In this document: positions 1 to 64,000 of the stretch, piece after piece | How the letters are laid out: the number at the start of each line of letters is the position of its first letter | How positions within the stretch are numbered: position 1 is the stretch's first letter | Source of the DNA: Dictyostelium discoideum | Lineage: Eukaryota | Assembly (NCBI GenBank): GCA_000004695.1 | Contig: CM000151.3 | Coordinates: 2,240,001-2,304,000 of the forward strand | DNA: 64,000 nucleotides | Reading direction: 5' to 3' | Position numbers and translations under genes: made by a program | Notes under the pieces: model-generated | The model's database searches: none | Told to the model about the DNA's origin: nothing | The model's input: only the letters and a program-made list of their open reading frames with translations

Positions 1-543
1 ATTTGGTGATGTTGATTTTGGTAAAAAGCATTCTTCATTTCTATAGTATGAATTTAATAACATACAAAATTTACCTTTATTATTAACTGCTAACCATGTT
101 CCACCACCAATTTGATCTCTACCACCATAAATTTTTATATTATCATTATTAATATTTTCCCATTCATGTAATAATATTGTTGGTCTAGTTTCTTCTTCTT
201 CTCTATTATTTAAAATGATAACTGGATATCCTTCATATTGATAAAAACTTAAAAATCCTAAACACATATCTTTTTTTTTTTTTTTTTTGAGAAAAATAAT
301 TTTAAAAATTTATTTAAAAAATTATATATATACTTTTATCGTTTTTTGTTTAAAAAAAAAAAAAGAAAAGAAAAAGGTTTATGTGTGGGGTTGGGGGTTT
401 ATTTTTATTTTTTTAAATTTTACAAATTCTGTATTTTTCTTTGACTTTGTATAATTATAATATTTATTTTACACAAAATTATTATTTTATTAAATGACAA
501 TGATTATTTGGTTCGCATTCAGTTATAATTATTATTTTAAAAT

Positions 544-595
<52 letters not shown>

Positions 596-806
596 AAATA
601 AAAAAAATAAAAATAAAAAATAAAATTAAATAAAAAAAAAAAAAATAAAAGGTGTTGATTTTAAAAAATCGTTTTGTCATTTTTTTTTTTTTTTTTTTGG
701 TTTTTTTTTTTTTTTTTTTTTTATCTGTGTTATACACATATCGTATATTATAATATTGTTTTATACATGAACTAATAATTAATTTTATTATAAATAACAA
801 TAATAA

Positions 807-846
<40 letters not shown>

Positions 847-855
847 TAATAATAA

Positions 856-904
<49 letters not shown>

Positions 905-956
905 GTAATAATAAAACAAGATAAAATAAAAAAACAAACAGAAAAGAGCTGACGTC

Positions 957-993
<37 letters not shown>

Positions 994-1088
994 ATTAAAT
1001 TTTCACATTCCCATAGTTTTCTTAAAAAAAAAAAAAATTAATTTTAATAGCTATTTTTAAAATTTTGAAAAAAAAAAAAAAAAAAAAA

Positions 1089-1412
1089 ATGAAAATATTA
1101 TTTAATAAATTAATTAAAACATTAATAATAGTAATAATATTATTTATTACAATTAGTAATGGTAGTGAAATGAAAGGATCATCTGCAACATCACATATAC
1201 CAGCAACAGCAACAGCATCAACAACCACAATATCAACAACAATAAATGAAATGAATGAAAAACAAAAATTATATTCACCAAGAGAAATTCATTTAGCGTT
1301 AACAAATAAAGATGATGAGATGGTAGTAACATGGATTACAAAAGATAGAATTAATCAACCAATAGTTTATTTATTTAAAGGTGATTGTAGCGTAGTAACA
1401 TCAAATATAAAC

Positions 1413-1459
<47 letters not shown>

Positions 1460-2843
1460 ACATAATTCATTTAATATATCAATTGGTAAATCAATAGTTT
1501 ATAATGGGTTAGAAGGATATGTTCATAGTGTAACATTAAATAATTTAGAATTTGGTAAAACCTATTGTTATTCAGTAGGTAGTGGTAATATATATAGAAG
1601 TGATATTAAAGGTTTAGTAAACCAACAACAGCAAAACAATAATAATAATGATAATGATAATAATGATAATGATGATAATGACGATTTATTAAGATGGAGT
1701 AAATGGATATCATTTAAAACCAAATCAAATGAAATTGATCATGTCACATTTGGAGCATTTGCAGATAGTGGTACATGGGGGGATGTGCATGAGGTAGTGG
1801 CATCAATGTGTAGGGATGAGTCTTTGACATTGGCAATTCATGGTGGCGATTTATCGTATGGATTAAAGGAAGAGGTTTGGGATACATTTGGCGACATTAT
1901 CGAGCCATTGGCATCTAGGATGCCATTCATGGTGATACCGGGTAACTGGGATGTGAAAGAGGGTGCATTGCAGCCATTTGTCAATCGTTATCCAATGCCA
2001 CTAGTTTACAAGCAACCCACAATTGAAAAGAAGCGTATATCAGCGACCGCATCAACAGCATCGATAACCACCCTCCAAACCAACCCCAACCTATACTACT
2101 CATTCAGATACACTCATGTCTATTTCATAATGCTATCATCATACGACCCATACTCAATCGGCAGTCTACAATATAAATGGCTAGTGAGCGAATTAGAGTT
2201 GGCCAATACCATGCGTCAGCAGTACCCATGGCTGATTGTAATTGCCCATAGTCCAATGTACTCCTCCTCAACCGGCCACGGAGGTAGCGACATTGGTGTG
2301 CGTACGCAATTGGAATGGTTGTACGACGTCTATAATGTCAATATCGTATTCAGCGGCCATGACCACGGGTATGAACGTACTCATCCAGTGTTGGCTGAAA
2401 AAGTATTGAAAATGAATCACAACTCTCAATATAAGAGTAAAGATGGCACAATTCACATCCTAGGTGGTACTGGTGGTGCCACCGCTGATCCTTGGTTCGA
2501 TGAACAACCAAATTGGTCCGCCGTTAGAGAATCAACTTCAGGTTACACAAAATTCATTGCTCATAAACAAACTCTTCAAGTGACCTATCTTCGTATGAAT
2601 GGTACTTTAGGTGACCATTTTCAAATTACAAATGAATTTCCAACACTAGATTCAATTAAATCCTCAAAAATTTTCTCACATAATAATGTAAATTCAAATC
2701 CTTCTGAACATACTGGTGTCTTTTTATTATTTTTCGCTTTAATAGTATTTGTTTTCCCAATTTGCGCTTATTATAAATTACCTCATTTAATTTTTAGTTC
2801 TTTGGTACCAAAACCAATGATTTCAAATAAATCAATGGTTTAA
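1089..2843 (+). CDS. Purple acid phosphatase-like metallophosphoesterase (secreted or membrane-anchored), single exon
   Basis: Track ORF 1065..2843; its first M is a non-ATG codon, and the real ATG is at 1089 (MKILFNKLIKTLIIVIILFITISNGSE, signal-peptide like). Metallophosphoesterase/PAP motifs seen in the translation: GDLSY, GNWD (a GNHE variant), AHSPMY and GHDHGYER. There is a C-terminal hydrophobic tail (possible TM or GPI signal) and in-frame poly-Asn tracts. Family assignment by motif only. Confidence 0.7.
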
Positions 2844-2871
2844 AATATATATATAAAAATAATAAATAATA

Positions 2872-3009
<138 letters not shown>

Positions 3010-3538
3010 CTAATTAAATTAATTAAATTTACTAATATATATAAAATAATTTATAAAAAAAGAATTAATTTTTTTTTTTTTTTTTTGGTAAAACCACCAA
3101 TTTCCATTAATGTGGGAGGTTTTAAAACATTTTTTTTATTTTTTTTTAATTTTTTATTTTATTTTTTTTTTTTTTATACAAATTAATATGTATATAAACT
3201 AATTTTTTTTTTTGGTAAAAATCATTTAAATTTTTTTTTTTTTTTTTTTTTTTTTTTGGTAAAAATCATTTAAATATTCATTTTTTTTTTTTTGTGTTGA
3301 TTTCTTATATTTTTAGCAATTCTAATTTATTTAAACAAATAAAAATAGAACGTTTAATTAAATTTGATTTTTTTAATTTTTTATTTTTTTATTATTTTTT
3401 TATTTTTTTTTTTATTTTATTTTTTTTTTTTTTATAAAAAAACTTCAACCTTTCCTCCTAAAAAAAAAATCGAAAAATTTTTTCATTTTTTTTTTTCAAA
3501 CTTTATTTCTGTTCATACATATCCTATTCAACTAAAAA

Positions 3539-5192
3539 ATGGGTTTAGACATTGTACTTTTCCGTGCCGATAAAGGTGGAAATCCAGATCTTATTAGACA
3601 ATCACAAAAAGTTAGATATGCAAATGTTGATGCTGTTCAAGAAGTTATTGATTTAGATAAAGTTGTTAAAGAAAGTATGTTTTTTTTTTTTTTTTAATTT
3701 AATTTTTATTATTATTACAATAGAAAGAATGAATATATATATATATTAATTTTAATTTTATTTTTCATATATAAAAACAAAAAACAAAACAATAAAAATA
3801 AAAATAAAAATAATAATAATAATAATAGCTAAATATAGATTAGATAATACAAATGCTGAATATGCTAAACTTAATAAATCAGTTGCTATGAAAAAGAAAG
3901 CAGGTGAAAGTGCTGATGAAATTATTGCACAAGCTGAAGAATTAAATCAAAGTATCATTAAATTAAAAGCTGAAGTTAGCGAAGTTGAACTTTTACTTAG
4001 AAAGAAATTAAGACCAATTGGTAACATTGTACATGAATCTGTACCAATTGATAATAATGAAGTAAGTAAATAATAACAACAGAATTATCATTACCACCAT
4101 CAACATTATCATCATTATCATTATAATTATTATCATCAAGAGATTAGGATTAAATATAATAATAAAATAATTAAAATATATTTTAATTTATTTTATTTTT
4201 TTTAGGATAATAATCAAATTATTAAAACATGGGGTGAATGTAAAACATCAGAAGGTTTATTACATCATCATGAATTATTAGAGATGATTGATGGTTATGA
4301 TCCAGAAAGAGGTACATTAGTTAGTGGTCATAGATGTTATTTCTTAAAGGGTATTGGTGTTTTATTAAATCAAGCAATCATTAACTTTGCATTAATGCAT
4401 ATGACAAAGAGAGGTTCAGTACCACTTCAAACACCATTCTTTATGAATAAAGATGTTATGGCAAAAACCGCCCAATTAGAACAATTCGATGACGAACTTT
4501 ACAAAGTCACCGGTGACAATGAAGAGAAATACTTGATTGCCACCTCTGAACAACCAATCTCTGCCTTCCATCAAGATGAATGGATCGAAGAGAAAGATTT
4601 ACCAAAGAAATACGTTGGTTATTCAACTTGTTTCCGTAAAGAAGCCGGTTCACATGGTCGTGATACTTGGGGCATTTTCAGAGTACATCAATTTGAAAAG
4701 ATTGAACAATTCTGCATCACTGAACCAGAGAAGTCTTGGGATATGATGGAGGAGATGATCAATAACTCTGAACAATTCTACCAAGAGTTGGGTATTCCAT
4801 ATCGTGTCGTTAACATTGTTTCTGGTGCTCTCAATAATGCCGCCTCAAAGAAATACGATTTAGAAGGTTGGTTCCCAGGTTACAATCAATACAGAGAGTT
4901 GGTCTCTTGTTCCAATTGTACCGATTATCAATCACGTGATCTCGAAATTCGTTGTGGTATGAAGAAACAAGGTCAACAACAAAAGAAATACGTTCATATG
5001 TTAAATTCAACACTCGCTGCCACAACTCGTGTCATTTGTTGTATCCTCGAAAATTATCAAACTGAAGGTGGTATCACTGTTCCAGTTCCACTTCGTCCAT
5101 ACTTGGGTAAAGACTTTATCCCATTCGTTAAAGCTGCTCCAAAACAAAAAGCTATCCCAAAACAAAAAACAACTACTCCAGAACAAAAATAA
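3539..5192 (+). CDS. serS: Seryl-tRNA synthetase (class II, cytoplasmic), 3 exons: 3539..3674, 3829..4061, 4206..5192
   Basis: Exon 1 ([45 protein letters not shown]) matches the conserved SerRS N-terminus and is not in the ORF track as an ATG ORF. Donor GTATGT at 3675 and acceptor ..atag at 3827-3828 give phase 1. Exon 2 ends GAA|GTAAGT at 4061/4062 and exon 3 follows tttag at 4204-4205. Both junctions keep the frame of track ORFs 3888..4073 and 4284..5192. Exon 3 carries class II aaRS catalytic-core sequence ([36 protein letters not shown]). Confidence 0.85.
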
Positions 5193-5225
5193 ATAAATAA
5201 AATAAATATAAATTAATATTTAATC

Positions 5226-5257
<32 letters not shown>

Positions 5258-5487
5258 TTAAATGATTTATTGGGTTTTGTCGGTAATATTAGGTCTTTGA
5301 AATTAAGTAAACTAAATTTCGCATTTTAACATTAAATAAAATGAATTTTAATGGTTATTTCTCTTTTTTTTTAAATCAATAAACTAACATCTGTAGAACC
5401 TTTGGTTTGAATCGCTCATTGGATAGGTTTTAAGGATTTGTTGATTACAAAAATCTTTATTACAATTACTAATAATAAGCAGATTCT

Positions 5488-5529
5488 TTACATGGATTCT
5501 TTAATGAATGGCTTAACTGGTAGTGGTGG

Positions 5530-5582
<53 letters not shown>

Positions 5583-5643
5583 GGTGGTAATTTAATTTCA
5601 TTTTCTGTGAGGCATTATCTTGAGGTTTCTTTTCAGACTCTTT
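5488..5643 (-). CDS. Probable 3'-terminal coding exon of an unresolved minus-strand gene (K/E/D-rich, poly-Gln/Pro tail)
   Basis: Minus strand after acceptor gaatag (5645-5644) reads in phase 0: KESEKKPQDNASQKMKLNYH(Q)n PPLPVKPFIKESM, then stop TAA at 5490..5488. The exon is 156 nt, a multiple of 3. Upstream (5646-5900) the minus strand stays K/E/D-rich with stops in every frame, so there are probably several tiny introns that I could not resolve. Confidence 0.25.
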
Positions 5644-6031
5644 CTATTCTTTTATAACTATTGATGGCTTATCACTTGGAAATGTAGATTTGGATATTTA
5701 TCAACTTCCATCTGAGTGGATTCATCTTTATCAGATTTAGTTTCTTCATTCTCTTTATTTCAGTTTCCTTTTTATCACTTTAATTCTCATCTAATTTTTC
5801 TTTAGATCTTTCATTATCTTTTTTTTTTTTCTTTTTTTTTTTTCTTTGAATCAGATATTGCTTTTCCTTTGCCAATTGTGATTAATTTGTAAAAAAAGAA
5901 AGATTTTGGAGGGTAAAATTATTAAAATATAAAATTATTTTAGGAAATAAAATAAAATATAATAAAATAAAATATAAAAGGTGAAATATATCATAGTTTT
6001 TTTTATATTATCGAGTTCCAGATATGTTATC

Positions 6032-6064
<33 letters not shown>

Positions 6065-6148
6065 AATAATTATAAAATATATAAAATAAGATAAAAAAGT
6101 TTAATCATTTCGCTCAACTTTTATTAAAAATTAATTTAATTTTATCTC

Positions 6149-6185
<37 letters not shown>

Positions 6186-6848
6186 CCCTAAACAAACTCA
6201 TATATTTATTTTGTTATTTCTAATTTTATTTCTATTTATTTATTTATTTTATTTATCTTTTTATTTAATTTTATTTCTATTTATTTATTATTATTATTGT
6301 TTTTTTGTTTTTGTTTTGGACACAGAGGGAAACAAATTCCTTGATCTTCTGATCAGAAAACAAAAAAAAAAAAAAACCACAAAAAACACCAAAAAAAAAA
6401 TAAAGATTAACAAAGGTTTGTGGGAATTATTTGAAAAAAAAGTTTATTTTTGTTTTTTTAATTTTTATTTTTTTTGTTTTTTTTAATTTTTTAATTTTTT
6501 TTTTGGTGTAAAAAAAAAAAAAGTTTTTGTGTTTAATATCGCCATAATCCCCACAAACCTTAATTTATATTTGTTTTTTTGTTTTGGAGAAAATTAAATA
6601 GAAACTAATAATTGGCAAACAAATAAACAACAACAAACGAATATTTAAATAAAAATAATTAAAAAATAAAAAAAATAAAAAAATAAAAAAAATTTAAAAA
6701 AAAAAAAAAAAATAAAAAAAAATAAAAAAAAATAAAAAAAAAACAAAAATCTTTTTTTTTTTTTTTTACAAATATTTTTAAAAAAGTTACAAATAATAAA
6801 AATTAATAAATACTATAAATTAAAAAGAAAAAAAAAAAAAAAAAAAAA

Positions 6849-7364
6849 ATGGATCCGGGTAGAAGTCATATAGAAACAATAATAGAAAGCTCAACACATA
6901 AATTTATATTATTTGACGAACCGACAGAAGAGACGATACCGTATTTCAAAGATTTAATGAAGAAGAATTCATGTATTAATATAGTTAGATGTTGTGAAAT
7001 AAATTATGATGCATCATTATTTGAAGGTGTGAAAATTCATGAGCTTTGTTTTAAAGATGGTAATGTTCCACCGAAAGATATCATAGAGAGATGGTTAGAA
7101 ATTTTAAAGCAAGCTTTTATTGAAAATGGTAAACAAAAAACAACCGTTGGTATTCATTGTATCGCTGGTTTGGGTCGTACTCCTTTATTGGTTTGTATAG
7201 CTCTAATTGAAGATGGTATGAAACCATTACAAGCTGTTGAATTTGTTAGATCAAAAAGGAAAAATGCTATTAATAGTCCTCAAATTAAATTCTTAAAAGA
7301 GTAATAAAAAAAAAAAAAAAAAAATTTTATGTTCTTTCTTTCTTTTCTTTTAATTTACTAACCA

Positions 7365-7396
<32 letters not shown>

Positions 7397-7448
7397 ATTA
7401 TTATATAGATATAAAGCAAGTAAAAAAGCTGGATGTAAAATCATGTAA
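6849..7448 (+). CDS. PRL-type (PTP4A-like) protein tyrosine phosphatase; exons 6849..7300 and 7409..7448 (C-terminal CAAX mini-exon)
   Basis: Track ORF 6849..7304 carries the CX5R P-loop HCIAGLGRT plus PRL-like flanking sequence (GVKIHELCFKDGNVPP, LQAVEFVRSKRKNAINSPQ). The apparent stop GAG TAA is actually a donor GA|GTAATA (phase 2). Acceptor tatatag (7407-7408) adds EYKASKKAGCKIM and a stop at 7446-7448. That is a polybasic stretch plus the CAAX box CKIM, as expected for prenylated PRL phosphatases. Confidence 0.7.
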
Positions 7449-7691
7449 ATAATAAAAGATAAATTTTAAAAAAACCAAATATGCTGTTACTACCTTATTT
7501 ATAAGAAAAGATGGATGAAACAAGTTTAGTAAATAAATAAATAAAATAAATAAATAAATAAATAAAGAAATAAAGAGATAGATATAGTGACTAATATTGA
7601 AAATATTTATTATAAACTACATATTCCTTCATTTTTTGTTTTTTTTTGTTGTAGTTGTTGTTGATGTTGCATTTGTTTTTTTTTTTAAAAG

Positions 7692-8119
7692 TTATTTTGA
7701 TTCATTTTCATTAGCTGTATTATCGGTATCATCTTTTTGTTGTTCAACATCTAAATCTTTCATTTCTTGATCAGTGGAGAGTGATGTTGAAGTAGAGGAG
7801 GTTGTATCAGAAGGGAATGATGTTGTAAAAGATGATGAAAAAGCAAAACTATCTAAATTTGGTTGATCATTATTTCCTTTTTCAGTTGGAGTTGTAGTAG
7901 TAGTGGTTGTTGTTGTTGTAGTGGTTGTATTGGTTGATGAATTTAATCTTGACCCTGAATTTTGATTCTTATTAAATTCGATCACTTCTTCAGGTGTTAA
8001 ATGAGGAAGTGTTGATACATTTAACATTTTTTCAACTGCACATAAATATTTACTAAATGATGTATACATTTTATAATTGATAATTAATTCACAAAGTCTT
8101 TGTACTGTAAATGGTGATC

Positions 8120-8156
<37 letters not shown>

Positions 8157-8478
8157 GTTTTTATTATTATGGTTAATAAATCCTATTTATTATTTATATA
8201 TGATAATAGATATTAGTATATATATTCATACAATTTTGATTCTTTAAAACTATCAAGAAATTCTTTTTTCATTTTAATTAAACCAGAAAGGTTAACTTGA
8301 TTCTTTATTTTTTGCATTTCTTCATCTTTGATATTTACATTTAATTGTGGAGATTGTGGTGATTGTGGTGATTGTGGTGAATTGGTTGATGATGATGATG
8401 TATTAGTTGTTGTTGTTGTTGTGGATGTAGTTGTTGTGGATGATGTTGCAATGTATTCCTTTTCAAATATATCCAAAA

Positions 8479-8512
<34 letters not shown>

Positions 8513-8940
8513 TTTAAAAAAAAAAACATTTATATGAGTTAGTATATATAAATTTAATATTATTTTAATTTAATATATTTAAATAAATACTTCATTTAAT
8601 TTAAAATAAAACAATTCTTTTAATATATTCCAAGGATAGCATGTGATACCTGTTTTAGAAATGTTCTCTATAATACTATTTAATTCTGGTGTGACAACTT
8701 TTTTATCTTGTTTACAAAATTCTGAAAAAAAAAAAAAAAGAATAAATTAAGAACAATGATAGTTTTTAAAAAAAAAAAAAAAAAAAAAAAAGATAGAAAT
8801 TTTAATAGGGTTAGGATGGTGAAGATTTTTTTCAAGGAATTTTTTTTTTTTTTTTTTTTTTCTTTATTTTTTTATTTGTGGATATCTTACATACCTTCCA
8901 ATGACTTTTTTAAAGTTTCAGAATATTCAACTAATGTCAT
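7692..8940 (-). CDS. Hypothetical protein with T/S-rich low-complexity linkers; 4 exons (minus): 8940..8895, 8721..8591, 8479..8232, 8097..7692
   Basis: Exon 1 is ATG..MTLVEYSETLKKSLE+G with donor GTATGT (plus acatac 8889-8894). Exon 2 follows acceptor ttttttcag and reads EFCKQDKKVVTPELNSIIENISKTGITCYPWNILKELFYFKLNE, with donor GTATTT. Exon 3 follows aaaaag and joins track ORF 8213..8476 (ILDIFEKEYIATSS...SPQSPQSPQ...KESK), ending TT|GTATGA at phase 2. Exon 4 follows caaag and joins track ORF 7692..8069 (LLCELIINYKMYTSFSKYLCAVEKMLNV...). All phases are consistent. I did not recognise a conserved domain. Confidence 0.45.
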
Positions 8941-9078
8941 TTTTTATAAAAAGTACACTGTATTATGCGGAAATATTTAAGGATAAAACTTTCTTAATCT
9001 AGTGATAACCCACAAAAAAAAAAAAAAAAAAAAAAAAAAAATTAAAAAAAAAAAAAAAATTTTAAAAAAACTTTTTTT

Positions 9079-9118
<40 letters not shown>

Positions 9119-9351
9119 TAAAAATATCAAATTTCACACCCAAGATAGAACAAATTTAAAAAAAATAAAATTGTTATTTCAACTAAAAAAAAAAAAAATA
9201 AATGGATCCACAAAGTTCATAATAAATAAAAAAAAAAAAAAAAGATAATTCATTGTAAAAAAAAAAAAGTAATAAAAAATAAAATCTCAAACCAAGATAA
9301 ATCCTACCAAAAAAAAAAAAATTAAAAATAATAAATAAATAAAAAAAAAGA

Positions 9352-9382
<31 letters not shown>

Positions 9383-9593
9383 CAAAATAAATAAATCATG
9401 CTAAATCCCTGAAATATAGATATTAAAAAATATTTTCGACATTTTTAAAAAAGTTCTTCTTTTTCTATCTAGATAAAATTTCTTTTTTTTTAAAAATTTT
9501 TTTTTTTTTTTTTTTGTTTTATTTTTTTTTTTTTTTTCAATTTTATTTTTATTTTTTTTATTTTTTTTCTTTCCATATATACTCAAAAACAAT

Positions 9594-10128
9594 ATGTCTT
9601 TAAATAATTTTTCACCAGAAGAAAAACAAAATATTGTTAGATCCATTTTTGCAGAAGAAGAAATAGTTTACAATGTATTTTTTGAAAGGTATTAAAAAAA
9701 AATAAAATAAAAAATAGAAAAAAAAAATTAGAAAAAAACTTAAACTTTTTCATCAAAATCTTTTACTTTTACATTTACTTTTACTTAACCTGACTTAACC
9801 TGACTTAAAATAACTTAAATATTTTTAAAGAGGAGATGATTCATTTAAAAATTTGAAATTATCAGAGATTAAGGCTATATTATCAATATTGAAATCATCA
9901 AGAAGTATGGCATATCCTTTATCTGGTAAAAAACAAGTTTTGGTAGATTTATTAACTTCAATTGGATTTGTTGGACCAATCAATACATCACCTCAACCAC
10001 AACCACCACAACCACCACCATCACCAACACCACCTGGATTATTCCAAGAAGAACTTCAACCACACTCATTTTTGGAATTAGATTTGGGAATTACAGTAGA
10101 GTTGGATAATTTATTGGGAGAAAATTAA
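9594..10128 (+). CDS. Small SAP-domain-like protein; exons 9594..9688 and 9831..10128
   Basis: Exon 1 reads MSLNNFSPEEKQNIVRSIFAEEEIVYNVFFE+AG, with donor GTATTA at 9689. Acceptor tttttaaag (9829-9830) joins track ORF 9853..10128 in phase 2 (RGDDSFKNLKLSEIKAILSILKSSRSMAYPLSGKKQVLVDLL...PQPQPPQPPPSP). The stretch L..L.V.E....L......LSGKK..L..LL resembles the SAP helix-extended-helix motif. The intron contains a cttaacctga repeat. Confidence 0.5.
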
Positions 10129-10242
10129 ATGGAAAAAAAAAAAAAAAAAAAAATAAACAAAGAAATTTTGTAATATTAAAAAAAAAAATAAAAAAAAAAA
10201 AGATATAAATAAAATAACATACACACTATATTTTTATAAAAT

Positions 10243-10277
<35 letters not shown>

Positions 10278-10805
10278 TTAATCTTATTTGACGAAATATT
10301 TATATTTCACTCTTATAAATCTAATCATTTCAAAAACCAAAATATGAATTCCAAATATTTTTTTTTTTTTTTTTTTCTTTTTTTTTTTTTCTTAAATAAA
10401 TTATAAAATTTTTTTTAAATCAAAAATGACAGATAGATAGATTAAAAAAAAAAAATTAATTTATTTATTAATAAAAAAACAATGAGAGTTTTTATTGTTT
10501 AAATATATATATATTTGAATTTTATTGTGAAGATTAACTATTTATTTTAACAACTCTACAATTAGTAATAAATCAAAATAATAGATTAAATTATTATTAT
10601 TTTTTACTCACCTAAAAACAACAACAACAACAATAAAAAAAAAAAAAAAAATAAAAATAAAAAAAAAAATAAAAATTTTTATCTACCACCCATTTTTTCA
10701 CACTACAAAGACATAACCACCACACATTCTCACACCTAAAACCCACACTAACTTACACACATAGACAAAGCGAAACCAATACATCTCCACTAAAACACTC
10801 ATAAA

Positions 10806-10843
<38 letters not shown>

Positions 10844-11459
10844 ACATTAAAAAAAAAGGAATATTCATTAAATCTCAAAGCTTACTCTATATCTCTGTCA
10901 CTCTCGACATATAAAATCATATATCAACAACAAACCACACTTTAACACATAATTAATTTGGTAGTTGGGTGAATTAAAAAGTTAATTTTTAATTTAAAAT
11001 ATGATTATCAATGTTGTTTAATGGTTTCATAATGATTTTTAATGAGGAAAAATATTAAAGAGTGTTTGGAACGGTGTGGGGGTAATTAAAAACATTCCAT
11101 TTATCTACATAAAAAATCATTTTTTTCTAAATATATTTTTATTTTTTAAATTTTATACTCTGTTTGTTTGGGGTTATACATAAAATACTATATTAATTAT
11201 TTATTTTTTTTTTTTTAATTTATATTTTTTTTTTTTTTTTTTTTAATTTTTTTTATTTAAATATTTAAATTTATTATTATTTTTTATTTATCCTTACCAT
11301 TTTTCAATTTATATTAATTATTATTTTCAATAAACATCACTTTTTTTTTTTTTTTTTTTTTTAAAAACAATTAAAATAATTATAAACATAAATTTATTTA
11401 AATATTAATATTATTAATATTATTAATGTTTTTTTTTTTTTTTTAAAAAAAAAAATATA

Positions 11460-13406
11460 ATGATGGAGCCAATTAATTATAAAAATATATCATTTAATGA
11501 TATTAAATTAGATAGTAATTGTAATAGTAGTAGTAGTAGTTCAAGTAGTAGTATTGGTAGTAATAGAAGTGGTAGTGGTGGTGGTGGTGCGATTTCAAGA
11601 AAAAGTTTTGATTGTAGTACTAGTAATGGTATTAGTGAATTTGGTGGTGATGATGGTGGTTGTGGTGGTGGTTGTGGTGGTGATATGGGTAATAATATTA
11701 ATATTAGTATTAATAAACGTCATAATTCAGTAAATAGTATTAGTAGTAATAAAAATATAAATTGTTTGTATCATGATTTAAATGATTTAATTACATATTG
11801 TAATGATTGTGAAAGAATGATATGTGTACAATGTATAGTTAGTAATGATCATTGTGGTCATAAATTCACAGAGATATCAAAACCATTTGCGTCAAGTTTA
11901 TTAGAGAAATTTCAAAAACAACAATTCCCAAATCTATTAGGTTATAGAGAAAGTGATAAACATATAATTTCAGCATTAGATTATTGTTGTAATGATGTCG
12001 AGCGCCAACATATAGAATCGGTAAAACAAGTCAAACAACATTTTCAAAAATTAATTGAATCGATTCAGTCCATTGAAAAGGATATCATTGAAAAATTACA
12101 ATCAACAGTTGAATGGAATAAAGAATTACAAAATTCAATTAAACAGCAGTTTGAAAGAGATTCAAAGAAAATCGATTCGATAATTTCAAAACATCATTCG
12201 AAAATCAATGGTTATCAAATTGACCAAATTTACGATTTTGAAACTAAACAACATATTGAAATTATTAAAGATTCAGATCAATGTACACCACTATTAAAAA
12301 GAAGATTGGAGATTTTAAATAATAATTCCTCTTCAAAAATTAAATTTAAAAATGATTTACTTACATTTAATATGGAAATATTTGACGAGATTAAAGAAAA
12401 AGTATTAAATTTCACAAAAATTGAAAATGTAGAATATAAAGATTTAAAATCAACTAAACAACATTTAATGTTAAATAAGAAGATTCAACCTTATAATATT
12501 GATTATTATTTATGTCATGGTGAGCCAATTCCATTAGGTGAGACATCGGTTGCATTGGATTCAAAATATTCTTCAAAATCAATTTGTATTCAGTCAAATA
12601 AAAGTATTGATAGATTGTTATTATGTAATGGTTTTAAATTATCATTGAGTGAGTTTAAAATACCAGATTCAATTAAAACATTGAGAATTGGTGATATTAA
12701 ATACTCTTGGGATGCAAATTCAATACCATCAAGTGTAACAGAGTTACATCTATGTGATGGTTTTAATCATATTCTTTCGAGTGGTATGATACCAAATACA
12801 GTTACAAAATTATATTTATATGATATTAAACAACCTTTAACTATGGGTTCAATACCATCAAGTGTAAATGAATTACATATGTGCGATGGATTCAGTTTAC
12901 AATTGGCTCCATTCGTTTTACCAAATTCTATAACTTCATTAAGTATAGGTGAAATTAAATATTCAATTCTACCAGAATTTATACCATCAAGTGTAAAAAA
13001 GATACGTTTATATAGTAGTTTTAATCATCCAATTATTCCTCAAAATATTTCAGAATCTGTTGAAACTTTAGTATTATTTAATATTAAATTAAATCTTGAA
13101 AATAAAGTAATACCAAAATCAATTAAAGAATTACATTTATGTGATGGATTTGAACAACAAATTCAACCATTCTCAATTGAAAATGGTGGAAAATTAGAGA
13201 AATTGGTATTATGTGATATTAAAGAAAAACTATTAAAAAATTCAATACCAAATTCTGTTAAAAAATTAATTTTCTTAGGTTATAATCATCAATTAGAAAA
13301 TGGTATTTTAAATGATTCTTTAGAATTAATTTATTTTAGTAAAAGTTTTACTCATCCAATTGATAATAATTTAATTCCAAATAATATTGAAATTATAAAA
13401 AAATAA
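11460..13406 (+). CDS. B-box zinc finger plus FNIP-repeat protein, single exon
   Basis: Track ORF, 648 aa. The N-terminal half has a Cys/His B-box-like cluster (CLYHDLNDLITYCNDCERMICVQCIVSNDHCGHKF). The C-terminal half is repeated ~22-aa units with IPSSV(T/N)ELHLCDGFN... and IPNSV.KL.F, the Dictyostelium FNIP-repeat signature. Confidence 0.8.
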   Translation: MMEPINYKNISFNDIKLDSNCNSSSSSSSSSIGSNRSGSGGGGAISRKSFDCSTSNGISEFGGDDGGCGGGCGGDMGNNINISINKRHNSVNSISSNKNINCLYHDLNDLITYCNDCERMICVQCIVSNDHCGHKFTEISKPFASSLLEKFQKQQFPNLLGYRESDKHIISALDYCCNDVERQHIESVKQVKQHFQKLIESIQSIEKDIIEKLQSTVEWNKELQNSIKQQFERDSKKIDSIISKHHSKINGYQIDQIYDFETKQHIEIIKDSDQCTPLLKRRLEILNNNSSSKIKFKNDLLTFNMEIFDEIKEKVLNFTKIENVEYKDLKSTKQHLMLNKKIQPYNIDYYLCHGEPIPLGETSVALDSKYSSKSICIQSNKSIDRLLLCNGFKLSLSEFKIPDSIKTLRIGDIKYSWDANSIPSSVTELHLCDGFNHILSSGMIPNTVTKLYLYDIKQPLTMGSIPSSVNELHMCDGFSLQLAPFVLPNSITSLSIGEIKYSILPEFIPSSVKKIRLYSSFNHPIIPQNISESVETLVLFNIKLNLENKVIPKSIKELHLCDGFEQQIQPFSIENGGKLEKLVLCDIKEKLLKNSIPNSVKKLIFLGYNHQLENGILNDSLELIYFSKSFTHPIDNNLIPNNIEIIKK

Positions 13407-13642
13407 AAAAATTTAAATAAAACAAAAAATAAATAAATAAATAAATAAACTTTTGACCTATTTAAAATATTATAGTAATTATTTTAATTAAAATAAATAT
13501 TTTTTTTTTTTAATTTTTTAATTTTTTTTTTTTTTTTTTTTTGTGTGTTTTTGGTTATGTGTTTGTGAAGAACACCATCCAATTTATTTGTTTTAGAAAA
13601 ACAAATATAAAATTATTTTAAAATTATGATTTATTTTTATTT

Positions 13643-15760
<2,118 letters not shown>

Positions 15761-15995
15761 TTTAAAATAAATGAAAAAATAAAATGAAAAAATAAAAAAA
15801 AAAAAAAAAAAAAAAGGGAAAAAAACAAAAAAAAAGAAAAAAAAAAACAAAAAAAAAGCGAAAAAACTGAAAAAAAAAATTGGAAAAAACTGAGAGTTTT
15901 TAAATAAGATGTTTATTTGTGGCAATATTATTACATTTATAAATAATATATTATTGGTGGTTTAATATATAAATTATAATTTAATTTTTGTAATT

Positions 15996-16334
15996 TTAAT
16001 TACAACCACAATTGTTTGAACCTCCAGTTAAAATGGAACCAACTCCATGTAAAACAGAACCAACAATTACACCAGTACCAGTAAGAACACCACCAACGAG
16101 ACCACCGACTGCACCGAGTAATCCTCCATTTCCACAACCACCGCATTGAATTGAATTCATTGATTGTAAAGAAGATGACGAGTTTGATAATGATGATAAA
16201 TTATTTGATTTTGAAATTGATTTAACATTACCAATTGATGAGATTGAAGCTATTTTAATAATAAAATTTAGAATTATTATTTATTTATTTTTTTTTTTTT
16301 AATTAATTTCTTTTTACATACCTAAAATTGTCAT
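15996..16334 (-). CDS. hssA/2C/7E-family (HssA/B-like) small Gly/Ser-rich protein, copy A; exons 16334..16322 and 16249..15996
   Basis: The 13-nt first exon is ATG ACA ATT TTA G|GTATGT (MTIL+G). Exon 2 follows aaatag and reads [84 protein letters not shown]. From memory this closely resembles known Dictyostelium HssA/B-like proteins; I ran no search. Confidence 0.7.
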
Positions 16335-16416
16335 TTTTATATTTGTTTAATTTTTATTTGTTTGATATACTAATTTTTTTTTTTTTTTTCTTATTAATAC
16401 TTTTTTTTTTATATGT

Positions 16417-16472
<56 letters not shown>

Positions 16473-16947
16473 AACCAAAATGGTAGATTAATTATTGATA
16501 TTCATATTTACAAGATTCTATTATAATATATGTATACTTATGAAAATAATCATATGAATAGGGTAACATGTTTTTTTTAAAGGTTATATAAAGTTAACTT
16601 TTATTAGAAAAATCACAATCACAATCACAATCACAATCACAATAACAATGTAAATTTTTTAAAAAAAATTAATTGTATTCTAATTAGGAAACAGTTTTTA
16701 TACCATTTTAGAACATTTCTTATTTTTTAAAAAAAAAACAATACAATCTAATGACAGTTTTGTTAAAAGGTCAAAAATAATACCCCATTCGTTTTTTTTT
16801 TTTTTTTTTTAAACCCCCTATTAATAAATAAAAAATCAATTAAAAATTATAGATTCAAACAAGGATTGATTGTTTTATATAGAATTAATACATGAATATA
16901 TCATTTTGATGAGAAGTTAATAATTCTTAATATTTTAATAGTATTTT

Positions 16948-16990
<43 letters not shown>

Positions 16991-17062
16991 AATAAAAATA
17001 GTTTATATTTTTTTCATAATTTATTATTATAAAACAAACAAATAAACATTTAAAAATTACAA
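16335..17062. promoter_or_regulatory. Inferred bidirectional promoter region between divergent hssl copies A(-) and B(+). Equivalent regions are 18245..18984 (C/D) and 20211..20936 (E/F)
   Basis: This is inferred only from the head-to-head gene arrangement. The C/D and E/F spacers share a conserved ~240-bp core (ttaaggaaataatgggttaaattttaagagaaaataacacaatcacaattta...ttatcgaaaatgataaacacaactttttt). The A/B spacer instead carries a (CACAAT)5 microsatellite at ~16617..16646. Confidence 0.3.
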
Positions 17063-17416
17063 ATGACAATCTTAGGTAATATTTTAAATAATATATTTAA
17101 ATTTTAAATATATATTTAAAAAAACAATATTAATAAATTTTAAAAATTTCAAAATAATTAAATAGCTTCAATCTCTTCAATTGGTAATGTTAAATCAATT
17201 TCAAAATCAAATAATGTATCATTATCAAATTCATCATCTTCTTTACAATCAATGAATTCAATTCAATGCGGTGGTTGTGGAAATGGAGGATTACTCGGTG
17301 CAGTCGGTGGTCTCGTTGGTGGTGTTCTTACTGGTACTGGTGTAATTGTTGGTTCTGTTTTACATGGAGTTGGTTCCATTTTAACTGGAGGCTCAAATAA
17401 TTGTGGTTGTAATTAA
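17063..17416 (+). CDS. hssA/2C/7E-family protein, copy B; exons 17063..17075 and 17166..17416
   Basis: Same two-exon architecture as copy A (ATG ACA ATC TTA G|GTAATA, acceptor aaatag). Product is 87 aa: [88 protein letters not shown]. It is divergently oriented to copy A and convergent with copy C. Confidence 0.7.
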
Positions 17417-17905
17417 AATTACAAAAATTAAATTATTTATATTTTAAATTAACCAAAAATAAAACCCAATTTTATAATTTGTAAAATAAAAAAAAAAAAA
17501 AAAAAAAAAAATATTAAGTAATACCTTTTTTAAAATTATTATTTAAATTATTATATTTCAAAGTAGTTCTTTTTTTTAAAAAAATAATAAAAGAGTTGTA
17601 ACTTTAAAAAATTATTGGTTGGTCTTTTAAATATAAAAAAAAAAAAAAAAAAAAAATTCCAAATTAAATTATTCCTGGGTAATGCAAATTTTAATAATTT
17701 AAAAAAAATTAAAAAAATAAAAAAAATTATTCAATCAAAAGGATTAATCATAAAAAAAATGAATTTTTATCAATTATTTCAACCTAATGTAATTATCTCA
17801 TTTATTACTTTTTCTTTTTTTTTTTTTCTTTTTTTTTTTACATTTACAAATAATTAAATTTTGTTTATTATAATTTATTTAATATATATTTATATTTTTG
17901 TAATT

Positions 17906-18244
17906 TTAATTACAACCACAATTGTTTGAACCTCCAGTTAAAATGGAACCGACTCCGTGTAAAACAGAACCAACGATTACACCAGTACCAACAAGAACTC
18001 CACCAACGAGACCACCAACTCCACCGAGTAATCCTCCATTTCCACAACCACCACCACATTGAATTGAATTCATTGATTGTAAAGAAGATGATGAATTTGA
18101 TAATGATGATAAATTATTTGATTTTGAAATTGATTTAACATTACCAATTGATGAGATTGAACCTATTTAATTGAAATTTTTAATTAATTACAATTTTTTT
18201 TTTTTTATATTTTTTTTTTTTTTTTTACATACCTAAGATGGCAT
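17906..18244 (-). pseudogene. hssA/2C/7E-family copy C; exon 2 (18162..17906) intact, first exon frameshifted
   Basis: Exon 2 is full length and in frame. The first exon, however, reads ATG CCA TCT TAG|GTATGT. Relative to the family consensus acctaagattgtcat, copy C has acctaagatggcat: a 1-nt deletion plus a substitution. This puts TAG in frame after 3 codons. It is either a pseudogene or a sequencing error. Confidence 0.5.
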
Positions 18245-18342
18245 TTTATTTATTAAGGTTTGGTTATATTTTGGTTTGGATAATTATAAATTTTTAATTT
18301 TTTCAAAATGATACTTTTTTTTTTTTATATAAAAACTTTTAA

Positions 18343-18385
<43 letters not shown>

Positions 18386-18984
18386 ATTATGTATTTGTTT
18401 TTATTAAATAATTGCAAAAAAATATAAGATACCCTACATTATCATTTATATAAAAAATTATATCTTAGATCATTATGATTTATTTTTTAAGGAAATAATG
18501 GGTTAAATTTTAAGAGAAAATAACACAATCACAATTTAAATTATTATAAAATTTATAGATTATTAAATATACAATTCAAATTAAGAAATAACACTTTACC
18601 ATTCTTGGATGATTCTTTTAAATCTTTTATATTCACTATTTAAGAATATCTATCTATATACAAAATTATCGAAAATGATAAACACAACTTTTTTAAACCC
18701 CCCAAAAAAAAAAAAAAAAAAAAAAAAAATAATAAAAAAATAATAAAAAAAAAAAAAATAAAAAATAAAAAATAAAACAAAGATTGAGTGATAAATTCAG
18801 ATTTAATGTATACATCTACAACGATATTATGATTAAAAGTTAAAGCAATACATAAATTTATTACTATTTAATTTTATTTATTTTTCAATTATTTTATTAA
18901 AAAAAAAAATTATAAAAACTTTTTTTTTTTTTTTTTTTTTTATATTCCAAAACAAACAATTAATACTAAAAAATAATATAAAAA

Positions 18985-19336
18985 ATGACAATCTTAGGTA
19001 TGCTTTATATTTTGTAAAAAAAAAATTAATTATTAAATACTTATTTTTCAAAATTTACTATAATAATAATTATTAAATAGGTTCAATCTCATCAATTGGT
19101 AATGTTAAATCAATTTCAAAATCAAATAATTTATCATCACTATCAAATTCATCATCTTCTTTACAATCAATGAATTCAATTCAATGTGGCGGTGGTTGTG
19201 GAAATGGAGGATTACTCGGTGCAGTTGGTGGTCTCGTTGGTGGTGTTCTTACTGGTACTGGTGTAATTGTTGGTTCTGTTTTACATGGAGTTGGTTCCAT
19301 TTTAACTGGAGGTCCAAACAATTGTGGCTGTAATTA
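18985..19336 (+). CDS. hssA/2C/7E-family protein, copy D; exons 18985..18997 and 19080..19336
   Basis: First exon ATG ACA ATC TTA G|GTATGC, second exon after aaatag. Product: [90 protein letters not shown]. Confidence 0.7.
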
Positions 19337-19873
19337 AAATTACAAAATTAAATTATAATTTATATATTAAACCAACCAAAAATTTAACCTCAATTTTATA
19401 ATTTGTAAAATAAAAAAAAATAAAAAATAGAAATATTTAATAATACTTTTTTAAAATTATTTTTAATTATTTAAATTTCAAAGCAGTTCTTTATTTAAAA
19501 AAAACTAATAAAAGAGTTGTAACTTTAAAATTATAAGTTTGTCTTTTAATTAAAAAAAAAAAACCACAAAAAAAAAAAAAAAAAAAATTCCAAATTAATC
19601 CTAGGTAATGAAAATTTAAATAATAATAATTTAAAAAAAAATTAAAACATAAAAAAATCATTCAATCAAAAAGATTAATCATAAAGAAAATGAATTTTTA
19701 TCAATAACCTCATTAATTACTCAAAATACTTTTTTTTTTTTTTTTTTTTTTTATCAATAACCTCATTAATTACTCAAAGCTTTTTTTTTTTTTTTTTTTT
19801 TTTTTTACATTTACAAATAATTAAACTTTGTTTATTTTTAATTTATTTAATATATATTTATAATTTTTTAATT

Positions 19874-20210
19874 TTAATTACAACCACAATTGTTTGAACC
19901 TCCAGTTAAAATGGAACCGACTCCGTGTAAAACAGAACCAACAATTACACCAGTACCAACAAGAACTCCACCAACGAGACCACCAACTCCACCGAGTAAT
20001 CCTCCATTTCCACAACCACCACCACATTGAATTGAATTCATTGATTGTAAAGAAGATGATGAATTTGATAATGATGATAAATTATTTGATTTTGAAATTA
20101 ATTTAACATTACCAATTGAAGAGATTGAACCTATTTAATAATAAAATTTATTAATACAATTTTTTTTTTTTTTATTTTTTATTTATTTTTTACATACCTA
20201 AGATTGTCAT
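19874..20210 (-). CDS. hssA/2C/7E-family protein, copy E; exons 20210..20198 and 20130..19874
   Basis: Same architecture (donor GTATGT, acceptor aaatag), and exon 2 is intact. Position was cross-checked against antisense track ORF 19894..20106. That ORF is near-identical to ORF 17926..18138, which reflects the ~1968-bp repeat period. Confidence 0.7.
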
Positions 20211-20697
20211 TTTATTTGTTTTGTTTTGTTTTGTTTTTATTTTGTTTTGTATATTATTAATATTTTTTTTTTTTTCTTATTTATACTTTTTTTTTATTTA
20301 TAAAAACTTTAAATTTTTTGAAAAAAAAAAAAAAAAACTATATTTTTATTTTTAATAATAACTAAACAATTGTAAAAAATATAAGATACCCTACATTTTC
20401 ATTTATTTAAAAAATTGTATCTTAGATCAGTATGATTTATTTATTAAGGAAATAATAGGTTAAATTTTAAGAGAAAATAACACAATCACAATTTATTATA
20501 AAATTTATAGATTATTAAATATACAATTCAAATTAAGAAATAACACTTTACCATTCTTGGATGATTCTTTTAAATCTTTTATATTCACTATTTAAGAATA
20601 TCTATCTATATACAAAATTATCGAAAATGATAAACACAACTTTTTTAAACCCCCAAAAAAAAAAAAAAAAAAAAAAAATAAAAATAATAAAAAAAAA

Positions 20698-20728
<31 letters not shown>

Positions 20729-20936
20729 AAACAAAGATTGAGTGATACATTGAGATTTAATATACATCTACAACTATATTATGATTAGAAGTTAAACCAA
20801 TACATAAATTTAATATTATTTAATATTATTTATTTTTCAATTATTTTATTAAAAAAAAAAAATTATAAATACTTTTTTTTTTTTTTTTTTTTTATTCCAA
20901 AACAAACAAATAAATAATACTAAATAATAATAAAAA

Positions 20937-21314
20937 ATGACAATCTTAGGTATGTTTTATTTTTGTAAAAAAAAATAAATAAAAAAATAAAATAAAAAAA
21001 AAATTTAATTATTAAATACTTATTTTAAAATTTACTATAATAACAATTATTAAATAGGTTCAATCTCATCAATTGGTAATGTTAAGTCAATTACAAAATC
21101 AAATAATTTATCATCATTATCAAATTCATCATCTTCTACACAATCAATGAATTCAATTCAATGTGGTGGTGGTTGTGGAAATGGAGGATTACTCGGTGGA
21201 GTTGGTGGTCTTGTTGGTGGTGTTCTTGTTGGTACTGGTGTAATCATTGGTTCTGTTTTACACGGAGTCGGTTCCATTTTAACTGGAGGTTCAAACAATT
21301 GTGGTTGTAATTAA
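20937..21314 (+). CDS. hssA/2C/7E-family protein, copy F; exons 20937..20949 and 21058..21314
   Basis: First exon ATG ACA ATC TTA G|GTATGT. Exon 2 reads ...[53 protein letters not shown]. The 3' 180 nt of this gene reappear as an isolated fragment at 25137..25316. Confidence 0.7.
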
Positions 21315-21700
21315 AATTACAAACTTAAATTATAATTAAAATATTAAACCAACCAAAAATAAAACCCAATTTTTTAATTTGTAAAATAAAAAAAAAAAAA
21401 AATAGAATTATTTAATTATACTTTTTTTAAAATTATTTTTTAAATTTATTATTTTTCAAAGTTGTTCTTTATTTAAAAAATTAATAAGAGTTGTAACTTT
21501 AAATTACAAGTTTGTCTTTTAAATATAAAAAAAAAAAATCACAAAAAAAAAAAATTCCAAATTAAATTATCCCTGGATAAGAAAATTTAAATAATAATAA
21601 ATTTAAAAAAAAATAAAAAAATAAAAAAAATCATTCAATCAAAAAGATTAATCATAAAGAAAATGAATTTTTATCAAAAACCTCATTAATTACTCAAAAT

Positions 21701-21759
<59 letters not shown>

Positions 21760-21978
21760 TTATGCTTTTGAATAGAAATCTCCGTTTGGCTGTCCTCGAT
21801 ATGATTATAATCTTCCATCACTCTCGATTAATATATCAAATTATTGTTTTCAAAAGATAATAAATTAACTACATCAATAAAATATATTAACCCCTTTTTA
21901 AAAAGGGGGTCCAAAAAACAAAAACAAAAATTTATATTAAATTTTATATTTGCACACAAATAAAAATAACACAGCTGT

Positions 21979-22010
<32 letters not shown>

Positions 22011-23031
22011 CAGACCCTGTTTGATAACGTAGTGATAAATACTTTTTTATTTATTTATTTTTTTATTAATATTCCAAAACGAACAAACAAATAATACTAT
22101 TAAATAATATCAAAAAATGACAATCTTAGGTATGCTTTATTTTTTGTAAAAAAAAAAAAAAAAAAAAAAATATTTAAATTATTTGTTTTTTAAAAATTTA
22201 ATAATAATTTTATATAGGTTTAATTTCATCAATTAGTAATGTTAAATCAATTTCGAAATCAAATAATTTATCATCATTATCAAATTCATTATCTTCTTTA
22301 CAATCAATGAATTCAATTGAACGCCGTGGCGGCATTAGCATTAGCAATCCAGGATTTCTCGGTGGAATTGGTCGTAACCCTGGTGGTATTCTTGTTGAAA
22401 CTTATGGAAGCTTGGAGGGGGTTCCATTTTAACTGGAGGTTCAAACAATTGTGGTTGTAATTAAAATTACAAAAATTAAATTATAATTTAAATATTAAAC
22501 CAACCAAAAATAAATCCCAATTTTACAATTTGTAAATGAAATAAAAAAAGAGTAATCTTATCTAAATTTTTTTTTTCTAAAATTCAAATAATTATCTTTA
22601 AAATAAAATAAAAATGTAATAAATAAAAATAAAATAAAATAAAATAAAAATAGTATAAAATAAAAATAAAAAAAAAAAATAAAAATAAAATTAAAATAAA
22701 ATAAAAATAAAATAAAATAAAATAATATAAAAAGAATCAATGGTATGTGATAGTGGAGGTAAGTCAGTGCTGTTCTCACTAATGGTGAATTTATTAAAAT
22801 ATTTTTTGTTCAATCGTTGGTGCATTAACAAAATTATTTATATTCTATCTTTTAAACTAAAATTCAAATATTTAAAAATAAAAAATTAAAAATAAAAAAT
22901 TAAAAATAAAAATAAAAAAAATTCCTTTGCCTGAGGGAGGAGATTGATAATTAATTATTACTAATAATAATAATAATAATAATAAATCTTTATTTTTTGG
23001 AAAATGAAAAAAAAAAAAAAAATTGTGATGG
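21135..23031. repeat. Copy 1 of a ~1.9 kb direct segmental duplication; copy 2 is 25137..27040 (offset 4002 bp)
   Basis: The two copies are near-identical (track ORFs 22558..22779 and 26560..26781 translate identically). I saw only one substitution (aattcctttgcc vs aattcatttgcc) and one repeat-length difference. Copy 1 runs directly into the N gap. Confidence 0.8.
22117..22432 (+). pseudogene. Diverged, Cys-less hssA/2C/7E-family copy G (exons 22117..22129, 22218..22432); duplicated at 26119..26434
   Basis: It keeps the family first exon and the N-terminal [29 protein letters not shown]. The conserved QCGGCGNGG block is replaced by [24 protein letters not shown] frame change then gives an early stop (..GSLEGVPF*). 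The downstream gttccattttaactggaggttcaaacaattgtggttgtaattaa is still recognisable but out of frame. A near-identical second copy lies 4002 bp downstream. Confidence 0.45.
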
Positions 23032-23131
23032 NNNNNNNNNNNNNNNNNNNNNNNNNNNNNNNNNNNNNNNNNNNNNNNNNNNNNNNNNNNNNNNNNNNNN
23101 NNNNNNNNNNNNNNNNNNNNNNNNNNNNNNN
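23032..23131. other. Assembly gap (100 N)
   Basis: A run of exactly 100 n characters. Confidence 1.
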
Positions 23132-25136
23132 TGATGTGTTGATGTCAAATGACTAGTAATCTATAAAAATCAAAGTCCGGTTCAAATTTAAAGTCATTTT
23201 AAAAATTTAAATATTTTTCGCTAAAAATTTAAAAAAAATCGATTTTTCAAAAATGGATCGGGGTTTTTATATTTAAAAATCATTCATAAGTAAATTGTTC
23301 CTATTTCCTATAAATTTTCTATAAATTTGAGAATGTTTAAAAACATATACGTTTTTAAATCCTACGAGTAATATTCCTTTTATTTTAATGAAAAGTTATC
23401 ACCTACGAAAAAACACCAAAAAACAGCGATTTTTTCAGAATTTTTTTAGGGGTCTATTTGACCCGCCAGACTACGCGCGTTGTTTCGAGGCTGTGTCAGT
23501 ACATCTGGAAAGCTTACTAGGAACCGTCGGTCGAGTGAACTAAATAGGAGTAATATTTATGAAAGTTACAGTGAAATTTTGCACTTTTTTACCCCCAAAA
23601 ATAGGGGGTACTTGAGAAAGTTTTTTGTAAACCAATTTTTTTTTTAACTTGCCATTTAAAAAGTAAGACATACAAAAGATAGCCCTCATTTTCAGCTATA
23701 TTATATCTAAAAATCATTGGAATAAAAAAATAGTACATATTTTTTTCGAATTTTTTTCGAACCTCCAAATTGAAATTTCTCACATTAATTTTTTTTTTTT
23801 TTATATGAAAAATTTTTTGGCGCCAAAATTTTAATAAGTTTTGATCGTGACCCCCTAGGCAAAAACGGAAAAATACATTAACATCGCCAAGAATATAACT
23901 AATTACAGTTACCTCACGGTCGACTCACCATAAAACCACTGTAATCTGTAAATGAGGATCCAATGTCATATTTTTACGAACTTCCGAGTTAAATAAAAAA
24001 TTGTGTTACTTGGTTGACTCTGCCGTGAGGTAACAGTAAGTGTAAAATTAAAATATCTATCTTTTAAAAAAACTTTGATTGATAAGGAACGACACCATTT
24101 AAATTTTTCGCTAAAATACACCAATTTTTGAATTTATTGGAAAATTTTCACTTTTCGTCCCCAGTCTTTATATTCACTATATGCACATAAGCTATTTGGT
24201 AAAATGTGTCAGAATATCTCTCATTGAGTCTAGTTGCTACTTTTATGGGTCTACATTCACTCAATTTCGTTAATTAAAATATCTATAAAGTTCCTTGAAA
24301 AATCCACGAAAAAACACTGTTTTTGGTGTGTCAACTTGGCGAATTTTTTAGGGGGTCCAGTACCCCCCTTTAAAATACGATCTTGTGTCAGATTATCCCA
24401 AATGCTCTGGAAAGCTTACTAGGAACCGTCGGTCGAGTGAACACGAGGGACTTTTTACTTAGCCTCCTTACACCAAAAAAAACTTGGGAAAAATGGTGAT
24501 TTTTCACTTACCACCCGCCAAAGATTCGATTGAATATTTAATAAAAAAAAATTGAGTGCAAAAAGCGAAATACAGAAGTTAGATACACGATAGATCATTA
24601 ACATACTCAAAAAGAATTAAATTTTAACGAGACGATTTACGCGCAGAATTTTTTTCGATTTTCCGAAAAAAAATTTCTCCATATAAAAAAATTTTTGAAA
24701 ATTTTTTAAAATTTTTTTTTCAGTAATTTTAATTTTTGGTACCTTAATGACCCCGTAGATAAACCGGATCAAGTGATTTCAACTTAGAATTTAATTCTAC
24801 GTCTACCATTACTCATTGGTCGAGTCACCGGTAAACCATAGATTTTTATTTTTCCTCAGATTCAGGCATCGATTCTCGTTGTTGACAAGCCTCAAAATTT
24901 ACTATATCTCAATATTAATTAAAATTAACAAATACAAAAAATAAAGCTCTTTTATATGTATATTGTGGAAGTGGCTATATTCGCTCAATTTTTTTTTATT
25001 AAATATTTTTCATTTTTGCCGGAAAAAAAAAAAAAAAAAAAATTTTCAACTTTCGTCCGAAGTTCCTAAATTTTTTTCTCACTTTAAAATTTAAAAATCC
25101 AATCATACAAAAACATCATAAAAGGGTGAGGATGCT
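23132..25136. repeat. GC-richer ~2 kb block made of ~0.9 kb diverged tandem repeats; probable degenerate repetitive or transposable-element remnant
   Basis: Its base composition differs clearly from the flanks. The 36-mer ctggaaagcttactaggaaccgtcggtcgagtgaac occurs at 23505..23540 and again at 24407..24442 (period 902). Other segments recur with the same period: aaatttttcgctaaaa at ~23210 and ~24100, and ttttcac(t)tttcgtcc at ~24130 and ~25040. Related inverted motifs are present (cggtcgactcacc and ggtcgagtcaccgg). There is no long ORF. I cannot assign it to a named element family. Confidence 0.5.
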
Positions 25137-25316
25137 TCTTTACAATCAATGAATTCAATTCAATGTGGTGGTGGTTGTGGAAATGGAGGATTACTCGGTG
25201 GAGTTGGTGGTCTTGTTGGTGGTGTTCTTGTTGGTACTGGTGTAATCATTGGTTCTGTTTTACACGGAGTCGGTTCCATTTTAACTGGAGGTTCAAACAA
25301 TTGTGGTTGTAATTAA
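25137..25316 (+). pseudogene. 3' fragment of an hssA/2C/7E gene, identical to the end of copy F, with no start or first exon
   Basis: 25137..25316 is identical to 21135..21314 (..[16 protein letters not shown]...NNCGCN*). The sequence upstream of 25137 is unrelated, so this is the truncated 5' edge of the duplicated segment. Confidence 0.6.
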
Positions 25317-25702
25317 AATTACAAACTTAAATTATAATTAAAATATTAAACCAACCAAAAATAAAACCCAATTTTTTAATTTGTAAAATAAAAAAAAAAA
25401 AAAATAGAATTATTTAATTATACTTTTTTTAAAATTATTTTTTAAATTTATTATTTTTCAAAGTTGTTCTTTATTTAAAAAATTAATAAGAGTTGTAACT
25501 TTAAATTACAAGTTTGTCTTTTAAATATAAAAAAAAAAAATCACAAAAAAAAAAAATTCCAAATTAAATTATCCCTGGATAAGAAAATTTAAATAATAAT
25601 AAATTTAAAAAAAAATAAAAAAATAAAAAAAATCATTCAATCAAAAAGATTAATCATAAAGAAAATGAATTTTTATCAAAAACCTCATTAATTACTCAAA
25701 AT

Positions 25703-25761
<59 letters not shown>

Positions 25762-25980
25762 TTATGCTTTTGAATAGAAATCTCCGTTTGGCTGTCCTCG
25801 ATATGATTATAATCTTCCATCACTCTCGATTAATATATCAAATTATTGTTTTCAAAAGATAATAAATTAACTACATCAATAAAATATATTAACCCCTTTT
25901 TAAAAAGGGGGTCCAAAAAACAAAAACAAAAATTTATATTAAATTTTATATTTGCACACAAATAAAAATAACACAGCTGT

Positions 25981-26012
<32 letters not shown>

Positions 26013-27354
26013 CAGACCCTGTTTGATAACGTAGTGATAAATACTTTTTTATTTATTTATTTTTTTATTAATATTCCAAAACGAACAAACAAATAATACT
26101 ATTAAATAATATCAAAAAATGACAATCTTAGGTATGCTTTATTTTTTGTAAAAAAAAAAAAAAAAAAAAAAATATTTAAATTATTTGTTTTTTAAAAATT
26201 TAATAATAATTTTATATAGGTTTAATTTCATCAATTAGTAATGTTAAATCAATTTCGAAATCAAATAATTTATCATCATTATCAAATTCATTATCTTCTT
26301 TACAATCAATGAATTCAATTGAACGCCGTGGCGGCATTAGCATTAGCAATCCAGGATTTCTCGGTGGAATTGGTCGTAACCCTGGTGGTATTCTTGTTGA
26401 AACTTATGGAAGCTTGGAGGGGGTTCCATTTTAACTGGAGGTTCAAACAATTGTGGTTGTAATTAAAATTACAAAAATTAAATTATAATTTAAATATTAA
26501 ACCAACCAAAAATAAATCCCAATTTTACAATTTGTAAATGAAATAAAAAAAGAGTAATCTTATCTAAATTTTTTTTTTCTAAAATTCAAATAATTATCTT
26601 TAAAATAAAATAAAAATGTAATAAATAAAAATAAAATAAAATAAAATAAAAATAGTATAAAATAAAAATAAAAAAAAAAAATAAAAATAAAATTAAAATA
26701 AAATAAAAATAAAATAAAATAAAATAATATAAAAAGAATCAATGGTATGTGATAGTGGAGGTAAGTCAGTGCTGTTCTCACTAATGGTGAATTTATTAAA
26801 ATATTTTTTGTTCAATCGTTGGTGCATTAACAAAATTATTTATATTCTATCTTTTAAACTAAAATTCAAATATTTAAAAATAAAAAATTAAAAATAAAAA
26901 ATTAAAAATAAAAATAAAAAAAATTCATTTGCCTGAGGGAGGAGATTGATAATTAATTATTAATAATAATAATAATAATAATAATAAATCTTTATTTTTT
27001 GGAAAATGAAAAAAAAAAAAAAAATTGTGATGGTGCGAATTCGATAACAGAGAGCACAAAATGCTGATTTTTTTTTTTTTTTTTATTATTTATAAAATTT
27101 TAAAAATAAATCAACAATAATGTAATTTTAGTTTTATATCATTGGTGCGTTTTGGTGGGTCACATTTACAAAGAGTGGGTTCACAGAAAAAAAAAAAAAA
27201 AAAATTGGTTGCATAATTAATAGTTGATCATCAAATTGATTATTATAACAATACAATTTTTTCACCCACCAATAAATCATTTTCAAAAAAAAAATTATTT
27301 TTATCCAAACCAAATATAAAAAACAAACAAAAATAAAAATAAAAAAAAAAAAAT

Positions 27355-27386
<32 letters not shown>

Positions 27387-28087
27387 GAAATCGTTCAAGA
27401 AAAAAAAAAATTTTTAAAATTAAATTAATTTAAATAAAAAAAAATAAAAAAAAAATAAAAAAAGAAATTAGAAAAAAAGAAATTAGAAAAATTTTTAAAA
27501 AAAAAAAAAACTATTTGCTATTCTTATTCAAATTTAAAATAAATAAATAAATACACACGCAATATATCTTTTTTTGTGATTTTTTTATTACTATAATTTG
27601 TTTTGTTTTTTTTTTTTTTTCCAAACATTAAAAGGAGTTATAGTTGTTAGTGGTTTTCAACATATCAATCTTGTGTGTTTTTGGAAAATAAAACTATAAT
27701 TTGTAATTTACACTTTTTTTGGTTATTAAATTCTTAATAATTTTATTTATTTATTTTTTTTTTTAATAATTTTGTTTTAATAACACCACAATTTTTACCT
27801 AAATTTTTTTTTTTTTTTTTTTTTGTTTTCATTCACACCAACTCCTTATAACTTTTTTTATTTTTTTATTTTTTATTTTTTTTTTATTTTTTTTTTTTTT
27901 AAATAATTAAATTTTAGTGTGTAACATTTTTGTTTTTTTAATCTACCATCACACAATATAAATAATAATATCATAGATACAAAATATATATACACACATA
28001 TACACACACTCACACACTTTATTAAATAAAAAGTAATATAATTTTTCCAGTATAAATAAAAAAAAAAGAAAAAAAAAATAAAAGAGG

Positions 28088-30045
<1,958 letters not shown>

Positions 30046-30217
30046 GAATACTAAAAAAAAAAAAATATGTAACATCAACAACCACCTTCCTTTGTGTAAA
30101 TATATTATAGTAAACAAATAGAAAAAAAAAAAAGAGTTTTAATATAAAACCCAAATAAATTAGAATTTATTATTCTTTTTTTTTTTTTTTTATTTTTGAT
30201 AATACAATTTTAATTAA

Positions 30218-31796
30218 TTATTTATTATTTTTCTTTTTATTTGTACCTTCTTGAATATTTGTTAAGAAACCCTCAACACCTCTTTGAGAAGCAATTGATG
30301 GTTCATAACCTAAAAGAGAGACAATTTCAGGACCATGACCTTCATGAATTGCATAATCTAAGGTTTCAATTGATTGTAAAAATTGAGCAGAATGTAAAAC
30401 TTCATTAATCATATTCTCATCCTTTTGATATTCCTCTGGTAAATATTGAATTAAATCTTTTTTAATCTCTGGATTCTCTCTTAAGAATGGTATTAAATTC
30501 TCTGCTGTCAATATTTTACCCAATGTAATTTGTGGTTGTTTTGGTTGTGTTGGTAAATTTGAAAAAAGATCTTTAATAAAATCTAAATTGGTTGCTGATG
30601 GTGGTGGAGTTGTAGTTGGTTTTGGTTGACTTAGTGAAACTTCATTTATTGTTGGGTTTTTAGGTGGTTCTTGTTTTATTGTTGTTGTTGGTGGTGGTGT
30701 ATCAACTACCATTTCTTCATCATCATCATCATCTAAAAAAAGGAAAAGAAAAAGAAAAAGAAAAGTGCATTAAAAAAAAAAAAAAGAATAAAATAAAACC
30801 AAAAAAAAAAGATTCATTAGTACTTTCAATAATAAGAGTATAAAACAAATTAAAAGTTCTTGATTTTTTATATAAAAATAATAAAAGGTGGGTCTATTAA
30901 CATTATTTAGTTATATGATTTTTTATTTTTTTTTCCATTATTGTCACTGTTGTTCCATTTGTTTTCATCTTTATTATTACTATTTATAAATTTTGTTTTA
31001 TTTTTATTATTATTATTATTATTATTTTTATTTTATTTTATTTTATTTAATTTTTCACATATTTCATTTTATTTTATATTATTTACAAGTCTATTAAAAG
31101 AATATATTTATAAGTGTTGTAAGTATTTGAGTGCTATTATTATCGTTTATGTATATTCACACCTTCATAGAAACAAAAAATAATAAACAAAAAAAACAAA
31201 AAAAAAAAAATGTATATAAAAATAAAACACCAATAAATAAATTAATTAATTTAAAAAAAAAATTACCTGGAATATATGATTCAATAACTTTAAGTGCTTT
31301 TTCAATTTTAGCATCACCTTCTACATTTGCTTCTTGTAACCAATAGAATTCCTTTTGATCTGAACCTGAAAAGTTTAAGTAATACATTCTACCAGTTTTA
31401 CATGCAGGTACTTTGATAAATTTTGATTCACCTGGTGCAAAATAAAATTCATCTTCATATGCTGATGAATCTCTTGGTCTCCATTGAACACATGTTAATC
31501 CTTCTGGTGTCTATATATAAATTATTATTTAAATAAATAATTAAAAAATGTTAATAAATATGCATTTTATTTTATTATATTATTATATGTTATGTTATAT
31601 TATATTTTATTTATTTTATTTTATTTTATTTTATTGTATTATATTGTGTTGCTTTTTTTTTTTTTTTTTTTTTTCTCTTTAAAAAACATACAACACCAAA
31701 TTTTAAGTAACCCTTTCTTGAATCTGATGTTACTGTTGTACCTGTTAATTTAGCTTTACCAGCTTTAAATTCTACGTCTTGTGGTGGTCTATTCAT
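30218..31796 (-). CDS. adrm1: Proteasomal ubiquitin receptor Rpn13/ADRM1 homologue; 3 exons (minus): 31796..31692, 31510..31267, 30732..30218
   Basis: Exon 1 is [35 protein letters not shown] with donor GTATGT. Exon 2 follows tatatag and reads [81 protein letters not shown]+G, with donor GTAATT. Together these two exons form the Pru ubiquitin-binding domain. Exon 3 follows cttttttag and is in frame with track ORF 30218..30712. It holds the DEUBAD-like C-terminus ([30 protein letters not shown]...[18 protein letters not shown]). Phases are consistent. Confidence 0.85.
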
Positions 31797-32325
31797 TTTT
31801 TAAAAATTTTATAATTTGGTGAGAAAAAAAATAAAAAAAAAAAAAGAAATTTTGATCTTCACAACAAATTTTTTTTTTTTTAATTTAAAAATTTTTATTT
31901 TTTTTTATTTTTATTTTTTTTTTTATTTATATTTTTTTTTTTTTTATTTTCCAATTTTTTTTTTTTTTTTTTTTTTTCTAATTTTGGAACTGACCAAAAT
32001 ATAAATGAATATATTTTAAGTTATAAAAAAAAAAAAGAAAATATTTTTTGAAATCATAACTATTTTTTTTTAAATAAAACAAAATATAACTTTTGGTCAA
32101 AATATTTTTTCACAAAAAAAAAATTATTAAAAAGTCAAGATACACCCATCACCTTTTTTTTTTTTTTTTTTTTTTATTTTTTTTTTTTTTTTTTTTTCAA
32201 CAAACAAAACCATAAATAAATATAAAATATAATATAATAATCACCAAGTATATATTTAATTTTTTTTTTTTTCTTTTTTTTTTTAAAAAATTCATTTAAT
32301 GAAAAAAAAAAATTTTGTTTTTTAT

Positions 32326-33717
<1,392 letters not shown>

Positions 33718-34223
33718 TTTAATTTTTATATTTTTATATATTAATTTATATTTTGTTTTTTTATTTGTTTTAATATATTTTAAAAAAAAAGTTAAGAGTG
33801 AAAAATAATTGATTGGAAAAAAAAAAAAAAAAAAAAAAAAAAAAGAAAAATATAATTAAAAATATAATAAAATAATTTCCTATTTTTGGTACCACATTTT
33901 TTATTGTATTAAATTAACTGAAAGGAAATATTATATTTTCAAAAAAAAAAAAAAAAAAAAATATATATTAAAAAAAAAATAATAAAAAAAAAATTAAATT
34001 TAATGATTAATGGAAATGTGTGAAAAAATTATAAATTATGGAATTAAATTAGGATGCTAAAAAAAATTACTATGTGATGTTTTTTATGTCAATGAATTTT
34101 TTATTAAATACCACCCATAAAAACATCAACCAAACAGATTTAATGATTGTGTCTTTTCATTGTCAAAGAGATGAAAAACAAAAATATATATACATTTGGT
34201 TTTTACAAAACCCACACCCACAC

Positions 34224-34274
<51 letters not shown>

Positions 34275-35021
34275 TTTTTTAAACCCTGTGTGGTATTGAA
34301 AAGAATTTGTATCCATAATGGTGGGTGCAAAATTCAAGATAAAACAATTTTAAATAAAAAAAATAAAAAATAAAAAGAAATATTTTTTATAATATTATAA
34401 TTTAATTTTTATAAAAAAATAAAAAAAATGTAAATTAAATAATTATTATTTAAATATGATTAATAGCTTTATAATTTATTTAATTTAATTTAATTTAATA
34501 TAATTTTAATTTATTATGTTTGAAATATTTCATTAATTTCTTCTTTGTTTCCATTTACTATGAGCGAGGCAATATTTGCATGAATATTACCAATTTCTTT
34601 TGATATTTCTTTATTTTCAACTTCAACATTAAATGTTAGAATCTGAAAGATTTGATAATGATTTAATATTGATAAAGTTTGAACCGAGTGTGATAATGGA
34701 ATACTTTCTGAGTTTAATTAAATATTATAATGGTGTAATAGTAAATCTGTTTCTGAACGTGGTACGAATTAATGGTGAATTACTTTAATATTTTAAATAG
34801 AAGATATTCAACTGATGATGGTGTTGTGAATGGAGTTATTTGGTGGTTAAAATTTGTTAATGAAAGGTAGGTTATAATTTTATGAAGATCTTCATAAAAC
34901 TCTTTCGCCTTGGTGCATTTACTTTCGAAAAAGAAAAGATTGAAAAGACTTTTTATTCTGTTCGGTAGGGTTTATATTATTTGGCACCATTGGTGGGTTT
35001 TTGAGAGGTATGTTGACATAC

Positions 35022-35228
35022 CTATCTGATGATTTCAACAATTAATTCTTTCCCCTTTTCATAGACTTCTTTAGTTTTCTTACAGTTTTCAATTGTATAT
35101 TCTAAGTTTTTATTGAATCTTTTGTGAATAAAATTTATTGCTTCATAAGCTGCCACAGCACCTGGAGCAATTCCGATTTTTTTTCCCTTTTGTAGAAGCT
35201 TCCCAATGGAAACCACCACGCCTATCAT
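35022..35228 (-). CDS. Uncharacterised 68-aa ORF with atypical codon usage, in a less AT-rich ~0.7 kb island
   Basis: Track ORF MIGVVVSIGKLLQKGKKIGIAPGAVAAYEAINFIHKRFNKNLEYTIENCKKTKEVYEKGKELIVEIIR. It uses GGC, GTG, GGG, AAG, CTT and CTA codons, which are rare in the other genes here. The stop TAG is followed immediately by gtatgt. The surrounding 34500..35230 holds perfect palindromes (ttttatgaagatcttcataaaa; gtatgttgacatac). The plus strand shows short hydrophobic exon-like segments with GT/AG borders. I cannot decide which strand, if either, is coding. Confidence 0.2.
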   Translation of the reverse strand: MIGVVVSIGKLLQKGKKIGIAPGAVAAYEAINFIHKRFNKNLEYTIENCKKTKEVYEKGKELIVEIIR

Positions 35229-35977
35229 CTTGAATATTGAGAAAAAAAAAAAAAAAAAAAAAAAAAAAGATAACTATTTATTTGGTCAAAAAAAAAAAAA
35301 AAAATTTTTAAAAAAAAAATATTAAAAAAAAAAAAAGATTTATGATTAAAAAAATAAAAATAATGTTTATTTAACAAATCAGATCATAAATTTGCATTTT
35401 TTTTTTTTTTTTTTTTTATTTTTATCTAACAAATTTATTAAATAATTTTACCACAACATTATTTTTAAGTTTGGATGTTAAAAAAAAAAAAAAAATGCAA
35501 TTTGAAGTTCTAGATCTGTTTTTAATTTAAATTACAAATAAAGAATAAAAGATAGTAATAATAATAACTACTCGAGTAGTTTTTATTATTACTATCTTTT
35601 TTCTTCTCTAAAACTTTTAATTACTTTAAAGAAACATTTAGACTTATTAAGAGAATTTTAATATAAGTAACAGTAAAATTACTCAAAAAAATGAGTTATT
35701 CTTATTTCAAAACTCTTTACAAAAAAAAATGTTGTCATACACCTGAATATTTGATCAATTTTATTTATAATCCCGAAAAAAAACTATTTTTTTTTTTTTT
35801 TCAAAGTTTTTTTTGGATATTTTTTAGATTTTTAAAATAAAATAAAACTTCGTCAACTGAATTTATAAAAAAATTAATTTGATTGCAATAATTTTTTAGA
35901 TTTACAAACTAAAAAAAAAAAAAATTAAAAAAAAAAAAAAAAATAAAAATAATATAAAATATAACAAAATTCAAGAA

Positions 35978-36777
35978 ATGAATAAATTTTTCATTATTTA
36001 TTTTATTTTTAAAAAATGATATTGCAAAATCAGTGACTTATTTAGGTAAATATATTTTATATGATTTTATTATAATTTAAATTATGATTCCAATTATAAT
36101 AATAATAACAAAAAACTTTTTTTTAATTTATATTTTAAAGATATGACACCATATGAAAAACATGATTGTTCAGGAGATGAAACATCAGGTAATGGTTATT
36201 CGCTAATTGTTAATGAATGTTTTGCATTTGATAGACAATTTTTTATGGTTGAATTTAACCATGATCATTCAAATGCAACTATTAATCAATATCATGATAA
36301 TAAATGTTCAAAAATTGTTAATGAAACTGATAAAACTTTTGAAATTAATGAATGTTATCAAGCACCTAATTATGTTTGGAATAGTGGTGCAGAAGCAAAT
36401 AACTTTGTCAAAATTTCAATCTCTACAAACCCAAATTATATTCCACAATATGGTCACAGACAAACTACATTTCCAGGCGATATAAACTGTCAATCAAATC
36501 CATGGTTTTATTGGTATGCAACTAATGAAACAAAATTAAATTATGATGAAGAAGTTATAATTTTTTTTTGTATTGATAATCAACCATATAAAAGTAAATT
36601 TTTTTTTTTTTTTTTTTTTTTTTTGAACAAATTATTAAAACCTAATTTTTTTTTTTTTTTTTTTTTTTTTGTTTAGCTCTTTGTAATCCATGTTGTGAAA
36701 CAGATTATTCTAGTCTCTCATGTGTTTCATCAGGTGATGTTAAAGATCCTTTTGGAACTGTTGAAGAAACATGTTAA
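35978..36777 (+). CDS. Putative secreted Cys-rich protein; exons 35978..36045, 36141..36593 and 36677..36777. The annotated first exon has a frame problem
   Basis: Exon 2 is the frame of track ORF 36143..36676 (DMTPYEKHDCSGDETSGNGYSLIVNECFAFD...NCQSNPWFYWYATNETKLNYDEEVIIFFCIDNQPYK+A), with donor GTAAAT at 36594. Exon 3 follows ttgtttag and reads TLCNPCCETDYSSLSCVSSGDVKDPFGTVEETC*. The product has many Cys and N-glycosylation sequons. Exon 1 ends TTA G|GTAAAT, the same boundary as the hssl genes. In its correct phase it encodes INFSLFILFLKNDIAKSVTYL+G, a signal-peptide-like sequence. The ATG at 35978 is one base out of frame with this. One extra A or T in a homopolymer run would give MNKFFIIYFIF..KNDIAKSVTYLG. 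Confidence 0.4.
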
Positions 36778-37325
36778 AATAAATCAAATTGAAAACAAGT
36801 CATTTTTAATGTTTTTTTAAATTTAAACAATCACTTTTATTTTTTTTTTTATTTTTCATTTTTTTTTTGTAAATGTTTTTATTTGATTTATTACATTAAC
36901 AAATACTATCATTTAATTTTTATTTTAAATCAATGAATTATTTTTTTATTTGTTTTTTAAAATTTAATGACTATCATTAGAGTAAATTTCTTATTTCTGG
37001 CTCAATGTGCTAAACAAAAAAAAAAAAAATAAAAAATAATATAAAAAAAAACAAAACTAAGATAAAATGATTAAAAAAAAAAAAATAGTGAAAAAAAGTG
37101 TAAACTCTATGTAAAAAAAAAAAAAAAAAAATTGTATTAAGATAAAGTGATTAAAAAATAAAAATAATAATAAAAAAAAAAAAAAACAAATCAAATTTTA
37201 AGAAATTTCAGTTCTTCCTGTTTTTTTTTTTAAAAAAAAAAAACCGATTTGTGATTAAATTTCAAATTTTTTTTTTTTTAATCATTTAAAAAAGATATCG
37301 AAAAAGATAATTTTTTTTTTTTTTT

Positions 37326-37913
37326 ATGACAATAATAACTTTACCATTATACATCCAAAAGTTTATAATTAGGTTGATTAGCCATAATATCGATTGTCAA
37401 AATCGATTAATAGATATTTGTAGTAGTGGCAGTAGTAGTAGTGTTACTAGTGGATATAGAAAAAATGAAAAAAGAATAAAAACTTTAATTTTAAATATGT
37501 CATTAGTTTCAAGAGAATGGTTTAAAACCTTATCAAATTTTTTAACAGTATCAGTCGATTTCAACTATAATGATCAAGACCAAGATCAACAACAACATTA
37601 TTCAATAATAAAAAAAGAAAATATTGAAACATTAAAACTGCATTATGATCACAAAGAGAAATCATTTTACAAATTAAAATCAAATGGTTGCAAATATATA
37701 AAAATAGAATTAGAAGAAGTAAATAACAAAATAATGAAATTATCAAAATTACATCAACAAGGTAAAGGTAATTTTAAAAACTTTATATTAAGAAATGTAA
37801 ATTACCAAAATGAATTTGAAATAATTGATTCGTTATATCAATGTGAACAAACAAATTTAATTGATATTTGTGAATTTTCATTGGTTAGAGATTCTATACA
37901 ACAACAAGGAGAA

Positions 37914-37948
<35 letters not shown>

Positions 37949-38360
37949 CAATGTTGAAAAATTGAAAAAAAGAGTGAAAAACATAGAAACCTTAATAATT
38001 GATAATTATGCTGGTGGAGATTTTTTCTTTGAAATCACTAAACATTGGTCAAACTCAATTAAAAAATTAATAGTAGTATCAAAAGCTTTTTTTTATCCAC
38101 TTTTTCAATTATTTTTAGATGGTAAATCTAATTATTTACCAAATTTAAAATCATTAGATGTAGGTCCAATCTATCCAATTCAACTAAAACAAATTTTATT
38201 ATTTGGAGAAAATATAGATTGTCTTTACTTTAAAACTTGTTTTATTTGTTTAATTAATAACCTAATTTCACCCAATCTAAGATCAATTAAAGATGAACGT
38301 GGGGATAAAATATTTGGCAATTGCAAATTCTGTCAAAAATATTATAATATTAGTCATGAA

Positions 38361-38417
<57 letters not shown>

Positions 38418-38681
38418 TATGAATTTGAAGAAATTTTTAAAAGAAATTATAATATTAAGAAATTAGTTTTTTATGATAAATGTATATATCAAGATTTAAC
38501 AAAAACAATAAAGGATTTAACAGACTCAGAAATTGAAATTTTTATTTCATTCTTATCTCTGTTTAAAAAATTGAAAACATTTGAAACAAATATACCATCT
38601 TTTGAATTATTTGATGAAATTATAAAAAAAAATAAAACAATTACACATTTAAAATATTTAGGAAATCAATATGCTGATTAA
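37326..38681 (+). CDS. Hypothetical 451-aa protein, single exon
   Basis: Track ORF with an ATG start (MTIITLPLYIQKFIIRLISHNIDCQNRLIDICSSGS...). It has ordinary Dictyostelium coding composition with two poly-Asn tracts. I recognised no motif. It looks loosely F-box/LRR-like, but that is not supportable from the sequence alone. Confidence 0.5.
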
Positions 38682-38777
38682 AATCAATTAAATTAAAAAA
38701 TAAAAATATATTTATAATAAAGATTCTTTTTTTTTTTTTTTTTTTTACAATCAATTATTTATTATTATTACTATTTT

Positions 38778-39668
38778 TTATAATAATTTAATAACATGTC
38801 TAAATTTTGCTTGACCAATATTTTCAAAAGCTTCATTTGCTTTTTCCAATGGGAAAGTATTTACTAATGATTTAATATTATTATTACGAGCAAAATTTAA
38901 AGTATCAAGAGAATCACGATTATCACCAGAAGCCCAACCAACGATTGATTTAGAACCACCAATCATTGTCAATGAATCTGCATGGAATGGTTCATGGAAA
39001 GCAGCCAAAATCACCAATTTACCATTTATACCTAAAGACTCTAATAAACCTTGAACAGTTGATGCAATTGGTGCAGTTGCTAAAATACATTTAACTGAAC
39101 CAATTGATTGAATCTCTTGAATGTAATTATCCTTTGACATATCAACATAATAATCTGCACCCAATTCTTTTGAGAGTTGTTCTTTTGAATTACCACTTGA
39201 CATTGCAATCACTTGGTAACCCATTTTCTTACAGAATTGAATTGCATAATGACCTAAACCACCAATACCTGTAACACCAACCAATGAACCTACTTTAATG
39301 TCTTGATGTCTAAATGAATTATAAACTGTTACACCTGCACATAACAATGGTGCAGCTTCAAGTGGGTCCATTCCTTTTGGTATTTTAACAAGTGCACTAA
39401 TTGGTGCAATCATATACTCTGCATAACCACCATCATAAGTAACACCACAAGTGTTTACTTTCTTACAATGTTTCCATTCATTCTCTAAACATGTTTCACA
39501 TTTACCACATTGATTACCACCAAACCAACCAACACCTACAAATTCACCAATTTTATATTCTTCATTACAAACACCTTCTCCTAATTTATCAATTTCACCT
39601 ACAACCTCATGTCCTGGAACTCTTGGAAATGAATTACCCATTACACCTATTAAATTTAATTATTAATA

Positions 39669-39735
<67 letters not shown>

Positions 39736-39897
39736 TAATTTACCATGTTTACAAACATTTTCACCTTGACAAACACCACAGGCGTGAACTTTAATTCTAA
39801 TCCAACCTTGAGTTGGTTCTGGGATTGGTAACTCAATAATCTCTATTTTACCATTCTTCTGTGTAAATGCTGCTGCTTTCATTGTTGTTTTTGTCAT
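38778..39897 (-). CDS. Zinc-containing alcohol dehydrogenase (MDR superfamily); exons (minus) 39897..39744 and 39646..38778
   Basis: Exon 1 is track ORF 39670..39897 up to MTKTTMKAAAFTQKNGKIEIIELPIPEPTQGWIRIKVHACGVCQGENVCKH+G. The donor is GTAAAT, and the poly(A) that follows is intronic. Exon 2 follows aatttaatag in phase 1 and joins track ORF 38778..39641 (GVMGNSFPRVPGHEVVGEI...). Signatures seen: GHE zinc ligand region, Cys cluster C..C..C......C, and the Rossmann motif GVTGIGGLGHYAIQF. Confidence 0.85.
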
Positions 39898-40591
39898 TTT
39901 ATTTATATATATTTGTATTAATACAATTAATTTTTATTTTTTAGCTATTTTTTTTTTTTTTGATCAATGAAATATCTTCTACTTATATTTTTTGATTAAA
40001 AAAAAAAAAATTTCATATTTTCATTTTTTTTTATTTTTTTTATTTTTTTAATTTTAATACAACCAACCTAATTTAAAATTTCGTTAAACCCACGTCCAAA
40101 TTACAAAAAAGATTTTTTTAAATATTGACTTTTTATTATTTTTAGTCTGAAATCATTTTTTAATTTGAAATCATGCATTGCGATAAAAAAAAAAATAATA
40201 AAAAAAAAAAATTTGATAATGTCGGTATTGATGTTGTACAAATTCCAGAACAAATTATAAAAAATATAATTAGTTTTTTTATATTTAGACCAATTAAATA
40301 GATGACAAGTAATTATTGTTGATAAAAAAAAAAAAAAAAAAAAAAAAAAATAGAAAAGAAAATAACTATTATAAATAATTTCTTGTTTTACCTTGAATGA
40401 TAAAAAAAAGAATTTAATACATTATAACAAAAAACAAATAATAAAAATGAAAAATAAAATAAAAAAAGGGGGATGAGAAATAAATTATTTTAATATATTT
40501 ATTTATTTATTTATTTACATTACTATTGGTTTTATATTTATTTTTATTTTTTTTATTTTTATTTATTTTTTTTTTTTTTTGAACAAAAATT

Positions 40592-41393
40592 TTATTTATG
40601 ATCATGGTGATGATGAGAATGATTAGATTGATTTTCTTTACTTGTATCAGTATTTAAACCAGCGAATGCTTCATTTAAATCATATTTTAAAATTTCTAAC
40701 TTTTCATTGATAGTATCTATACAATCATTAATCTTTAATCTATTTTCATTAATTTGACTTTCACATTTTTCAATATGTTCATAGAAACAACTACCTGCTG
40801 CTGGTTTTTCATTTGGTTTATTTGATGTTAATTGTTGGCTATTATCAATCTCTACTTTTAAAACTTGATTTTGTGCTGTCTAAATAAAAATAACAAATCA
40901 TAAAAAAAATGTTTAGAAATAATAAAAATAAAATTAAAAAAAACAAAAATAAACTTTAACTATTATTTTTATACCTACTAATATAAACTTTGTTTTTTCA
41001 TTCTCTCTAACTTCAGATATAATCTTTGACCATTCAGGATTTGTTGTTGATAATGATTCTTGTATTTGAATAATCTCTTCACCTATACTTGATAATTGAG
41101 TTGTAATTGATTGACAACCTTTATTGTATTCTTCAATATTTTGATCTTTTAAAAATTTTTTAAAATTACTAATTGTAAAATGAAATTGTTTTTTAAAAAA
41201 AAAAAATTAGTGCATATTAAAATTTTGAAAAAAAAAAAAAAAAAAAATACCTTGTAAATTGATTTGAAATAAGTACTCTTTGTTCTTGTAAATTAAAAAA
41301 TAAAGCAAGTTTATCAGTTGGTGTTGTACTTTCTAAAAGTTGAGTAAACTCTTTTTTTTTGTCTTTAGATAAATTTATTTCAATATCCTCCAT
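40592..41393 (-). CDS. Hypothetical coiled-coil protein with His-rich C-terminus; exons (minus) 41393..41251, 41168..40979, 40879..40592
   Basis: This gene is not in the ORF track. Exon 1 is ATG..MEDIEINLSKDKKKEFTQLLESTTPTDKLALFFNLQEQRVLISNQFT+AG, donor GTATTT. Exon 2 follows ttttacaattag and reads SNFKKFLKDQNIEEYNKGCQSITTQLSSIGEEIIQIQESLSTTNPEWSKIISEVRENEKTKFIL, donor GTAGGT. Exon 3 follows atttatttag and reads TAQNQVLKVEIDNSQQLTSNKPNEKPAAGSCFYEHIEKCESQINENRLKINDCIDTINEKLEILKYDLNEAFAGLNTDTSKENQSNHSHHHHDHK*. Phases are consistent. Confidence 0.5.
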
Positions 41394-41479
41394 TTGACTT
41401 TTTCTTTGATTTTTTTTTTTTTTTGATTGAATTCAATAAAATTAAAATTAAAATGAAAAAAAAAAAAAAAAAAAAAATG

Positions 41480-41522
<43 letters not shown>

Positions 41523-41645
41523 TTGTTTAAAATTAAAAACAATAATATAATAAGATAAATAATATCATATATCCATTTTAATTATTACCAGTAATTTTCT
41601 CTTGAAAAAAAAAAGATATTAATTTTTTTTTTTTATTAAAGGGTG

Positions 41646-41677
<32 letters not shown>

Positions 41678-42061
41678 AAAACAAAATTAAAAAATCAAAA
41701 TGTAAGAATGTTATCCCATAATATATATATATTGTTCGAGAAAATTTTTAAAAAAATATCTTTTATTAATTTTTATTCGAAGGGTGTTCTTTTTTTTTGT
41801 GAATAGTTAAATTGTCACCACTAAATTTTCAAAAATAGAAATTTCAAAAATATCTATTTTTTAAAATTTAATGTGGTGATTGTATCGATTATATTATGTG
41901 TCAGAAGCTTTTTGTAAGGTTGCACAAATTTTATTTATTAAAACTGGTGTTTATTTTTAAAAAATTATAAATAGAAAATTTTTTTTTTTTTATTTTCATT
42001 AAAACAAAAAATTATTAATTAAACAAAACAAACAAACAAAAAACTAAACTAAATATTTGAA

Positions 42062-42845
42062 ATGTCAACATCATCAGTCCCAAGTTTAACTTATTTCCAA
42101 GGGTAAATTTTAAAATTATATAAAAATAGAGTAAAAATAAAAATAAAAATAAAAATAAAAATAAAAATAAAATAAATTATTAATTATTATTATTTTAAAA
42201 AATTATAGTCGTGGATTAGGTCAATTCTCTCGTGTTTTATTAAGTTATCTTGGAATTCCATATGAAAATATTACAGTTACTGAAATTTCAGATGCCCTTC
42301 GTGCAACTCTTCCATATGGTCAATTACCAATTTATCGTGATGGTGATTTTGTTCTTACACAATCATCTACCATTGCAAGATACATTGCCAAAAAACACAA
42401 CTTTATGGGTAAAAATCTTGAAGAAGAATTTTTAGTTGATCAAATTGTTACTGCAATTCACGCTGATATTTTCCCAGCTTTTAATAATCCAGTTGTAAGT
42501 TTTTTTTTTTTTTTTTTTTTTATTAAAAAAAATAAATATTAATACTAACAAATAAAACTATTCAAAATTTTTTAGCCAGAAAAACTCCAAAAACTTTATG
42601 AAAAATACTTTGGTTCATTTGAAAAGAAATTACAAGAAACTGGATTCTTAGTTGGATCATCAGTTACATTAGCTGATTTATATGTTTATGTTGGTTTTGA
42701 TTACATTAGATTCAGAGGGGAAGCAGCCTTATCCAGTGAATTATCAGATGAAAAGTATCCAAAAATCGCTGAATTAAAGAAATTTTTTGAATCAAATGAA
42801 GGTGTAGCAAAATATATTAAAGAAAGACCAGAAACTAAATTTTAA
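42062..42845 (+). CDS. Glutathione S-transferase (sigma/alpha-like); exons 42062..42102, 42209..42494, 42576..42845
   Basis: No exon here forms a long ATG-initiated ORF, so the gene is missing from the track. Exon 1 is MSTSSVPSLTYFQ+GG, donor GTAAAT. Exon 2 follows attatag and reads GRGLGQFSRVLLSYLGIPYENITVTEISDALRATLPYGQLPIYRDGDFVLTQSSTIARYIAKKHNFMGKNLEEEFLVDQIVTAIHADIFPAFNNPV. This is the GST N-terminal thioredoxin-like fold with the cis-Pro region (QLPIY) and a Gln-Ser G-site. The donor is GTAAGT. Exon 3 follows tttttag and reads PEKLQKLYEKYFGSFEKKLQETGFLVGSSVTLADLYVYVGFDYIRF.... Confidence 0.7.
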
Positions 42846-42860
42846 ACTGTTTTCATCACC

Positions 42861-42892
<32 letters not shown>

Positions 42893-43022
42893 TAATTTTA
42901 AATTATTATTATTTTTTAAATAAATAAATAAATAAATTTATATATATTATATTTTAAATTTTTTTTTTTTTTTATATATTTTATATTTTATATTTTATAT
43001 TTTATATTTTATTTTAAAAAAT

Positions 43023-44051
43023 TTATTTTTGTTGTTGGTCAACCAAATTCTTTTCTAATAAAATTTTAATACCATCAGCATATTGAAAAGATTCAGTATT
43101 ATTAAAATATTCAGTTACATCTAAAGCTACAGCACAAGATTCACTAACGATTGGTTCTTTATCTTGTAATAATTTCTCTAATAATGGGATAGTTTCAGTT
43201 GAAGCGATTGCGCCCAAAGCTTCAGCAGCTTCATGACGTACCATTGCATTTTCAGATTCATCTAAAACACAAGTTGTTAATGGATCAATAGCTACACGAT
43301 GTTGTAATTGACCTAAAACAAAGGCAACCTCATGTCTGAGTAAAGCTGAAGATTGATCTTTTAAACCATCGCATAAGGCGAGAACAGATTGTTCATCACC
43401 AATATCACGTAATGAAAATAATGCTCTATAACGATTGAAAATATCTAAATTTGAATCTAAAAATTTTGATCTTAATTCGTCTCTGCTAACAGATCCTTTT
43501 TTAAGTGGTGGAGCTGGGTCTACTGACATATACATTTTATCCTCTTCTGTTTCTGGTTTATTCTTTTCATACCATTCAACTCTTGATAATGCCAATTGAC
43601 AAGTTTCACTAACCTCTCTAACTGGATCATTTGAATACTCTTTCAATGTTTTATGAGCACTTTCACTACCAATTGCTCCTAATGCCTCTGCTGCTTCATG
43701 ACGTACCATTGGATGTTCATCACTATTCTTTACTAAATCAATTAAAACTTTTAATGCATATTCATCTTCCATTTGTCCTAAACAATATGCAATTTCATGT
43801 CTTAATAATGCTGATTTATCATTTAATGCTAAAAATTATAATTAATTAATTAAATTAATATTAATATTAATATTATTTATTCATTTATTTATATTTAATA
43901 AAACCTTACCACTAGCCATAGCATCAATACATAATGGTCCATTTAAATTTCTTAATGTAAATAATGATCTAAATCTTTTAGCAATTGGTTGTGAAACATC
44001 TGTTAATGTTTCTTTTAATCCATTTACAATTTCTTCAGTAACAACAACCAT
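43023..44051 (-). CDS. Deoxyhypusine hydroxylase (DOHH); exons (minus) 44051..43910 and 43828..43023
   Basis: Exon 1 is MVVVTEEIVNGLKETLTDVSQPIAKRFRSLFTLRNLNGPLCIDAMAS+G, donor GTAAGG. Exon 2 follows ttttag in phase 1 and is in frame with track ORF 43023..43772. The HEAT-like His-Glu metal-binding pairs are present: LLRHEIAYCLGQ, MVRHEAAEALGAIG (twice) and LLRHEVAFVLGQ. Confidence 0.85.
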
Positions 44052-44316
44052 GGTTATTTATTTATATATATTTTTAGATTGATTAAAAGAGTGTTATTAA
44101 TTTCACAACCCATAAAAAAAAAAAAAAAAAAAAAAAAAAATGGGAAAAATGAGAAAAAAATTGAAAAAAACGAAATAATCGTTTTTTTCAAAACTTTTTT
44201 TTTTTTTTTTCAAAAATATCGGATATGAATAAAATATCTTAATTTTTTTTTTTTATTTTTTTTTTTTTTTTTTATTTATTTATTTATTATTTATTTATTT
44301 ATTTATTTATTTTTAT

Positions 44317-48192
<3,876 letters not shown>

Positions 48193-48540
48193 GTATGTAT
48201 TACTAATTTTTAAAAAATGAATATTTGAAAAAAAAAAAAAAAGTGTTTTGGGAAAAAATGAAATTAAAAAAATGAAAAAAAAATTTTTAAATAGGAAAAA
48301 AAAAAAATTATATCAAAAAAAAAAATTAATTAAAATAATGTATGTGATTTTGGACACGTCTATTTTTATTAATTTTTTAAGTTTTTGTAACCCGTTACAA
48401 AAAAAAAAAAAAAAAAAAGAAAATAACAAAAATAAAAAAGATTGATCTAAGATCAGTGATTATGAATAAAAAAAAAAAAAAAAAAGGATGATCTAAGATC
48501 AGTGATTTTGGGATAAAAAAAAAAAAAAACAATTATTGGG

Positions 48541-49837
48541 TTAATTATTATCATTTTGATATTTTCTTTCTAACATCTCCATAAATTGATCGAATTCATC
48601 TTCAGTCACAGTTGAGAAATCATTTGATGGAATTACATTTAAATTTGTTAAAAGTGATGTTATCTTTCTTTCATTTTCTTCTTTTCTTTCTTTTGCAAAT
48701 AAAAATTCATCCTTTACACGATTATTATTATTATTATTATTATTATTTAAATCTAATAATTGTAATTTTGATGGATGAATTGAAGTTCCAGTATTTTCAG
48801 AATTTGTAGTTGTTGTTGTTGTAGTTGTAGTTGTTGTTGTTGAGGGTAATAATAATTTTTGAGCTGAATCATTTTCTTGTTGCTTTGTATTATTGTTATT
48901 ATTATTTTTCAATATTGATAATTCATTATTAATATTAATTAATTGTTGTTCACAAGAGTTTTCAATGATTAACTTTTCAACGAATACAGGTTTAGTTTGA
49001 CCAATACGATGAGAACGTTTAATTGATTGTTGTTCCTTTGAAGCGAACCAAATTGGATCAACAAAGATGATATGATTTGCAGCGGTAATATTTAAACCAT
49101 ATGCAGCCAAATCTGAATTCATAATGATAATATTAAATTCTGAATCTTTAGTTTGAAAATCCGATACGATATTAGCTCTCTGTTTCAAAGTTAACTCTGT
49201 CATATAAATTTTATAAACTCTTGATAACTCTGGTATCCTACTAACTGTCCAAACTATGTCCTTTAAAGTATCATTGAATGCACTAAAAACTATACACTTT
49301 TCACCGATTTCAACAATTTCTTTTAATCTCATTATTAAATATTCTAATTTTGCACAATCAATTAATTTTGGTTCTTTATAAATTTCAACTTGTAAATTAT
49401 TTTGATTATTTTGATTATTTTGATTATTTTGATTAATATCTTCAGTATTCATTTGATCTTGATCTTGTTGTCCATCTTGTAATTGTTGTTCTTGTTGTTC
49501 TTTTCTTTCTCTTTCTTTAGCTAACCTTTCTTCTTTTTCAACTTGTTCTTCTTCTAATCTTTTTCTTTCTTTTTCTTCTTCTTCCTCTGTTAGTTTAAAT
49601 TGTACTCTTGGTTTTGATTTTAAAATTGGTGATGTTGTTGGTGATGATGATAATGATGATGATGATGATGATTGTGTATTACTGCAACTAGTAGAAGTGG
49701 TTGTTGTTGTTGAAGATACTAAAGTTCTTAATTTTGGTAAAGTTGTATCTGAATTTGAAATAGATAATGTTGTTGAATTTTGTTGTATAAAAGGTGTAAT
49801 TTCAGTGGTTAAAGTTGTATTTGAATCATCATCATCA

Positions 49838-49915
<78 letters not shown>

Positions 49916-51297
49916 GTTATGATTGGATCAGGTTTATAAAAATAAAAATTTGAAAAATCAAAAGTTTCAAATTTAAAATTATTTTGATTATTATTATTTT
50001 GATTATTATTATTATTATTAGTTTGTTGTGAAATTGATAATTTTAAACTAACCAATTCATAATATTTATAAATTTGTAATAATTTTAATTTATCAGATCT
50101 TGGTATAATTTGATCAGATTTTAATAAAGCAGTTTCAATATTTTCACGAACATCTTTTCTTTCTTTTTCTTTTAAAGGTTGACAATTGAAACAAGCTTTT
50201 CTTAAATTTGTAAATGCTTGTAATGCCAATGGCTGATTATCGGCATGAGTGAATGAATCCTTGCCAGTGTATTGTGATGCTAAAAGATTCACTTGAATTA
50301 GTGTTACCAATTCATTGTATTTCAATTTCTCATTATCATTCATCTCCAATTGAACCACTTTAACAGACAATGGAGGTAAATCAATTTGTTCTTGAATTTC
50401 ATTATGAGGAGTTTTCACTGCTATTCGATTCATAATCTCACAAATTCTTTCAATACCTTGAATTTTGAAATTATTAACTGGATTTGAAATCAATGCATTA
50501 AAATAACCAACAGATTGATTAAATGGTTGAATTGAAAGAAAACTACAAATTGATTTAAAATTAATTAATTCAGTTTGTAATACTGAACTTGAAATTGGTG
50601 TACCACTACAAACCCATTTCCTCTCTGACATTAACCATGAACTATTATCTGATAAATTAGTATTACCATTACCAATTACATGACCTTCATCAATTATAAT
50701 TCTTAACCAATTAATTTGAAATATTGATTTAATTGAAATATCAATAAATTCACTATCTTCACCACTATTATTACCACTACCACTACCACTATTACTTGCA
50801 CCAGCACCAGCACCAACATATTGGTCATTATCAATTGAAGAATATTCATCATCATTATCATTGAATAAAGTTGTTGGATTAAATTGTTTTAAATTACTTA
50901 ATCTCCAATTTGTAATTAATACAACATCATATTTGATTAATTCTGATGGTGGTGGTATTAATTTATCAGTATTTTCAATAACTAAATATTTGATTTTACT
51001 ATGTAACATAATTTCAAATTGCCATTGCTTTATGATTTGATTTGGTACAATTAATAATGTACCAGATGAACAAATTAAATTTCTAAATTTAATGATTGAA
51101 CTTGACTTTGTTGTAATTCTTCTCTCTGCTGATGATTGTCTAATCAATTGAAATCTTGTATTTGCCAATTGATCAATATCATCTCTAATAGATTGTGGTA
51201 TTCTATAATCTGATCCAAATGGGTATCCACTAATTTTTAATTTTCTCTTTAAAATTGAGTATAGTGATGGTATTTTTGTTGTCTTTGTTATTGTCAT

Positions 51298-51330
<33 letters not shown>

Positions 51331-52140
51331 TGTTGTAACTATTGGATTCAATGGTGGATAAATTGGATTACTAACTGGTGATTTAGATTGTGATCCTAAT
51401 GTACTCAATATCAATGCTATACAAATTATAGTTTTACCTGTACCCATACCTTGACATAAAATTCCACCTCTAACATCGTCACATTTTGGAAATTCTTCCA
51501 TACTTTTAATTTTCATTCTTTTCTTATCAATTACATTTTCAATTTCAATTTCTTTTTCAATATTATTATCATCATTATCATTATTATTATTGATAACTGT
51601 CCAAAGTGGATTTGGAAATTGTTTTGGACAAGTTTCACGTTCTAACATTTTTCTAACTGATAATTTTTGAAATTTAAATAATTTCTTTGACTCATGTAAA
51701 AAGTAAGGATCTTGAATTAATCTAATTTCATCATCAGTTGTACCTTCACCTGGTGATGGTATTTGATCTAAAATATATTCAAAACTATATTTACCCTTTT
51801 CATTATCTGGTACACCTTCAAATTTTTGTTTTTCAAATTTTAATCTTTTCTCTTTATTTAATACTTTTTTAGTTTTTTTACTTGGTTTCTCTTCTCTAGT
51901 TTTCTTTACTTTTACTATTGATAATTGTTTTGATGCTGCTGATGATTCTGATGATTCTGATGATTCTGGTTGTTGTAATTGTATTTGTATTTGTGTTTGT
52001 GATTGTGGTTGTGGTTGTTGTTGCTGTTGCTGTGTTTGTGGTGGCGGTGGTTGTTGTGGTTGTGGTTGTTGCTGTGTTTGTGGTGGTGTTTCAGTATTTG
52101 TTGTTTTCATTTTTTTTGTTCTTTTTTGTTGTGGTTGTGG

Positions 52141-52232
<92 letters not shown>

Positions 52233-52967
52233 GAATATCATATTCTTCCTGCTCGACCTCCTCGATCTCCTCTTCATGATTGTCATGTGATGGTGGTAAT
52301 AATAATAATTGTTGTTGTTGTCTTGGTAATGGTAATGATGATTTTGTTTTAAAAATTTGATTAGAATAATTTTGTTTTCTTTTTTTATGACTTGATAATG
52401 CTTTTTTTAAAGTATCAACATCATTATTAACTTTATCAATCATTAAACTACTAATTCTTTGTACTATAGATTTATCTGAAACAATAATAGACTGTTCATC
52501 AACTGTTATACCATCATCCAATATCTTTCTAATATTCCAAATTTGAAATATCATTCTAACTCTATTTATATATTCTAATAATGTCATTTTATTATTATTA
52601 TCATCATTATCATTATCATCTTCATCATTTTTATTATTATTATTATTATTATTGTTGTTTATTTGATTTTTAATTTCATTTAATAATGTAAATAAATCAT
52701 TCTCAATTTTAACTTTAATAGTTTCAGTTTCTTCCAATATTGTTGTTATTAAAGTTGGTGGTGTAACACCTATATCTTCATTGATAGAGTCATTCTCTTG
52801 ATTGAATAAACAAAGGTAATCTCTGGTGTTTGAAAATTTAAATGGACAATTTGGTTGATTTAAAAAATATATTGGTACTCTAATAGTATCATATAGAAAT
52901 ATATATGATTCAGGATAGGTCATCAACGATTCATGATATTTTAATAAAACTTCTGTTACTGAATTAC

Positions 52968-53048
<81 letters not shown>

Positions 53049-53097
53049 TATTACTATTATTATTACTATTACTATTATTATTATCAGTATAATCCAT
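48541..53097 (-). CDS. SNF2-family DEAD/H-box ATPase (large, low-complexity-rich), single exon
   Basis: Track ORF 48541..53133 begins at a GTG. The first ATG in frame is at 53097 (MDYTDNNN...). Helicase motifs seen: I GILCQGMGTGKTIICIALI; II LRIIIDEGHVIGNGN (DEGH); and the C-terminal HELICc block (EKCIVFSAFNDTLKDI...NIIIMNSDLAAYGLNITAANHIIFVDPIWFASKEQQSIKRSHRIGQTKPVFVEKLII). It carries long poly-Gln, poly-Asn and poly-Asp tracts. Confidence 0.8.
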
Positions 53098-53391
53098 TTT
53101 TTCTATATAGTTTTTTTTTAAATATAAACACACAAAGCGATTGGTGTATTAAATGGTGAAAAAAAGAAAGAAAAAAAAAAAAAATTTTAAAAAAAATTAT
53201 AAAAAACAATTTCATTTATTTTTTTTTTTTTTTTTTTTTTTTTTTTGGTGTGTGCTTATTTAAAAAAAAAAAAAATTTCCGAAAATTTTATTTTTAGAAT
53301 AAATAAGTAAAATTTAAATGAAAAAAAAAAAAAAAAAAGGTTTCAGATAATTGTTTATTATTTCTTTCTTTATTTTCCATTAAATTAAATA

Positions 53392-54528
53392 TTAATTTGT
53401 TTCGTTATCTTTTTTAGTAATTTTTTCATCACTATTTTCTTTACAATTTTTTTGATCTTTTTCATTTATTTGGTCATCTCCTTCTTCATCATCATCATCA
53501 TCATCATCATAATCATCATCATCATCATCATCCTCTTCTTCTTCTTCATTATCTTTTAATTTACCATTCTCTTTTTGTTGTAATTGTTTTTTTAATTTTA
53601 ATCTTTTTTTTCTACCCAATTCTTGAAATTTTCTTTTTGGAATAACTTTTTCAAAAGCATCTTTCCAATTACCAACTACTAAAAATTCATTTATAATTTG
53701 AAAGACATGATTTACAGCTAAAACTTTTCTGCTTGCCATTTGAATATATTCACCAATTGGTAATTGAGCATGAGCAATACCTTGTTTTTGAGCTTTCTCA
53801 TAGGTGATACCTTTTAATCTATTATGATCAACGATTGCACCAACGATGTATTTCTTTGATAGGTCTAATTCTTGGATTACATTTGGTGAATCGGAAGTCA
53901 GGTACACCAAATCCGCCTTTTCGAATTTCTCCAAATAAGTCTCTTTATATTGTGTCAACATTTTAAATGGTGATGATTTCTCTAACATTGATTTAATCTC
54001 ATCGGTAACACCAGTTGCGTATAAGTTCATTGGTTTACTTGAGATTTTATTGAAACCATGTAAAAATGTCATTTGAGTGATTAATGATTTCTTTTCCTTT
54101 TCTGACATATGTTGCTCCATTTCGAAATCAAATAAAATGTGGCCCTCTAATGTGCCAACATCGGGTCCTCTCTTTTTCAATTGTTTCACTCTACTTCTCT
54201 CTAACTTCTCTTCAGATGTCATTGTCTCTTTTCTCTTTTTTAAATTTTCTTTCTTTTTCTCTCTCATATATTGTTTCTTTTGATCTTTATATTGTTCCCA
54301 TTTTGCTGTTTTAAGTAATCTTTTTTTTTGATTCTTTGATAATACTTCCTCTTCTTTATTTTCTAATGTTACTGTTGTTGTTGTTTCTGAATCTGTTGTG
54401 GTGGTAGTGGTAGTGGTGGTGTTTTTATTTTCATCTATATCTTTATTTGTATCTCTATTTATATCTATATTGTCATTATTTTTATTATTATTATTTTCTG
54501 TATTGGTTGATGTTGTAGGTGTCTCCAT
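53392..54528 (-). CDS. tRNA (guanine9-N1)-methyltransferase TRM10 (SPOUT class), single exon
   Basis: Track ORF with an ATG start. The C-terminal region LVYLTSDSPNVIQELDLSKKYIVGAIVDHNRLKGITYEKAQKQGIAHAQLPIGEYIQMASRKVLAVNHVFQIINEF is colinear with the conserved TRM10/TRMT10 catalytic domain (recalled from memory). It has a basic N-terminal tRNA-binding region (KNQKKRLLKTAKWEQYKDQKKQYMREKKK) and an acidic tail. Confidence 0.85.
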   Translation of the reverse strand: METPTTSTNTENNNNKNNDNIDINRDTNKDIDENKNTTTTTTTTTDSETTTTVTLENKEEEVLSKNQKKRLLKTAKWEQYKDQKKQYMREKKKENLKKRKETMTSEEKLERSRVKQLKKRGPDVGTLEGHILFDFEMEQHMSEKEKKSLITQMTFLHGFNKISSKPMNLYATGVTDEIKSMLEKSSPFKMLTQYKETYLEKFEKADLVYLTSDSPNVIQELDLSKKYIVGAIVDHNRLKGITYEKAQKQGIAHAQLPIGEYIQMASRKVLAVNHVFQIINEFLVVGNWKDAFEKVIPKRKFQELGRKKRLKLKKQLQQKENGKLKDNEEEEEDDDDDDDYDDDDDDDEEGDDQINEKDQKNCKENSDEKITKKDNETN

Positions 54529-54732
54529 TTTTTTTATTTAAACACACAGTCTTAAATTAAAGGAATGAAAAAAAAATGAAAAAAAAAAAAAAAACAGTCG
54601 TTTTTTTGAAAATTATTTTTATTTTTATTTTTATTTTTATTTTTATTTTTTTTATTTTTGATTAAATTTCATATTTACACATTATTTTATTATAATTTTA
54701 TTTTATTGTTTTTTTTTTTTTTTTACATGTAG

Positions 54733-55182
54733 TTATTTTTTTTCATTTCTTAATTTTAAGATGATTTCATTTTGAATTTGAATTTCTTTTTCTAATTTTT
54801 CAATTTTTTCTTTTAGGAAAATATTTTCTTCTTCCAATTCCACCGATTTTGTAAAATAATCACCTTGCTTTAATAAAAATGCATTTTGTTTTTCAATTTC
54901 ATCTCTTGTTACAAATCTTTTAAATAAATCATCATCTTTCTATTAATTTTATTTATATATATATTTTATTAATGTGAGTTTTTATTATCATTAAAAATGT
55001 TTTAAAAAATAAAAAATAAAAAAATAAAAAATAATAATAATTCATACATCTAATAAACTAATACCTTGATCAGAGACACCAAAATTTTTCAATGATTTTT
55101 TAAAATCACTAGTGAAACTAGTTTCTGATTCTGTCGGTTTAGACATTACATCTTGTATTGATATATTGTTTTGATTTTCCAT
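54733..55182 (-). CDS. Small hypothetical coiled-coil protein (~105 aa); exons (minus) 55182..55065 and 54935..54733
   Basis: This gene is not in the ORF track. Exon 1 is MENQNNISIQDVMSKPTESETSFTSDFKKSLKNFGVSDQ+G, donor GTATTA. Exon 2 follows aatagaaag (second AG, 54937-54936) and reads DDDLFKRFVTRDEIEKQNAFLLKQGDYFTKSVELEEENIFLKEKIEKLEKEIQIQNEIILKLRNEKK*. Phases are consistent. Confidence 0.45.
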
Positions 55183-55223
55183 TTTATTATATCTCTCTTT
55201 GTAATGATTTTTATGAATTTTTG

Positions 55224-55264
<41 letters not shown>

Positions 55265-55734
55265 ATTTGTTCAAATTTTTTTTTTTTTTTTTTTTTTATT
55301 TATTTTTTTATTTTTATATACCTTGTTTTTGCAAGGTGTTTTGGTGTGGTGTTTTTATTTATTAATATAATTTGAAAAAATTAAAATATTAAATAGTGGA
55401 TGTTTTAAAAACAACTCCAACTATTTTTTGTTTTTTTTTTTTTTTTATTTGAACTAAAATTGACTAATAATTTTTATTTTTATTTTTAGTTTTTTTAATT
55501 TTTTTTTTTTTTTTTGAAGATCTTGCCAATCAATCAATCAATTTTTGAAAGTATAAGAATATTTTTCAAATAATTATCCTAAAAAATAATAATTATGTGT
55601 TGATTTGCCAAATTTTTTTTTTTTTGTTTGGCAAAATTTTTTTTATTTTTTTTATTTTTTTCTATTTTTTTTTAATAAATTCACTCGTTTTTTTAAATCA
55701 TTTTTTATTTTTCAATTTGCGCAAAATACCAAAT

Positions 55735-56955
55735 ATGTCAGAATTTCAAAATCCATTAAGTGAAAGTGAATTTAGAGAATTAGAAAGTTTATTAAAAACT
55801 GGAGACCCATATAAAGTTTTAGAATCAACAATTCAAGATGATAAAAAGAAAATTGAAAAAAAGTATAATGAATTAGTTAGTGAAGAAACTAAAACTACAA
55901 AAGAGATAGAAGCCATTGAAAATGCATTCAAAATATTAGGTACTGAAAAATATAGAAATGCCTATGACGAATATTTAGCCAGAGCCGATATCCAAGAAAA
56001 GAAATTAGCTGAATCATTAAAAAATGTTAAAACTGGATTATTATCAAGCCTTTGTAGATTATTAGCAACTCCATTCCAAAATGTATCAATTTTAGCAAAT
56101 TCACCATTCACACTAACTATTAAAGATACCAATGAAATGGTTAAAGTACTCTATTCACTCAAAGGTGTTAGAGGATTCTACCGTGGTTTCATATTCAACA
56201 TTTCAACCATTTCTATTGAATTCTTAAGAGTGATTTTATTAGGACTCTCTAAAAAACTCATTGATGGTAGTACCACCAAAGGAAAAAATCAAGAAGATAA
56301 CGACGAACCAGTATTATTATTCATTGATAAACTCACTCATTTACTCACAGCATATCCAGTTAAAATGATAATGGATTGTTTAATTCTATCACCATTATCA
56401 ATGGGTGTTGCAGATGTTATTAAATCATTTATTAATAGAAATGGTGTTTCAGAACTCACCAAAGTATCATTTAGATCTAATAGTATCTTTGACTCATTCT
56501 CATTAAGTAATTTATATTATGGTGCAATTTATGTAATTCCATTAATGATTGCATCTCAACAAATTAGAAAATTTGTAAATTTTTCAACATTGAAATTAAA
56601 GAATTACGTTGAAGAAAGACAAGACACCATTAATCCATTCATAAAGTATTCATCTTATTTACTTACAAATGTTATATCAACATCAATCATTAAATCAGCC
56701 TTAACTGCACCACTCTATGTCTTGTCATCCTGTTATCCAAGTCAATTAATCTCTTCATATATTCAAGGTGTTGAAGTGCCAGCTGCAATAAATCCAATCA
56801 CTTTAGCAATTCAACTTTATCATCATAATGGTTTATCTTACTTTTATAAAGGTATAGTTCCACTCACTGGTTTTAGAATATTTGAAAGTTTAGCTCGTAT
56901 TTGTAATCCTGCTCCAATTGATACTTATTTTGTTTCTGAAGTTGTTTTTGAATAA
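55735..56955 (+). CDS. Hypothetical membrane protein with N-terminal J-like domain (no HPD) and mitochondrial-carrier-like segments, single exon
   Basis: Track ORF 55597..56955; the realistic ATG is at 55735 (MSEFQNPLSESEFRELESLLKTGDPYKVLESTIQDDKKKIEKKYNELVSEETK...AFKILGTEKYRNAYDEY). The N-terminal helices resemble a J domain but lack the His-Pro-Asp tripeptide. Downstream, GVRGFYRGFIFN and several hydrophobic segments recall mitochondrial carrier repeats. This assignment is tentative. Confidence 0.45.
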   Translation: MSEFQNPLSESEFRELESLLKTGDPYKVLESTIQDDKKKIEKKYNELVSEETKTTKEIEAIENAFKILGTEKYRNAYDEYLARADIQEKKLAESLKNVKTGLLSSLCRLLATPFQNVSILANSPFTLTIKDTNEMVKVLYSLKGVRGFYRGFIFNISTISIEFLRVILLGLSKKLIDGSTTKGKNQEDNDEPVLLFIDKLTHLLTAYPVKMIMDCLILSPLSMGVADVIKSFINRNGVSELTKVSFRSNSIFDSFSLSNLYYGAIYVIPLMIASQQIRKFVNFSTLKLKNYVEERQDTINPFIKYSSYLLTNVISTSIIKSALTAPLYVLSSCYPSQLISSYIQGVEVPAAINPITLAIQLYHHNGLSYFYKGIVPLTGFRIFESLARICNPAPIDTYFVSEVVFE

Positions 56956-57188
56956 ATAAAAAAATTATTAATCAATTAAATAAATAAAAAGATGGAGAAA
57001 ACATTTTTTTTTTTTTTTTTTTTTTTCTAAATATAATATATATATAAATACAATATTTTTTTTTTTTTTTTTTTTTTTTATTTTTTATTTATTTATTTAT
57101 TATTTTTTTTTTTTTTTTTTTTATAGATATTATTTGATGTTTTTTTTTTTTTTCTTTTTCTTTAAATTTGTTTTTTTTTTTAAATCAA

Positions 57189-58330
57189 TTAGTGATTAAA
57201 TACTTCTTTAATATTTGATAAAAACTTTTTTAAATATATATTGGGATTATTATTAAATTTAATAGTTGTAATTTTCTTTTTATCAGCAACTAATTTTGGT
57301 GGTAAATAAAAATCTGATATAACCATATAATAAATTTCATAATAATCATTATTATTGCTGTTACCACTACTGAAATTTGGTGATAATGGATTTAAAGGAA
57401 TTGGTGGAACTCCATTACCGCTGTTATTATTATTATTATTGCCATTACTATTTGATTCACTAACAGTAAAACAATTTGAAAGATAACCACCTTGATATCT
57501 TTGAGCTAATGGAGTATTTGGAACGTAACCACCACCACTTGGTGAGCATGTCTTTAAACTACCACTACTATTATTCTTTGAATTTATATTTAATCTATTA
57601 TAATTTGGTGACAATGGTGATGGTGTTGATGATGTTGTTGTTGCTGCAGTTGTATTTATTGTTGGTACTGATGATTGAATTGTTGGTGATGTTGGTGCAC
57701 TTACTGACATATTACTACCATTATTATTATTATTGTTATTATTATTATTACCATTCATTGATGCTCTTAATAAACCATGATTAATATGATTTGCATTATT
57801 AGTTGAATTATTATTATTATTATTAATATTATTATTATTATTATTACTATTAATATTATTCCCACTATTTGTTATAATTGGTGGAGTTGAACTTGTTAAA
57901 ACTATTGGTGTATTATCTTCTAAATTTATAACTACATCTTCTAAAGACCAAGATCTTGGTAATGTTGAGAATGCTTTCTTTAAAGATTTTGAAATCTTTA
58001 AATTATTTGATTTAGTTACATTTTCAACATCCTCTAAAAAGTAAAGTAAACGTGGAATTGATTTAATTGGCTCACTTGAATAACGTGGTGATCCTGATGT
58101 TGAACCACCACCACCACCCAATGAAGATGGTGGGGGAGGTATACCACCACTATTACCAAGCAATGGTGAATCTCCACCATTTCCATTTAAAGCTCCTAAA
58201 AAACTATTTACACCTCTTGGTGTTGGTGGCGCACTTGTTATTGAAAAATTACTTAAAGTATCTTCTGAACTACTACTAATTATACCATTATTAAAATTAT
58301 TATTATTATTATTATTATTAATATTATTAC

Positions 58331-58365
<35 letters not shown>

Positions 58366-58490
58366 GCATTATTCATATTATTCGCATTATTTATATTATT
58401 TTCTAAATGATCTTTTCTAATTTTTGTAACACCTATAACTAAATTATATTCCATAAATTCTTGACCTGATAAAAACTATTTAAAAAATAA

Positions 58491-58573
<83 letters not shown>

Positions 58574-59315
58574 GATATAATGGATTAATTAATTATTTTT
58601 AAAATTACTACTACTACATACAGTAATATCTTTTTCAATTTGTTTAAACATTGGAACTCTTGCTACTACATCTAAATTTAAACTAATAGATTTTTGTGAT
58701 GAAGAAGAAGATGATGAAGATGATTGTTGTGTTCCTGAAGAGGATGATGATGATGATGATGATGATGATTTATTAAATTTTCTACCACCTAAAGTTGGTG
58801 ATGATGAAGTTGATGGTGATTCTGAACCACTTCTTCCTAAACCGCTCTATAAATAACAAGTAATCAAGTATATTAATATATGTTAATATTTATTATAATT
58901 TTAAATTTTCATGGAGATCCTATTACACCTATTACATACATAAATAAAAGAATCAGGTATTGAAAAATGATGTTCGAATGGATTTGATAATAATACAACA
59001 TAGGCATGAGTTGAACTATTACCAACTCTATAAAGTCCTAAATATTTCTCTAAAAATGCATTTGGATTATAAACTAAATAATTATAGTAATGTGGTAATA
59101 ATTTTCTTAATTTAACTGAATCTGATTTTGATATCGTTTTCATTATAAACTTTCTATCTGCTGAAAAAATTGTAAATGATTCGCTATTTAATGATTGACC
59201 TGTTTGTGTTGTTGAATTTACTGTTGTTGTTGCTGTTGTTGTTGAATTTGATGTTACCGTTGTTGTTGTTGTTGCTGCTGTTGTTGTTGGTGGTGCTGTT
59301 GTTGTAATGATTGGT

Positions 59316-59353
<38 letters not shown>

Positions 59354-59633
59354 GCTACTATTACTACTATTAAAATTTGGTGATTGTGCAGTACTAGTTG
59401 ATGATGATGATGATGATGATGTTGTTGTCGTGTTCGTACTATTTGAAGATTTATTTTCTTTCTTTTTTCCAACATCATGTGATACAAAAGAAGACCAAGA
59501 TTTTAAGAATTCAGTTTGATCAATTCCTAATCGATTTCTTAAAACTTGAAAAACATTTGGTGAAAAATCTTTAATTGTTGATTTCTTTTCTGAACTGTGA
59601 GTAGTCAGAAAATAACAATATTTTTAAATCGGG

Positions 59634-59681
<48 letters not shown>

Positions 59682-59692
59682 AAGAAGAGATT

Positions 59693-59723
<31 letters not shown>

Positions 59724-60154
59724 TTTCTTCGGATTTAAATTATTGTTATTTTTCTAATCTACTTACATTGAAATTTTATATTTTTTAAAATGCTCAAATT
59801 GTGGTTGAGTTAAAGAATCAATTCTATCAAAACCAATTCTTAAACTAGTTCTTAATGCAATTAATGCTATATTAATTAATTCTTGAGATGGGTCAACTTG
59901 AAGTACAGGTCTCTTTGGAATTGGATTATTAATTGGTCTAAGACCATCATTACCTGTCAATGTTCCACGTGGACTTCTTTGAAAATTAATTAATTTAAAT
60001 TGTAAATTATCATCATACCCAAAATCTTCATCATCTGAATCTAATGATTGTCTTTTCTTTTTATTCTCTTGTATACTACTTGGTGGTATAACAATTGCTG
60101 GTACTGGTAATTTATTTGAATTATTATTAATATTATTAATATTATTATTATTAA

Positions 60155-60235
<81 letters not shown>

Positions 60236-60839
60236 ATGTTTGGTCAATATTTAATTTTGATATTGCTGGTAAAGTAGTAGTAGTAGTAGTAGTAGCTCTG
60301 GTATTACTATTTGAAGGTGTTGTAGCAGCAGTGGTTGTTGTTGAGGTAGTTGTTGTTGTGTTTGTATTTGGTTGAAATATAACTTGAGAATCTATTAATG
60401 ATATATTATTTCTTGTAATACTATTTGATCTTAATGGATGTGGTGAATCGATTAAAGGTATTGGTGATGATCTTTTCTCATCATTACTATCTTCACTACT
60501 ATTACCATTACCATTGCCATTCATTGCCTCTAATAATTTCTTTGCTCTATATTTTGAAACACTATCATTTCTTCTTAACTGTTTTGATTTTTCTTTATCA
60601 ATTGGATTTTCAGTATCTTCATCACTTGAATCGTCATCTGATGAATAATCATCATCATCTTCATCAGTGAATATATCATCTGATTTACCATTACTACTAA
60701 CACTATGTGGACTATTTGGTGATGATGCCAATGGTGTGTTTGTTGATGTTATCTTGTTATTATTATTATTACTATTAGGTTTTGCTATTGTGACATTTGT
60801 TTGTTTATTTGTTGGTGTTTCAACTGTTGTTGATACCAT
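57189..60839 (-). CDS. Phosphatidylinositol phosphate kinase (PIPK domain split by long low-complexity inserts); exons (minus) 60839..59767, 59594..58940, 58846..58622, 58475..57189
   Basis: Exon 1 is track ORF 59763..60839, ending ...FEHFKKYKIS with a phase-2 donor AT|GTAAGT. Exon 2 follows tcacag and reads ISEKKSTIKDFSPNVFQVLRNRLGIDQTEFLKSW...SFTIFSADRKFIMKTISKSDSVKLRKLLPHYYNYLVYNPNAFLEKYLGLYRV..THAYVVLLSNPFEHHFSIPDSFIY, donor GTATGT. These are conserved PIPK N-lobe blocks (compare FK.Y.P.VF..LRE.FGID and YDRRFVIKTV...LPQFLGMYR). Exon 3 follows tatttatag and reads SGLGRSGSES...VARVPMFKQIEKDIT, donor GTATGT. Exon 4 follows taaatag and is in frame with track ORF 57189..58454 (FLSGQEFMEYNLVIGVTKIRK...YYEIYYMVISDFYLPPKL...), the PIPK C-lobe (IMDYSLLVG-like). 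Phases are consistent. Confidence 0.7.
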
Positions 60840-61114
60840 TTGTTGTTGTTGTTGTTGTTGTTATTGTTATTGTATGGTTTTATTATTTGTTATTATTTTA
60901 TTTTATTAAAAATAATTTTAAACCAGTAAAGATTTAATTGAGTCCCTTTTTTTTTTTATTTTATTTTATTTATTTATAATTTTATTTTTTTTTTTTTTTT
61001 TTTTTTTATTATTAATTATTAATTATTCTATTGTTTTATTTATTATATTGTTAATTTTTTTAAAATACTATGATTAATTTTTTTAAATTATTACTATTGT
61101 ACAAAGTTTTTTAA

Positions 61115-61148
<34 letters not shown>

Positions 61149-61608
61149 GACAAACTATAACTATGGTAATTCACACAATAACAAAGTTTTTTATTTATTT
61201 GTTTGTTTTTATTTTTATTTTTATTTTTATTTTTATTTTTATTTTTATTTATTAATTTTTTTATTATTATTTTAAAGATTTTTTTTATGTTTATCTCTAA
61301 ATTGTATGTGAATTAGTGAAAAATGTGTGTTTGTGTGTGTATTTGTGAATGTCTGATAATGCTTTAAAAAAAAAAAAAATAAAAAAATAAAAAAAAAAAA
61401 AAAATTTGAAAAAAAAAAAAAAAAAAAAAATTAATGTGATTATCGAGAGATTTTAAAAACGTATTTAAAATGGCTATTTTAAAGTCTATATTTTTATTTT
61501 TAATTTTAGAAGCAATAATTAGTTTAAATTTTATTTATTTTTTTTTTTATTTTTATTTTTTTTTTTTTTATTTTTATTTTTTTTTTTTTTTTTTTTTTCT
61601 GTGAACCG

Positions 61609-61645
<37 letters not shown>

Positions 61646-62647
61646 ATAATAAAAAAAAAAAAAATATATTTGATTATTTTTATTTATTTATTTAATTTAT
61701 TTATTTATTATTTAAATTTTTTATAATAATAACAATAATTTCTTGGTATTATTAATGGTCCAAATTGACACATTTTTTGAAATTGATATGGGATTTACAA
61801 ATTAAAAATAATTTTTTCAGATTAATTGTGGTTTTTATTTTACTTTTTTTTTTTTAGTTTTTTTTTTTTTATTTTTTTTAAAAAAAATTTGAAAAAAAGG
61901 CTTATTCGGAAGTGACTTTGGCATTATTTTAAAATACAAAATTTTTTAAGTATCAAATATAATGATTTGTAGATATCCCTCCATAATTTTATGATTTTTC
62001 TTTGTTTCTTTTTTTATTTTTTATTTTATTTTTTACAATTTACAACATTGATCACTAAGAGAAAGGGTGATTATTAAACCAATGTTTTGAAGTGGACGAG
62101 AATTATATTTCTTATGATTGTTTAATAATTTATTTTTTATTTTGCCGAATAATATTTTTTAATGATTATTTTAAATTAAAATTAAAATTAAAATTAAAAT
62201 TAAAATTAAAATAAAAATTAAAAATAAAAATAAAAAAAAAAAATTAAAATAATTTAAAAAAATAAATTCAAAAAAAAAAAAAAAAAATAATAATAATAAT
62301 TATATATAAATATATAAATGGTAAATAACCGATTGAAAAAAGAGAAAAAAGAAAAAAGAAAAAAGAAAAAATAGATAATGATTTTTTCTGAAATTCTATT
62401 AAAAAAATAAAAAAATAGGTCAACCGGTTGTCAAACTAATAATTTATAAATATTTAATTTTTAATTTTTAATTTTTTGGTGGGCAATCAAAACGTTTAAA
62501 AAAAATAATTATATAAAAAAAGAATATAAATTTATTACCAGTTAATATAATATAATTTAAAAAATGTTAAAAGGAGTTTAATTTTTATTTTTTTTTTTTA
62601 TTTTTTTTTTTTATTTAACTTTTACCTATTTTTTTTAATTTTTTAAA

Positions 62648-62681
<34 letters not shown>

Positions 62682-63162
62682 TATTTAATGATGAAAGCTC
62701 TATTCGATCATCAAAAACATTTTCACACACTTTTTTTTTTTTTTTATCTTCGTGAAAGATGATAATATCACAAAAAAAAAAAAAAAAAAAAAAAAAAAAT
62801 AAATCCTTTATAAAATCACTGATTAAATTTTTTATTATTTTTTTATTTTTTTTTATATTTTTTATATTTTTATTTTTTTTTTTTAATTATAAATGATGAT
62901 GATTTCTATTTTTTTTTTTTTTTTTTTCTGAGTTTTTAAAGTAAAAAAAATTAATAAAATAATTGAATTTGTAATTAAAAGTAAAAAAAAATAATTAAAG
63001 TTCTATAGCTATTATTAATCAAAATTTTATTTTTAATAGATTGATTTCTTCCTTTTTTAATCTTACCATATTAAGAAAACTTGAGAAGTGTTATTTTCAA
63101 ACATTTCTTGCTTGGAAAAAAAAAAAAAAAAAATTTAACACATATTATCCGATTCTTATTAT

Positions 63163-63198
<36 letters not shown>

Positions 63199-64000
63199 AT
63201 ACATTTGAGATAATTTTTATTCTTATGAGATTTAAAAGGAAAAAAAAAAAAATAAAAGTAAAAGGAAAAAAAAAAAAAAAAAAAAAAAGTTTAATAATAA
63301 AATTTAAATAAATACACCTATTCAACAAATAATTTTGAATTTAATATTTTTTATTTTTTGTTTTTGTTTTTATATAAAATAAGTATTTTTTTAAAATTTT
63401 TTTTTTATTATCTGTTCTGTTTATTAATTGTTATTTAAGTCTTATTTTGGTTAATAAATAATTCTCCTTAAATAAAAAAATAAAAAAATAAACCATTTAC
63501 CACTTTTACCACTTTTACCACCCTCTCTACAAATATTGTTGCCACTATAAACTACTACTTCTACTACTAATACTACTACTAATACTACTACTATTACTAC
63601 CAAAAAACAATATCCACCTCACCATTAAAAATATAGGGTGTAGATTTATTTATACATATGTAAATTAAAAAAAAAATAAAAAAATAAAAAACCCACAATT
63701 TGTATAAATTGATTATTCCAAATTTGTAGATATTATTTTACAAAAAGGTGATGATAATAATCTATCTATTACCTATGTGTGACTGACCGACTGAGTGAGT
63801 GAGTGAGTGAGCGAGCATATATTGTAAATTGATTACAAATCATTTAAAATAATTAAATAAATAATATGTGCATCTAATGATCTATAAAAAAAATCTATAT
63901 ATAATATTGACATATATGTAATTGATGGTGATGATGATGATAATGATAATGATGATTATAATAATTATAATTAATATTAATATTAATATTAATAAAATTG

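Follow-up and report, generated by a model that had tools for sequence, protein, structure and literature searches.

What is the array of small genes between positions 15996 and 22432 of a 64,000-nt window of AT-rich, Dictyostelium-type DNA (GC 15-29%), and what keeps its members alike? Judged from the sequence, the region corresponds to a cluster on chromosome 2 of Dictyostelium discoideum, Group 1 of the sigN genes, which Vicente, Galardi-Castilla, Escalante & Sastre have already published (2008, BMC Microbiol 8:1; PMC2257962), and because it matches that cluster the array is genuine, of an ordinary kind and already accounted for. Within the interval, which runs from the stop codon of A (15996) to the stop of the 75-aa ORF of G (22432), we find seven gene segments in the order A-, B+, C-, D+, E-, F+, G+ (Table 1). 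These make up three units of ~1.9-2.0 kb, each a divergent pair (A-/B+, C-/D+ and E-/F+), with a lone G+ downstream. The sequence-only reading had the order and orientations right but counted eight copies here; together with F' and G', which lie outside the interval, the window holds nine family segments.

Table 1. Features of the sigN array and the adjoining repeat. Lengths are given as protein (aa)/intron (nt); published values are those of Table 1 in PMC2257962.
Feature	Position	Strand	Here	Published	Details
A = sigN25	15996..16334	-	88/72	88/71	exon 1 13 nt, exon 2 254 nt; PF05710 E 2e-21
A-B divergent spacer	16335..17062				728 bp; (CACAAT)5 at 16614, TTTAAACCCCC at 16808
B = sigN5	17063..17416	+	87/90	87/89
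B-C convergent spacer	17417..17905				489 bp; 75-85% identity to other 3' spacers
C = sigN2	17906..18244	-	(89)/70	89/70	exon 2 intact, 257 nt; exon 1 defective here
C-D divergent spacer	18245..18984				740 bp; (CACAAT)2 at 18524, TTTAAACCCCCC at 18692
D = sigN4	18985..19337	+	89/83	89/82
D-E convergent spacer	19338..19873				536 bp
E = sigN1	19874..20210	-	89/67	89/66
E-F divergent spacer	20211..20936				726 bp; (CACAAT)2 at 20481, TTTAAACCCCC at 20644
F = sigN3	20937..21314	+	89/108	89/107
F-G spacer	21315..22116				three segments by homology
G = sigN105	22117..22432	+	75/88	75/87	PF05710 E 2.6e-8
Assembly gap	23032..23131				100 N
Transposon-like segment	23132..25134				2.0 kb, GC-richer, ORF-less
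F'	25135..25316	+			3' 182 nt of sigN3-type copy, truncated at transposon-like junction
G'	26119..26434	+			second sigN105 copy, identical to G over 371 nt

In line with the proposed period of ~1.9-2.0 kb, direct repeats are spaced 1910-1921 bp from unit 1 to unit 2 and 1968-1977 bp from unit 2 to unit 3, and self-comparison by a lag scan gave identity peaks at 1910-1977 only (z = 4.4-8.2), with no identity peaks in three control regions. The predicted alternation of divergent and convergent junctions was recovered as three divergent and two convergent spacers, and the inverted arms (219-291 nt) are 94-98% complementary. Both antisense ORFs described earlier as near-identical (17926-18138 and 19894-20106) were recovered, with a difference of 1 aa between them. 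Units 1-3 share 66-83% identity pairwise, with 83% overall between units 2 and 3; the likeness of unit 1 to the other two is confined to the exons and the 3' spacer, its promoter spacer being unlike theirs.

Such a pattern might also arise, in part or whole, from misassembly, if one or two real units had been placed repeatedly in an AT-rich region that is hard to assemble. The N gap lies where the Ax3/Ax4 chromosome 2 duplication is reported to start (PMC2257962; PMC2643946 Table 2), and beyond it F' opens a 1899-bp block that repeats pre-gap sequence (21133-23031) at 99.8% identity, with 4 mismatches and no gaps; in addition, according to PMC2257962, the reference is locally defective in at least one place, exon 1 of C. 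However, units 1-3 are distinct, with intron lengths that differ and a unit 1 promoter that cannot be aligned with the others, and an independent laboratory has used the genes separately (a sigN2 reporter, sigN4 over-expression and RNAi with sigN3 exon 2), partly re-sequenced the region and deleted 6.3 kb of it, a loss verified by RT-PCR and PCR (PMC2257962). We therefore regard an artefact as extremely improbable for the array, and as possible for F'/G' only.

Turning to the genes themselves, exon 1 reads ATGACAAT(C/T)TTAG followed by GT, and the products of 87-89 aa carry the motif QCGG(G)CGNGG...NNCGCN, as had been claimed for ~88-aa peptides with fixed Cys motifs. The common 13-nt exon 1 also held, except in C, but the introns, put at ~85-100 nt, measure 67-108 nt in these copies. 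A canonical intact ORF is present in five copies (A, B, D, E, F) rather than the six that had been counted; B is one Ser and one Gly codon short. In C, exon 1 reads ATGCCATCTTAG, which is 12 nt long and contains an in-frame TAG. This spot of sigN2 was re-sequenced by the authors of the 2008 study, and the integrity of C rests on their note (PMC2257962), the copy not being intact in the present sequence; were its exon 1 hypothetically restored, C would differ from E by 1 aa.

The Pfam domain PF05710 ('Coiled', HssA/B-related) was matched by all four products tested (E 2e-21 to 6.5e-19 for A, D and F, 2.6e-8 for G; all far above the cut-off), a profile check that bears out the proposed assignment to the hssA/2C/7E family. 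This family has ~100 genes with a published structure of a 13-nt exon 1, one intron and a ~250-nt exon 2 (PMC6198379, PMC2257962), a layout that the copies here share. The Group 1 sigN genes lie within a single 7-kb region of chromosome 2 (PMC2257962) and agree with the array in gene number, order and orientation, in protein and intron lengths (published lengths are end minus start, which gives 1 less than our count), in identity to sigN1, in the adjoining 75-aa sigN105 and in extent (~6.3-7 kb). The E-F and C-D pairs are the counterparts of the published inverted neighbour pairs sigN1-sigN3 and sigN2-sigN4, whose intergenic regions are similar, and agreement extends to the dissimilar sigN5/sigN25 spacer; E is the founding cDNA of that study. 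Vicente et al. likewise concluded that an inverted pair is repeated in tandem (PMC2257962), and there is no biological difference between the two, the sequence here carrying the reference sigN2 exon 1 (12 nt, with TAG). The product of G is an exact match to DDB_G0273025/DDB_G0274097 of strain AX4 (P0001). The five intact products found no exact match in the protein collection look-up, so they are equated with the published sigN proteins by their length, intron size, order, orientation and pattern of percentage identity.

Copy G and its upstream spacer extend the series. The middle of its exon 2 has diverged, with indels that shift the frame, so the Cys motifs are absent from the 75-aa ORF and a relic of the old C-terminal coding sequence, untranslated, reaches 22464. 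Upstream, 21315-21761 is homologous to the 3' spacers of B and D (84.6% to 19338-19811, 82.5% to 17417-17839), 21762-22034 is unique, and 22035-22116 shares homology with the D and F proximal promoters (~80% to 18912-18985 and 20865-20936). The whole looks like a fourth unit minus its minus-strand gene.

Each ~730-bp divergent spacer serves as the promoter for both flanking genes and is not palindromic (PMC2257962); read in the orientation of C, the C-D spacer is the sigN2 promoter, and its fusion to lacZ gave prestalk expression (PMC2257962). The core of the E-F spacer is mostly 83-100% identical to that of C-D, with ATG-proximal ends at 57-63%. The A-B spacer cannot be aligned with these two beyond the shared motifs, in agreement with the published lack of similarity of the sigN5/sigN25 spacer to other spacers (PMC2257962). 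All three divergent spacers have (CACAAT)n and then TTTAAACCCCC, in the same order. Throughout the 64 kb, (CACAAT)n was not found outside the divergent spacers on either strand, and TTTAAACCCCC had no further full match; a single extra occurrence of its 8-nt core AAACCCCC lies near position 400, on the minus strand. Strict G-box matches number one each in the C-D and E-F spacers and none in A-B.

How the copies came to be alike is suggested by a conflict between their parts. Introns group by strand type (A, C and E at 75-86%; D, F and G at 70-74%), as do 3' flanks (B, D and F at 84-87%; 71-74% with G), against a shuffled background of 62 +/- 2% (maximum 68%). In exon 2, no informative site fits the split ACE|BDF, whereas ABD|CEF is favoured by five nucleotide sites in codons 52-75 and AB|CDEF by three sites and an indel. 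A and B are 97.6% identical in exon 2 (synonymous divergence 0.088), with introns and 5' flanks at 62% and 67%, at or near the shuffled background. Because the exon-2 grouping {A,B,D} versus {C,E,F} contradicts that of the introns and flanks, the sequences support gene conversion or concerted evolution, as the sequence-only reading had proposed. The argument it offered for this, that coding differences are mostly whole-codon indels, failed: substitutions predominate, and codon indels account for only 2 of the 27 codons that vary. No indel among the six canonical copies breaks the frame. We suggest that at least three tandem duplications of an ancestral head-to-head pair took place; that a fourth unit would have retained only its plus-strand gene, which decayed into sigN105; and that later conversion between direct and inverted neighbours may have homogenised the coding exons repeatedly, sparing introns and promoters, while purifying selection would have maintained the peptide.

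Conversion alone could in principle keep decaying pseudogenes or neutral duplicates similar. G has already decayed, C is broken in the present sequence, and strains lacking Group 1, Group 2 or both showed no phenotype (PMC2257962), a lack presumably due to redundancy. Yet prestalk and anterior-like cells begin to transcribe Group 1 more strongly at 10-12 h, partly depending on SrfA; expression is regulated and cell-type-specific, and promoter activity has been demonstrated (PMC2257962). Moreover, synonymous changes outweigh non-synonymous ones, all 15 pairs giving a dN/dS of 0.06-0.48, although this value, like the conversion pattern, rests on small counts of 3-19 differences per pair, and raw synonymous versus non-synonymous counts show no synonymous excess in C-F (3 vs 4), D-F (8 vs 8) and E-F (5 vs 5). 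The Cys motifs are also retained in related Dictyostelium species (4/4 Cys in P0002, P0005 and P0006; 3/4 in P0003), and neutral decay seems very improbable.

The products are Ser/Asn-rich and Gly/Val/Leu-rich with four Cys, and have a mean hydropathy of 1.3-1.8 over residues 43-79. No signal peptide-like N-terminus was found (hydropathy 0.5), and AlphaFold gave no confident fold (pLDDT 44). Antibodies place the Group 1 products in small vesicles, their validation being only on an over-expressing strain, and a 12-kDa product was seen upon over-expression; neither these antibodies nor knock-out, RNAi or over-expression had an effect (PMC2257962). We infer that these prestalk peptides are either secreted or associated with membrane or matrix, and that their functional part is the hydrophobic Gly-rich C-terminal half, which lies between CGG(G)C and CGC. 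Alternatively, the locus might act through RNA, the convergent copies B/C and D/E giving, by read-through, hairpin or sense-antisense dsRNA for RNAi, or active transcripts, with the peptides secondary. Across the convergent spacers, inverted arms of 253-291 nt lie 277-510 nt apart and are 83-94% complementary (83% for 17270-17522/17800-18052 in B-C, where the 3' flanks form an inverted repeat reaching ~100 nt past each stop codon; 94% over 291 nt for 19060-19350/19861-20151 in D-E). Transcript activity has been reported for hssA (Kin et al., PMC6198379), of which a frame-shifted construct still works and therefore points to RNA, and deleting the peptide genes has no phenotype. However, frame-keeping indels and dN/dS well below 1 in every pair would be unexpected if RNA alone mattered, and the over-expressed product and antibody-stained vesicles speak for a peptide, so that an RNA-level role appears improbable.

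Peptides encoded by the Group 1 cluster have close relatives. Group 2 (sigN6-9, 11, 12 and 14; ~0.82 Mb on chromosome 2) belongs to the same family, with the same 13-nt exon 1, tandemly duplicated inverted pairs, prestalk expression at 10-14 h and proteins 60-70% identical to sigN1. In contrast to Group 1, its divergent spacers are palindromes carrying GBF sites in pairs, and antibodies raised against it dissolved mounds (PMC2257962). The wider hssA/2C/7E family (PF05710; PMC6198379) shares the domain, the gene structure and small Ser/Gly/Cys-rich products, and family matches with a species name available came from Dictyostelium only. Other clades differ in timing and cell type: hssA is expressed in pstA cells, 2C and 7E are cAMP-inducible and not cell-type-specific, and one clade is confined to late cup cells (Kin et al. 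2018, PMC6198379). Taken as a whole, the locus is almost certainly best explained as the Group 1 sigN cluster, probably formed by pair duplication and exon conversion and encoding prestalk peptides. Beyond what the 2008 study discussed (PMC2257962), the sequence would add exon-limited gene conversion, a fourth-unit origin for sigN105 and the post-gap repeat.

The interval 15996-22432, in AT-rich DNA (GC of the window 15-29%), holds seven copies of one small gene, here named A to G, in the order A-, B+, C-, D+, E-, F+, G+. This order bears out the alternation from A- to F+, then G+, that had been proposed in a sequence-only reading, whereas the eight copies claimed there, six of them apparently intact, become seven, with five canonically intact in the present sequence. 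The divergent pairs A/B, C/D and E/F form units U1, U2 and U3, with a direct-repeat spacing of 1910-1921 bp from U1 to U2 and 1968-1977 bp from U2 to U3. Inverted arms, 219-291 nt long, show 94-98% complementarity, and the closely spaced inverted copies that flank the convergent spacers are 83-94% complementary. In a lag-identity scan of 15900-21900 the twelve best lags all fell within 1910-1977 (z 4.4-8.2), with no comparable peak in three control regions, showing that the suspected ~2-kb tandem periodicity is real and far above chance; Tandem Repeats Finder, with a longest period of 500, detected no array. U2 and U3 are 83% identical overall and 83-100% identical across most of the divergent spacer, and the likeness of U1 to the other units is limited to the exons and the 3' spacer. 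Misassembly was considered as an explanation of units 1-3 and rejected. A tblastn search of the 64 kb found further family segments only beyond the interval, namely F' and G', which are discussed below.

As predicted from the sequence, the genes belong to the hssA/2C/7E family: all four products scanned (A, D, F and G) match Pfam PF05710, HssA/B-related, with 77, 73.9, 69 and 35 bits respectively against a gathering score of 21.4 bits, the alignments covering the model entirely or for the most part (E-values between 2e-21 and 6.5e-19 for the first three products, and 2.6e-8 for G). Close to 100 genes make up this family, and their first exon measures 13 bp (PMC6198379). Its gene structure, a 13-nt coding exon 1, one short intron and an exon 2 of ~200-270 nt, is found here, as is its product type (<120 aa, Ser/Gly/Cys-rich, with C..C and CGC(N) motifs); an 89-aa product contains 21 G, 17 S and 4 C. 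Homologues in very large libraries numbered three by word-indexed search and six by exhaustive HMMER, too few for a deep alignment, and the species for three of the six are D. discoideum, D. dimigraforme and D. purpureum. The motifs QC(G)GGC and CGCN are common to the cluster products and the homologues P0002 and P0005, while P0006 has QCGC and CGCN, and P0003 has QCGSGC and a terminal GCY.

In copies A, B, D, E and F a 13-nt exon 1, ATGACAAT(C/T)TTAG, is followed by a GT...AG intron of 72, 90, 83, 67 and 108 nt, respectively, and an exon 2 of 251-257 nt; the products are 88, 87, 89, 89 and 89 aa long. The introns thus range over 67-108 nt rather than the ~85-100 nt first estimated. Exon 1 is exactly 13 nt in G as well; in this copy an 88-nt GT...AG intron is followed by an exon 2 with a strongly diverged middle and indels of +6 and -16 nt, so that the product ends at 75 aa and the old C-terminal coding sequence is left untranslated. 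Copy C has an intact exon 2, and its exon 1 reads ATGCCATCTTAG in place of ATGACAATCTTAG, being 12 nt long with one base missing and an in-frame TAG. Because the authors of the 2008 sigN study sequenced this region again and revised where sigN2 exon 1 lies (PMC2257962), the defect is probably an error of the reference sequence and not the mark of a pseudogene.

The locus is the published Group 1 sigN cluster together with sigN105 on chromosome 2, and is therefore named and already known. Six Group 1 sigN genes (87-89 aa) and sigN105 (75 aa) were described within a 7-kb region of this chromosome (PMC2257962), and our gene models agree with the published gene set, intron sizes and inverted-pair order. 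The introns of Table 1 in that paper are our values minus one because the published lengths are end-minus-start; the exception is sigN2 (copy C), at 70 in both, which may reflect the re-sequencing of exon 1. Relative to E (sigN1), the products differ by one residue in C, four in D, four in F, four plus one gap in A and five plus two gaps in B, giving identities of ~99, 95.5, 95.5, 94-95 and 92-94%, and the published identities to sigN1 in the same order are 99, 95, 95, 95 and 94% (PMC2257962). The adjacent inverted pairs sigN1/sigN3 and sigN2/sigN4 were reported to have similar intergenic regions, and the promoters of sigN5/sigN25 to resemble none of the others (PMC2257962), in agreement with our unit alignment, where U2 resembles U3 and U1 is alike only in exons and 3' spacer. 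The G product matches AX4 DDB_G0273025/DDB_G0274097 exactly. In an exact look-up the five intact products were absent from the protein collection, leaving sigN105 as the one residue-level match; the identification has no other gap.

Features of the sigN locus and its surroundings (window positions; product and intron lengths as published)
Feature	Counterpart or location	Position	Strand	Product (aa)	Intron (nt)	Source
sigN25	copy A		-	88	71	Table 1, PMC2257962
sigN5	copy B		+	87	89	Table 1, PMC2257962
sigN2	copy C		-	89	70	Table 1, PMC2257962
sigN4	copy D		+	89	82	Table 1, PMC2257962
sigN1	copy E		-	89	66	Table 1, PMC2257962
sigN3	copy F		+	89	107	Table 1, PMC2257962
sigN105	copy G		+	75	87	Table 1, PMC2257962
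Exon 1 of copy C	sigN2	18232-18244	-
(CACAAT)n	A-B spacer	16614-16643
TTTAAACCCCC	A-B spacer	16808-16818
(CACAAT)n	C-D spacer	18524-18535
TTTAAACCCCC	C-D spacer	18692-18702
(CACAAT)n	E-F spacer	20481-20492
TTTAAACCCCC	E-F spacer	20644-20654
Unique 273-bp segment	F-G spacer	21762-22034
Palindrome-like stretch	unique segment	near 21890-21912
1899-bp repeat, first copy	F to beyond G	21133-23031
Run of 100 N		23032-23131
37-nt direct repeat	transposon-like segment	23504-23540, 24406-24442
1899-bp repeat, second copy	F' to beyond G'	25135-27033
F'	truncated sigN3	25135-25316
G'	second sigN105	26119-26434
Purple acid phosphatase		1065-2843
Class II aminoacyl-tRNA synthetase core		4284-5192
B-box/FNIP-repeat protein		11460-13406
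Low-complexity ORF (338 aa)	just upstream of cluster	14302-15318	-
(TAA)n/(TTA)n microsatellites	low-complexity ORF	14310-14456, 14899-15074
Protein with two RNase III domains (Dicer-like)		44317-47520	-
Large SNF2-family helicase		48541-53133	-

Among the neighbouring genes, those for the Dicer-like protein and the SNF2 helicase lie ~22-30 kb downstream of the cluster. The two long microsatellites in the low-complexity ORF are inverted relative to each other, with complementarity of up to 100% across ~125 nt.

Non-coding sequence groups the copies by strand type. Intron identities reach 75-86% among A, C and E and 70-74% among D, F and G; the 3' flanks of B, D and F are 84-87% identical to one another and 71-74% identical to that of G, and the 5' flanks of D and F are 89% identical, compared with a shuffled background of 62 +/- 2% (maximum 68%). 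This pattern fits a tandem duplication of an inverted pair, as already proposed by the 2008 authors (PMC2257962). The F-G spacer begins with 447 bp of the usual 3' spacer (82-85% identical to those of B and D), continues with 273 unique bp and ends with ~80 bp that share homology with the D and F proximal promoters. This three-part make-up indicates that G is, judged from the DNA, the plus-type gene of a fourth unit that lost its minus-type partner and most of its promoter spacer. The unique segment sits where a minus-strand gene and the bulk of a promoter spacer would be expected, and it contains a palindrome-like stretch, AAAAAGGGGGTCC / CCCCTTTTT.

The exons group differently. No informative exon site supports ACE|BDF, whereas five nucleotide sites in codons 52-75 support ABD|CEF, and three sites and one codon indel support AB|CDEF. 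Exon 2 of A and B is 97.6% identical (synonymous divergence 0.088); between the same two copies, identity is 62% in the introns and 67% in the 5' flanks, which equals or lies close to the shuffled background. Since synonymous sites cannot be kept alike by selection acting on the peptide, the best reading is gene conversion limited to exons, between inverted and direct neighbours. The concerted evolution suspected earlier is thus upheld by the contrast between exon and non-coding groupings; the argument first offered, that differences are mostly whole-codon indels, fails, since such indels account for only two of 27 variable codons (codon 23 in B, codon 41 in A and B).

In all 15 pairwise comparisons dN/dS was 0.06-0.48, from small but consistent counts, which speaks for a constrained peptide. 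Its N-terminal half is Ser/Asn-rich, with two N-x-S/T sequons, and its second half is glycine-rich and hydrophobic (mean hydropathy 1.3-1.8 at residues 43-79) and flanked by CGG(G)C and CGC. AlphaFold2 gave no confident fold for the exon-2 peptide (9 sequences; low pLDDT of 44 and pTM of 0.20), and a PDB sequence search returned no meaningful relative (best E 0.085). The cystine knot once given as the dictyBase label of sigN1 needs six Cys in three nested disulfides and was rejected, as only four Cys are present; the 2008 authors likewise note the Cys count (PMC2257962). According to the same study, growing cells do not express the genes, expression goes up at 10-12 h, and srfA- cells express them less; a lacZ reporter under the spacer upstream of sigN2 (our C-D spacer in the orientation towards C) is active in scattered mound cells, in prestalk tips and in anterior-like cells; antibodies label small vesicles; and no phenotype resulted from over-expression, from RNAi or from deleting Group 1, Group 2 or both (PMC2257962). 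Our best inference is that the products would be redundant secreted or membrane/matrix-associated prestalk peptides. The cluster might conceivably act at the RNA level, as has been reported for hssA (PMC6198379).

We also found two short sequences common to all three divergent spacers. A (CACAAT)n tract is followed 169-200 nt later by TTTAAACCCCC, with order and strand constant in 3/3 cases, and both are kept although the A-B spacer is otherwise unalignable with C-D and E-F. Outside these spacers (CACAAT)n is absent from both strands of the 64 kb, and TTTAAACCCCC has no further full match in the window, its 8-nt core AAACCCCC occurring once more on the minus strand at about position 400. The two sequences are candidate shared regulatory landmarks. 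The strict GBF G-box KGKGKGK shows no enrichment in the spacers (C-D 1, E-F 1, A-B 0; window background 0.8 per kb).

Downstream of G the array runs into a gap of 100 N, beyond which 1899 bp, comprising the 3' part of F, the whole of G and 570 bp further, recur as F' and G' at 99.8% identity with four mismatches and no gaps. Two of the four mismatches fall in codon 32, ACA in F and TTA in F' and every other copy. The gap and F' are separated by 2.0 kb of transposon-like DNA, richer in GC and with no ORF above 64 aa, for which we found no Rfam family, no second copy in the window and no tRNA gene nearby. This segment contains a 37-nt exact direct repeat, TCTGGAAAGCTTACTAGGAACCGTCGGTCGAGTGAAC, with copies 902 nt apart, pointing to two incomplete copies of a single element, either in tandem or nested.

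The Group 1 knock-out spans 2,242,478-2,248,753 in assembly v2.5 coordinates (PMC2257962), and the 752.6-kb Ax3/Ax4 duplication starts at 2,249,563 (PMC2643946 Table 2), 7,085 bp past the knock-out start. Counted from the stop codon of A, this start falls inside the N run, and the cluster therefore adjoins the left edge of the duplication as drawn in the reference. F' and G' could possibly represent a local duplication of greater age interrupted by a mobile element, a true tandem-duplication junction or scaffold redundancy. We think it improbable that two further ideas hold together, namely that the inverted copies facing each other across the convergent spacers would make the cluster a source of developmental hairpin or antisense dsRNA and small RNA, and that the junction of F' with the transposon-like DNA at 25134/25135 would be the breakpoint of the 750-kb duplication. 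A breakpoint at this position would fall inside sigN3, perhaps favoured by the recombination-prone array, and a dsRNA and small-RNA source, if true, would tie in with the reported RNA action of hssA.

A 2008 paper (PMC2257962) already described the cluster and its gene structure, derived it from inverted-pair duplication and reported its expression and knock-out, and beyond bookkeeping the importance of the present analysis is small. It is a reminder that the reference carries a probable defect in sigN2 exon 1, and that analyses of sigN3 and sigN105 which take copy number into account are affected by a gap and a repeat next to the locus, at the border of the Ax3/Ax4 duplication. What it adds is evidence of exon-limited gene conversion among inverted and direct neighbours, of purifying selection at the peptide level in a family with a proposed RNA role, and of two short sequence landmarks, possibly regulatory, common to all three bidirectional promoters.

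Follow-up and report, generated by a model that had tools for sequence, protein, structure and literature searches.

A scaffold gap on chromosome 2 of Dictyostelium discoideum AX4 as the probable seam of the Ax3/Ax4 duplication, with one locus apparently written twice

The 100-N gap in the analysed stretch of Dictyostelium discoideum DNA (64,000 nucleotides, hereafter the window, from the first letter of which all positions are counted) is most probably, with a likelihood of about 0.8, the seam at which the ~750-kb duplicated block of AX4 begins, with the same locus written twice by two overlapping contigs. A seam at the Ax3/Ax4 duplication is already known and gives no pointer to new biology. 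The features on which this reading depends are the following.

21133..23031, forward strand: copy 1 of the repeat, the presumed tail of the left contig with the ancestral, unrearranged order F to G, stopping at the gap.
23032..23131, no strand: 100-N scaffold gap, where the left contig probably meets the beginning of the block duplicated in the reference.
23132..25134, forward strand: insert of 2,003 bp, the first part of the right contig and, presumably, of the duplicated block; non-coding and CpG-rich.
25135..27033, forward strand: copy 2 of the repeat, with a 5'-truncated F' (stop at 25316), spacer, G' (26119..26434) and flank, collinear into the sequence from 27034 onward.

According to this reading, two contigs would have been set side by side across the gap. 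The left one (to 23031) would hold the unrearranged sequence with hssl F, G and their flank, and the right one (from 23132) would be the first contig of a 752,572-bp block present twice in the reference. From 25135 onward the right contig would be the same locus as the left contig from 21133, an overlap of 1.9 kb, and the two would never have been merged because the right contig starts with 2 kb that differ from the sequence before 21133. What looks in the reference like a local tandem duplication would thus be false, and the 2 kb that it encloses would be misplaced. The strain itself should carry two copies of the 1.9-kb segment within the large duplication, and the reference would count three, the left-contig tail and the two block copies, of which the first two stand in the window.

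Within the window, an ungapped alignment of 1,899 bp pairs 21133..23031 with 25135..27033; the offset is exactly 4,002, and there are 4 mismatches (copy 1/copy 2: 21138 A/T, 21139 C/T, 22925 C/A and 22961 C/A). The near-identical direct repeat of ~1.9 kb proposed in the initial annotation therefore stands, except for its end at 27040: the gap cuts copy 1 at 23031, so a repeat reaching that far cannot be claimed. As the same annotation had stated, copy 1 abuts the gap, the copy ending at 23031 and the N run, the only one in the window, starting at 23032; copy 2 leads on into unique sequence from 27034. Two of the mismatches lie at most 7 bp from the junction, and the other two at most 107 bp from the contig end. 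The alignment remains ungapped despite nine homopolymer runs of at least 10 nt in the repeat, and a T54 run has the same length in both window copies. The GC content of the repeat is 0.195, compared to 0.213 for the window.

Overlapping contig ends left unmerged at scaffold gaps are a general assembly artefact that gives rise to false tandem duplications. The window resembles such cases in the copy that ends at an N run, in an identity that extends to the homopolymers and in mismatches found only near the contig end, as well as in the single copy in an independent assembly, where the outer flanks are joined directly. It differs from a plain unmerged overlap in that the overlap lies inside the right contig, starting 2 kb from its end, and therefore the cause should be a genuine upstream conflict rather than a mere failure to merge. 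Of the suggestion that the assembler had mis-joined alleles or array units, the assembly problem across the gap was upheld; the partners, however, appear to be the junction in its unrearranged form and the start of the duplicated block.

Three independent long-contig Dictyostelium assemblies (L001, L059 and L060) have a single copy without the insert, and the equivalent of 23031 runs directly into the sequence from 27034 onward. The 3.6-Mb contig of L001 (GCA_054883475.1) is collinear with 1414..23031 of the window, while its bases 19622..21947 align to 25135..27490, whereby the same bases, 19622..21496, serve both window copies. In the more diverged L059 and L060, the array is followed by G and the 27034..28354 region, with no homolog of the insert. 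Over 21.6 kb, L001 differs from the window by 6 substitutions, not counting one local cluster and the two sites at the contig end, and nearly all indels are differences in homopolymer length (the T54 run, for instance, is T30 in L001, 24 nt shorter); the two are thus nearly identical in genotype. We infer L001 to be AX2-214 or an equivalent stock derived from NC4 (PMC12745789); the other genomes have their chromosome 2 assembled in two halves (Holland et al., PMC12745789). L001 has the copy 1 bases at 21138/9 and the copy 2 bases at 22925 and 22961, and apart from the poly-T length copy 1 departs from it at 22925 and 22961 only, at distances of 107 and 71 bp to the end of the contig. The private differences of each copy thus sit at its own extremity. 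The earlier warning that copy number and order in this part of the array are unreliable proved justified, the nearly identical L001 having one copy and no insert, an outcome named beforehand as counting against the structure.

The same evidence bears on the possibility that the structure is a real strain-specific event in AX4, namely a local 1.9-kb tandem duplication whose copies are separated by 2 kb or more of inserted DNA. The reference as written has this form, and structural instability of the Ax3/Ax4 genomes is documented (PMC2643946). Nevertheless, such an event is very unlikely, given private differences at the copy extremities only, a shared T54 run, one copy that terminates precisely at the gap, a nearly identical genotype with a single copy and an insert devoid of transposon features. 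Moreover, we know of no mechanism that would produce a flanking duplication of 1.9 kb, which is a further point against it.

The position of the gap would agree with the published duplication. The window ORF at 11460..13406 is DDB_G0272809 (XP_644998.1) of AX4 chromosome 2, where it lies on a contig of 8,484,197 bp. In the reference chromosome DDB0232429, the stretch 2263132 to 3015703 occurs a second time at 3016083 to 3768654 (PMC8386026, PMC5052037), and duplication 2E was described as 752,571 bp long, "as revealed by the sequence itself" (Bloomfield et al. 2008, PMC2643946), so the block size of 752,571 or 752,572 bp is consistent across papers. The value 2,263,132 minus 35×64,000 gives 23,132, which would be exactly the first base after the gap if the window starts at 2,240,001. 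This numerical fit is backed by the chromosome identity, by paired gene identifiers (see below) and by the position of L001, at about 2.279 Mb on its contig. Duplication 2E is present in all Ax3/Ax4 stocks and missing from Ax2 (PMC2643946). The window thus shares with the ~750-kb Ax3/Ax4 duplication the chromosome, probably a block start at the first post-gap base, the paired identifiers of G and a structure missing from the Ax2-like assembly, as published for Ax2 (PMC2643946, PMC12745789). The published descriptions found give coordinates only and mention neither the 1.9-kb overlap nor the non-ancestral 2-kb head of the block. The papers are inconsistent about its orientation: the duplication was termed "tandem inverse" (PMC2643946), yet it is listed as a direct repeat in the reference, which counts against the overlapping-contig reading.

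The genes of the repeat are as follows.

20937..20949 (exon 1) and 21058..21314 (exon 2), separated by an intron, forward strand: hssl gene F, intact, on the left contig.
22117..22432, forward strand: gene G, a Cys-less, frameshifted, pseudogene-like hssl copy, on the left contig.

The exact 75-aa product of G belongs to two AX4 annotations, DDB_G0273025 and DDB_G0274097 (UniProt Q556F7), and such identical pairs are what is expected of genes inside a duplicated block. The spliced model of F encodes an 89-aa HssA/B-like protein, the gene lines up with the one copy present in L001, and the sole match in a homologue search with F was a D. dimigraforme protein. An exact-ORF look-up gave no database record for exon 2 of F, two insert ORFs and two neighbouring exons, and an Rfam scan of 20–28 kb for RNA genes had no match.

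The block between the copies has an unusual composition. As first noted, its GC content is higher (0.295 in 23132..25134), and its 59 CpGs correspond to an observed/expected ratio of 1.36, compared to 0.5 in the remaining window. This CpG excess is unlike the chromosomal DNA of the window and counts against the overlapping-contig reading. Its internal organisation comprises the following elements.

23143..23938, forward strand: diverged unit 1, ~900 bp, in collinear local alignment with unit 2.
24041..24838, forward strand: diverged unit 2, ~900 bp, in collinear local alignment with unit 1.
23504..23540, forward strand: conserved 37-mer, copy 1, TCTGGAAAGCTTACTAGGAACCGTCGGTCGAGTGAAC, a perfect match to copy 2.
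24406..24442, forward strand: conserved 37-mer, copy 2, a perfect match to copy 1.
23918..23929, forward strand: second conserved motif, GGTCGACTCACC, with its unit-2 counterpart GGTCGAGTCACC at 24818..24829 in direct orientation.

The units share ~70% identity over 714 columns (score 202 vs 45±5 for shuffled sequences, z about 31). Of the ~2.2 tandem units of ~900 bp that had been described, the two collinear ones were recovered, and the partial third was indistinguishable from shuffles (z about 0). Tandem Repeats Finder, which considered periods up to 500 bp only, reported no long-period array. The 36-mer anchors of the initial annotation turned out to be an exact 37-mer repeated at a spacing of 902. 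Two other descriptions did not hold. The motifs given as inverted GGTCGAGTG / CGGTCGACTCACC are direct, with GGTCGA in the same orientation at all four sites (23529, 23918, 24431 and 24818) and its reverse complement absent from the insert; nor is the block free of poly(A) tracts, as it holds A20 at 25023, T14 at 23789 and T10 at 23636 (three homopolymer runs of at least 10, compared to nine in the flanks).

No relatives of this block turned up in the collections searched. A second copy was found neither in the window nor in the three related loci of L001, L059 and L060. Its longest ORF of 64 aa leaves it without coding capacity, and a six-frame pseudo-protein had no match at E≤0.01 among 5.8 billion proteins. 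The 34-nt core of the 37-mer had no exact match in metagenome contigs. An 18-mer core gave 57 matches of 19–24 nt, all in DNA of 61–75% GC from GC-rich bacteria, which are due to chance, and zero matches in viral contigs. A literal-sequence search of the literature for this DNA was also without a match. An origin from cloning vector, E. coli, phage or other contaminant DNA, to which the compositional difference of the insert and nothing else would point, is therefore hardly conceivable: blastn (word size 11) found no match among 72,556 plasmids, 5,426 E. coli genomes and 50,697 phage records, the ORFs of at most 64 aa lack protein relatives, and a GC content this low goes together with long A/T runs.

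The insertion of a mobile element along with a local duplication was likewise not supported, as the block has no coding capacity, no protein relatives and no extra copies in the window and the three loci. It resembles the Dictyostelium repeats (DIRS-1, Skipper, TRE5/TRE3, DDT, Tdd and thug) in a GC content around 30%, above that of intergenic DNA, and in its internal repeats. Unlike those elements, it has neither ORFs nor protein homology, and it occurs only once in the 64 kb and not at all in the three loci; there are also no tRNA genes in the window and thus, in contrast to those repeats, none near the insert. No terminal repeats were seen, the left end being cut by the gap, and the flanking "duplication" measures 1.9 kb instead of the short length of a target-site duplication. 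To our knowledge, a target duplication of this size matches no known element.

The ribosomal DNA palindrome was considered as a source of the insert because rDNA is very abundant and contains tandem segments. It found no support, with primer matches at chance level and a CpG content that does not fit. Compared with 32 published rDNA-palindrome primers only, the best exact match of the insert was 13 nt (P about 0.06, equalled by 3 of 29 control tiles), and the CpG observed/expected ratio of those primers is 0.52.

The remaining question is what the join of this block to copy 2 represents.

25135..25141, forward strand: junction zone, with CTTCT as in F, followed by TT in place of the AC of F; identity is unbroken from 25142.

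On the preferred reading of two overlapping contigs, the 2-kb head joined within exon 2 of hssl F (25135..25142) would be the novel rearrangement junction of Ax3, its sequence stemming from the breakpoint at the other end, about 750 kb distal, and the join would be non-homologous with a match of at most 5 bp (CTTCT) beside it. We lean slightly towards regarding 25135..25142 as this breakpoint at base-pair resolution, with exon 2 of F fused, by a non-homologous or microhomologous join, to a CpG-rich, two-unit, non-coding stretch of the distal end. The distal end of the segment has been described as unstable and as an end point common to duplication 2C of Ax2-214 (Bloomfield et al., PMC2643946). 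A simple blunt join does not explain the TT/AC difference, which lies 5 bp inside the apparent homology and at which L001 reads AC like copy 1; this counts against the overlapping-contig reading.

Alternatively, the right contig might begin with 2 kb of unrelated DNA, for instance other high-copy or repeat DNA, brought in by a chimeric clone or by mis-assembly. The head would then be uninformative on the rearrangement, and the block would "start" there only since contig boundaries defined the blocks. The odd composition with its CpG excess would fit such an origin, as would the single occurrence in the window and the absence from three related loci, the lack of relatives in any collection searched (plasmids, E. 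coli, phages, metagenome and viral contigs, proteins) and the two unexplained base differences at the join. Still, we consider it unlikely. A strain with the duplication must have exactly two sequences upstream of the proximal breakpoint, as both contigs show, and the join at 25135 is the sole non-collinear joint relative to the Ax2-like L001 over 1414..27490 of the window. Furthermore, the homopolymer runs of the head are Dictyostelium-like, and the rDNA comparison remained at chance level.

Overall, the value of the finding is practical. At this place the AX4 reference would contain one redundant 1.9-kb copy, with the 3' part of hssl F and pseudogene G, plus 2 kb out of place, and therefore read mapping, copy-number calls, site look-ups for REMI or CRISPR and counts of hssl genes would be wrong here. 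If the head of the right contig is the true junction, it would provide a simple PCR marker of the Ax3/Ax4 lineage and the first view of the sequence context where the duplication arose.

The near-identical 1.9-kb direct repeat abutting an N gap, described in the initial annotation, was borne out as an ungapped match of 1,899 bp with four mismatches between 21133..23031 (copy 1) and 25135..27033 (copy 2), which lie exactly 4,002 bp apart. The repeat contains the 3' two-thirds of exon 2 of the hssA/B-like (hssl) gene F, the spacer downstream of F, gene G (a degenerate Cys-less hssl copy) and flank. Copy 1 ends at the sole N run in the window (23032..23131), and copy 2 continues into unique sequence. 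A CCCCTTTTTAAAAAGGGGG palindrome, similar to a hairpin of the insert described below, lies within the repeat at 21891 and 25893.

Features of the repeat and the insert (window coordinates)
21138 A/T, 21139 C/T, 22925 C/A, 22961 C/A: the four mismatches (copy 1/copy 2)
22117..22470 and 26119..26472: G and its copy 2 counterpart G', a frameshifted hssl pseudogene
23132..25134: insert, 2,003 bp between the gap and copy 2
23504 and 24406: perfect 37-mer common to both units of the insert
23918 and 24818: second direct motif common to both units, GGTCGA(C/G)TCACC

A corresponding locus, L001, was found through an identical 648-aa ORF (window 11460..13406) on a 3.6-Mb contig of GCA_054883475.1. Its positions 1..21496 are collinear with window 1414..23031 and its positions 19622..21947 with 25135..27490, so the same bases, 19622..21496, correspond to both copies. 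L001 passes without a break from the counterpart of 23031 to that of 27034 and beyond, with one repeat copy and without the insert; this independent assembly upholds the earlier suspicion of an assembly problem with unreliable copy number. At 21138/9 L001 agrees with copy 1, and at 22925 and 22961 with copy 2; the private differences of each window copy are therefore confined to its own extremity, at most 7 bp from the insert join for copy 2 and at most 107 bp from the contig end for copy 1. The two window copies have a T54 run in common, whose counterpart in L001 is shorter by 24 nt. Judged from the sequences, the pattern of differences and the common T54 mark the copies as a single locus entered twice rather than as two separate loci, and we put the probability that the 1.9 kb is redundancy rather than a local duplication at about 0.9.

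The window and L001 differ by 28 substitutions in 21.6 kb (20 in one 430-bp cluster, two at the contig-end sites and six scattered) and, over 1414..23031, by 21 indels, nearly all homopolymer-length differences; the two are almost the same genotype. Nanopore plus Illumina assemblies, AX2-214 among them, have been deposited by Holland et al. (PMC12745789), and the same work found AX2 to be without the duplication and, at another locus, reported 99.5% identity of AX2 to AX4 with no rearrangement. We infer that L001 comes from the assembly of AX2-214, or else of an equivalent stock derived from NC4. The run was shorter in L001 in 19 of the 21 indels, by up to 24 nt, with a homopolymer in all but one; this looks like sequencing technology rather than biology, so homopolymer lengths are to be trusted in neither assembly. 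The substitution cluster lies at window 17924..18354 (L001 16432..16854). In its second part (18241..18354), positions that are T in L001 are G or A in the window, and at 18228..18244 on the minus strand the window reads ATGCCATCTTAGGTATG and L001 the canonical hssl start ATGACAATCTTAGGTATG. The cluster is either a low-quality reference stretch or an hssl copy mutated in AX4.

The 648-aa ORF product is annotated in D. discoideum AX4 as DDB_G0272809, on a contig of 8,484,197 bp that, by its size, we take to be chromosome 2. The exact 75-aa product of G carries a pair of gene IDs (DDB_G0273025 and DDB_G0274097) and is annotated as a protein despite the frameshift; compared with F, several small indels shift its frame, and the ancestral C-terminus persists out of frame. 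Genes within the chromosome 2 duplication typically carry paired IDs of this kind. Position 23132, which directly follows the gap, also fits numerically the published start of the duplicated block (35×64,000 + 23,132 = 2,263,132), in agreement with the chromosome, the paired gene IDs and the position of L001 (2.279 Mb on its own contig). Very probably, the duplicated block of the reference starts at the first base of the right contig, and the full placement at the edge of the known duplication is likely. Bloomfield et al. (PMC2643946) give this event, their 2E, a length of 752,571 bp 'as revealed by the sequence itself'; every Ax3/Ax4 stock has it and Ax2 does not, and it is described there as a tandem inverse duplication whose point of inversion, at the distal end, is unstable. 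The second copy is routinely masked by users (PMC5052037).

The insert has a GC content of 0.295 vs. 0.195 in the repeat and consists of two collinear, strongly diverged units of ~900 bp, with ~70% identity across 714 columns (alignment score 202; shuffles 45±5). The alignment gave no support to the partial third unit proposed initially; the motifs reported as inverted are direct, and poly(A) tracts, described as absent, occur as A20, T14 and T10 runs. The CpG count is 59, with at most 35 in every other 2-kb tile of the window, and CpG o/e is 1.36 vs. 0.52 in tiles of similar GC (0.50±0.25 across other 2-kb tiles). TCGA-containing motifs are repeated in 23132..25134, and the CpG excess sets the insert apart from the rest of the window. 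Short G/C-stem hairpins (23449..23464 and 24351..24367) occupy equivalent positions ~40 nt upstream of the 37-mer in each unit, with differing stems (GGGGTC..GACCC vs. GGGGGT..ACCCCC); unit 1 has an additional perfect hairpin, TACCCCC-AAAAATA-GGGGGTA, at 23590..23610, which the palindrome of the repeat resembles.

Searches for the origin of the insert found no ORF above 64 aa, tRNA gene or Rfam match within it, no second copy or resemblance elsewhere in the window, no protein-level relatives in any frame, nothing above chance for its conserved motifs in the searched sequence collections and none of these motifs in paper text. A vector or contaminant source, raised in the initial annotation, was checked against plasmid, E. 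coli and phage collections and gave no match. In a weak test with 32 published primers, the abundant extrachromosomal rDNA palindrome gained no support as a source; the best match to the insert was a 13-mer (P ~0.06), control tiles did as well, and the primers, unlike the insert, are not CpG-rich.

The left contig has the ancestral order, reaching 1.9 kb beyond 21133, and from 25135 onward the right contig covers the same locus, its first 2 kb being non-ancestral at this position. In a strain with the duplication, two different sequences would precede the proximal breakpoint, one being the ancestral left flank and the other the partner of the rearrangement, and an assembler would put out exactly two contigs, agreeing downstream and conflicting upstream. 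The reference builders would have used the block twice, starting with the junction-bearing contig, whereby the 2-kb head and the redundant 1.9 kb would be misplaced at the proximal boundary. The real breakpoint would be the join within exon 2 of hssl F (25135..25142), and it would be non-homologous, because the sequence upstream is unrelated to hssl. Beside it, CTTCT matches F, followed by two bases, TT for AC, that are not accounted for. That the head is the true junction partner, for which a distal origin is predicted, is somewhat favored.

In L059 and L060, the corresponding loci of two further assemblies that are more diverged and labelled D. cf. discoideum, the order is hssl array, G, the 27034..28354 region and the next gene, with no insert-like sequence at either locus. 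From the P450 gene to the next downstream gene (window 15318..28088), the array spans ~12.7 kb in the AX4 reference taken at face value, ~8.8 kb after subtracting 4 kb of redundancy, and only ~5 kb in L059 (14050..19022) and L060 (14217..19457); its copy number shifts fast among close relatives. One exon of the P450 gene (14302..15318, minus strand) has a very long poly-Asn tract, and the ORF as listed extends into poly-Leu/poly-Tyr, probably by intron or intergenic read-through.

The way the reference was constructed produced the local '1.9 kb duplication plus insert', and the underlying event is among the most familiar traits of the AX4 genome. The small possible gain would be a breakpoint at base-pair level and a PCR marker specific to the lineage.
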